From an uncultured Chromatiaceae bacterium (lineage in GTDB: Bacteria > Pseudomonadota > Gammaproteobacteria > Steroidobacterales > GCA-2729495): a stretch of DNA of 37,242 nucleotides. Position 1 is the first letter of the stretch. Every line of letters starts with the position of its first letter. The stretch lies in NCBI GenBank assembly GCA_964569355.1, contig CAZMVP010000004.1:1-37242 (forward strand), in the 5' to 3' direction. The position numbers were made by a program, and so were the translations under genes. This document shows positions 1 to 37,242 of this stretch, one piece after another. The notes below the pieces were generated by a model, which had not been told where the DNA came from, ran no database searches, and saw only the letters and a program-made list of their open reading frames with translations.

Positions 1-940
1 ACAGGCGCAGCCGGACCTGCTGCCTGCCGCCTGCCGGGATCTTCAGCACATGCCAGGCACCAACCTTGGTTCCGGCACGCGAGGGATTCACGGCGGCGGT
101 GGCGCCGCCGACCACGCGATCATGGAAACCATCCTTGAACGGGCCTGCGCCATCCATGCCGAACAGGCGCCGCACGTTGGTCTCGTTCTCGGTGAACAGC
201 AGCGTCGGCGCGTTCTCGACATACAGGCGATAGGTACCGAGCTGATGGTGCTCGATCAGGATCTCGCCTTCATCGACGGCATACATCCGCGGTTTCGGCG
301 TGCCCGGTCGCCAGCTCCAGGTGTTGCGGAAGCAGAGCTGCGGCAGGACGTGCAGGATGGCTTCCTCCGTCGCCAGGTTGACGGCCGAGATCCGCATCAG
401 GATGTCTTCCGGCGCGGCCTGGGCATACTCGACGAACACGTCGAAGTAGCGGTTGTCGTCGAAGACCCCGGTGTCGATGATCTCGAACTCGGGCCCCTTG
501 ATGCCCCGTTCGCGATTGCCCTCGAGCAGGCGGTCGTAGGGGAATTCCGCCTGCGGGTACTTGTAGAGCATCTTGAGGTAGGAGTGCGTCGGCGTCGCAT
601 CCAGGTAGTAATAGAGTTCCTTGACGTCCTCGCCATGGTTGCCCTGGCGGTTGGTCAGGCCGTACAGGCGTTCCTTGAGGATCGGATCCCGGCCGTTCCA
701 CAGGGCGAGCGACAGGCAGAGATGCTGGTTGCGGTCGCAGACGCCGGCGATGCCGTCCTCGCCCCAGCGATAGGCCCGGCTGCGTGCGTGCTCGTGCGGG
801 AAATACTCCCAGGCGGTGCCGTCGGGGCTGTAGTCCTCGCGGACCGTGCCCCACTGCCGCTCGGACACGTAGGGTCCCCACTTCTTCCAGCCTTCGCCCG
901 GGGCGAAGTCCTCGGCAAGGCGCCGGTCCTCGGCGGTCAT
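1..940 (-). CDS. GH63-like (MGH1-like) glucosidase, N-terminal part. The gene continues past the left edge of the window.
   Basis: Not in the ORF track because there is no stop codon in the window. Manual minus-strand translation from the ATG at 940-938 gives MTAEDRRLAEDFAPGEGWKKWGPYVSERQWGTVREDYSPDGTAWEYFPHEHARSRAYRWGEDGIAGVCDRNQHLCLSLALWNGRDPILKERLYGLTNRQGNHGEDVKELYYY..., which is open to position 1. I recognise this N-terminus as typical of bacterial GH63-type glucosidases. The ATG overlaps the upstream gene's stop (ATGA, 937-940). Confidence 0.75.
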   Translation of the reverse strand, partial: MTAEDRRLAEDFAPGEGWKKWGPYVSERQWGTVREDYSPDGTAWEYFPHEHARSRAYRWGEDGIAGVCDRNQHLCLSLALWNGRDPILKERLYGLTNRQGNHGEDVKELYYYLDATPTHSYLKMLYKYPQAEFPYDRLLEGNRERGIKGPEFEIIDTGVFDDNRYFDVFVEYAQAAPEDILMRISAVNLATEEAILHVLPQLCFRNTWSWRPGTPKPRMYAVDEGEILIEHHQLGTYRLYVENAPTLLFTENETNVRRLFGMDGAGPFKDGFHDRVVGGATAAVNPSRAGTKVGAWHVLKIPAGGRQQVRLRL

Positions 941-3009
941 CCCGCGTCCTTCAACCGGAACCAGGCATGCAGGATCGCGGCCACGCTCCAGGCCTGGGCA
1001 AAGCAGCCGCGTGGCCGATGCGGCGCGTCGCCATCGAAGATCTCGCTGATGCTGCCCACGCAGGCTTCGGCCAGGTGGGTGCCGATGCCGGCCAGCAGCG
1101 CCTGGGCCGCAGCACGGTCGCGATGCACCCGGAAGTGCGCCAGCGCGAACGGCCCGAGCAGCCACGGCCAGACCGTGCCCTGGTGGTAGGCGCCGTCGCG
1201 TTCGCGCGGCCCTCCGCCATAGCGGCCGCGATACCGGGAGTTGCCGCGAGCAAGGGTCCTCAAGCCCATCGGCGTCAGAAGCTCGCGTTGGCAGGTAGCC
1301 ACGACCTGCGCGGCCATCGCCGGCTCGAGCAGGTCTTGATCGAGCGACACGGCCAGGATCTGGTTCGGGCGCAGCGCCACGTCGTTGCCTTCCGGTCCGT
1401 CGATGACGTCATGCAGGTAGCCACCGTCGGCGAACCAGAAGCGCTGCCTGAAGGAATCGCGCACGCGGTCGGCCAGGCCCTGGTAGTGGCGGGCCAGCGC
1501 CGGTTCATCCTCGATGGCCGCGAGTTCGGCCATGACCACCAAGGCCCGATGCCAGAGCGCGTTGATCTCCACCGGCTTGCCGATGCGCGGCGTGACCACC
1601 TCGCCGTTGGTCCTGGCATCCATCCACGTGAGCTGCACGCCGGGCTCGCCGGCCCGGAGCAGGCCGTCGGCCGGATCCATGCCGATGCCATGGCGGGTGC
1701 CACGCTGGTGCCAGTCGATCATGTCCACGAGCTTCGGCCAGAGATCACGGACCAGCCCCGCATCGCCGGAGGCGGCATGGCAGGCGGCGATCGCGTCGAA
1801 GTACCACAGGCTGGCATCGGCCGTGTTGTACTCCGGCGGCGACGCATCATCCGGAAAGCGGTTGGGCAACATGCCCTGGCTCAAGTACCCGGCAAAGGTC
1901 CGCAGGACCTCGGCCGCGACCGCGGAGCGGCCCGTGTGCAGCGTCAGGCCGGGCAACGAAATCATCGTGTCGCGACCCCAGTCCCCGAACCACGGATAGC
2001 CGGCGATCACGGTGGACCCGGCGTGCCCGGCCTGGCTCCCTTGCCCGCCTTGGCCCCCCTGCTCACCCTGCGCCGGACCCCGGCGCACGATGAACTGGTC
2101 GGTGGCGAGCACGAGCTGGCGCACCCAGCCCGGTTCGCGCACCACCGGCAGCAGCAATCGCGCGCGGCGATGTCGATCGGCATCCAGCGCGGCAGCCGGC
2201 GGATCCGGGGCCTTGCCGGCCGGCTCGGCGGTGCAGATCAGCGTCGCCGTCTGGCCAGCCTCGAGATCGACCAGGAATTCGCAGGGGCGGAACAGGTCCT
2301 CCTCGCAGTCGAGGCCGCGTTCGGCCTCGAGCCTGTGGTGGAAGTTCCAGTACCAATCGCCCCGCGGCTCGCACCGGCCTTCGGCGCACAGCAGTCGATA
2401 CGCACGCGAACCGGCAGCCGGCGCAACCTGCATGCCATCCGGCACGGCAGTGGTCGCCATGTCACGCTCGCCGCGGCTCTCGGCGTGGAAGTCCCGGAAG
2501 GTGCAGAGCGGCGAGAGCCGCAGGCGCACCGGGCCGCTGGCACTCTCGAGCCGGAAACGGATGTAGGTGGTATCGACGCCCTGCCCCATCCAGATGAGCT
2601 GCGTCAGCCGGGCATCGCCGATGGCAAAGCTCCAGACCGGCATGCCGCCGTTCAACGTGAAGGCCTCGACGTGCCGGCAGCCATCCGGCGTGGCGCTGGC
2701 GCCGCTGTACTCGTGCGCCCACAACGGATGCGGACGCCCCTGGTATTCGACGAAGGCATCGAGGCCCGCCACCAGCACGGTGCGCCTCGCTGGCGGCTGC
2801 AAGGCCGCCACGAGCAGTCCGTGGTAGCGCCGCGTCGCCGCGCCGGACACGGTGCCGGCCGCGTAGCTGCCGGTGCCATTCGTGACCAGCCATTCACGGC
2901 CCGAAGACACCGGGTAGTCGCTGCAGGTGCCGCGATCGAGATCGAGCCGCGGCACGCCATCGCGCCGGCGCGTCACCGTTGTTCCGGACTCGTTCACGGG
3001 GGCAGTCAT
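937..3009 (-). CDS. Glycogen debranching enzyme family protein (GDE N-terminal domain plus amylo-alpha-1,6-glucosidase / GDE_C catalytic domain)
   Basis: 690-aa ORF. Motifs seen: EWLVTNGTGSYAAGTVSGAATRRYHGLL, VIAGYPWFGDWGRDTMISLPGL, GMLPNRFPD, TWMDA, RPNQILAVSL, LLTPMGLRTL, YHQGTVWPWLLGPF, and ISEIFDGDAPH..GC.AQAWSVA. These match the archaeal/bacterial GDE type. The antisense 795-aa ORF is Arg/Pro-rich junk. Confidence 0.85.
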   Translation of the reverse strand: MTAPVNESGTTVTRRRDGVPRLDLDRGTCSDYPVSSGREWLVTNGTGSYAAGTVSGAATRRYHGLLVAALQPPARRTVLVAGLDAFVEYQGRPHPLWAHEYSGASATPDGCRHVEAFTLNGGMPVWSFAIGDARLTQLIWMGQGVDTTYIRFRLESASGPVRLRLSPLCTFRDFHAESRGERDMATTAVPDGMQVAPAAGSRAYRLLCAEGRCEPRGDWYWNFHHRLEAERGLDCEEDLFRPCEFLVDLEAGQTATLICTAEPAGKAPDPPAAALDADRHRRARLLLPVVREPGWVRQLVLATDQFIVRRGPAQGEQGGQGGQGSQAGHAGSTVIAGYPWFGDWGRDTMISLPGLTLHTGRSAVAAEVLRTFAGYLSQGMLPNRFPDDASPPEYNTADASLWYFDAIAACHAASGDAGLVRDLWPKLVDMIDWHQRGTRHGIGMDPADGLLRAGEPGVQLTWMDARTNGEVVTPRIGKPVEINALWHRALVVMAELAAIEDEPALARHYQGLADRVRDSFRQRFWFADGGYLHDVIDGPEGNDVALRPNQILAVSLDQDLLEPAMAAQVVATCQRELLTPMGLRTLARGNSRYRGRYGGGPRERDGAYHQGTVWPWLLGPFALAHFRVHRDRAAAQALLAGIGTHLAEACVGSISEIFDGDAPHRPRGCFAQAWSVAAILHAWFRLKDAG

Positions 3010-3899
3010 CGGGCGGTATCCGGCAGCAGGAATCCCGTGATCACGTCCTGCGAGAGCCAGTCCTGCAACAGGGCGGCGAGGATCGCGCCGCCCGCAGCCA
3101 CGTCGGCATCGCCCAGCAGATGGGTCGATTCACCGAGGCTTTGGCCCTGCTTCACCGCGAGCAACCAGTGATAGTCCCGCTCGGGCAGGCGATGCAGCCG
3201 CACGCCATCGGCCTGCCGCTGCACCAGCAGGTGTTCCGGCTCGCGCGGCGGTGGAATCGCCAACGGTGCCGGCTTCACCGGGGCTGCCACGTCCGCCAGG
3301 TCCACACGAAGGCCTGCCTGATGCGCCTCCCACAGCGGAAACATCGCATGGCTCGTGGCGAGCAGGCGCACCGAGGGATGCAGCTCGACCCCGAGGTTGC
3401 CCTGCTGGTCCGGCGGTACCCCGGCCACCCGCGCGAGATCCGCGCAGGCGCCTGCATCGGCTGCCACCAGGGCCTGCTGGACCAGCCACTCAAGCCGTGC
3501 CACGTCGATCAGGTATTCATCCGGACTGCCGGTGACATGCGCTTCGAGGAAATGCGACAACGCATTGCCGACATGGAACAGGTTGCCGGAGCGGGATGGA
3601 TGCGCCCGCTGGTACGACCATGCCAGCCGGCGGAACTCCGTGGCGCCGATGCAGGACTCGAGCAACGGGAACCCGGCCGCCAGCGCGTTGGCGAAATTCT
3701 CGCGGGCGTTGCTGCGATGAATGCCGATGCGCGATGCCGCGCCTGGCGCCGCATCGCCGCCCGGGCCAGTCAGGATCCTGCCGGTGGTCCCCGCGTCCTC
3801 CCGATGCAGTACCTCGCGGACGAAGCCGAGCTGCAGGCCGGCGAGTCCCGGCTGCCCCGGCCCTGCAGGACAACCGACCTCAGGCAACACGGGCATCAT
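3006..3899 (-). CDS. bufC: DUF2063-family protein, BufC-like partner of the DUF692 enzyme
   Basis: The ORF is open from 3983. I place the start at the ATG at 3899 (MMPVLPEVG...), which overlaps the last 20 nt of the DUF692 gene. The N-terminal L.GLQLGFVREVL segment and the position directly downstream of a DUF692 gene fit the DUF2063 family. The stop overlaps the GDE start (ATGA at 3006-3009). The exact start is uncertain. Confidence 0.7.
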   Translation of the reverse strand: MMPVLPEVGCPAGPGQPGLAGLQLGFVREVLHREDAGTTGRILTGPGGDAAPGAASRIGIHRSNARENFANALAAGFPLLESCIGATEFRRLAWSYQRAHPSRSGNLFHVGNALSHFLEAHVTGSPDEYLIDVARLEWLVQQALVAADAGACADLARVAGVPPDQQGNLGVELHPSVRLLATSHAMFPLWEAHQAGLRVDLADVAAPVKPAPLAIPPPREPEHLLVQRQADGVRLHRLPERDYHWLLAVKQGQSLGESTHLLGDADVAAGGAILAALLQDWLSQDVITGFLLPDTAR

Positions 3900-4761
3900 C
3901 CAGCCTCGTCGATGCACGGGCAAGGCAGCGGTCGGCCCGGGCGGCTTCGTCCAGCAATACCGGCAGGGTGGGCAGGTCGGCATCCCATTCGATCAGCGTT
4001 GGTCGTGGCCCGAGGTGGTCGAGCGCCAGTTCATACAACGTCCAGACCACATCGGCCACCGGTGCGCTGTGGGTGTCGATCAACAGGCCGTCGGCAACCG
4101 TGTGGCCGGCAAGGTGGATCTCCCCGACCAGGTCCGGCGGAATCGCCGCGATGTAGTCGCGGGCCGCGAAGCCATGGTTCACCGCGTTGACATGCACGTT
4201 GTTGACGTCGAGCAGGATGCCGGCGCCAGTACGGCGGGCAAGCTCGACCAGGAACTCCCACTCGGTCATCTCCGCGCCGGCAAACTGCAGGTAGCTGGAG
4301 ACATTCTCGACGAGGATCCGGCGCTGCAGGCATTCCTGCACGGCCGTCACGCGCGAAACCAGGTGATCGAGCGCCTCGCGCGTGTGCGGCATCGGCAGCA
4401 GGTCGTTCAGGAACACGCCGCCAGCCGAGCTCCAGCTCACGTGCTCCGACAAAAGCGCCGGCTCCACGCGCCGCACGAGGCGCCGGAGCCGCTGCAGGTG
4501 GTCGGCATCGAGCGGATCGATGCTGCCGAGCGACAGGCCGACGCCATGCAGGCTCACGTCATGATCCCGCCGGACCGCCTCCAGCACCTCGAGCTGGCGG
4601 CCGCCATCGGCAAAGAAATTCTCGCTGTGGACCTCGACCCACGGGATCGGCGGGCGACTCTCGAGGAAGGCCCGATGGTGCGGGCTTCGCAGTCCTATCC
4701 CGGCCCGGGCCGGGACAGGACGCGAACCCGCTGCCGGCACCGTTGTCGATGCCGGCGTCAT
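3880..4761 (-). CDS. bufB: DUF692 / MNIO-family (MbnB, TglH, BufB-like) multinuclear non-heme iron oxidase
   Basis: Motifs seen: GIGLRSPH, VEVHSENFF, LHGVGLSLGS, LSEHVSWS, LVENVSSYL, LLDVNNVHVNAVNHG, EIHLAGH, LIDTHS, and TLIEWD. Together these are the TIM-barrel metal-ligand pattern of DUF692. The likely ATG at 4761 lies 1 nt after the precursor gene's stop. The track's 4770 start is a GTG that would overlap the precursor. Confidence 0.85.
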   Translation of the reverse strand: MTPASTTVPAAGSRPVPARAGIGLRSPHHRAFLESRPPIPWVEVHSENFFADGGRQLEVLEAVRRDHDVSLHGVGLSLGSIDPLDADHLQRLRRLVRRVEPALLSEHVSWSSAGGVFLNDLLPMPHTREALDHLVSRVTAVQECLQRRILVENVSSYLQFAGAEMTEWEFLVELARRTGAGILLDVNNVHVNAVNHGFAARDYIAAIPPDLVGEIHLAGHTVADGLLIDTHSAPVADVVWTLYELALDHLGPRPTLIEWDADLPTLPVLLDEAARADRCLARASTRLDDARVA

Positions 4762-4762
4762 C

Positions 4763-5053
4763 TCAGGCACCCTTGTTGTCGGCAGCTGGCTTGCCGGCCG
4801 TCAGCGAGCCGCCCAGTTCGGCGCACTGCCCCTTGGCCACGTACTTCCATTCGCCGGGATCCTTGTCGGTCTTCGCCTGGCCCTGGCAGGAATGGCCGTT
4901 GCCGGCGCAGCTGTTCTCGCCGGCGCTGGCGACGCCGTAGCACTTCTCCTTGGCGGCGCCATCATCGGCTCGTGCGGCCGTGCTCAGCGTGGCGGCGCCG
5001 AATGCCAGCAGGCTGCTGATGGCCGTGGATACCATGATCGAGCTGGTCTTCAT
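4763..5053 (-). CDS. bufA: DUF2282-family secreted Cys-containing peptide, a BufA1-type bufferin precursor (96 aa)
   Basis: I trimmed the start to the ATG at 5053. An AAGGAG sits 10 nt upstream. The Sec signal peptide is MKTSSIMVSTAISSLLAFGAATLSTAARA, with cleavage before DD. The core is EKCYGVASAGENSCAGNGHSCQGQAKTDKDPGEWKYVAKGQCAELGG, with four Cys (residues 38, 49, 56, 77) in the DUF2282 spacing. Confidence 0.85.
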   Translation of the reverse strand: MKTSSIMVSTAISSLLAFGAATLSTAARADDGAAKEKCYGVASAGENSCAGNGHSCQGQAKTDKDPGEWKYVAKGQCAELGGSLTAGKPAADNKGA

Positions 5054-5247
5054 GTGTGGTCGTCTCCTTGAGGCTTGGGCCACAGGTGGGTGTCGTCGGG
5101 GGTACCTGTGCAACCGGTCCCGACCACGGGACATTACACAATGTGCCGGTATTTGGCAGCCCGGTGTGCCGGCATGGTGCCCGACAGGGGGTAATCCGCG
5201 GATCGCGGCCGGGATTCCGGCCCGGGTCCGGCCGGAGGACTCCGGCT

Positions 5248-5275
5248 AAAGGACGTTGGCCAAAGGACGTTGGCC
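5248..5275. repeat. Perfect 2 x 14-bp tandem direct repeat (AAAGGACGTTGGCC)
   Basis: Read directly: 5248-5261 equals 5262-5275. It lies between the small ORF's stop (5290) and the bufA start (5053). A GCCGGAG-GA-CTCCGGC hairpin sits next to it at 5231-5246. Confidence 0.9.
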
Positions 5276-5289
5276 GGCGTGATGGGCGA

Positions 5290-5550
5290 TCAGACGACTT
5301 CGACGTAGACGACGGGAATGTTCTTCCGTTGTGCGTAGGCGGCGGCAAACCCGGTCGCGAACTCCTCGTCCATCGGGCAGTTGCTGACCAGTGTCCGGAA
5401 GTTCCAGGTCCGGGTGCGGACCGCGCCGCCAAACACGCGTTCGATAGTCGCGAAGGTGGTCGGCGAACCCTCGCGGCGCTGGCAATACACCCGAAGGAAG
5501 TCACCCCCGGCGCAGGTGGCATCGTGATCGTGGACTACCTGGACTTTCAT
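5290..5550 (-). CDS. Small hypothetical cytoplasmic protein (86 aa)
   Basis: MKVQVVHDHDATCAGGDFLRVYCQRREGSPTTFATIERVFGG...VVYVEVV. A GGGGAG sits 7 nt upstream of the ATG at 5550. The composition looks coding. I do not recognise a family. Confidence 0.5.
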   Translation of the reverse strand: MKVQVVHDHDATCAGGDFLRVYCQRREGSPTTFATIERVFGGAVRTRTWNFRTLVSNCPMDEEFATGFAAAYAQRKNIPVVYVEVV

Positions 5551-5646
5551 CGGCTGCTCCCCGCCCCGCATGGCGCCTCACAAAATCGGGCGAGCCCGAT
5601 GCGGGCTGCCCTGACTGGACAGGAGCAAGGGTCATGCCAGCGTGGA

Positions 5647-6294
5647 TCAGGTCACGCTATCCGGGCCGATCGGCCCCCTTATGTGAAGGTCGGGTGCCGT
5701 GGATTGTCCATTGTTGACGGCCACCGCCCCGACCGGGACCTCGCGCGTCGGAATCCGGACCACCTCGCCGGCCATGCCGTGCACCGGCTGGCCGATGGCG
5801 CAATCACGGCAGGAACCCAGGCCCAGCCGCCGGGCCTCGGCCGGCGTGAGCTTCGGCGTGGCCGGCCGCAGCACCTGCAGGGCACCACGGTAATCGGCCA
5901 GGTAGAGCGCGAGGCCCGTGGACTCCACCAGCGCCCGGTCGGTGGGCGAGAAATAGCGGCGTTCCGGGGAGGCCGCCCCATGGGTATGCCACAGCGCCAC
6001 CACCTCGAAGCCATCCGGGATCGAAAGCCGGACCTGGATCCGGTCCGCCCCCGCTTGACCGGGGGCAACGGAATAGTGGAACCCGGTCCCGCGGCGCAGG
6101 ACCGCGCCCAGGTACTCGCGGTCCTCCCGGATCGACCGTGCATTGACCGCGCTGGTGGCCGCGACCACAGCCTCGAGTTCTGTGGCAAACCGCTCGGCCG
6201 ACGGCCCGGCCGGGGCAGCTGCCACGCTGCCGGGACCTGCTGCGAGCCCCGCAGCCAGAACCAGCCCGAGCCAGATTCCTGAGGTCGTCTCCAT
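5647..6294 (-). CDS. Secreted protein, DUF4329-like
   Basis: Signal peptide METTSGIWLGLVLAAGLAAGPGSVAAAPA. The core contains EYLGAVLRR..GFHYS and ALWHTHG....RYFSPTD, which resembles the DUF4329 domain. The assignment is by memory only. Confidence 0.55.
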   Translation of the reverse strand: METTSGIWLGLVLAAGLAAGPGSVAAAPAGPSAERFATELEAVVAATSAVNARSIREDREYLGAVLRRGTGFHYSVAPGQAGADRIQVRLSIPDGFEVVALWHTHGAASPERRYFSPTDRALVESTGLALYLADYRGALQVLRPATPKLTPAEARRLGLGSCRDCAIGQPVHGMAGEVVRIPTREVPVGAVAVNNGQSTAPDLHIRGPIGPDSVT

Positions 6295-6502
6295 GTCGCC
6301 GCTCCCATCGATGAACTGATGGGCGCAGGAGTCTCGACATGGACCAGCGCTGAATCCCGAGGCTTCCCGCCGGGATCACGATGCTTTTGGAATTGATGCT
6401 CCCGGAACCTTCGGAAAAGCTTCGGGCGCCATGGATTCAGTCACTTGCATGGCACCCCCACTGGCCGGACGACACCGCCGGCGGTACAGTTGCCGCCACC
6501 GC

Positions 6503-7621
6503 ATGACCCCGAACCCACCCCATCCGGCCGCCACCGGCAACAACCTGCAGGATGGGTTTCGCGTGGGCAGCTGGCAGGTCCGCCCGCTCCAGGGCGTGAT
6601 CGAACAGGCCAGCCATCTGGTCCATGTCGAGCCCAAGGTCATGGACGTCCTGCTGTGCCTGGCCCGGCACCCGGGGCAGGTCGTGTCCCGCGAGACGCTG
6701 CTGGACGAGGTCTGGGCCGGCGTCGTGGTGACCGACGAGGTGGTGACCCGATGCATCTCGGAATTGCGGACCGTGCTGCGCGACACCGGGCGCGACCGGC
6801 AGTTCATCCGGACCATCCCGAAGCGCGGCTACAGCCTGCTGGTGCCAGTCGAACCGCTCGAATCCGGGTCGGTCATGGCCGACGAGCCGGATCCCGGGCT
6901 TCCCGCCACCGAGGCAGCGCCGGATGCCGCGGATTCCGGCCCGCCCCCGGCGCTCGCCGTGCTGTCGGCGACGGCCAGGGGCACGATGATGGCTGGCCGG
7001 CAGGCACTGGCGACCGGCCGCAGCCTGTTGCGCTCCACGCTGCTTGGCATCGGCGTGTTCGTGGTCAGCATCGTCGGGCTGGGCGTGCTCCTCGCGCTGC
7101 TGAGCAGTGACGACGGGGTAGACGTCAAGGTCATGCCGAACGACAACACCGGGCAATCCGTCTCCACGCCGGCACCGCGACCTGCCCCGACGCCCGGTTC
7201 ATTCCATTCACTGGCGGTCCTGCCGCTCGTTAACCTGGGCGGCAGTGGTGAAGACACGGGTTATTTCAGCGAAGGATTGACCGAAGACATCCGCAATGCC
7301 CTGATCAACGGCACGGCGCTGCAGATTGCGGCCCGTACCCGCACTGCCGATCTCCAGGACGAGTCGATGGACGGGCGCGAGATTGCGCGGGAATTGAAAG
7401 TCGACGCCTTGCTGGAAGGCACCGTGCGCACCGCCAACGACCAGCTGCGCGTCACCATCCAGCTCATCGACGGGCGCACCGGCTATCCGGTCTGGGCGTC
7501 GAGCTTCGAACGACCGATGGCGGAAAAGGCGACCCTGCAATCCGAGGTCCCGAAGGCCATCGTCCGCCAGTTCCCATCCACGGCCACCGGCCGCAAGGAG
7601 CCGTACCGGAAGCCCGGCTGA
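6503..7621 (+). CDS. Membrane-anchored CadC/ToxR-like transcriptional regulator: OmpR/PhoB-type winged-helix domain, one TM segment, and a TolB-N-like periplasmic domain
   Basis: The winged helix reads VEPKVMDVLLCLARHPGQVVSRETLLDEVWAGVVVTDEVVTRCISELRTVL...FIRTIPKRGYSLL. The TM segment is LLGIGVFVVSIVGLGVLLALL. The C-terminus reads SLAVLPLVNLGG..YFSEGLTEDI...LEGTVR...LRVTIQLIDGRTGYPVWA. I chose the start at 6503 because codons 6431-6500 have poor GC3; 6431 remains possible. Confidence 0.8.
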   Translation: MTPNPPHPAATGNNLQDGFRVGSWQVRPLQGVIEQASHLVHVEPKVMDVLLCLARHPGQVVSRETLLDEVWAGVVVTDEVVTRCISELRTVLRDTGRDRQFIRTIPKRGYSLLVPVEPLESGSVMADEPDPGLPATEAAPDAADSGPPPALAVLSATARGTMMAGRQALATGRSLLRSTLLGIGVFVVSIVGLGVLLALLSSDDGVDVKVMPNDNTGQSVSTPAPRPAPTPGSFHSLAVLPLVNLGGSGEDTGYFSEGLTEDIRNALINGTALQIAARTRTADLQDESMDGREIARELKVDALLEGTVRTANDQLRVTIQLIDGRTGYPVWASSFERPMAEKATLQSEVPKAIVRQFPSTATGRKEPYRKPG

Positions 7622-7627
7622 AAGCCC

Positions 7628-8035
7628 TCAGGGCATCCGGATGCGGCCACCGCCGCCCGGTACGCCACCGGCCATGCCGCCGCCAAAGCCGCCGCCGGCT
7701 TCCGGCACGATCAGCGACGAGGCCTGCTCGCGGCGCATTTCCTCGAGCTTCTGCATCGTGTCCTGCAGGGCACCATTGGCCGCTTTCGCGAAATTCCCGA
7801 ACGCCTCCTCGAGCGATTTCGCCGGAATATCGAAGCTGAGTGGCAAGGCACCCATGCGGGACATCAACTGGGTCTGGCCCACGTACAGCACCGGGCGGGC
7901 CGCGTCGGCCTTGCCGGTCTTGTCGATCGGGGTCAGGCGCTGGATCGTGCCCACGCGGCGGTCGGTGAAGACTTCCTCCTGGTAGAGGTCCGACTCATCC
8001 ATCCGGAGTTCAAGGTCGAGCGCATCGTCAGCCAT
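7628..8035 (-). CDS. Conserved hypothetical cytoplasmic protein with a Gly-rich C-terminus
   Basis: 135-aa ORF with coding-like composition (MADDALDLELRMDESDLYQEEVFTDRRVGTIQRLTPID...). I do not recognise a family. Confidence 0.55.
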   Translation of the reverse strand: MADDALDLELRMDESDLYQEEVFTDRRVGTIQRLTPIDKTGKADAARPVLYVGQTQLMSRMGALPLSFDIPAKSLEEAFGNFAKAANGALQDTMQKLEEMRREQASSLIVPEAGGGFGGGMAGGVPGGGGRIRMP

Positions 8036-8154
8036 GGGTGTCTATCCGCGAAAAACAGGGATTCAGGATACCAGACGCCGCTCCCGGCCCCGAATTCCGC
8101 GGCTGATGTTGCTACCATCCCGGGCGTGATCCCGGGCAACGGCGTGGCCGCAAC

Positions 8155-9153
8155 GTGAGCATCGACGACGACACGCTGGCCTATCGGAACCTGTCCCCCG
8201 ACGACATCCTGGATTCGGTGGAAAGCCTCGGCCTCTCCTGCGACGGTCGCCTGCTTACCCTCAACAGTTACGAGAACCGCGTCTATCGGGTCGGCATCGA
8301 GGATGGCCCGCCGGTGGTGGCCAAGTTCTACCGGCCCGGACGCTGGACCGATGCCGCGATCCAGGAGGAACACGACTTCACGCTCGAACTGGACGAGGCC
8401 GAGGTCCCCGTGGCGCCGCCGATCGAACGAGGCGGCCGGACGTTGCATCACCACGGCACGTTCCGGTTCTCGGTATCCCCCTGCTTCGGTGGCCGGGCCC
8501 CGGAGCTCGACAACCTGCCGTTGCTGCGCCAGCTCGGCCGCTTCGTCGGCCGGATCCACCTGTGCGGCCAGCGCACCGGATTCCGCCACCGGCCGCGCCT
8601 CTGCATGGAGTCATACGGCGAGGCTTCACGGCACTATCTGCTGGAAGCCGGCTTCATCCCGGACGACATCCGCGCGGCCTACGACAGCGTCTGCGATGCC
8701 GCACTTGAACGGGTGCACCACTGTTACGAGCGTGCCGGCGAACCCCGCGAGTTGCGCCTGCACGGCGACCTCCATCCCGGCAACGTGCTGGTGCTGGACG
8801 AGGTGCTGCACATCGTCGACCTCGACGACACCTGCACCGGGCCGGCAATCCAGGACCTGTGGATGTTCCTGTCCGGCAATCGCGTTGAACAGACGCCACA
8901 GCTCGCCGAACTGCTGGCCGGGTACACCGAGTTCCGCGACTTCGACGCCGCGGAACTGAACCTGATCGAGGCGCTGCGCACGCTGCGGCTGATGCACTAT
9001 GCCGCGTGGCTCGCCCGGCGCTGGGAAGATCCGGCATTCAAGGTTGGTTTCCCGTGGTTCGGCGGCCGACGCTACTGGGACGAGCACGTGCTGGCGTTGC
9101 GCGAACAGATTGCGCTGATGGACGAAGAACCGCTGCGCTGGGAGCCGGCATGA
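8155..9153 (+). CDS. srkA: Stress-response serine/threonine kinase SrkA (YihE/RdoA family)
   Basis: GTG start. Motifs seen: LNSYENRVYRV, VAKFYRPGRW, ...LHGDLHPGNVL, ...IVDLDD, ...GPAIQDLWM, and the WFGGRRYWDEH tail. These match YihE-type kinases. Confidence 0.85.
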   Translation: MSIDDDTLAYRNLSPDDILDSVESLGLSCDGRLLTLNSYENRVYRVGIEDGPPVVAKFYRPGRWTDAAIQEEHDFTLELDEAEVPVAPPIERGGRTLHHHGTFRFSVSPCFGGRAPELDNLPLLRQLGRFVGRIHLCGQRTGFRHRPRLCMESYGEASRHYLLEAGFIPDDIRAAYDSVCDAALERVHHCYERAGEPRELRLHGDLHPGNVLVLDEVLHIVDLDDTCTGPAIQDLWMFLSGNRVEQTPQLAELLAGYTEFRDFDAAELNLIEALRTLRLMHYAAWLARRWEDPAFKVGFPWFGGRRYWDEHVLALREQIALMDEEPLRWEPA

Positions 9154-10142
9154 GCGCGGTGGTCGGCGGCATCGGGGAGGCGACCGGGTATTCCGCGCCG
9201 GCAGACCGGGCGAACCTGCTGCGCCATGTCGCGATCGTCACGCACTGCGTGCCGGACCTGGCGGCCGCCGTCGCCGGATGGGAGCAGTTCCTCGGCTACC
9301 GGGTCGTCGCGGAAGGCACGCTCGATGCCGACACCGGCATGGCATGGGATTGCGCCGGGGCCATCGGGCAACGCTGCGCGTTGCTGGAGCCGGAGAGCGG
9401 CCAGCCGACCTGGATCCGCTTCATCGAATCGCCGGATCCCGGTGGCTACGGGCCGCCGATGACGATGGGTTGGAATGCCACCGAGCTGTTGGTCAAGGAC
9501 GTGGATGCGCTGGCGGCACGCTTGCGCCGATCGCCATTCCGGATCATCGGTGGCCCGAATGATCTCTATCCGCGGCCCCGGGCACCACGCGCCATGCAGG
9601 TCATCGGTCCGTCCGGGGAACTCGTCTATTTCACGCGCCTCCTGCCCGGCGGCAGCCGCTATGGGCTGCACGGCGCCCGGTCGGAGGTGGATCGGGTGTT
9701 CATCGTCACGACCGGCGGCCCGTCGTCGGATGCCATGCACGACTTCTACGGCGGCCGGCTTGGCCTGCGCATCCTCGACCGCACGCCCTTCATCAATCCG
9801 ATCGTGGCGCACGGCTGCGGACTACCACCCGACACGATCTTCCCGACCTCGATCGCCCGGATCCCGGGACGCAGCTTCCTGCTGGAGATGGATGAATACC
9901 CGGCAACGGTGCGGCCTCGGCTGCGGTTCCCGAACCGGCTGCCGCCCGGCATGGCGATGGTCAGCTTCCTCGTGCACAGCCTGGACGGGCTCGACCTGCC
10001 GACGAGGCGGCCCGCCCTTCGCCTGGCAGCGCCCCCCTTTGCGGGGCATCGGGCCGTGGTCATCGAAGGTCCGGCCGGGGAATGGCTGGAACTGATCGAG
10101 GCCGCGGGCGGTCCCGGCGCCAGCTGCACCGCGGAAAGCTGA
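9150..10142 (+). CDS. VOC (glyoxalase/bleomycin-resistance/dioxygenase) superfamily protein, two-domain
   Basis: The ATG at 9150 overlaps the srkA stop (ATGA). HVAIVTHCVPDLAAAVAGWEQFLGYRVV is a typical VOC beta-alpha-beta opening. The part of the track ORF upstream of 9150 lies inside srkA. Confidence 0.6.
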   Translation: MSAVVGGIGEATGYSAPADRANLLRHVAIVTHCVPDLAAAVAGWEQFLGYRVVAEGTLDADTGMAWDCAGAIGQRCALLEPESGQPTWIRFIESPDPGGYGPPMTMGWNATELLVKDVDALAARLRRSPFRIIGGPNDLYPRPRAPRAMQVIGPSGELVYFTRLLPGGSRYGLHGARSEVDRVFIVTTGGPSSDAMHDFYGGRLGLRILDRTPFINPIVAHGCGLPPDTIFPTSIARIPGRSFLLEMDEYPATVRPRLRFPNRLPPGMAMVSFLVHSLDGLDLPTRRPALRLAAPPFAGHRAVVIEGPAGEWLELIEAAGGPGASCTAES

Positions 10143-10200
10143 TTCCGGGCACGAGCCCGTATAATGCGCGCCACTTTCCGGCGACCGATGTTCCCCTGCC

Positions 10201-12108
10201 ATGGCCCTCGTCCGACTCGATGACGTTTCGCTTGCCTACGGCGAGCAGAAGCTGCTGACCAACGTTGCGTTCGAAATCGAACCGGGCGAGCGCGTGTGCC
10301 TGATCGGCCGCAATGGCACGGGCAAGACCTCCCTGTTCCGGCTGATCACGGGCGTCGTCCACCCGGACAGCGGCGTGATCCAGTACCGCAACGGGCTCGT
10401 GATGAGCACGCTCGACCAGCAGTTGCCCGAGGACCTCGAGGCCAGGGTGCGCGACGTGGTCGCCGAGGGCCTGGCCGACGTCAAGCTGCTGGTGGACGAG
10501 TACGAGCAGCTCGCGCACCAGAAGCTGGACAAGGCCGGCCTGAAGAGGCTCGATGACCTGCAACACCGCATCGATGAACTGGATGGCTGGCGCATCGACC
10601 AGCGCGTCGAGCTGATCATGACCGAGATGGCACTGCCGCCCGACCAGCCGATCGGCGAGCTGTCCGGCGGCTGGCGCCGGCGCGTGGGCCTCGCCAAGGC
10701 GCTGATCAGCAAGCCGGACCTGCTGCTCCTCGACGAGCCCACCAACCACCTCGACATCGTCACGATCCAGTGGCTGGAGAACCGCATCCGCTCGTGGCAG
10801 GGCGCGGTGCTGTTCATCACCCACGACCGGGCCTTCCTCGACAAGCTCGCCACGCGCATCTGCGAACTCGACCGCGGCCGCCTGCTGAGCTTCCCCGGCA
10901 GCTACGACGAGTACCTCGAGCGCAAGGAGAAGCTGCTCGAGGACGAGGTGAGCGCGAACCGGCTCTTCGACAAGAAGCTCGACGAGGAGGAGATCTGGAT
11001 CCGCCAGGGCATCAAGGCCCGGCGGCATCGCAACCAGAACCGCGTGCGGCGCCTGGAAGCGCTGCGCCAGGAATACACCGATCGCCTGACGCCGCAACAG
11101 CGCGCGAAGATCTCGATCGAGGAAGCCGACCAGTCCGGGCGGAAGGTCATCGAGGCCAAGCACATCTCGCACGGCTTCCGCGGCGAGGAGCTGATCCGGG
11201 ACTTCTCGTGCCGGATCATGCGTGGCGACCGGATCGGGCTCCTCGGCAACAACGGCGTCGGCAAGAGCACGCTGCTGCGGATCCTGCTCGGCGAGATCGC
11301 GCCGAACCATGGAACGATCAAGACCGGCACGGCGCTCGAGATCGGCTACTTCGGCCAGCTGCGCGAGAACCTGGACCCGGAACGGAGCGTGGCCTACATC
11401 GTCGGCAACGGCAGCGACTACGTGAAGATCAACGGCCATGACCGGCACGTCATCGGCTACCTGAAGGGCTTCCTGTTCAGCGCCAAGCGGGCCATGACGC
11501 CGGTGAAGTCACTGTCCGGCGGCGAACGCAACCGGGTGATCCTCGCGCGGCTGTTCACCAAGCCCACCAATTTCCTGATCCTCGACGAGCCGACCAATGA
11601 CCTCGACGTCGAAACCCTCGAAGTACTCGAGGATCGGCTGGACGAGTACAAGGGCACGCTGATCGTCGTCAGCCACGACCGGATGTTCCTCGATTCGGTG
11701 GTCACGAGCGTGTTCGCCTTCGAGCCACACGGCCACGTCCAGCGCTATGTCGGCGGCTATACCGACTGGCTGCGCCAGGGCAAGCCGCTCGCGGAAACCG
11801 ACAACCCGAACCTGAAGCCGGGCGAGGCGCCGGAGCCGTCCGCGGCGGAACGGCGCAAGAAGGCATCGCGGCAGGGCCGTCGGCTGAGCTACAAGGACCA
11901 GCGCGAGCTCGACTCGCTGCCGCCGAAGATCGCGGCGCTGGAAGCCGAGATCCGTGCGCTCGAGCAGCAGACCAATGCCAGGGGCTTCTACGACAAGGCC
12001 TGGCACGAGACCGTGCCGGTGCTCGACGCACTGCGCGACCGCCAGGCCCAGCATGAACAGGTCACCGCGCGCTGGCTGGAACTCGAGGAAATGAAGGACC
12101 AGGCCTGA
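10201..12108 (+). CDS. uup: ABC-F family ATPase (Uup-like)
   Basis: Two ABC cassettes are present: [29 protein letters not shown] and [29 protein letters not shown]. There is a charged linker and a C-terminal coiled-coil DNA-binding-type tail. Confidence 0.9.
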
Positions 12109-12180
12109 TCCATTCCAGCGGTCGTTCCAGCGGCCATTCCAGCAGCCGTTCCAGCAGCCACTCGAGCGGCCCGTCCACGG
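12109..12180. repeat. Six degenerate tandem 12-bp repeats (consensus GCCRTTCCAGCR)
   Basis: Read directly: tccattccagcg, gtcgttccagcg, gccattccagca, gccgttccagca, gccactcgagcg, gcccgtccacgg. An inverted copy, GCTGGAA, follows at 12182-12188. The array lies between the uup stop and the glgB start. Confidence 0.85.
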
Positions 12181-12232
12181 GGCTGGAAGGTGGTTCACGC
12201 CACGCGACGTCGACTCGGTCATACTGTCCGGC

Positions 12233-14137
<1,905 letters not shown>

Positions 14138-14208
14138 CCGGCCGCGGGATTCCCTGGCCGTGGATTTCCCGGCCGTGGCTTACCCGGAGTAATCTCCCGG
14201 GAGGTTCC

Positions 14209-15873
14209 TCAGCCAGCGCGTCGGGTTGCCTCCTGCGCGAAGGGCTGCCTCGAGACTGCGCTCAGCACGGCCTGCAGCGTGGCCGTGGTGGTGTCGTCGG
14301 CAAGCGCAACCCCGGCGGTGTAGTCGTCGCCGATCCGCAACCGGATGCAGGCCATGGCCTTGGCCTCGGTGCCGCTGCCGAGCGCGAATTCGTCAAAACC
14401 CTCGATGCGGCCACGCACGCCATGGGTCCGGTTGAGCGCATCCATCAGCGCTTCCACCGCACCATTGCCCTCGCCAGCCAGCGTTCCGTTGCCGACGCGC
14501 GCCTGTACCCGCACCCGGTCCGCCTCGCGGCTGACCTCGTAATTGCCCATGGTCCAGGCATCGCCGAGCGTCACGTAGGCGGCATCGAAGAGCTGGCGGA
14601 TCGCGGCGCCGCCCACTTCATCGCCCGTCTTCTCGGCATGCCGCTGCACCACCTTCGAGAATTCGATCTGCAGCCAGCGTGGCAACGTGATGCCGAAGTC
14701 GCGCTCGAGCACGTAGAGCACGCCGCCCTTGCCGGACTGGCTGTTGATGCGCACCACCTCCTCGTAGCGGCGGCCGAGGTCGCCCGGATCGATCGGCAGG
14801 TAGGCCACCTGCCAGGGTTCATCCGCCCGCTGTCGCGCCAGCGATTTCCGGATCGCATCCTGGTGGCTGCCGCTGAAGGCGGTGTACACGAGCTCGCCCG
14901 CCCAGGCATGGCGCGGGTGCGTGCTGATCTCGGTGCAGTACTCCACGGTGTCGATGACCCGCCGCATGTCCGAGAAGTCGATGCCGGGATCGATGCCCTG
15001 CGAATAGAGGTTCATGCCCATCGTCACGAGGCACATGTTGCCGGTCCGCTCGCCATTGCCGAGCAAGGTGCCCTCGATGCGGTCGGCACCAGCCAGCACG
15101 CCGAGCTCGGCCGCAGCCACGCCGCAGCCACGGTCATTGTGCGTATGCAGGCTGACGCGCACATGCTCGCGATGGTCGATGTGGGCGCACATCCATTCGA
15201 TCATGTCGGCATAGACGTTTGGCGTGGACATCTCCACCGTGGCCGGCAGGTTGATCACGACCTTCTGCCCCTTCTCCGGCTGCCAGACGGCGATCACGGC
15301 ATTGACGACTTCGGCCGCGTACTCCAGTTCCGTGCCGGTGAAGCTTTCCGGCGAGTACTGGAACTCCCAGTCGGTCTCCGGCGCCTTTGCCGCCCCTTCC
15401 TTCACCCACTTCGCGCCCTGGACCGCGATGTTGCGGATCGCGTCGCGATCCAGGCCGAATACGCGCTCGCGCTGCACGGTCGACGTGGAGTTGTAGACAT
15501 GGACGTTGGCCTTGCGCGCGCCCTTCAATGACTCGAAGCTCCGCGTGATCAGGTCTTCCCGGGCCTGGGTCAGCACCTGGATCGTCACGTCATCCGGCAC
15601 CAGTCCTTCGGTGATGATCTTGCGGACGAAATCGAAATCCGGTTGCGAGGCGGACGGAAACCCCACCTCGATCTCCTTGTAGCCCATGTCGACCAGCAGC
15701 CGGAACATCCGCGTTTTCTGTTCGATGTTCATCGGCTTGACCAGCGCCTGGTTGCCATCCCGGAGGTCGACCGAACACCAGTCCGGTGCCTTGGTGATCA
15801 CGCGGTCCGGCCACTGCCGGTCGGGCATGTGGACAGGCTTGAAGGCGGCATATTTGCGGTGGTCGTAGGCCAT
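14209..15873 (-). CDS. leuA: 2-isopropylmalate synthase (long, LeuA type 2)
   Basis: MAYDHRKYAAFKPVHMPDRQWPDRVITKAPDWCSVDLRDGNQAL... followed by HTHNDRGCGVAA. I trimmed the start to the ATG at 15873, which has GGAGAG 6 nt upstream. Confidence 0.9.
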   Translation of the reverse strand: MAYDHRKYAAFKPVHMPDRQWPDRVITKAPDWCSVDLRDGNQALVKPMNIEQKTRMFRLLVDMGYKEIEVGFPSASQPDFDFVRKIITEGLVPDDVTIQVLTQAREDLITRSFESLKGARKANVHVYNSTSTVQRERVFGLDRDAIRNIAVQGAKWVKEGAAKAPETDWEFQYSPESFTGTELEYAAEVVNAVIAVWQPEKGQKVVINLPATVEMSTPNVYADMIEWMCAHIDHREHVRVSLHTHNDRGCGVAAAELGVLAGADRIEGTLLGNGERTGNMCLVTMGMNLYSQGIDPGIDFSDMRRVIDTVEYCTEISTHPRHAWAGELVYTAFSGSHQDAIRKSLARQRADEPWQVAYLPIDPGDLGRRYEEVVRINSQSGKGGVLYVLERDFGITLPRWLQIEFSKVVQRHAEKTGDEVGGAAIRQLFDAAYVTLGDAWTMGNYEVSREADRVRVQARVGNGTLAGEGNGAVEALMDALNRTHGVRGRIEGFDEFALGSGTEAKAMACIRLRIGDDYTAGVALADDTTTATLQAVLSAVSRQPFAQEATRRAG

Positions 15874-15920
15874 GGTGGCTCTCTCCAGTTGCGTCTGCCG
15901 CAAAGTCTAGCCGTTACGGA

Positions 15921-15979
15921 CCGCAATTCGCTTGCGTTTATCCCGCAATTGGGCATTGGGACGATATTTTATTGCGTTA
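15921..15979. promoter_or_regulatory. Candidate operator region with repeated CGCAAT/ATTGCG half-sites in the leuA-lrp divergent intergenic region
   Basis: CCGCAATT occurs at 15921-15928 and 15943-15950, 22 bp apart. The inverted ATTGCG occurs at 15971-15976. The segment is locally AT-rich. Its function is inferred only from position. Confidence 0.25.
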
Positions 15980-16006
15980 CTTCAGTCATTCTGGCATTTT
16001 CCCGCC

Positions 16007-16486
16007 ATGAATATTGCCACGCTTGACCGGATCGACCACCGGATCCTCGATGTCCTGCAGCACGACGGCGGCCTGACCAACCAGGAGCTGGCCGAACGGG
16101 TCGGCCTGTCGCCCTCGCCATGCCTGCGCCGGGTCAAGGCGCTGGAGGCGGCCGGCGTCATCGTCAAGCGCGTGGTCCTGCTCGACCCGAAGGCACTGGG
16201 ATTGTCGCTGACGGCGATCATCCACATCGTCATGGACCGCCACACGCCTGAGCGCTTCGCGCATTTCGAGGACAAGCTCAAGACCTGCCCGGAGATCCAG
16301 GCCTGCTACCTGATCACCGGCCAGGACGCGGACTACCTGCTGGTGGCCGTCGTGCCGGACATGGATGCCTACCAGGAACTGCTGCTGAAGACCATCACGC
16401 GCATCGAAGGCGTTTCCGGCGTGCATTCCAGCTTCGTGCTGCGACGGGTCATCGATACCACGGCGCTGCCACTCGCCCACCTCTGA
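16007..16486 (+). CDS. Lrp/AsnC family transcriptional regulator
   Basis: LDRIDHRILDVLQHDGGLTNQELAERVGLSPSPCLRRVKALEAAGVI (HTH) plus a C-terminal RAM/AsnC domain. I trimmed the start to the ATG at 16007. The gene is divergent from leuA. Confidence 0.85.
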   Translation: MNIATLDRIDHRILDVLQHDGGLTNQELAERVGLSPSPCLRRVKALEAAGVIVKRVVLLDPKALGLSLTAIIHIVMDRHTPERFAHFEDKLKTCPEIQACYLITGQDADYLLVAVVPDMDAYQELLLKTITRIEGVSGVHSSFVLRRVIDTTALPLAHL

Positions 16487-16646
16487 CCGGCGGCACTGCT
16501 GCTGCCCAGGCGATGGGGTTGTCCCCAAGCAGTGCGGCCATCGCCAGCACGGCAAACCCGCGGACCCATCGGTTCATGGCACGCAGCTTGCGGGATGGTT
16601 GCGTGCTTGCCAATCCGGCAGGCAGTGCCGGCGATGAAGCGAATGA

Positions 16647-16674
16647 TTGACAAGTGCGGTACGGACAATAAGAT
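16647..16674 (+). promoter_or_regulatory. Candidate sigma70 promoter for the truncated-hemoglobin/cbb3 operon
   Basis: TTGACA (16647-16652), a 16-nt spacer, then TAAGAT (16669-16674). It lies about 34 nt upstream of the ATG at 16708. GGGGA sits 6 nt before the ATG. Confidence 0.4.
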
Positions 16675-16707
16675 ACGCGCCCGATACACCTTCTTCGGGG
16701 ACCTCCC

Positions 16708-17124
16708 ATGACCGCCGACGAGATCTGCAGCGAGGCAGACATCACCGCACTCGTCCACGATTTTTATGCCCGGATCCGGGACGATGCGAAGCTCGGCCCG
16801 ATCTTCGACCGGCACATCGCCGACTGGCCGCATCATCTCGCGAAGATGGTCGACTTCTGGTCATCGACCCTGCGCGGCACGCGCCGCTACCACGGCATGC
16901 CCATGCCGGCCCACGTGGCGCTGCCGGGACTTGACCAGGACCTGTTCCGGCAGTGGCTGTCACTCTTCCATGAAACCACGGCAGCCCACCCGAACCAGGC
17001 CATGGCCGAACGGGCCGACCTGCTCGCCGAGCGCATTGCGCAGAGCCTCTGGTACGGTTACGACATGCACCACAACCAGCTGACGCAAAGCTGGCCGCTT
17101 GAAGCACAAACAGGAGTTGGCTGA
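16708..17124 (+). CDS. Group III truncated hemoglobin (2-on-2 globin)
   Basis: The 138-aa protein reads ITALVHDFYARIRDDAKLGPIF...WPHHLAKMVDFWSS.L.G...Y.G.P...H. The size and motifs fit the trHb III (Ctb-like) family. Confidence 0.8.
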   Translation: MTADEICSEADITALVHDFYARIRDDAKLGPIFDRHIADWPHHLAKMVDFWSSTLRGTRRYHGMPMPAHVALPGLDQDLFRQWLSLFHETTAAHPNQAMAERADLLAERIAQSLWYGYDMHHNQLTQSWPLEAQTGVG

Positions 17125-18770
17125 TGGATAGCGCGGTATTGAGCCTGCTGGGAGCCTTCCTGCTGTCCGTCATCGGACTGTTCGTCTTCATCTGGTCGAT
17201 GCGCAAGGGATTGCTCTCGGAGAATGCCGGAGCGGCATCCGTCATCTTCGCCGAAGGCGAGATCGGCCGGGTCGATGACCCGGCCCTGGGCGAAGCCGCG
17301 CAGGAGAATTTCCAGGCGGCCGTGGCACCGGAGACCACGGAACCACCAGCCAACGAAGCCGAGCTGGTCGACCGGATCGAGGCGGATCGCTCCACGGCAT
17401 TCCCGGTCTTCATGTTCATCGCCTTTGCCTGTTTCTGGCTGCTGGTCGGCTCGGCAGCGGGACTCATTGCCTCGATCAAGCTCCACGCGCCGGACTGGCT
17501 CGTCAACGACGCCTGGCTGACCTTCGGCCGGATCCGCACCGAGCACCTCAACGCCGTGATCTACGGCTGGTCGTCCAACGGCTGCCTGGCCGTGATCATG
17601 TGGCTGCTGCCGCGGCTCATGCGGACGCGGCTCGTCGGCGCGATCTGGGTCATGCTGGGCGGCACCTTCCTCAACGCCGGCATCGCAGCGGGCATCGGCG
17701 CCATCGCCTCGGGCTGGACCGACGGCATGGAGTTCCTGGAGATCCCCTGGCAGATCGGCGTCTTCATCTTCGCCGGCTTCGGCCTGATCGTGCTGCCACT
17801 GCTGCTGACGGTCTTCCGGCGCAACGTGGAACACATCTATGTCAGCGCCTGGTACATGGTGGCGGGCCTCTTGTGGATCTCGCTCTTGTTCGTCGTGGCC
17901 AAGCTCCCGGGCGTGCACACCGGCGTGCAGCAGGCAACGACGAACTGGTGGTATGGCCACAATGCGCTGGGGCTGTGGTTCACGCCGGTCAGCGTGGGCG
18001 CCATCTACTACTTCCTGCCGAAGATCATCGGACGGCCGATCGTGTCCTACAACGTGTCGCTGCTCGGCTTCTGGTCGCTCGCGTTCTTCTACGGCCAGGT
18101 CGGCGGCCACCACCTGATCGGCGGACCCATTCCCGGCTGGCTCATCACCCTGTCGATCGTGCAGAGCGTGATGATGGTCATCCCGGTGGTTGCGTTCGCG
18201 ATCAACCAGGGTGGCACGATCTGGGGCCACATCCGCTTCGTGCGCTATTCCCCGACGCTGCGCTTCATGGTGGCCGGCGGCCTGATGTACTGCCTGTCCT
18301 CGGTGCAGGGGTCGATGGAAGCCCTGCGCAGCGTCAACGCGGTCACCCACTTCACGCACTACACCGTGGCCCATGCCCACCTCGGCATGTACGCCTTCGT
18401 CGCGATGGTGCTGTTCGGCGCCATCTACTTCATGATGCCGCGCGTGCTGGACTGGGAATGGCCCTATCCGAAGCTGATCTCGCTGCATTTCTGGCTGGTC
18501 ACGATCGGCATCACGATCTACGTCGTGTCGCTGACGATCGGTGGCTGGCTGCAGGGCAAGGCCATGCTCGACCCCGACCAGCCGTTCATCGAATCGGTGC
18601 TGTTGACCCTGCCGTACCTCAAGGCACGCAGCATCGGTGGCACGATCATGACGCTCGGCCACCTCGTGTTCGTCGGTCATTTCTTTGCGATGGCGCTGCG
18701 CTTCGGGCCGCAACGCACCGGCGCCGCGCTGTTCTGGCAGCCGGCCGCGGAGGGCAATCATGGAAAGTGA
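17124..18770 (+). CDS. ccoN: cbb3-type (C-family) heme-copper oxidase subunit I with a CcoS/FixS-like N-terminal extension
   Basis: WWYGHNALGLWF, the FFYGQVGGHHL motif (Tyr five residues before HH) and THFTHYTVAHAHLG match the CcoN metal-ligand pattern. The first ~45 aa (LLSVIGLFVFIWSMRKGLLSENAGAASVIF) resemble CcoS. The ATG overlaps the globin stop (TGATG), and AGGAG lies 7 nt upstream. Confidence 0.85.
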   Translation: MDSAVLSLLGAFLLSVIGLFVFIWSMRKGLLSENAGAASVIFAEGEIGRVDDPALGEAAQENFQAAVAPETTEPPANEAELVDRIEADRSTAFPVFMFIAFACFWLLVGSAAGLIASIKLHAPDWLVNDAWLTFGRIRTEHLNAVIYGWSSNGCLAVIMWLLPRLMRTRLVGAIWVMLGGTFLNAGIAAGIGAIASGWTDGMEFLEIPWQIGVFIFAGFGLIVLPLLLTVFRRNVEHIYVSAWYMVAGLLWISLLFVVAKLPGVHTGVQQATTNWWYGHNALGLWFTPVSVGAIYYFLPKIIGRPIVSYNVSLLGFWSLAFFYGQVGGHHLIGGPIPGWLITLSIVQSVMMVIPVVAFAINQGGTIWGHIRFVRYSPTLRFMVAGGLMYCLSSVQGSMEALRSVNAVTHFTHYTVAHAHLGMYAFVAMVLFGAIYFMMPRVLDWEWPYPKLISLHFWLVTIGITIYVVSLTIGGWLQGKAMLDPDQPFIESVLLTLPYLKARSIGGTIMTLGHLVFVGHFFAMALRFGPQRTGAALFWQPAAEGNHGK

Positions 18771-19419
18771 AGTCAAGCTGATCACCGGCGCACTCGTCAC
18801 GCTCGGCGTGGCCACCGCGGCGCTGGTCGTCATGCCCTACATCCAGGTCCGGGACGTCAAGCCACCCGAGGGCCTGAAGCCCTACACGAGCGCGGAGCTG
18901 CGCGGGCGGGAGGTCTACATCTCCGAGGGCTGCGTGTACTGCCACAGCCAGCAGCCACGCGACCGGTCCATGGGTCCGGATGCCAGCCGCGGCTGGGGCC
19001 GGCCATCGGTGCCGGGCGACTACTACTATGACCGCCCGCACCAGCTCGGCAGCATGCGTACCGGGCCTGACCTCTTCAATATCGGCGCGCGCCAGCCCAG
19101 CAAGGACTGGCAGCTCGGCCACCTCTACCAGCCCCGGGCCTATTCGCCCGGATCGACGATGCCGGCCTATCCCTACCTGTTCACCATCGAGGATGAGCTC
19201 GCCGATGGCGACGAGGCGGTGAACCTGCCACCGGGGTACGCGCCGGAAGGCAAGTACGTCGTGGCCACGCCGAGGGCGCTCGACCTCGTGCGCTACCTCC
19301 AGGGGATGGACCATACCTATCCGATCCTGCCCGCGGCGCCCGTGGCAGGGCCCGCGGCAGCGGATGGGTCCGAAGCGGCAACCGGACCCGAAGCCGCAAC
19401 CGCAGAAGGGACGCTGTGA
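18760..19419 (+). CDS. ccoO: cbb3-type oxidase subunit II (monoheme CcoO/FixO)
   Basis: N-terminal TM segment, then YISEGCVYCHSQQPR and GSMRTGPDLFNIG...W...HLY.PR...PGS.MPAYPYLF. I trimmed the start to the ATG at 18760, with GGAGGG upstream. The gene overlaps ccoN by 11 nt. Confidence 0.85.
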   Translation: MESEVKLITGALVTLGVATAALVVMPYIQVRDVKPPEGLKPYTSAELRGREVYISEGCVYCHSQQPRDRSMGPDASRGWGRPSVPGDYYYDRPHQLGSMRTGPDLFNIGARQPSKDWQLGHLYQPRAYSPGSTMPAYPYLFTIEDELADGDEAVNLPPGYAPEGKYVVATPRALDLVRYLQGMDHTYPILPAAPVAGPAAADGSEAATGPEAATAEGTL

Positions 19420-20045
19420 TGCTCGATGAACGCACCAAGCCCACCAAGGCGCAGCAGCGCGAGCATGCCGAGCCCTCCGAAGGCCTGAAGCCGGTACCGG
19501 TGGTCGTGTTGCTCGCCACGCTGGCACTCGTGCTGTTCGGTGCCGGCTACATCTTCGTTTCCGAGCCCTTTGGCCGGGCTGACCTGGGCGACCAGCGCAC
19601 GCTGGCCGACCTCAGGGCGAAGCCGGCAGCGGCAGCCGGCACCGCCGCAGCCAGCGTGGACGGGGCGCAGGTCTACACGGCCAACTGCGTCGCCTGCCAC
19701 CAGGCAAGCGGCAAGGGCCTGCCAGGCGTCTTCCCGAACCTCGACGGCTCCGACTGGGTTGCCAGGGATCCCCGTGTCATCATCAATATCCTGCTCCACG
19801 GCATCACGGGCCAGATGACGGTCAATGGCGCGGTGTACAACGGCGCGATGCCGGCCTTCGGCCACCTAGGCGACGCGGAGCTGGCCGCCGTGGCGAGCCA
19901 TGTACGGTCGGCGTGGTCCAACAAACTGCCGCCGGTAGCGCCGGAAACCGTCGCCGAGGTCCGCAAGGACCAGTCCCGGACCACGCCGTTTGCCGGTGAA
20001 GCCGAGCTCGAGGCTATGCTGAAGTCGCTGGCACCGGCTCCTTGA
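19419..20045 (+). CDS. Membrane-anchored monoheme c-type cytochrome (stands where the diheme CcoP would be)
   Basis: TM segment VVVLLATLALVLFGAGYIFV, a single CVACH heme site, and GAMPAFG as the probable Met ligand. The ATG overlaps the ccoO stop (GTGATG). Confidence 0.75.
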   Translation: MLDERTKPTKAQQREHAEPSEGLKPVPVVVLLATLALVLFGAGYIFVSEPFGRADLGDQRTLADLRAKPAAAAGTAAASVDGAQVYTANCVACHQASGKGLPGVFPNLDGSDWVARDPRVIINILLHGITGQMTVNGAVYNGAMPAFGHLGDAELAAVASHVRSAWSNKLPPVAPETVAEVRKDQSRTTPFAGEAELEAMLKSLAPAP

Positions 20046-20090
20046 GCAGGGCATGAAGGCCGGCGCGACATCCGGCAGCGAGGGCTCGCG

Positions 20091-20555
20091 ATGCGCCTGA
20101 CGATGATGACGGACTACGCGCTGCGCCTGCTCATGTACGTGGGCCAGCGACCTGACCAGTTGTGCACCATCGCGGAAGTCGCCGGGGCCCACGGCATTTC
20201 CGAAGCACACCTGATGAAGATCACGCACCAGCTGGCCCTGCACGGCTGGCTGGAAACCATCCGCGGCCGCGGCGGCGGCATGCGTCTTGCGACCACGCCG
20301 GACAAGGTCAACATTGGTGCCGTGGTGCGTCGCATGGAACCGGATTTCCAGCTCGTGGAATGCCTGGCCCGGGACACCTGCGCGCTGGCGGGCCACTGCA
20401 ATCTCACCCCCATCGTCGAAGAGGCACTCGAACTCTTCATGGCGCACCTGGACCGGCACACGCTGGCCGACCTGCTGCCCGGCATCCCGATCGACCTGCG
20501 CGCGCAACGAAAGGATCCGACGTCGGGCGGCGGCAACTCGACGCGCAGTCGCTGA
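20091..20555 (+). CDS. nsrR: Rrf2-family transcriptional regulator, NsrR-like
   Basis: MRLTMMTDYALRLLMYVG....TIAEVA...GISEAHLMKI...L...G (wHTH), followed by three Cys spaced as C-x7-C-x5-C (ECLARDTCALAGHC). This is the Fe-S ligand pattern of NsrR-type Rrf2 proteins. The symbol is tentative. Confidence 0.75.
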   Translation: MRLTMMTDYALRLLMYVGQRPDQLCTIAEVAGAHGISEAHLMKITHQLALHGWLETIRGRGGGMRLATTPDKVNIGAVVRRMEPDFQLVECLARDTCALAGHCNLTPIVEEALELFMAHLDRHTLADLLPGIPIDLRAQRKDPTSGGGNSTRSR

Positions 20556-21187
20556 TGGGCCGGACCCTGGTCGCCTGCGCCGCATTCCTGGTCCTCGCGA
20601 TCGGCGCGGCACGGTGGTTGACGCTCGATTTCAACATCTGGACTGCCGAAGGCGCGCGCCGCTTCGAGGTGGCGAGCGCACCGGTTGCCGCACCCGAGGT
20701 CACGCTGGACGGACCCGACCTCCGCGACATGCGGCTGCCCGAGGTCCTGTCCACGAACCGGGCGGTGACGATCGTCGATTTCATCTACACCAGTTGCCAG
20801 ACCGTCTGCCAGGTGCTGGGTACCGGCTTCCAGCAACTGCAGGCGCGCATCGGCAATGATCCACGGCTGAAGCAGCGCGTCCGCCTGCTGTCGATCAGCT
20901 TCGATCCGGCCCGCGATACCCCGGACGTGCTGCGCGACCATGCCGACCACCTCGGCGCCGACCCGGCCATCTGGACCTTCGCGCGGGTCGCCGACCAGCG
21001 GCAGCTGGCCACGCTGCTCGACCGCTTCAACGTGGTCGTGATTCCGGATGGCCAGGGTGGCTATGCGCACAACGCCGCCTTGCTCGTTGTCGACCGGGAC
21101 GCGCGGCTGGTGCGGATCTTCGACTACTCGGAACTCGACACGGCGCTGGCCTATGCCGTGCGACTGGCGAATCGGCAGGTCTCCTGA
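20555..21187 (+). CDS. SCO1/SenC family copper chaperone / thiol-disulfide protein
   Basis: N-terminal TM anchor, FIYTSCQTVCQ (the CxxxC motif), LLSISFDPARDTP, and YAHNAALLVVD (the conserved His). The ATG overlaps the nsrR stop (TGATG). Confidence 0.8.
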   Translation: MGRTLVACAAFLVLAIGAARWLTLDFNIWTAEGARRFEVASAPVAAPEVTLDGPDLRDMRLPEVLSTNRAVTIVDFIYTSCQTVCQVLGTGFQQLQARIGNDPRLKQRVRLLSISFDPARDTPDVLRDHADHLGADPAIWTFARVADQRQLATLLDRFNVVVIPDGQGGYAHNAALLVVDRDARLVRIFDYSELDTALAYAVRLANRQVS

Positions 21188-21792
21188 TGACGAGCAGCCG
21201 GATGCATCGATTCGCCGCCCTCACCGCGTTGGCCGCACTGGCCGCGCTCCTGGTGCTGGTGTTGCCGCCGGTGCGGCTGGCCATGGAAGCCAGCATGAGC
21301 CGACACATGCTGTTGCAGTTCCCGGCGCTCCTCGCCATCGGCTGGTTGCTGGCCGGCACGCTGCCGGTCCGGTGGCGCACCGCGCTCGGCCCATGGAACC
21401 ACCTCGGCATCAGCGGGCTCATGGCCGCTGCCCTGATCCTCGGCATCGGCATGATTCCCCGGGTGCTGGATCTGGCGCTGGTGGACTGGCGGATCGAGGC
21501 CATCAAGTTCGTCGCCCTGCTGTCCTGCGGCGCCGCAATCCGGCTGTCATGGTCGGCCGGCGGCCTGGTGGTGCAGGGCTTCTTCCTCGGCAACCTGTTG
21601 TGGATGACCGCGGTCGTCGGTCTCCTGTACCAGGACTCGCCCGAGCGGCTGTGCAATGCCTACCGGCTGGATGACCAGCAGTGGCTGGGAATGTGGCTCG
21701 TGGGCATCTCGGTCGCCATCGGCACGACCTGGCTGGTCCGCGCGTTCCGAGGACGGCAAGTGGGGCATGAGCCGGACACATTGACGCCCTGA
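21187..21792 (+). CDS. Polytopic membrane protein, possibly a CtaG-like oxidase assembly factor
   Basis: About five hydrophobic segments. SRHMLLQFPALLAIGWLLAG is reminiscent of caa3-CtaG-type proteins. The ATG overlaps the SCO stop (TGATG). The functional call is weak. Confidence 0.5.
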   Translation: MTSSRMHRFAALTALAALAALLVLVLPPVRLAMEASMSRHMLLQFPALLAIGWLLAGTLPVRWRTALGPWNHLGISGLMAAALILGIGMIPRVLDLALVDWRIEAIKFVALLSCGAAIRLSWSAGGLVVQGFFLGNLLWMTAVVGLLYQDSPERLCNAYRLDDQQWLGMWLVGISVAIGTTWLVRAFRGRQVGHEPDTLTP

Positions 21793-21993
21793 TGTCGGCG
21801 AGCTGATCCGCACCATCGGCGCGCGCTCGATCGGTCTGCCGAGGCACTACCGCCGGCCGGCTCGATCCTTCGCCTTATGTTCAGTCGGACTCGGATGACC
21901 AATGCTGAGGCAATATCTGCCATCAGGCTGCTCGAACCGTCGGCCGTGCCTGGCAGGACGACGGCCCCGCTCATCCGAAACAGGAAGTGAAAA

Positions 21994-23121
21994 ATGACAA
22001 GAATCATCCTGATTGCACTACTGCTCCCCGCGTCATTCAGTGCTGCCGCCGCCAGCTTTACACCATTGGGAGACCTGGCCGGCGGCACCTTTGCCAGCGG
22101 GGCCACGGATATCTCCGGTAACGGCACGATCGTCGTCGGCAACAGCAGCACGGCCGCCGGCACCCGCGCGTTCATCTGGACTGCCAGTACCGGCATGGTG
22201 GAGATGGCGGCGGCCAACGGCATTACCCCAACCGTGGCGAATGCCATATCAGGCGATGGCACGGTGATCGTCGGCAGCTCCGGCTACTCCCTGAGTTGGC
22301 GTTGGTCCAGCGCGAGCGGCTTCCAGCCATTGGTGCCCGTGGCCGGCGAGACGGGGACCGCAACGAGTTCCGTATCCTACGACGGCAGTGTCGTGGGTGG
22401 CTCAAGCATTAATCCCTTCCCGCGCGCTGTCATCTGGACGGCACCGACGACCCCGGATCCATTGGGCATACCCATTGAAAGCAGCGTCCACGGCGTGTCA
22501 GCCGACGGCCTGGTGGCGGTGGGCGGTGGGCAACGAGACAACGTCGCATTCCGCTGGTCTGAAACGGATGGCATCACCTATCTGGGGGACCTGCCCGGCG
22601 GCAACACTTCCGCTGTCGCCATGGCCACCTCCGGCGATGGCAGCATCGTCGTGGGCAGATCCAGCTCGGCCGCCGGTGGCGAGGCATTTCGATGGACTGC
22701 CGATACCGGCATCCTTGGCCTGGGCGATCTTGCAGGCGGCATTTTCGGCAGCTCGGTCACCGATATCACGGCATCCGGCGACGTGATTGTCGGCAGTGGA
22801 TCGGACAGCAGGGGACAACAGGCTGTCCTGTGGACCACTGCCGGCGTGGAGGCCATCTTCGACCTGCTGGTAGCCCAGGGTGTGATGCTGCCCGAGGGCT
22901 GGAGACTTACCAGTGCCAAGGCCATTTCTGACGACGGTCTTGCCATTGTCGGTACCGGCGTCAATCCCGATGGCTTTGTTGAAGGGTGGATAGCGCAGCT
23001 GGACCCCTACATCGTGCCGTTGCCGGCATCCATCTGGCTGTTCATCTCCTCACTCTCCGCCTTGGCGGGGCTTCGCCTTCGCAGCATCGGCCGCGCGACA
23101 GCCACTGCCAGCCACCGGTGA
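21994..23121 (+). CDS. HAF-repeat extracellular protein with a VPLPA-CTERM (PEP-CTERM variant) sorting signal
   Basis: Signal peptide MTRIILIALLLPASFSAAAA. Repeated G.A.AISGDG..VVG....G...AF.W motifs are present (ATDISGNGTIVVG, NAISGDGTVIVG, HGVSADGLVAVG, ATSGDGSIVVG, TDITASGDVIVG, AISDDGLAIVG). The C-terminus (23014-23118) is VPLPASIWLFISSLSALAGLRLRS. AGGAAG lies upstream of the ATG. Confidence 0.8.
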   Translation: MTRIILIALLLPASFSAAAASFTPLGDLAGGTFASGATDISGNGTIVVGNSSTAAGTRAFIWTASTGMVEMAAANGITPTVANAISGDGTVIVGSSGYSLSWRWSSASGFQPLVPVAGETGTATSSVSYDGSVVGGSSINPFPRAVIWTAPTTPDPLGIPIESSVHGVSADGLVAVGGGQRDNVAFRWSETDGITYLGDLPGGNTSAVAMATSGDGSIVVGRSSSAAGGEAFRWTADTGILGLGDLAGGIFGSSVTDITASGDVIVGSGSDSRGQQAVLWTTAGVEAIFDLLVAQGVMLPEGWRLTSAKAISDDGLAIVGTGVNPDGFVEGWIAQLDPYIVPLPASIWLFISSLSALAGLRLRSIGRATATASHR

Positions 23122-23129
23122 CCACGCCG

Positions 23130-23207
23130 GTGGTGCCGGGGCACCTTCTTGGTAAGTGGTGCCGGGGCACCTTCTTGGTAAGTGGTGCCGGGGCACTTTC
23201 TTGGTAA
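23130..23207. repeat. 3 x 26-bp tandem repeat, GTGGTGCCGGGGCACCTTCTTGGTAA. Each unit carries the inverted repeat GGTGC-CGGG-GCACC.
   Basis: Read directly: 23130-23155 and 23156-23181 are identical, and 23182-23207 has one mismatch (C to T at 23197). The period is 26, not a multiple of 3. It lies 9 nt after the HAF gene's stop and 33 nt before the next ATG. Confidence 0.9.
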
Positions 23208-23239
23208 CCTGTCGCCGACGACAGCAGCGGTGACCTGCC

Positions 23240-23845
23240 ATGCCTGACACACCCGAAGCCGCCGGCCACGCCGGCCCGACGCCACTGGCCTCCGCGACCT
23301 GGGACGGCACGCTCGAAGCCGACACGCTCGAAGCCGACACACCCGAGTTCAACCGCACGGAAATTGAACAGCTCCGCATGCGGATCATCGCGCTGGAAAG
23401 CCTCGTGATGTCGCTGTTCGCCGCGGGCAGCAACCGGCAACATGATCTGGCCCGAGAGATGTCCATGTACATCGCGCCGCGGCCCGGGTTCACGCCGCAC
23501 GCATTGACCCTGCGTGCCGGCAAGCACATGAACAACCTGCTGGAGCGCGCCAGCACGATCCGCGACGAGATGCCTTCGACCAAACCGTACCGCCGCACGC
23601 GGATCTTCGACGAAGGAACGCTGCCCGCGAGCCTGCGTCGCGAGCATCGCACCAAGGCCGGCATCTGGGCCGTGATCCGCATCCTCGACGGCCGCGTGCG
23701 CTTCCGCATCAAGGAGCCGGAATCGGTCGCGATCCTGGAACCCGGCCGTCCGGGACTTGTGCAGCCCGAACAGCCGCATGTCGTCGAGCCGCTCGGGCCG
23801 GTGCGCCTGCGGCTGGAGTTCTATCGCCAGCAGCCCGAGCTGTGA
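23240..23845 (+). CDS. DUF1971 (YeaR/TehB-C-like) domain protein with an uncharacterised ~115-aa N-terminal extension
   Basis: The C-terminal part reads YRRTRIFDEGTLPASLRREHRTKAGIWAVIRILDGRVRF....EPGRPGLVQPEQPHVVEP.GPVRLRLEFY, matching the DUF1971 beta-barrel domain. The N-terminus holds an in-frame 2 x 15-bp repeat (23309-23338, TLEAD TLEAD). Confidence 0.7.
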   Translation: MPDTPEAAGHAGPTPLASATWDGTLEADTLEADTPEFNRTEIEQLRMRIIALESLVMSLFAAGSNRQHDLAREMSMYIAPRPGFTPHALTLRAGKHMNNLLERASTIRDEMPSTKPYRRTRIFDEGTLPASLRREHRTKAGIWAVIRILDGRVRFRIKEPESVAILEPGRPGLVQPEQPHVVEPLGPVRLRLEFYRQQPEL

Positions 23846-23861
23846 TCCGGCGGAATCGATC

Positions 23862-24809
23862 GTGAGGCTGCTGCCCCTCCTCGGCATCGACCTGCCGATC
23901 GTCCAGGCGCCGATCGGCAGCGCGGCAAGCCCCGCACTGGCGGCCGCGGTGGCCAACGCCGGCGGACTCGGCACGCTGTCGATCAGCTGGTCAACGGAGG
24001 CACAGATCCGCCGGATGATCCAGGCCACGCGGGCACTGACGCAGAGGCCGTTTGCGGTCAACCTCGTGCTGGAATGGCCCCAGGAGGAGCGGCTTGAGGT
24101 TGCCCTCGACGAGGGTGTCCGGCTCGTATCCACTTTCTGCGGCAATCCCGCTGCCAGCATCCGGGCCGTGCATGAGGCTGGCGGCCTGCTGATGCACACG
24201 ATCGGTTCACTGGATGATGCCGCGGCGGCGATCGCGGCCGGCGCCGACATCATCGTGATCCAGGGCGTCGAGGCCGGCGGCCACGTCTGCACGGATATCC
24301 CGCTGATGCGCCTGATCGGGCAGATCCGCGCCGCCTTTCCCGATGCGCCGCTGGTTGCCGCCGGTGGCCTGGCCGATGCGGCCGATGTGGCGGCAGTGCT
24401 CGACGCCGGTGCCGACGCAGCGTGGCTCGGCACGCGCTTTGTCTGCTCGGTTGAAGCCAATGCGGCGACCCTGTACCAGCAGAAGATCATCGAGGCCTAC
24501 GCCGATGACACCGTGATGACCACGGCCTTCTCGCTTGGCTGGCCTGATTCCCCGCACCGGGTGATCCGCAACAGCACGGTGCGCATGGCCGCCGATGCGC
24601 CGGCAAACCGCGCCGCGGGAAGCGCACCGGAAATCGTGGCACACTCCAGGCGCGGCACGCCGATCGAGCGCTATGCGTTCGGCATACCCACCCGCGACAT
24701 GACAGGAGATCTCGAAGCGATGGCACTGTACGCCGGCTGCAGCGTGGAGAAGATCCATGACGTCAGGCCCGCGGCCGACCTCGTGCGGTCGCTCTCGGGA
24801 GTGCGCTGA
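23862..24809 (+). CDS. Nitronate monooxygenase / NAD(P)H-dependent flavin oxidoreductase (NMO family)
   Basis: LLGIDLPIVQAPIGSAASPALAAAVANAGGLGTLS, then IIVIQGVEAGGH, then VAAGGLADA....VLDAGADAAWLGTRF. The GTG start at 23862 is chosen because the upstream part of the track ORF overlaps the previous gene. Confidence 0.8.
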   Translation: MRLLPLLGIDLPIVQAPIGSAASPALAAAVANAGGLGTLSISWSTEAQIRRMIQATRALTQRPFAVNLVLEWPQEERLEVALDEGVRLVSTFCGNPAASIRAVHEAGGLLMHTIGSLDDAAAAIAAGADIIVIQGVEAGGHVCTDIPLMRLIGQIRAAFPDAPLVAAGGLADAADVAAVLDAGADAAWLGTRFVCSVEANAATLYQQKIIEAYADDTVMTTAFSLGWPDSPHRVIRNSTVRMAADAPANRAAGSAPEIVAHSRRGTPIERYAFGIPTRDMTGDLEAMALYAGCSVEKIHDVRPAADLVRSLSGVR

Positions 24810-25468
24810 TGACACACCAGTTGCTGGTCATCGCCGGTGCCGGTCCCGGCATCAGCCTCGCGACGGCGCGCCGCTTCGGTGCCGAGGGCTTCGCCGTGGC
24901 ACTGATCGGCCGCCGCGAGGAGTCGCTGCGGGCCCTGCAGGCGGGACTGCAGGAATCCGGCATCAGGGTCCTCATCCGGGTTGCAGACTGCGCGGATGAA
25001 ACGCAGCTTGCCGAAGCGCTTCAGGAGATCCAGGCGGAGGCCGGTCCGGCAGGCGTGCTGCTCTACAACGCGGCCAACATCAAATGGAAGAACCTGCTGG
25101 ATGACACGGCCGGCGCGCTGATCGCGGATTTCGCGGTGAACGTGGCCGGCGCGCTGACCGCTGCCAAGGCCGTGCTGCCCGGCATGCGCGCGGCCAACGA
25201 GGGCCTGCTGCTTTTCACCGGCTCGACCTTCGGCGAACGTCCGGTGCCCTCGTTCGGTTCCTTGTCCATCGGCAAGGCGGGATTGCGGAATCTCAGCCAC
25301 GGCCTCGCGCAGTCGCTGCGTGACACGGCCATCAGGGTGCATTACCTCAACGTCAATGGTCGCGTCACGGCTGATGATCCGGCACGCAGTCCGCAGAAGA
25401 TTGCCGAGCGGTGCTGGGAGTTGCACCAGGCAGGCGGCCTGGCGCCGGCCGTCGACGTGTCGATCTGA
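24809..25468 (+). CDS. SDR-family oxidoreductase
   Basis: VIAGAGPGISLATARRFGAEGFAVALIGRR (Rossmann fold), then NAA, then S...K. The ATG overlaps the upstream stop (TGATG). Confidence 0.75.
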   Translation: MTHQLLVIAGAGPGISLATARRFGAEGFAVALIGRREESLRALQAGLQESGIRVLIRVADCADETQLAEALQEIQAEAGPAGVLLYNAANIKWKNLLDDTAGALIADFAVNVAGALTAAKAVLPGMRAANEGLLLFTGSTFGERPVPSFGSLSIGKAGLRNLSHGLAQSLRDTAIRVHYLNVNGRVTADDPARSPQKIAERCWELHQAGGLAPAVDVSI

Positions 25469-25473
25469 CCCGC

Positions 25474-26802
25474 CTAGGCGTCTTCCTCGCCCGTCCGGCC
25501 CTGCCCCGGCGCAGGCCGTCGGCCACCGAACAGCTTGGCCGCGATCTGCGGCAGCTCCGCCGTCAGTTGCGCCTGGTTCGCCGGCAGGATGTCGGCCGGC
25601 ATGCCGTGGATGCCATTGTTGCCGAACCAGGCAAACAGGCTGTCGGTCTCGGCGTCATCCAGCACCACCGGGATCGGCGGCTGGCGCCGGCTCCGCGAGT
25701 TGTATTGCGGGCTGAAGAAGTTGAACGCGTGGGTCCAGTAGTCGTTGTATTCGGCATTGCCCGGCTTGCCGTCGAGTGCCTTCTTCGTGGCATCGGCCGC
25801 CATGTAGCCGCAACCGAAGGCACCCTTGATCGCCGTCTCGGCGTAAGCCAGGTTGTCGCCAATGCAGATCACGTTGCCGCGCGCCGCTTCACGGACCGGT
25901 GGGCGCAGATCCATGCTGCAACCCTGCCGGTCGACGATGGTGGCGCGCTTGAACATCCCGGCAAATGCGGAAGTCTTCAGGAAGGCTTCGAGGATCTGCG
26001 GCAGGCGGACCGGGCTTGCGACCGGCGCCGAACAACTGATTTCCCAGAGTCCCGGCGGCCACGGGCCGACGTTCAGGAAACCCTTGTGCACGGACGGCTG
26101 GGTGAAGCGCGCGCGGCGCATCTCGCGGAACGGCACGTCGCAACGGTCGAGGATGAAACTCATGAACCGGAGCTTGCCGGGGCCGTCGCCGCGACCCTCA
26201 TCGAAACCCAGTTCCGCGGCCAGCGAGGAGAAGGAGCCATCGGCCAGGATCGCGCGCTTCGCGAGCAGGGTCTCCTCGCCGGCTTCGGTCTTCACCTTGA
26301 GCCTGACGCCGTCATCCCCGTCCTCGATCGACAGGCAGCGGGTACCGCCCTGGATCCGGCAGCCGGCTTTGGCCGCTTCCTCGAGCAGGCCGTGCAGCAT
26401 GACCTCCTTGTCGATCACGAAGCCGTCGATGCCGCGGCTGCTTTTCTCGCGATCGAAGGTGGCGCCGGAAGGCGACACCCAGGACTCGTTGAAGCAGGGA
26501 TCGAGTTCCCCGGCATAGGCAAACGATGCATCTTCCGGCAGGCCGTGCATGCGGATCATGTGCTTGCCGGGTGCGCCGACTTCGATCGTGCAGGTCGCGC
26601 GCCGGATGTTGACGTCGGTGATCGGCGCGTCGGAGGAAAATCCGCCCTCGCCGAGCCGGAGCAGCCGGCTGCAGAAGCGCGTGACGTTGCCGGCTTCCTT
26701 CAGCTTCTCGATGATCAGGACATTCAGGCCATCACGCGCGGCCTTGCGCGCAGCCATGCAGCCGCCTGGACCGGCGCCCACGATGATCAGGTCGTACTTC
26801 AT
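25474..26802 (-). CDS. FAD-dependent oxidoreductase (geranylgeranyl-reductase-like fold)
   Basis: The N-terminus MKYDLIIVGAGPGGCMAARKAARDGLNVLIIEK is a classic FAD dinucleotide-binding motif. A later GDN..Y motif is also present. The substrate is unknown. Confidence 0.75.
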   Translation of the reverse strand: MKYDLIIVGAGPGGCMAARKAARDGLNVLIIEKLKEAGNVTRFCSRLLRLGEGGFSSDAPITDVNIRRATCTIEVGAPGKHMIRMHGLPEDASFAYAGELDPCFNESWVSPSGATFDREKSSRGIDGFVIDKEVMLHGLLEEAAKAGCRIQGGTRCLSIEDGDDGVRLKVKTEAGEETLLAKRAILADGSFSSLAAELGFDEGRGDGPGKLRFMSFILDRCDVPFREMRRARFTQPSVHKGFLNVGPWPPGLWEISCSAPVASPVRLPQILEAFLKTSAFAGMFKRATIVDRQGCSMDLRPPVREAARGNVICIGDNLAYAETAIKGAFGCGYMAADATKKALDGKPGNAEYNDYWTHAFNFFSPQYNSRSRRQPPIPVVLDDAETDSLFAWFGNNGIHGMPADILPANQAQLTAELPQIAAKLFGGRRPAPGQGRTGEEDA

Positions 26803-26886
26803 GACATCCCACCCGTTCCCTTCGGACCGGGAATTATAGGGATGCCCGGCGGGTGCCGGTATGCGTACTGGTCCGGACCACTCCCC

Positions 26887-29607
<2,721 letters not shown>

Positions 29608-29665
29608 GATGTTCATCCTTCGATCCGGAAGAAGCGGGCATCGCTGTTGAAAGGATTTCTGGACG

Positions 29666-30298
29666 ATGCCCGCGAGTTCGTATCGTACACTCGAAGCGCT
29701 GCTGAAGGCCGTGCGCGCCTGCCGCGCCTGCGAAGCAGACCTGCCACTCGGCCCGCGGCCCGTCCTGCAGGCCGGCGCCACGGCAAGGATCCTCGTGGTC
29801 GGCCAGGCACCCGGCTTGCGCGTCCACCAGACCGGCATTCCGTGGGATGACCCCAGCGGCGAACGCCTGCGCGACTGGATGGGCGTGGACCGCGACACGT
29901 TCTACGACGCATCGCAGGTCGCGATCATCCCGATGGGCTTCTGCTATCCGGGCCGCGGCACCAGTGGCGACTTGCCGCCACGCCGGGAATGCGCGCAATT
30001 GTGGCTGGACCAGCTGCTCGCCAAGCTGCCGCGGATCAGCCTGACGCTGCTCATCGGGCAATACGCGCAGAAGCACTATCTCGGCAATCGACGCAAGGCA
30101 TCATTGCTGGAGACCACCCATGCGTGGCGCGAATATGCGCCAGCCTACTTCCCGCTGCCGCATCCCTCACCGCGCAACACGCCGTGGTTCCAGCGCCATC
30201 CGGAGTTCGAGCGGGAGGTCATCCCCGCCTTGCGCAAATGCGTTGCTGCGCTGCTATCCGGGGTAGACGAGCGCCCCGTCCACAATGCGCGCCGGTGA
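29666..30298 (+). CDS. Uracil-DNA glycosylase superfamily protein
   Basis: CRAC near the N-terminus, ILVVGQAPG (the family 4/5-like motif A), and HPSPRN (motif B). The gene is divergent from acnA. Confidence 0.8.
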   Translation: MPASSYRTLEALLKAVRACRACEADLPLGPRPVLQAGATARILVVGQAPGLRVHQTGIPWDDPSGERLRDWMGVDRDTFYDASQVAIIPMGFCYPGRGTSGDLPPRRECAQLWLDQLLAKLPRISLTLLIGQYAQKHYLGNRRKASLLETTHAWREYAPAYFPLPHPSPRNTPWFQRHPEFEREVIPALRKCVAALLSGVDERPVHNARR

Positions 30299-30781
30299 TG
30301 TATACGGATGCGGAACGGCATGGCGGGCGTCGAGGATGTGCATCACCTCGCCACCACGCGCCCGCAGCACGTCGGAGATCAACGCGCGATGGCACCGCCA
30401 CCAGACGGCTTCGGAGCACATCACCGCGGTCCGGCACCGGCCCGCGATCGCCAGCAGCTCCGCAAGCCCGGTCGCGAATTCGGCGGTGCCGATGTGATCG
30501 GCGTAGCCGCGGAACGATGCATTGCGCCATGCGGTATTGGGTGAATCCGGCCTGGCTCGTCGCCGGCCGCCGAGTGCCGGGATCCAGTGGTATTCAATCG
30601 AGTGCTCGAGAAGTGCCGCACGCAGTGCCTCCTGGCCGAACCACGGCTGGCGTCGCGATCCCGGAAAGCGGCGGACATCGGCCACGGCCTCGATGCGGTA
30701 GCCGGCAAGCAGTTCCAGGAATTCGGCGAGCGTGCGGCTGGAATGGCCCACTGTCCATATCGCCGGAGTGGTAGATTGCAT
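30254..30781 (-). CDS. DUF488 domain protein
   Basis: IWTVGHSSRTLAEFLELL....IEAVADVRRFPGSRR.P.F and AVMCSEAVWWRCHR fit DUF488. I trimmed the start to the ATG at 30781; the track's start at 30811 is a TTG. The 3' end overlaps the convergent UDG gene by 45 nt. Confidence 0.75.
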   Translation of the reverse strand: MQSTTPAIWTVGHSSRTLAEFLELLAGYRIEAVADVRRFPGSRRQPWFGQEALRAALLEHSIEYHWIPALGGRRRARPDSPNTAWRNASFRGYADHIGTAEFATGLAELLAIAGRCRTAVMCSEAVWWRCHRALISDVLRARGGEVMHILDARHAVPHPYTSPARIVDGALVYPG

Positions 30782-30810
30782 GCAAGAAGAACTCCGGACA
30801 GGAGACGCCA

Positions 30811-32343
30811 ATGGCCGATGACCAGACTCTGCCCACGGGACCCGATTTGCGCAAGGGCATCGCCGCGACCGACCTCGCCGACGGCGGCATGGTGGCCGGC
30901 CATGTCGGTGGCGACGCGGTGCTGCTGGTACATCGCGGCAGCGAGTATTTCGCGGTTGATGCGTTATGCACGCACTACCATGCGCCGCTCAAGGACGGCC
31001 TCGTGGTCGACCACACGGTGCGCTGCCCCTGGCACCACGCCTGTTTCGACCTCCGCACCGGCGAGGCCGTGCGCCCGCCGGCTTTCGCGTCGCTGGCCTG
31101 CTGGGTCGTCGAGCAACGGGATGGCCGGGTCTTCGTGACGGGAAGGCGGGATGAAGCGCGGCCCGCCAGGCGCAGCACGGCAGCCACATCGGCGTCCGAA
31201 CGTGTCGTGATCATCGGAGGCGGTGCGGCCGGTTTCGCGACCGCCGAGCAACTGCGCCGCGAAGGCTACGCCGGCAACGTGACGATGGTGAGCGATGACG
31301 ACGCATCGCCGGTGGACCGCCCCAACCTGTCCAAGGACTACCTCGCCGGCACGGCTCCCGAGGACTGGGTACCGCTGCAACCAGCGGATTTCTACCGGGA
31401 CCACCGCATCGACCTCAGGTTGTCGACCCGGGCCTACAGCATCGACGCAAGGGCCCGCGAGGTGGTGCTCGCCACCGGCGACAGGCTCCGCTACGACCGC
31501 CTGCTGCTCGCCACCGGCGCGGAGCCCGTGCGCATGACGATCCCGGGTGGCGACAAGCCCCACGTGCACACACTGCGCTCCCTCGCCGACAGCCGGGCCA
31601 TCATCGGGCGGATTGCCACGGCACGCCGGGCGGTCGTGCTCGGCGCGAGCTTCATCGGGCTGGAGGCCGCGGCATCGCTCCGGGCCCGCAACCTCGAAGT
31701 CCACGTGGTCGACCCCGGCCCGCGGCCGATGGAGCGCGTGTTCGGGCCGGAACTGGCCGACTTCGTGCGCACGCTGCACGAGCAGCACGGCGTGGTCTTC
31801 CACATGGGCGACACGGCCAGCGCGATCACCCCCACGAGCGTGCAACTGGCCAGCGGCGGCATCCTGGATGCCGACGTGGTCGTGGTCGGCATCGGTGTGC
31901 GGCCGCGGCTGGATCTCGCCACGCAGGCCGGCCTCGCGGTGGATCGCGGCGTGATCGTCAACGAGTACCTGGAAACCAGCTCGCCCGGCATCTATGCCGC
32001 CGGCGACATCGCGCGCTGGCCGGACCCGCACAGTGGCGAACGCATCCGCGTGGAGCACTGGGTGGTCGCCGAGCGGCAGGGACAGTGTGTCGCGCAGAAC
32101 ATGCTCGGCCGGCAGCGGAAGTTCACGGCGGTGCCGTTTTTCTGGAGCCAGCACTACGACGTACAGATCAACTATGTCGGCCATGCCGCCGGCTGGGACA
32201 GGCTCGAGGTCGAGGGCAGCATCGCTGGCCGGGATTGCCTCGTGCGCTACCTGCGCGACGGCCGCGCGCTGGCCGTAGCTTCGATTTTCCGCGACGTCGA
32301 GAGCCTGAAGGCAGAACTTGCGATGGAAGGAACAACGACATGA
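30811..32343 (+). CDS. Rieske [2Fe-2S] domain fused to an FAD/NAD(P)H pyridine-nucleotide-disulfide (ferredoxin-reductase/AIF-like) oxidoreductase
   Basis: The Rieske ligands are CTHYHAPL...CPWHHACF. These are followed by VVIIGGGAAGFATA, RAVVLGASFIGLEAA, and IYAAGDIARW. AGGAG lies upstream of the ATG. Confidence 0.85.
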   Translation: MADDQTLPTGPDLRKGIAATDLADGGMVAGHVGGDAVLLVHRGSEYFAVDALCTHYHAPLKDGLVVDHTVRCPWHHACFDLRTGEAVRPPAFASLACWVVEQRDGRVFVTGRRDEARPARRSTAATSASERVVIIGGGAAGFATAEQLRREGYAGNVTMVSDDDASPVDRPNLSKDYLAGTAPEDWVPLQPADFYRDHRIDLRLSTRAYSIDARAREVVLATGDRLRYDRLLLATGAEPVRMTIPGGDKPHVHTLRSLADSRAIIGRIATARRAVVLGASFIGLEAAASLRARNLEVHVVDPGPRPMERVFGPELADFVRTLHEQHGVVFHMGDTASAITPTSVQLASGGILDADVVVVGIGVRPRLDLATQAGLAVDRGVIVNEYLETSSPGIYAAGDIARWPDPHSGERIRVEHWVVAERQGQCVAQNMLGRQRKFTAVPFFWSQHYDVQINYVGHAAGWDRLEVEGSIAGRDCLVRYLRDGRALAVASIFRDVESLKAELAMEGTTT

Positions 32344-32816
32344 TCCGCATCAAGCGCAGTTATGAAGAACCGGCGCGCGGCGACGGCAAGCGTTTCCTCG
32401 TGGAACGGCTGTGGCCGCGGGGCATGAAGAAGGAAGAGCTGCATGCCGATGCCTGGTTGAAGGACGTGGCACCCAGCACCGCGCTCCGGCAGTGGTACGG
32501 GCACGTGGTGGAACGCTGGCCGGAGTTTCGCCAGCGCTATCGCAAGGAGCTCGATGCCAGGCCGGACAGCTGGGCACCCATCCTGGCGGCCGCCCGCCAG
32601 GGAACCGTCACGCTGCTTTATGCAGCACACGACACCGAGCACAACGGCGCGCTCGTGCTGTGCGAGTACCTCGCGGAGCGGCAGCAGGCCCCGGCAACGC
32701 GAGCAGCAAAGCCATCGGCAAAGGCGGCGACAAAGCCAGCGACAAAATCAGTGGCAAAGGCGCCGGCGAAGCGCAAGGCTGCGACGGCACGGCGGCCAGC
32801 CAGCAAGCCGCGGTAA
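32340..32816 (+). CDS. DUF488 (YeaO-like) protein with a Lys/Ala/Pro-rich histone-H1-like C-terminal tail
   Basis: MIRIKRSYEEPARGDGKRFLVERLWPRGMKKEEL..D.WLKDVAPS..LR.W..H....W..F...Y..EL matches YeaO-type DUF488. The tail (32682-32813) is QQAPATRAAKPSAKAATKPATKSVAKAPAKRKAATARRPASKPR. The ATG overlaps the upstream stop (ATGA). Confidence 0.8.
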   Translation: MIRIKRSYEEPARGDGKRFLVERLWPRGMKKEELHADAWLKDVAPSTALRQWYGHVVERWPEFRQRYRKELDARPDSWAPILAAARQGTVTLLYAAHDTEHNGALVLCEYLAERQQAPATRAAKPSAKAATKPATKSVAKAPAKRKAATARRPASKPR

Positions 32817-32887
32817 GCCGGCTGCAGGCTGGCGGCCAGGCGGCATGGCCGCACGGGGTGGCCGGCCGCCGGCGGATTTCAGTGCGA

Positions 32888-33328
32888 TCAGCGGTAGACC
32901 AGTACCGGCATGCTGGCCTGGTCCACCACCTTGCGCGCAACGCTGCCCATCACGAGCTTCCTGAAGCCACCATGCCCGTGGGTTGCGATGAACACCACGT
33001 CGCACTTGTGTTTGGCCGCGACAGCCAGGATTCCCTCGGCCGGCCGGTAACCCCGGCTGACCACCGGAGTGAAGGCAACGCCCGAGCGTGCCGCGATCCT
33101 GCCGATCTTGTCCACCTGCCGCTTGCCGGCGGCCCGGTTCCCGGCATTGATGTCGTCGATCATCTGCTGGCTGACCATGGCCCGGGCCCGGAAAGCCGGC
33201 TCCAGCTCCTCGACGATGGCACAGCCGACAACCCGGGCACCGAGTGCCTTGGCGAGCGCGATGCCGGCGCGTGCCGCCTTCATCGAGATCGGTGAACCGT
33301 CCGTGGGAATCAGGATCCGCTTGAACAT
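32888..33328 (-). CDS. Universal stress protein (UspA family)
   Basis: MFKRILIPTDGS..S..A...., then DVVFIATHGHGGFRKLVMGSVARKVVDQASMPVLVY. GAGGA lies 7 nt upstream. Confidence 0.85.
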   Translation of the reverse strand: MFKRILIPTDGSPISMKAARAGIALAKALGARVVGCAIVEELEPAFRARAMVSQQMIDDINAGNRAAGKRQVDKIGRIAARSGVAFTPVVSRGYRPAEGILAVAAKHKCDVVFIATHGHGGFRKLVMGSVARKVVDQASMPVLVYR

Positions 33329-33370
33329 GCTGTGGTCCTCATTGAAAGAAACTCATGGCCTGGCGCCGCA

Positions 33371-34096
33371 TCAGACCTCCGACCGGCCGGATCGTTCGCG
33401 GAAGAACCTGGCATTCCGCTGGATGAACCGCTTGATCCAGGCTTCCAGAAACGAATGGCTGCGCCGGTGCAGGTGCCACCAGCCGGCCGCGCAGACCACG
33501 AGCGCGCCAAGGCAATCGACGATCAGGTCCAGCATCGTGTCGGTGAGGCCCGAAGGGTCGTTGCGGGTCGGCTTCTGCATGGTGGTGCCGAACAGCTGGT
33601 CCATCCCGAACTCGAAGATCTCCCACAGCGTACCGGCCGCCACGGCAAAGGCGAAGGCAAACAGGGCCACCAGCCCCGGGCGGATCTGCATGCTGGTGTT
33701 CCGATTCTCGTTCAGGATGTAGACCAGCAGGAAACCGAGGACGCCGAGCAACAGGCCGGAGGTCGTGTGCAACGCGGTGTCCCACCACCAGACCCGCTCG
33801 TAGAAGCTCCGGAACTCGCCGAGGAACAGGGCGGCAAACACGAAAAGAATGGTCAGGACCTCGTACTCCAGCGGGATGCGCACCGGCAGCCGGTCCCGGA
33901 ACAAGACGGGGGCACTGGTCAGGACCATGATCGCCAGCAACCAGACGGCACTGCCCCACAGGTTCTCGGTGAGCAGCCAGATCAGCTCGACGGCCATGAC
34001 GGCCTGGAGGATCGCCAGCAGGATCAGGCGCACGCGTGCTTCGAGGCCATCCCCGGCAGTGGTTGATGGGTCCGTCGGCAGGGGGTCAGGTCGCAC
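33371..34096 (-). CDS. Integral membrane protein of unknown function
   Basis: Six or more hydrophobic segments (LILLAILQAVMAVELIWLL, AVWLLAIMVLTSAPVLF, ILFVFAALFLGEF, LLLGVLGFLLVYIL, LVALFAFAFAVAAGTLWEIFEF, LIVDCLGALVVCAAGWW). The start at 34096 is a GTG and is uncertain. Confidence 0.6.
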   Translation of the reverse strand: MRPDPLPTDPSTTAGDGLEARVRLILLAILQAVMAVELIWLLTENLWGSAVWLLAIMVLTSAPVLFRDRLPVRIPLEYEVLTILFVFAALFLGEFRSFYERVWWWDTALHTTSGLLLGVLGFLLVYILNENRNTSMQIRPGLVALFAFAFAVAAGTLWEIFEFGMDQLFGTTMQKPTRNDPSGLTDTMLDLIVDCLGALVVCAAGWWHLHRRSHSFLEAWIKRFIQRNARFFRERSGRSEV

Positions 34097-34131
34097 GGGT
34101 CGGCATCGGTTTATTTACAAGGCCACCGCAT

Positions 34132-34464
34132 ATGCCGACAATCATAGGCGAACATCGGATCGGGCAACGGGCAATGAGTGAAGTGGAATTCGAAAATGGC
34201 GCCTTCAGCGTCGATGCGACGCTGATTGCCTCCGGACTTGGCATCGACGCCGTGCAGGTGCAGCCCTTCATGCGCGATGGAACGATCACGAGCATTTGCG
34301 AGCGCGGCGTCGACGAGGACGCCGGCCGCTACCGGCTGACGTTTTTCCATGAAACCCGCAGCTTCCGCCTGCTGGTCGATGATTCCGGCCACGTGATCCA
34401 GAAGTCCAGGATCAAGCTGGCCACCTCGCCGGGCGCATCCCGGAAGGCCGGCCCGGATCGCTGA
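34132..34464 (+). CDS. Small hypothetical protein
   Basis: MPTIIGEHRIGQRAMSEVEFENGAFSVDATLIASGLGIDAVQVQPFMRDGTITSICERGVDEDAGRYRLTFFHETRSFRLLVDDSGHVIQ... has coding-like composition. The start could be 34132 or 34174. I cannot assign a family with confidence. Confidence 0.5.
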   Translation: MPTIIGEHRIGQRAMSEVEFENGAFSVDATLIASGLGIDAVQVQPFMRDGTITSICERGVDEDAGRYRLTFFHETRSFRLLVDDSGHVIQKSRIKLATSPGASRKAGPDR

Positions 34465-34512
34465 ACTCGGCGTCTGTCCGTCGATCATGGCAACAACCCT
34501 GGAGTAGCGATC

Positions 34513-35325
34513 ATGACGAATTTCCGTGGCATGTTCCTGGCGGCCCTCGCGGCCATCGGCATCGGTCTTCCCGGCATGGCCGCCCTGGCGGCGGAGAACG
34601 CCGGTGCTGCAAGCAGCCATGTGCAGACCGTGCTCATCACGGGCTCGGACAAGGGCATGGGCCTCGAGATGGCGAGGCAGTTCGCGGCCCGAGGCGACCG
34701 GGTCATCGCGACCACCCGCAATCCCGGGAAGGCGACAGACCTGAATGCGCTGGCGGCGGCCAACCCGAAGGTCAGCGTCGACAAGCTCGATGTCACGAGC
34801 CAGCAGGACATTGACGCGCTGGTCGCCAAGTACAAGGACACGCCGATCGACATCCTCATCAACAACGCCGGCGTCAACGGTGGCATGCAGAACCAGATGC
34901 TCGGCAAGTTCAACTATGCCGCCTTCGAGGATGTGTTGCGCGTCAACACGATCGCCCCGCTGCACATCGCCGAGGCCTTCCTGCCGAACGTGCTTGCGAG
35001 CCGCGACAAGCGCATCGTCGCAATTTCCAGCAGCGAGGGATCCATCGGCAAGGTCACGTCCCCACGCCTGTATTTCATGCGGGCCAGCAAGGCGGCGCTC
35101 AACATGGAGATGAAGAACCTCGCCATCCAGTTGAAGCCCAAGGGTGTCAGCGTCGGCATCATCAACCCGGGCATGGTGGACACGGAATTCATGAAGGGTG
35201 CGCCGAAGAACATGCTGCGCCCGGTCGACGAGGCCGTGCGGGGCATCATCCGCAACATCGACTCGCTCACCATCGCCAACACGGGCACGTTCATGAATTA
35301 CGACGGCACGACCCTGCCCTGGTAA
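34513..35325 (+). CDS. SDR-family oxidoreductase with an N-terminal signal peptide or membrane anchor
   Basis: A hydrophobic N-terminus, MTNFRGMFLAALAAIGIGLPGMAALAAENA, is followed by VLITGSDKGMGLEMARQFAARGDRVIATTRN (TGxxxGxG), NNAG, S...Y(F)..SKAAL, and PGMVDT. Confidence 0.8.
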   Translation: MTNFRGMFLAALAAIGIGLPGMAALAAENAGAASSHVQTVLITGSDKGMGLEMARQFAARGDRVIATTRNPGKATDLNALAAANPKVSVDKLDVTSQQDIDALVAKYKDTPIDILINNAGVNGGMQNQMLGKFNYAAFEDVLRVNTIAPLHIAEAFLPNVLASRDKRIVAISSSEGSIGKVTSPRLYFMRASKAALNMEMKNLAIQLKPKGVSVGIINPGMVDTEFMKGAPKNMLRPVDEAVRGIIRNIDSLTIANTGTFMNYDGTTLPW

Positions 35326-35481
35326 CGGGGCAAACCAGCTGCAGCTGGGTCCTGCGACGAGGGAGAATTACATAATCCAGCCCCGCGCCAGTTGACACCA
35401 TGCCGCATCCGGGCGCACTTTAATGCAGTCGCCTTTAAAGCAATAACCACACAGGCGGCTGCTTTCGAGGGGGTTTCGGCC

Positions 35482-37242
35482 ATGTGCACGCTCGCTCTCC
35501 GCGCTCCTGTCCTGTTGCTCGCCACGCTCGCCATGCCGGCGACGGGCGCAACACTCACCTGGAACAACGTCAACGGCGACTGGGCTGTCGGCGGCAACTG
35601 GACGCCTGCCGGACCACCGGGCACGGGTGATATCGCAGTCGTCAACGTCGCCAATCCGCAGCTTGCCAGCGACACGACGATCCTCGGCCTGAACCAGGGC
35701 GGCGGCACGGTTTCCGGCGCGGGCAACCTCACGGTCACGGGGTCCTCGAGCTGGACTGGCGGCAGCCAGAGCGGCACTGGCTCGACCACCTACAGCGACA
35801 CACTGGCCATCACCGGCCCGGGGCTCAAGGTGCTGGTCGGTGGTCGCACGCTGAACCTGCAGGGCACGACGACCTGGAGCGGCAACACGGCCACCAGCAA
35901 CAACGCGATCCGCTTCTGGAACGGTGCCACGATCAACAACTCGGGCACCTTCAACGACGACAACCCCTTCGATTCCTTCATCGAGCACAACGTCGGCGGC
36001 CCGCACGCATTCAACAACATCGGCACCTTCAACAAGAACGCGAACACCACCACCCTGGTGGATTCCGGCGTGGCCTTCAACAACTCGGGCACGGTCAACG
36101 TGAACAACGGCGTGTTCCTGCCCGGAGGCGGCGGCACGAGCACCGGCACCTTCAACATCGCCGACGGCGCGAAGCTCGAGTTCCGGAACGGGAGCCACAC
36201 GCTCAACAACGTCACGACGAGCGGCGCCGGCACCTTCCAGATCAGCACGGAAAACGTCGGCGCCGATGCCGTGGTGGCCGTGAACGGCGGCACGCACACG
36301 ACGCCCTTCCTGCTGAGCGGCAGCACCATGACCGGAACCGATGCCACCTTCCAGGGCCCGGCCACCTGGACCGGCGGCACCATCAACGGTGCGGCGACCA
36401 CTACCTTCGCCAACGCCCTCACCATCAGCGGCATCAACACCAAGTCCATGACGGGTGGGCGCACGGTGGCGGCGGGTGACACAACCTGGACCGGCAATAC
36501 CGGCGCGAACAACACCATCGCCATTTCGGGCGGCAGCATCTTCACCAGTTCCGGCACCTTCACGGACTCGAATGCTTTCAACAGCAGCATCACCGGCGGC
36601 AACGGCGGCGGCACCTTCAACAACAACGGCACCTTCGACAAGCAGTCGGCGACGACCACTTCCGTCAGCACCGCCTTCAACAACAACGGCACGGTCAACG
36701 TGAACGCCGGCGTGTTCCTGCCGGGCGGCGGTGGCACGAGCACCGGCACCTTCAACATCGCCGACGGCGCGAAGCTCGAGTTCCGGAACGGGAACCACGC
36801 GCTCAACAACGTCACGACGAGCGGCGCCGGCACCTTCCAGATCAGCACGGAGAACGTCGGCGCCGATGCCGTGGTGGCAGTGAATGGCGGCACCCACACT
36901 ACGCCGTTCCTGCTGAGTGGCAGCACCATGACCGGGACCGATGCCACCTTCCAGGGCCCGGTGACCTGGACTGGCGGCACCATCTCGGGCAACGCGGCCA
37001 CCACGTTCACGAACGATGTCGCGATCACGGGCGCAGGCCTCAAGGTGCTGGTCGGCGGCCGCACGCTGAACCTCGAGGCGACGACAACCTGGAGCGGCAG
37101 CACCGGCAACAACAACAATGCGATCCGCTTCTGGAATGGCGCCACGATCAACAACCACGGCACGTTCAACGACGACAATGCCTTCGATTCCTTCATCGAG
37201 CACAACGTCGGCGGCCCGCACAACTTCAACAACATCGGCACC
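35482..37242 (+). CDS. Very large secreted repeat protein, probably a beta-helical adhesin-like protein. Only the 5' part is present; the gene runs off the window.
   Basis: Not in the ORF track because there is no stop codon. Manual translation from the ATG at 35482 (GAGGGGG 9 nt upstream) is open for 587 codons to the window end. It begins MCTLALRAPVLLLATLAMPATGA TLTWNNVNGDWAVGGNWTPAGPPGTGDIAVV..., followed by Gly/Thr/Asn-rich repeats (GTFNN.GT, NNSGTVNVNNGVFLPGGGGTSTGTFNIADGAKLEFRNG...). The two long minus-strand ORFs here are shadow ORFs. Confidence 0.8.
   Translation, partial: MCTLALRAPVLLLATLAMPATGATLTWNNVNGDWAVGGNWTPAGPPGTGDIAVVNVANPQLASDTTILGLNQGGGTVSGAGNLTVTGSSSWTGGSQSGTGSTTYSDTLAITGPGLKVLVGGRTLNLQGTTTWSGNTATSNNAIRFWNGATINNSGTFNDDNPFDSFIEHNVGGPHAFNNIGTFNKNANTTTLVDSGVAFNNSGTVNVNNGVFLPGGGGTSTGTFNIADGAKLEFRNGSHTLNNVTTSGAGTFQISTENVGADAVVAVNGGTHTTPFLLSGSTMTGTDATFQGPATWTGGTINGAATTTFANALTISGINTKSMTGGRTVAAGDTTWTGNTGANNTIAISGGSIFTSSGTFTDSNAFNSSITGGNGGGTFNNNGTFDKQSATTTSVSTAFNNNGTVNVNAGVFLPGGGGTSTGTFNIADGAKLEFRNGNHALNNVTTSGAGTFQISTENVGADAVVAVNGGTHTTPFLLSGSTMTGTDATFQGPVTWTGGTISGNAATTFTNDVAITGAGLKVLVGGRTLNLEATTTWSGSTGNNNNAIRFWNGATINNHGTFNDDNAFDSFIEHNVGGPHNFNNIGT
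35815..37242 (+). repeat. Near-identical long internal coding repeats: a 1215-bp super-period containing a 600-bp sub-period
   Basis: 36074-36384 aligns with 36674-36984 at an offset of exactly 600 bp, with only scattered mismatches. 35824-36027 aligns with 37039-37242 at an offset of exactly 1215 bp (405 codons). Confidence 0.9.

Follow-up and report, generated by a model that had tools for sequence, protein, structure and literature searches.

The bufferin family was described in 2024–2026, comprises more than 20,000 clusters, and is annotated automatically by Pfam and NCBI. Its characterised Buf1 system is found in Caulobacter vibrioides (bufA1B1C1D1, CCNA_03363-03366), and the gig operons of Cupriavidus metallidurans, Legionella, and Bordetella are grouped with it. 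In these operons, the DUF2282 precursor carries a Sec signal and four conserved Cys; its gene is followed immediately by an MNIO gene, which a DUF2063 gene overlaps, and there is a DoxX gene (bufD). BufB1 and BufC1 are necessary and sufficient for the formation of two thiooxazoles, with Cys II and III modified and Cys I and IV forming an S-S bond (PMC11626156). The same report puts the KD for Cu2+ at ~6e-15 (quoted here without a unit) and describes bufD as dispensable for modification and copper protection in C. vibrioides. The 5-thiooxazole product has been generalised to the MNIO/PME1 class (PMC13097082).

The window analysed here is the whole of a 37,242-nt stretch of DNA from an uncultured gammaproteobacterium. 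Three genes (bufA, bufB, and bufC) are packed tightly on its minus strand at positions 3006–5053, and the sequence read-out bears out the original prediction of three consecutive genes with almost no spacing. Profile-HMM searches against the DUF2282, DUF692, and DUF2063 models, proposed there as a check, were run, and all three proteins exceed the curated cut-offs with E-values far outside chance (bufA, 1.5e-19; bufB, 7e-107 and 2e-113; bufC, 7e-15). The order bufA-bufB-bufC is kept in essentially all 80 related species loci. All of the hallmarks of the bufferin family, in sequence and in fold, are present in the three intact genes, and bufABC is an intact, ordinary member of this already described family (Buf1-type), unusual solely in having lost the optional fourth gene, DoxX. 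Very likely, bufABC is functional and works on its own as a bufferin (captophorin) gene cluster of the Buf1 type.

The first gene, bufA (4763..5053, minus strand), was identified using Pfam PF10048 and homologue alignment and encodes a Buf1/DUF2282 bufferin precursor of 96 aa. The PF10048 match scores 70.1 bits (cut-off 22.4) and covers profile positions 1–52 of 53. A Shine-Dalgarno sequence read directly from the DNA (AAGGAG, 5064..5069, minus strand) lies 10 nt from the bufA ATG and is conserved as (A/G)GGAG among relatives. Residues 1–29 (4967-5053, minus strand) form a predicted Sec signal peptide; the peptide and its cleavage site were assigned by inspection and hydropathy only, which agree with the earlier proposal of a cut after ARA. 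Lys2 is followed by a hydrophobic core at approximately residues 5–20 (Kyte-Doolittle 1.5–1.95), A-R-A occupies −3/−1 before residue 30, a lipobox Cys is absent, and this N-terminal pattern is conserved in homologues. The predicted core has 67 aa (DDGAAKEKC...NKGA), with Cys I–IV at residues 38, 49, 56, and 77, and is an exact match to the pattern KCYGV-x7-C-x6-C-x20-C that had been claimed for it. Among 120 homologues, the four Cys and His54 are 99%–100% conserved, 117 have exactly four Cys, and the four Cys together with the motifs EKCYG, AGxNxC, GHSC, and EWKYV are 91%–100% conserved. NCBI gives homologues at ~55% identity the name "BufA1 family periplasmic bufferin-type metallophore", and identity to named BufA1 proteins of cultured bacteria is about 50%–55%. 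An AF2 model of moderate confidence (pLDDT 64.6) has strands at residues 35–39 (Cys I) and 69–73, a short helix at 77–80 (Cys IV), and Cys II and III in a loop; this predicted secondary structure agrees with the description of the BufA1 model given in PMC11626156.

The second gene, bufB (3880..4761, minus strand), encodes an MNIO (DUF692) bufferin maturase of 293 aa. The ATG at 4761, chosen by the gene callers, lies 1 nt past the bufA stop, and translation from a GTG at 4770 instead would yield a protein of 296 aa. BufB scores 377.9 bits on the NCBIfam equivalog model NF050167 (MNIO_BufB, cut-off 310) and 357 bits on Pfam PF05114. Every DUF692 motif that had been listed for this gene was located in the protein (293-aa numbering), namely HSENFF (45–50), SEH (105–107), ENVS (152–155), DVNNVHVNAVNHG (185–197), HLAGH (216–220), DTH (229–231), and EWD (258–260). 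The accompanying claim of a full metal-ligand set stands for these motifs but not in its completeness, as the first MbnB-type iron ligand aligns with His72, in an LHG motif that was not on the list. Conservation across 80 species is 97% or higher for H72, H107, E152, D185, N188, H216, D229, H231, and E258, and also for H45; all ten are predicted to be metal-site or second-sphere residues. BufB residues align with the SDH, EN, DVxN, and DTH positions of MbnB and the 3bww homologue, with the equivalents of H72 and E258 assigned by spacing and the 3bww alignment. His45 of HSENFF is conserved across the BufB clade, and Ala-Pro occupies the equivalent place in 3bww. The alignment check on the ligands, against MbnB, 3bww, and the 80 species, found those of BufB intact.

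The third gene, bufC (3006..3896, minus strand), encodes a DUF2063 partner protein (PME type 1) of 296 aa, as identified using Pfam, AF2, and Foldseek. It starts at ATG 3896, preferred by the gene callers, with a 17-nt overlap with bufB, or at ATG 3899, for which the 20-nt overlap reported in the original prediction holds. Its assignment to DUF2063 was likewise confirmed by a PF09836 match above the cut-off (55.5 bits versus 27.2), and it aligns over its full length with BufC of relatives. In the AF2 model (pLDDT 90, pTM 0.87), the N-terminal domain is helical and the C-terminal domain is an RRE-like winged helix. The best Foldseek matches are TglI (8hi7_A, E 1.2e-6) and NGO1945 (3dee, E 1.6e-4), which have a partner-protein fold in common with BufC at 12%–16% sequence identity. 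Weak structural matches were obtained for MbnC (7dz9_C, E 0.63) and for the RRE of TbiB1 (5v1v, E 0.36, TMt 0.64), on which the C-terminal part of BufC superposes with an rmsd of 2.0 over 71 columns. Together, the family scores, the intact metal site, the four Cys, and the DUF2063 partner with its RRE-like domain support the reading of a bufferin-type locus.

From the characterised Caulobacter system (PMC11626156) we infer both the conversion of Cys to 5-thiooxazole and the role in copper handling, and the steps of the proposed mechanism are carried over from it. The BufA precursor would be recognised in the cytoplasm by a complex of BufB, a putative multinuclear non-haem iron oxidase, and BufC, the DUF2063 protein with the RRE-like domain. 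With O2, this complex would carry out a four-electron oxidation of each of the central Cys49 and Cys56 to 5-thiooxazole. The peptide would then be exported by Sec and cut by signal peptidase after Ala29 (ARA|DD), and in the periplasm a Cys38-Cys77 disulfide would staple a small beta-sheet/helix fold. The resulting product of ~67 residues would chelate Cu(I)/Cu(II) through its thiooxazoles and so buffer copper stress; by this analogy, the peptide probably serves periplasmic binding of excess copper. A methanobactin-like oxazolone-thioamide pair would have a mass identical to that of 5-thiooxazole, and an oxazolone/thioamide product was the first proposal for the related HvfB (PMC11252979). This modification is nevertheless extremely unlikely here, as NMR of Buf1 was assigned to 5-thiooxazole (PMC11626156), the structure of oxazolin was corrected to 5-thiooxazole by alkylation-assisted HMBC and this product extended to the MNIO-PME1 class (PMC13097082), a selective-labelling preprint favours 5-thiooxazole in bufferins (10.64898/2025.12.15.693703), and the BufB model gives BufB 378 bits, compared with 47 bits from the MbnB model.

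Other MNIO systems share some of these features and were rejected as the type of this locus. The buf2 cluster of C. vibrioides (bufA2B2C2; BUF_6/12Cys) resembles bufABC in its three genes with no DoxX among them, its Cys peptide exported by Sec, and its MNIO/DUF2063 pair. A Buf2 bufferin was rejected given the four rather than 6 or 12 Cys, a score of 29.6 bits on NF050166 (BufA2) versus a cut-off of 60, and the DUF2282 match. The EGKCG-repeat captophorins (oxazolin/HvfABC, fontiphorin, and gonophorin) also combine an MNIO with a PME-type-1 (DUF2063) partner and a Sec signal, and their conversion of Cys to 5-thiooxazole and association with copper are the properties that would apply to bufABC by analogy. 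The HvfABC/oxazolin type was rejected on scores of 238.9 bits for HvfB (cut-off 360) and 44.1 bits for HvfC (cut-off 142; a model built for a different subfamily), and no EGKCG repeat occurs in the 96 aa of BufA. In methanobactin synthesis (MbnABC), a DUF692 iron enzyme with shared iron-ligand positions likewise turns Cys of a ribosomal peptide into a copper ligand, but BufA has a predicted Sec signal peptide and no leader peptide, and the expected heterocycle differs. MbnABC was rejected with 47.4 bits on TIGR04159 (MbnB) versus a cut-off of 325 and a partner that is DUF2063, not MbnC. The 3-thiaglutamate pathway of TglHI differs from the bufferin route: the substrate of TglH is a cytoplasmic peptide that depends on a leader, and the enzyme removes the beta-carbon of its Cys.

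The locus matches the buf1 and gig operons in its precursor type and predicted precursor fold, gene order, and the overlap of the MNIO and DUF2063 genes. It differs in its uncultured gammaproteobacterial host, in the glycoside-hydrolase genes directly after bufC, and in lacking both DoxX, which is frequent but non-obligatory, and an adjacent sigF/nrsF pair, which is optional and found in only some Buf1 BGCs. No Pfam match to DoxX was found among 35 candidate ORFs tested across the 37-kb window, and tblastn with 14 DoxX queries from relatives gave scattered matches alone (best E 0.004). DoxX is present in 46 of 65 related loci and absent from 19. At the position where sister genomes have bufD, this locus has a GDE-type gene (GDE_N and GDE_C; 937..3009, minus strand; 690 aa) that scores 398 bits on Pfam GDE_C, 237 bits on GDE_N, and 377 bits on TIGR01561. 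The gene junctions are bufC-DoxX-GDE in L016, L017, L022, and L027 and bufC-GDE in L014 and L026. Because sister genomes have the bufC-DoxX-GDE arrangement and the GDE-type ATG here overlaps the bufC stop by 4 nt (ATGA), we conclude that bufD is deleted in this lineage; it appears to have been lost repeatedly inside one clade. As bufD is dispensable in C. vibrioides, its absence is no bar to membership in the Buf1 type and, by the same analogy, should be without effect on modification or copper protection.

The GDE-type gene, of glycogen-debranching type, is probably co-transcribed with bufC; genes of this type are absent from the known bufferin components. A single functional operon of bufABC, the GDE-type gene, and the following GH63/MGH1-like gene, tying the bufferin to glycogen or compatible-solute breakdown, would fit the 4-nt overlaps at both the bufC/GDE and GDE/next-gene junctions, the lack of a detectable terminator between 700 and 6500, and the placement of GDE directly 3′ of bufC or bufD in L014, L016, L017, L022, L026, and L027. 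We regard such an operon as quite improbable. The linkage is limited to one small clade, with other neighbours in the close relatives L018, L020, L023, and L024; a survey of ~14,000 MNIOs found an extremely low proportion of additional conserved genes (PMC12452194); the bufD deletion suffices to explain the tight bufC/GDE junction; and a biochemical rationale joining the two functions is lacking.

Alignments of the upstream regions of relatives and motif counts identified TGTAATG (5132..5138, minus strand), 85 nt before the bufA ATG, as the putative counterpart of a conserved element, TGTAAGG(T/A)T, present between about −70 and −115 in 29 of the 66 upstream regions. TGTAATG may represent the −35 of an ECF-type promoter, and the sigma-F motif of Caulobacter is GTAACC-N16-CGAA (PMC3511200). 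In these alignments, neither this locus nor L014 keeps the −10-like C(C/G)AA element upstream of bufA. The ECF-type motif of relatives is only half preserved at bufA, and the expression and inducer of bufABC are accordingly uncertain. No sigma-70-like promoter was detected in 700–6500, and no Sigma70_r2/r4 or NrsF domains of the sigma-F/NrsF pair were found in the window ORFs tested. A CadC/ToxR-type membrane regulator identified by profile matches (6431-7621) is divergent from bufABC. A gene for a secreted DUF4329 protein also lies just upstream.

The deletion of bufD, the unconserved −10-like element here and in L014, and the absence of a called promoter could point to a decaying or silent remnant, with an eroded ancestral promoter and genes that are unexpressed or useless. 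This is very improbable, as the three ORFs are full length with all conserved residues intact, bufA is preceded by a strong Shine-Dalgarno, and bufD is dispensable by experiment (PMC11626156). Compared to the nearest MAG (L014), which also lacks bufD, dN/dS is 0.09 for bufA, 0.17 for bufB, and 0.34 for bufC. By these ratios, bufABC is under continued purifying selection since its split from the already bufD-less L014. The allele was met again in 11 contigs, which come from at least eight sequencing runs; L001 has 99.4% nucleotide identity and an identical BufA protein.

With the chemistry unchanged, the physiological target could be a stress other than copper (Cd, Cr, Au, Hg, or oxidative/chlorine) or metal delivery rather than sequestration. 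Induction of the homologous gig and sigma-F-dependent operons has been seen with Au, Cd, Cr, and Cu (PMC11626156; PMC3511200), and the existence of MerC-bufferin fusions hints at functions involving other metals (PMC12452194). No copper-handling genes (CopA, CueO, Cus) were found within the 37-kb window, and the usual regulator pair is missing, with the divergent CadC/ToxR-type regulator close by. A target of this kind is nonetheless rather unlikely, since the sole functional data on Buf1-type peptides concern the binding of copper and protection against it (PMC11626156), and no sequence feature of the locus indicates another metal. Periplasmic copper binding is the preferred role.

It is also improbable that this clade rewired its bufferin genes by precise excision of bufD and erosion of the ECF-type promoter, in favour of ToxR-like control and co-expression with glycoside hydrolases. 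In such a scenario, bufC may be translationally coupled (ATGA) to the GDE-type and GH63-like glycoside hydrolase genes, and the CadC/ToxR-like membrane one-component regulator and the secreted DUF4329 protein may have been acquired just upstream. If functional, this arrangement would place a bufferin under a periplasm-sensing ToxR-like regulator and have it co-expressed with the catabolism of glycogen or compatible solutes, a connection in regulation and physiology so far undescribed for bufferins.

As a Buf1-type cluster, the locus is one more example from an uncultured gammaproteobacterium and opens no new question. We suggest annotating the products as BufA1-family bufferin precursor, MNIO bufferin maturase BufB, and BufC partner protein. 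The retention of bufABC under purifying selection after the loss of DoxX is in line with what the Caulobacter knockout showed.

The minus strand of the window was read between 3006 and 5053, where three consecutive genes of a bufferin-type RiPP metallophore cluster had been predicted. The reading bore out three consecutive open reading frames. bufA (5053–4763) codes for a 96-aa precursor and has an AAGGAG Shine-Dalgarno sequence 10 nt upstream. bufB begins at an ATG one nucleotide past the bufA stop (4761; alternative GTG at 4770) and ends at 3880, and bufC extends to 3006 from an ATG at either 3899 (20-nt overlap with bufB) or 3896 (17-nt overlap). Gene callers gave lengths of 96, 293, and 296 aa for BufA, BufB, and BufC on independent metagenome contigs with identical BufA. 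One of these contigs, L001, has 99.4% nucleotide identity across bufABC. No second copies of bufA, bufB, or bufC were found in the window, which has a uniformly high GC content (61%–71% per kilobase).

With gene integrity established, profile scores were used for family membership. BufA matched Pfam PF10048 (DUF2282, now BufA1; 70.1 bits, cut-off 22.4), BufB matched PF05114 (MbnB_TglH_ChrH; 357 bits, cut-off 25), and BufC matched PF09836 (DUF2063/HvfC_N; 55.5 bits, cut-off 27.2). All three scores exceed their cut-offs, and the families DUF2282, DUF692, and DUF2063 named in the original prediction were correctly identified. BufB also passed the NCBIfam equivalog NF050167, "MNIO family bufferin maturase" (377.9 bits, cut-off 310), and fell below the cut-offs for HvfB (239 bits, cut-off 360), ApyH (85, cut-off 400), MbnB (47, cut-off 325), and ChrH (31, cut-off 600). 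Scores were likewise below cut-off for BufC against the NCBIfam HvfC equivalog (44 bits, cut-off 142) and for BufA against NCBIfam BufA2 (29.6 bits, cut-off 60). This pattern of Pfam and NCBIfam scores identifies the cluster, at the level of sequence profiles, as Buf1-type and rules out Buf2, oxazolin/Hvf, and methanobactin identities.

A database search returned 702 BufA homologs (E ≤ 0.001), and all of the best 120 of these contain PF10048. Among the matches listed, the closest are from uncultured Gammaproteobacteria; homologs from cultured Chromobacterium have 55% identity and the NCBI name "BufA1 family periplasmic bufferin-type metallophore". The four cysteines have the predicted spacing (C38, C49, C56, and C77; Cys I–IV). 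In an alignment of the best 120 of 702 homologs these cysteines, together with K37, G40, N47, H54, G58, and W69, are 99%–100% conserved, and 117 of the 120 have exactly four cysteines. The N-terminus resembles a signal peptide, with Lys2, a hydrophobic core at residues 5–20 (Kyte-Doolittle 1.5–1.95), A-R-A ahead of Asp30, and no lipobox, from which a 67-residue periplasmic product is predicted. A PDB sequence search with BufA gave nothing useful. The AlphaFold model of BufA is of moderate quality (pLDDT 64.6). It has a strand at 35–39 holding Cys I, a less confident loop with Cys II and Cys III, a strand at 69–73, and a short helix at 77–80 holding Cys IV. The published topology of Caulobacter vibrioides BufA1 is the same: its sheet has two strands, the first of which is joined by a disulfide to a short helix (PMC11626156).

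BufB aligned by phmmer against the PDB to the DUF692 protein 3bww (E = 6e-37), and also to MbnB and to the "DUF692 family protein" chain of 8hci, 8hi7, and 8hi8. The DUF692 motifs quoted in the original prediction are all present with the spacing it described. The SEH, EN, DVNN, H-x-AG, and DTH positions correspond to SDH, EN, DVSN, H, and DTH of MbnB. H72, the LHG histidine, is 35 residues ahead of H107, a spacing that agrees with that of the first MbnB histidine ligand. In BufB from 80 species, conservation is 97% or higher at every one of H45, H72, H107, E152, D185, N188, H216, D229, H231, and E258, and the window's protein has all of them. Loss-of-function changes at the metal ligands, the concern raised for this enzyme, were not seen in this alignment.

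The 80 related loci come from a genome-collection scan with BufB as query. The corresponding scan with BufC, a protein that has diverged too far to be seeded by exact peptides, yielded no confirmed relative. BufC aligns over its full length with the BufC of relatives, with no more than two short insertions. Since a PDB sequence search with BufC gave nothing useful, folds were compared. The AlphaFold model, built from 66 sequences, is confident (pLDDT 90, pTM 0.87), and its top PDB match is chain A of the TglHI holoenzyme (8hi7_A, E = 1.2e-6), which we take to be TglI. Another match is the DUF2063 protein NGO1945 (3dee, E = 1.6e-4). The C-terminal beta/helix module resembles the RiPP recognition elements (RRE) of TbiB1 and of a lasso-peptide B1 protein (rmsd ~2 Å over ~70 columns, with weak E-values). 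DUF2063 plus an RRE-like module is also the architecture reported for BufC1.

The DoxX gene (bufD), the usual follower of bufC, is missing. Pfam DoxX had no match in 35 candidate ORFs distributed along the window, and tblastn with 14 DoxX proteins gave only scattered matches (best E = 0.004); these queries were drawn from related-locus ORFs with Pfam DoxX (32 of 59 candidate fourth genes; e.g., L016). DoxX follows bufC in 46 of the 65 related loci that extend far enough downstream and is absent in 19. Clusters lacking DoxX are thus in the minority but common (~29% of relatives sampled). Within the closest clade, the order is bufC-DoxX-GDE in L016, L017, L022, and L027, where GDE codes for a glycogen-debranching-type enzyme, and bufC abuts GDE through an ATGA or GTGA overlap in the window, in L026, and in the nearest MAG (L014/L009; "uncultured Chromatiaceae", GCA_964384525.1; 89% BufA and 80% BufB identity). 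By this comparison, bufD was deleted in the window's lineage. Deletion probably happened more than once in the clade, as the BufB of L026 is less similar (70%) than those of DoxX-bearing L016 and L017 (75%). The first seven nucleotides (ATGACTG) at the bufC/GDE junction (3006–3009) resemble the start of bufD in L022; as a DoxX remnant, 7 nt is too short to be proof. The loci suggest a near-precise deletion of bufD, possibly recurrent in the clade.

Loss of bufD could accompany decay of the cluster. Values of dN/dS since the split from L014 are 0.09 for bufA, 0.17 for bufB, and 0.34 for bufC, indicating that purifying selection acts on the bufD-less cluster, which is therefore not in decay. Pseudogenization of bufABC was rejected on these values and on residue conservation. 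In a C. vibrioides bufD deletion, modified Buf1 was still made and copper protection kept, and BufB1 plus BufC1 were necessary and sufficient in vitro (PMC11626156). The loss of bufD here is consistent with the Caulobacter experiment.

GDE (937–3009, minus strand, 690 aa, GDE_N/GDE_C) overlaps bufC by 4 nt and is followed on the same strand by an MGH1/GH63-like hydrolase, which lies below position 940 and is truncated where the window ends (a 4-nt overlap is seen in L002). An intrinsic-terminator scan of 700–6500 found nothing, so transcriptional read-through from bufABC into GDE is likely. The buf-GDE linkage is limited to part of one clade, and we treat it as a by-product of bufD deletion. 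A glgB-like branching enzyme is encoded at 12233–14137.

Upstream of bufA is a conserved 86-aa ORF (5290–5550, minus strand) with three cysteines, no signal peptide, and no Pfam or NCBIfam match. It is kept upstream of bufA in L014, L019, L020, L022, L023, L024, and L027, with a weaker relative near bufABC in L030, L033, and L038; the association may be synteny only. Just past this ORF, at 5239–5280, is a tandem duplication (two copies of GGCCAACGTCCTTT) followed by the GC-rich hairpins CCGGAGTCCTCCGG and CCGGACCCGGGCCGG, which may form a T-less terminator or regulatory structure between the ORF and bufA. Farther upstream are a 215-aa DUF4329/JAB-like protein (5647–6294, minus strand) and a divergent CadC/ToxR-like membrane regulator (6431–7621, plus strand). 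The first has a DUF4329 domain, matches Prok-JAB weakly, and has a hydrophobic N-terminus that is possibly signal-peptide-like; the second has a transmembrane segment and, at its N-terminus, a Trans_reg_C domain. Among relatives, both are common only to L014. The regulator has 372–396 aa in the window, L001, and L003, but its L009/L014 counterpart is 835 aa long and ends in TPR repeats, so its periplasmic TPR part seems to have been lost in the window's population.

Upstream regions of related bufA genes contain TGTAAGG(T/A)T, then C(C/G)AA ~17 nt on, in 29 of 66 cases, 70–115 nt before the start codon (~80–100 nt in the comparison of L016–L036). This motif approximates the experimentally defined sigma-F promoter of Caulobacter, GTAACC-N16-CGAA, which drives buf1 and buf2 (PMC3511200). 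Spacing from GTAAGG is ~18–19 nt in the relatives versus 16 nt in Caulobacter, and the exact Caulobacter form occurs upstream of bufA only in L074. The window keeps TGTAATG (5138–5132), preceded by GCTGCCAAA in both the window and L014; the downstream element is conserved in neither. The sequence TTGTGTAATG resembles a CopR/CusR-type box, an identity that we do not claim. A direct repeat, AT(G/A)CCGGCACA twice with 23-nt spacing (5142–5175), is not conserved in L014 and may be due to chance. Neither a sigma-70 promoter scan of 700–6500 nor an Rfam scan over the full window gave a match, and no ECF sigma/NrsF pair or copper-resistance gene occurred among the window ORFs tested. An ECF sigma factor encoded elsewhere or the adjoining CadC-like regulator could possibly drive bufABC.

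Elsewhere in the window, 16708–20555 codes for a bacterial-type globin, a COX1-family subunit, a FixO-like mono-haem subunit, and a cytochrome c, after which comes an Rrf2-family regulator. The genes resemble a haem-copper oxidase set of the cbb3/NOR type, and the regulator may respond to NO or redox state. In the following ~2.7 kb (20556–23233), the candidate ORFs show less GC bias by codon position and match nothing in Pfam.

Modification, export, metal specificity, and expression of the window's bufferin are predicted by analogy, the mechanism being proposed from homology with C. vibrioides Buf1 (PMC11626156). In the cytoplasm, BufB and BufC would oxidize Cys49 and Cys56 to 5-thiooxazoles. 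The peptide would then be exported by Sec and cut by signal peptidase after Ala29, a Cys38–Cys77 disulfide would form, and the small folded product would chelate copper in the periplasm. This proposal is supported by work that extends 5-thiooxazole formation to MNIO/PME1 clusters in general (PMC13097082). Bufferins were described in 2024, a 2025 survey cataloged thousands of Buf1 clusters and gene-order variants (PMC12452194), and the precursor peptides of bufferin's class numbered 21,424 in a study from 2026. The family is thus already known and all three proteins are now named by Pfam and NCBIfam, so this locus adds a member to a known kind of cluster.

Follow-up and report, generated by a model that had tools for sequence, protein, structure and literature searches.

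A predicted NsrR-repressed operon for an auxiliary cbb3-type oxidase and a coupled truncated haemoglobin in an uncultured gammaproteobacterium

The window (the whole 37,242-nucleotide stretch of DNA analysed here, from an uncultured Chromatiaceae bacterium) carries seven co-directional genes at 16708–21792 which we consider, with a probability of roughly 0.7, to form an operon that is repressed by NsrR and encodes an auxiliary cytochrome c oxidase of the C family (cbb3-type) with three subunits, together with SCO1/CtaG-like factors, a coupled truncated haemoglobin (trHb) and the repressor itself. The genes, identified from open reading frames (ORFs) and family matches, lie downstream of a sigma-70-type promoter (Table 1), and no description of such a cassette was found in the literature searched. 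New here is the conserved, predicted NsrR-type operator on that promoter: no cbb3-type oxidase cluster is among the NsrR targets of the 2005 reconstruction, whose text contains neither 'cbb3' nor 'cytochrome c oxidase'.

Table 1. Features of the oxidase operon and its promoter region (window coordinates)
Feature	Position	Strand	Basis
sigma-70-type promoter TTGACA-16-TAAGAT	16647..16674	+	consensus scan; hexamer conservation
predicted NsrR-type operator AAGATACGCGCCCGATACACCTT	16670..16692	.	overlaps -10 hexamer; 23-bp palindrome AAGAT-N13-ATCTT
trHb, group III truncated haemoglobin	16708..17124	+	138 aa; Bac_globin, Ctb match
CcoN-like C-family haem-copper oxidase subunit I, divergent	17124..18770	+	548 aa; COX1
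CcoO-type monohaem subunit II	18760..19419	+	219 aa; FixO
membrane-anchored monohaem cytochrome c, like one half of CcoP	19419..20045	+	208 aa; Cytochrome_CBB3
NsrR-type Rrf2 [Fe-S] repressor	20091..20555	+	154 aa; Rrf2, S. coelicolor NsrR match
SCO1/SenC copper chaperone	20555..21187	+	210 aa; Pfam SCO1-SenC
polytopic membrane protein, Met/His/Cys motifs	21187..21792	+	201 aa; family conservation

An earlier note on this DNA had described a self-contained seven-gene operon and, for this genome, that description is borne out by the ORFs, family matches, overlaps and independent gene calls. One-nucleotide TGATG overlaps join trHb to ccoN (the stop codon of the first overlapping the start of the second), ccoO to the cytochrome c gene, rrf2 to SCO1 and SCO1 to the membrane protein gene, whilst the overlap between ccoN and ccoO is longer, at 11 nt, and rrf2 follows a 45-nt gap. 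The ORF set matches independent gene calls from other contigs with identical protein, including a cytochrome c start at the ATG at 19419. As a conserved entity, however, the seven-gene unit does not stand: the core found across genomes comprises five genes (ccoN, ccoO and those for the monohaem cytochrome c, SCO1 and the membrane protein), and the haemoglobin and Rrf2 genes, each seen in about half of loci or fewer, are variable accessories of the cluster together with a ferredoxin and NnrS. Culturable carriers of the cluster include Polaromonas jejuensis NBRC 106434, Comamonas phosphati CGMCC 1.12294 and Oryzisolibacter propanilivorax EPL6.

Subunit I matches Pfam COX1 (274 bits) and the solved CcoN 3MK7_A (E 2e-59), against E 1e-5 for solved NorB. 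Six His ligands, the cross-link residue Tyr251 and T215, Y223, S240, Y317, N333 and H337, a set that includes C-family proton-path residues, are kept in 22/22 window-type sequences, and the family forms a clade apart from canonical CcoN (tree support 92/94); these features support an oxidase-type rather than a NOR-type enzyme, as had been proposed. A TIGR00780 score of 268 bits, under the 583-bit cut-off, likewise sets it outside the housekeeping ccoN clades. The same evidence bears on the idea that this C-family enzyme has been recruited as a physiological NO reductase that forms N2O, the haemoglobin being its partner in NO handling. Such a function would suit the predicted NsrR-type operator in front of the cluster and the NO-detoxification genes that adjoin it in other genomes; among oxidases, those of the C family are most closely related to cNOR and qNOR (PMC11214002), and the cbb3 oxidase of Pseudomonas stutzeri turns NO, and also nitrite, into N2O in vitro (PMC8780969). 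The active site is, however, fully oxidase-type: CuB has three His ligands, the cross-link Tyr is in place and a Glu ligand of the NOR type is missing. Proton-path residues are also retained, which is not so in cNOR, and the genome already encodes a cNOR (norCB on C46); all of this makes a dedicated NO reductase improbable.

With the canonical CcoNOQP and CcoGHIS systems (P. stutzeri 3MK7, Rhodobacter) the window oxidase has in common a subunit I of the C family, which has the same metal ligands and also keeps the K-path analogue and the cross-link Tyr of helix VII, a CcoO monohaem subunit (Pfam FixO, 127 bits, with CVYCH present) and a c-type third subunit. It differs in that its subunit I is ~30% identical to canonical CcoN, begins with a conserved, weakly CcoS-like extension of ~90 aa containing one TM helix, and has Gly in place of H243 and Gln or Glu at E323. 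Its third subunit is monohaem, with an N-terminal TM helix and a single CxxCH, whereas canonical CcoP is dihaem; it matches Cytochrome_CBB3 at 49 bits and TIGR00782 ccoP at 45 bits over the first haem domain only. CcoQ and ccoGHIS are replaced in the operon by SCO1 and the CtaG-like protein, and a search for FixQ, FixS, FixH and FixG_C found none across the whole 86.5%-complete MAG, in agreement with the earlier claim that the window lacks ccoQ and ccoGHS. The orphan subunits CcoN3 and CcoN4 of Pseudomonas aeruginosa, linked to nitrite and cyanide tolerance and to denitrifying conditions, are also alternative C-family subunit I variants. Those two, however, are closely paralogous to canonical CcoN and exchange into the scaffold formed by CcoOP, whilst the window type is an entire separate enzyme that has subunits, assembly factors and a regulator of its own.

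Both putative copper-insertion factors are encoded in every complete related locus. SCO1/SenC scores 46.8 bits against its Pfam family SCO1-SenC (cut-off 22.8 bits) and has the CQTVC motif and conserved His. The seventh-gene protein belongs to a family of 837 representatives at 50% identity. Its invariant residues include M37, M41, M89, M140 and C156, and H40 is nearly invariant. Its AlphaFold2 model has a pLDDT of 92, and a fold search of the PDB returned no matching fold. Matches to Caa3_CtaG and DUF1404, both sub-threshold, raise the possibility of a remote relationship to Bacillus-type CtaG, and it is the CtaG similarity that suggests a possible role in copper delivery.

The regulator is an Rrf2 protein (Pfam Rrf2, 107 bits), and among solved structures it is closest to NsrR of Streptomyces coelicolor (5N07, E 2e-18). 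Its Cys93, Cys99 and Cys105, spaced Cx5Cx5C, and its Asp8 align with the S. coelicolor protein, and it shares 67% identity with an Acidovorax Rrf2 encoded in an nnrS-rrf2-x-sirB-hmp gene string that adjoins an oxidase cluster of the same type; the only other Rrf2 in its own genome is a SUF regulator. The sequence thus supports an NsrR-type protein rather than an IscR or CymR type. The earlier NsrR-like assignment stands as far as the aligned ligands and the Acidovorax relative go, but falls short of the curated NsrR model (110 bits against a cut-off of 182), where the protein ties with the RirA model.

TTGACA-16-TAAGAT is the only sigma-70-like match within 15800–22200, which is no more than chance would give (0.7 expected). 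The weight of the promoter, proposed in the earlier note and borne out here, lies in its conservation: both hexamers (-35 and -10) are unchanged among the window and its relatives G040, L008 and L009/G010, whilst the flanking DNA has diverged. The predicted operator is an 11-1-11 palindrome whose outer pentamers have one mismatch and whose left inner half is degenerate. Promoter and box are both conserved over the four related genomes, the orthologous boxes of L008 and L009 lying 37 nt upstream of trHb. The window box matches the published NsrR consensus, gATGyAT-N5-ATrCATc (PMC1274295, PMC11836069). A published parallel is the box AAGATGTATTTTAAATACATCT of Acinetobacter baumannii, a species in which deletion of nsrR brings strong derepression (PMC11836069). 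A matrix derived from 46 boxes at other loci placed the window box 8th among 2.27 million positions in its own genome, and four of the seven sites outranking it are inside coding DNA. The highest scores fall at sites preceding norCB and a DUF2249 operon, both of them typical NO-response genes. Of 67 loci that could be evaluated, 46 have AAGAT-N13-ATCTT ahead of the cluster's first gene and 21 have no recognisable box; the box is present in 32/33 loci with an embedded Rrf2 gene, against 14/34 without, although these counts overstate independence because the loci are kin. The predicted operator shares its architecture with those of the beta- and gamma-proteobacterial NsrR regulons (hmp, nnrS, dnrN, norB, nirK), and no FNR box was found on the cluster promoter, a further difference from canonical cbb3 systems. 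Together with the nnrS and hmp neighbours in other genomes, the predicted operator supports the suggested link to nitrosative stress.

Within the set of four close orthologues the window box is the most degenerate, with a poor left inner half and a score of -4.1 bits over the inner 13 positions, so repression in this genome may be weak. This negative score and three right-half substitutions relative to G040, L008 and L009 would also fit an operator that has decayed here, leaving the cluster constitutive or silent and the NsrR link an evolutionary remnant. We think this highly improbable: the box still has its outer pentamers and right half-site ATACACCTT and still overlaps the -10 hexamer, all seven ORFs are intact with their coupling junctions preserved, and E. 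coli NsrR reportedly acts at single 11-bp half-sites as well.

Five near-complete carrier genomes also encode canonical ccoN (768–790 bits), and the window-type oxidase is thus an auxiliary enzyme. This matters to another alternative, that the cluster encodes an ordinary high-affinity microaerobic oxidase and that its Rrf2 protein, in the manner of RirA or IscR, responds to iron, Fe-S status or O2, so that expression would follow the supply of cofactors and not NO. Consistent with this, canonical ccoN, ccoS, ccoQ, ccoH and ccoG were not found in the window's own MAG, nor ccoN and ccoS in G010, the RirA and NsrR model scores are equal, and the cofactors that the enzyme requires, haem and copper, are Fe-S-independent, with copper factors in the operon. 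The MAG is, however, only 86.5% complete, the regulator has the S. coelicolor ligand set and the Acidovorax gene neighbourhood, and the operator, shared with DUF2249 and norCB, fits the NsrR consensus and not the IRO or IscR box (PMC1274295). We consider this alternative unlikely, if the least so of the three.

The haemoglobin (27.3 bits against Pfam Bac_globin, where the cut-off is 21) has as its best solved relative the group III trHb Ctb of Campylobacter jejuni (2IG3, E 2e-17), with TyrB10, HisE7, HisF8 and TrpG8 aligned between them. Ctb is induced by nitrosative stress via NssR, and its host respires with a cbb3-type oxidase; the two would both be NO-stress-regulated group III globins of cbb3-respiring organisms. 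The regulators belong to different families (NssR is Crp/Fnr-type, the window's Rrf2), and Ctb does not share an operon with the oxidase of its host, whereas the window globin is translationally coupled to ccoN.

Taken together, these results point to an operon switched by NO. When NO is absent, the [Fe-S] Rrf2 protein would sit on the palindrome over the -10 hexamer and block transcription; when NO is present, nitrosylation of the cluster would release the repressor from the DNA and allow all seven genes to be transcribed. Because nsrR is among these genes, the operon would be negatively autoregulated. The haemoglobin might then either oxidise NO or hand over O2 to the oxidase, and the oxidase may additionally consume NO in a side reaction.

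A precedent exists in the NO-insensitive alternative oxidase (AOX) of Vibrio fischeri, which is under NsrR control (PMC1274295; Dunn 2010, as cited in PMC6472365). Both would be terminal oxidases under an NsrR operator, made when NO appears, but AOX, a quinol oxidase of the di-iron type, conserves no energy, whereas the window enzyme, with its proton path, is predicted to be a cytochrome c oxidase of the haem-copper type. NO is a potent inhibitor of canonical cbb3 oxidases (Arjona 2015, as cited in PMC6472365). It is because ordinary cbb3 oxidases are poisoned in this way that an NO-switched cbb3-type operon would be notable. With its full O2-reductase active site and proton path, the enzyme would most likely serve as a terminal oxidase that sustains respiration under NO, during denitrification or at oxic/anoxic interfaces.

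The operon consists of seven genes encoding, in order, a truncated haemoglobin, CcoN, CcoO, a monohaem cytochrome c, an Rrf2-family regulator, SCO1 and a polytopic membrane protein. All seven are + strand ORFs whose coordinates and families, as proposed in an earlier note on this DNA, were confirmed by ORF translation and family matches, and independent gene calls agree with these ORFs on contigs bearing an identical CcoN. The junctions are also as that note had them, with one-base TGATG overlaps at four junctions, an 11-nt overlap between ccoN and ccoO and a 45-nt gap before the Rrf2 gene. The proposed promoter (TTGACA-16-TAAGAT) is the sole consensus match in 6.4 kb but a single match is no more than shuffled sequence yields; the consensus match by itself therefore carries no weight and was rejected as stand-alone evidence.

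Directly upstream of the operon promoter is a gene for an Lrp/AsnC-family regulator. In Vibrio vulnificus hmpA, a target of NsrR, is reportedly under joint control by Lrp (PMC8175989), but since the leuA-lrp pair is kept in the genus even where the cluster is missing, the adjacency may be incidental. On the downstream side, genes for a HAF-repeat/VPLPA-CTERM protein and a DUF1971 (TehB-like) protein lie between the membrane-protein and nitronate monooxygenase genes. In the same-genus genome G010 the nitronate monooxygenase gene follows 22 nt after the membrane-protein gene, and the two intervening genes in the window seem to interrupt a gene string that was ancestrally longer.

Coordinates of the operon, its flanking genes and related features in the same genome and genus
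Feature	Contig or locus	Coordinates	Strand	Box
Lrp/AsnC-family regulator gene	window	15932-16486
Promoter TTGACA-16-TAAGAT	window	16647-16674
NsrR-type box on operon promoter	window	16670-16692		AAGATACGCGCCCGATACACCTT
Seven-gene operon	window	16708-21792	+
Downstream region with HAF-repeat/VPLPA-CTERM and DUF1971 genes	window	21994-24809
Region with nitronate monooxygenase gene after membrane-protein gene	G010, L127	8252-9802
Best-scoring box, 25 nt upstream of DUF2249 gene	C56, L095	5446-5472		AAAAGATGTATCGAGCTTACATCTTTT
DUF2249 operon	C56, L095	3557-5420	-
Second-best box, 86 nt upstream of norC	C46 (L004)	10235-10257		AATACGTATTCTACAGGTATCTT
AT-rich NsrR-like box	C225	1337-1359		AAAGTCAATATAATTGACATCTT
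Second divergent C-family oxidase	C7, L002	1432-3932

Subunit I has all six His residues that ligate haem b, haem b3 and CuB, in that H141, H279, H329, H330, H417 and H419 align with H60, H207, H257, H258, H345 and H347 of the P. stutzeri cbb3 oxidase. At the sequence level the helix-VII cross-link Tyr is Y323 in FFYGQVGGHH, six residues ahead of the HH pair; it is invariant in the 22 window-type sequences aligned and absent from NorB. Equivalents of P. stutzeri T215, Y223, S240, Y317, N333 and H337 are likewise kept in 22/22, while Gly always stands in for H243, and either Gln or Glu occupies the position of E323, which in canonical enzymes pairs with the proximal His of haem b3.

These features bear on whether the enzyme might instead be a cNOR or qNOR, which would be recognised by a missing cross-link Tyr, an FeB site with a Glu ligand and the lack of a cytoplasmic proton path. 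We rejected this identity, as the cross-link Tyr and channel residues are present, the best structure matches are solved CcoN chains (E 2e-59 versus 1e-5 for solved NorB) and NorB falls outside the window-type clade in a maximum-likelihood tree; the earlier assignment as oxidase-type rather than NOR-type is thus upheld. The newer NOR families (eNOR, sNOR, gNOR, nNOR and bNOR) are B-family relatives with CuA-type subunits and so do not apply. Nor does subunit I belong with the housekeeping enzymes: it misses the curated ccoN equivalog TIGR00780 (268.5 bits versus a 583-bit cut-off), on which canonical CcoN copies in relatives score 740-790 bits, and the tree places it in a clade of its own (support 92/94), parted by very long branches from the canonical CcoN clade (100/100) and from a further divergent CcoN, the gene for which is on contig C7 of this genome. 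Taken together, the ligands, the CcoN match, the equivalog shortfall and the tree indicate that subunit I is an oxidase-type C-family enzyme that is neither housekeeping CcoN nor NOR. A conserved extension of ~90 residues precedes its first canonical helix; considered as a possible N-terminal CcoS/FixS fusion, it resembles CcoS weakly (FixS 15 bits versus a 23-bit cut-off; profile-profile probability 36%, E 4e-4, over 20 columns).

The neighbouring CcoO matches FixO with 127 bits and carries a CVYCH haem motif. The third subunit is a membrane-anchored cytochrome c with one CxxCH, in contrast to the dihaem CcoP of canonical CcoNOQP. Searches of the 86.5%-complete MAG to which the window belongs did not find FixQ, FixH, FixG_C or stand-alone FixS (ccoQ, ccoH, ccoG and ccoS), a further difference from the canonical CcoNOQP/CcoGHIS systems and in line with the earlier note, which saw neither these genes nor a dihaem ccoP in the window. 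Canonical ccoN and ccoS were sought without success in this MAG and in G010 (about 80% complete). Five near-complete carrier genomes also hold a canonical ccoN (768-790 bits), which argues that the enzyme is normally an extra oxidase, and in the window's genus it was found in only 3/31 genomes (the MAG itself, G040 and G010).

The same MAG encodes a second divergent C-family oxidase on contig C7, with a 473-aa CcoN that is 38% identical to the window's and likewise has Gln in place of E323. Behind this CcoN comes a CcoO whose C terminus bears a fused cytochrome c domain. The genes of this oxidase adjoin that of a MATE-type transporter, and oxidases of this type are also present in G010 and in two Burkholderiales genomes.

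The first gene encodes a group III truncated haemoglobin: Bac_globin is matched above its cut-off, and of the solved structures C. jejuni Ctb (2IG3) matches best (E 2e-17), with group I globins at 5e-3 or weaker. Residues that we take to be B10 Tyr, E7 His, F8 His and G8 Trp align with those of 2IG3. SCO1/SenC is a clear match (46.8 bits versus a 22.8-bit cut-off) with a CQTVC motif and a distal His (YAHN). The polytopic seventh protein has no Pfam match; clustered at 50% identity, its family comprises about 840 representatives. Several Met and one Cys of this protein are invariant, and one His is nearly so. Its predicted model is confident (pLDDT 92), and a fold search with it found no counterpart in the PDB (best E 1.8), which holds no solved CtaG-like structure. 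The Caa3_CtaG profile matches neither the window protein nor anything else in its genome; 8/37 orthologues match it at E 7e-4 or weaker, all sub-threshold, as does a distant relative, P0250 (21.4 bits versus a gathering threshold of 27.7), and the DUF1404 matches of orthologues and distant relatives are similarly sub-threshold. A copper-insertion role for the seventh protein is plausible.

The regulator matches the Rrf2 winged-helix family with 107 bits and, among solved structures, comes closest to S. coelicolor NsrR (E 2e-18). Its Cx5Cx5C motif and D8 align with C93/C99/C105 and D8 of that protein, and these three Cys are the residues mutated to Ala in 5N08, the variant without a cluster. 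The earlier classification as NsrR-like is supported. In its favour are the ligand residues, the operator described below and 67% identity to the Rrf2 protein of an Acidovorax nnrS-rrf2-x-sirB-hmp gene string; against it, the protein misses the curated NsrR model NF008240 (110.4 bits versus a cut-off of 182) and ties with RirA (110.3 bits, also below cut-off). The Acidovorax protein likewise misses both curated models, implying that the enterobacterial NsrR model and the RirA model do not resolve this lineage. The only other Rrf2 protein in the genome is a SUF regulator, which passes its own cut-off.

A 23-bp palindrome, AAGAT-N13-ATCTT, is found just upstream of the cluster's first gene in most related loci and corresponds to the published NsrR motif (consensus gATGyAT-N5-ATrCATc; PMC1274295) with two further bases on each side. 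For comparison, the NsrR box of A. baumannii is AAGATGTATTTTAAATACATCT, and deletion of nsrR there derepresses the target about 10,000-fold (PMC11836069). The window copy overlaps the -10 hexamer. When the window is aligned with G040 and the related loci L008 and L009, no differences are seen in the -35, in the -10 or in the left portion of the box, whilst the flanks diverge; the window box has three changes in its right half, and the L009-type box is the stronger. Upstream DNA sufficed for the assessment of 67 loci: 32/33 with an embedded Rrf2 gene have the box, versus 14/34 without, counts that are not independent because the loci are kin. The operator on the cluster promoter is new in this work.

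The genome has 47 matches to the outer-pentamer pattern by itself, most of them within coding DNA, and being too frequent it was rejected as a sole criterion; conservation and a position matrix were used instead. Scored by a matrix derived from 46 boxes at other loci, the window site ranks 8th of 2.27 million positions in its own genome. Of the seven sites above it, four fall within coding DNA, whilst three precede a DUF2249 operon, norC and a membrane-protein gene. The best-scoring box is a perfect extended palindrome ahead of the DUF2249 gene (Pfam E 3e-27), which is followed by genes for a 205-aa protein and a 296-aa membrane protein, both without Pfam matches. The second-best precedes a norCB pair and closely follows a gene for a cytochrome b561-like protein. 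The nitrosative-stress context suggested by the earlier note is supported by the box on the operon promoter, its conservation in orthologous loci and its occurrence at DUF2249 and norCB. FNR/Anr control, as in ccoNOQP, was considered and rejected: FNR-type boxes (TTGAT-N4-ATCAA, up to two mismatches) were found neither upstream in the window nor, essentially, in the box-less loci. An AT-rich NsrR-like box also occurs on contig C225, immediately upstream of a gene for a 184-aa membrane protein of no known family.

The protein search returned >4,600 matches, and 219 species-level genome stretches, mostly from Burkholderiales, were confirmed to carry relatives that share 71-89% identity. Culturable carriers include Polaromonas jejuensis NBRC 106434, Comamonas phosphati CGMCC 1.12294, Oryzisolibacter propanilivorax EPL6, Simplicispira hankyongi NY-02 and Hydrogenophaga sp. 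ANAO-22, and the window's contig is present in the samples SRR7402492, JGI 3300009868 and SRR32005132. Flanking genes were placed by targeted tblastn and pre-called contigs; GC3-based ORF clustering was dropped, as it gave too many wrong frames in GC-rich DNA. The order ccoN-ccoO-cytochrome c-SCO1-membrane protein is kept in 80 fetched loci wherever the contig is long enough. About half of the loci have the Rrf2 gene between cytochrome c and SCO1, and a few have it ahead of ccoN. The cluster's first gene varies, being a haemoglobin, a 7Fe-type ferredoxin, a haemoglobin then NnrS, or none of these. A DUF3470-type 7Fe ferredoxin takes the place of the haemoglobin in 17/67 loci, 16 of the 17 behind an NsrR-type box, and is located ~450 nt upstream of ccoN (for example in L025, L027, L043, L046 and L132). 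In Acidovorax the cluster lies directly behind the nnrS-rrf2-x-sirB-hmp string.

Polaromonas-type loci without an abutting haemoglobin (L030, L031, L036, L037, L039 and L040) have a small ORF (MK...) ~120 nt upstream of ccoN that ends in a TGATG or TAATG overlap with the ccoN start. Translation of ccoN thus seems coupled to whatever lies upstream, and the small ORF could encode a leader peptide or a small subunit.

On the best-supported reading, the operon is repressed by NsrR and thereby negatively autoregulated, and it encodes a cbb3-type oxidase of auxiliary status together with factors that would insert its copper and a group III globin coupled to it. Beyond this, we tentatively propose, with a probability of roughly 0.3, a distinct and widespread C-family oxidase subfamily that would be switched on by NO and, unlike canonical cbb3, be NO-tolerant or bifunctional (reducing O2 and NO with energy conservation), with the translationally coupled globin as a dedicated O2/NO partner and a new CtaG-like/SCO1 pair replacing CcoGHIS for CuB insertion. 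P. stutzeri cbb3 can reduce NO and nitrite to N2O in vitro (PMC8780969). The present enzyme may be tolerant of NO, may consume it, or may just support microoxic respiration while denitrification is under way. The closest functional parallel is the NO-insensitive alternative oxidase of Vibrio fischeri, also NsrR-controlled (PMC1274295; Dunn 2010 in PMC6472365). The full-text literature searched, coverage of which is partial, describes neither this cassette nor any NsrR regulon that includes a cbb3-type oxidase.

An NO-derepressed cbb3-type oxidase is counter-intuitive, since canonical cbb3 oxidases are potently inhibited by NO and the Sphingopyxis ccoNOQPG genes are repressed by it (PMC6472365). 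The canonical enzymes are among the most NO-sensitive of respiratory enzymes and NO-repressed in some bacteria, whereas the type described here is apparently NO-derepressed. The SCO1 and CtaG-like proteins suggest a CcoGHIS-independent route for CuB insertion, and the cluster makes the function of group III truncated haemoglobins, a matter of long debate, open to genetic tests. Carriers number >200 species-level genomes, mostly of Burkholderiales, an order common in soils, fresh waters and wastewater. If NO derepression holds, the NsrR regulon would extend to a haem-copper oxidase, these bacteria would have a route to energy-conserving aerobic respiration during denitrification and nitrosative stress, and the enzyme could reveal a hidden NO sink or N2O source.
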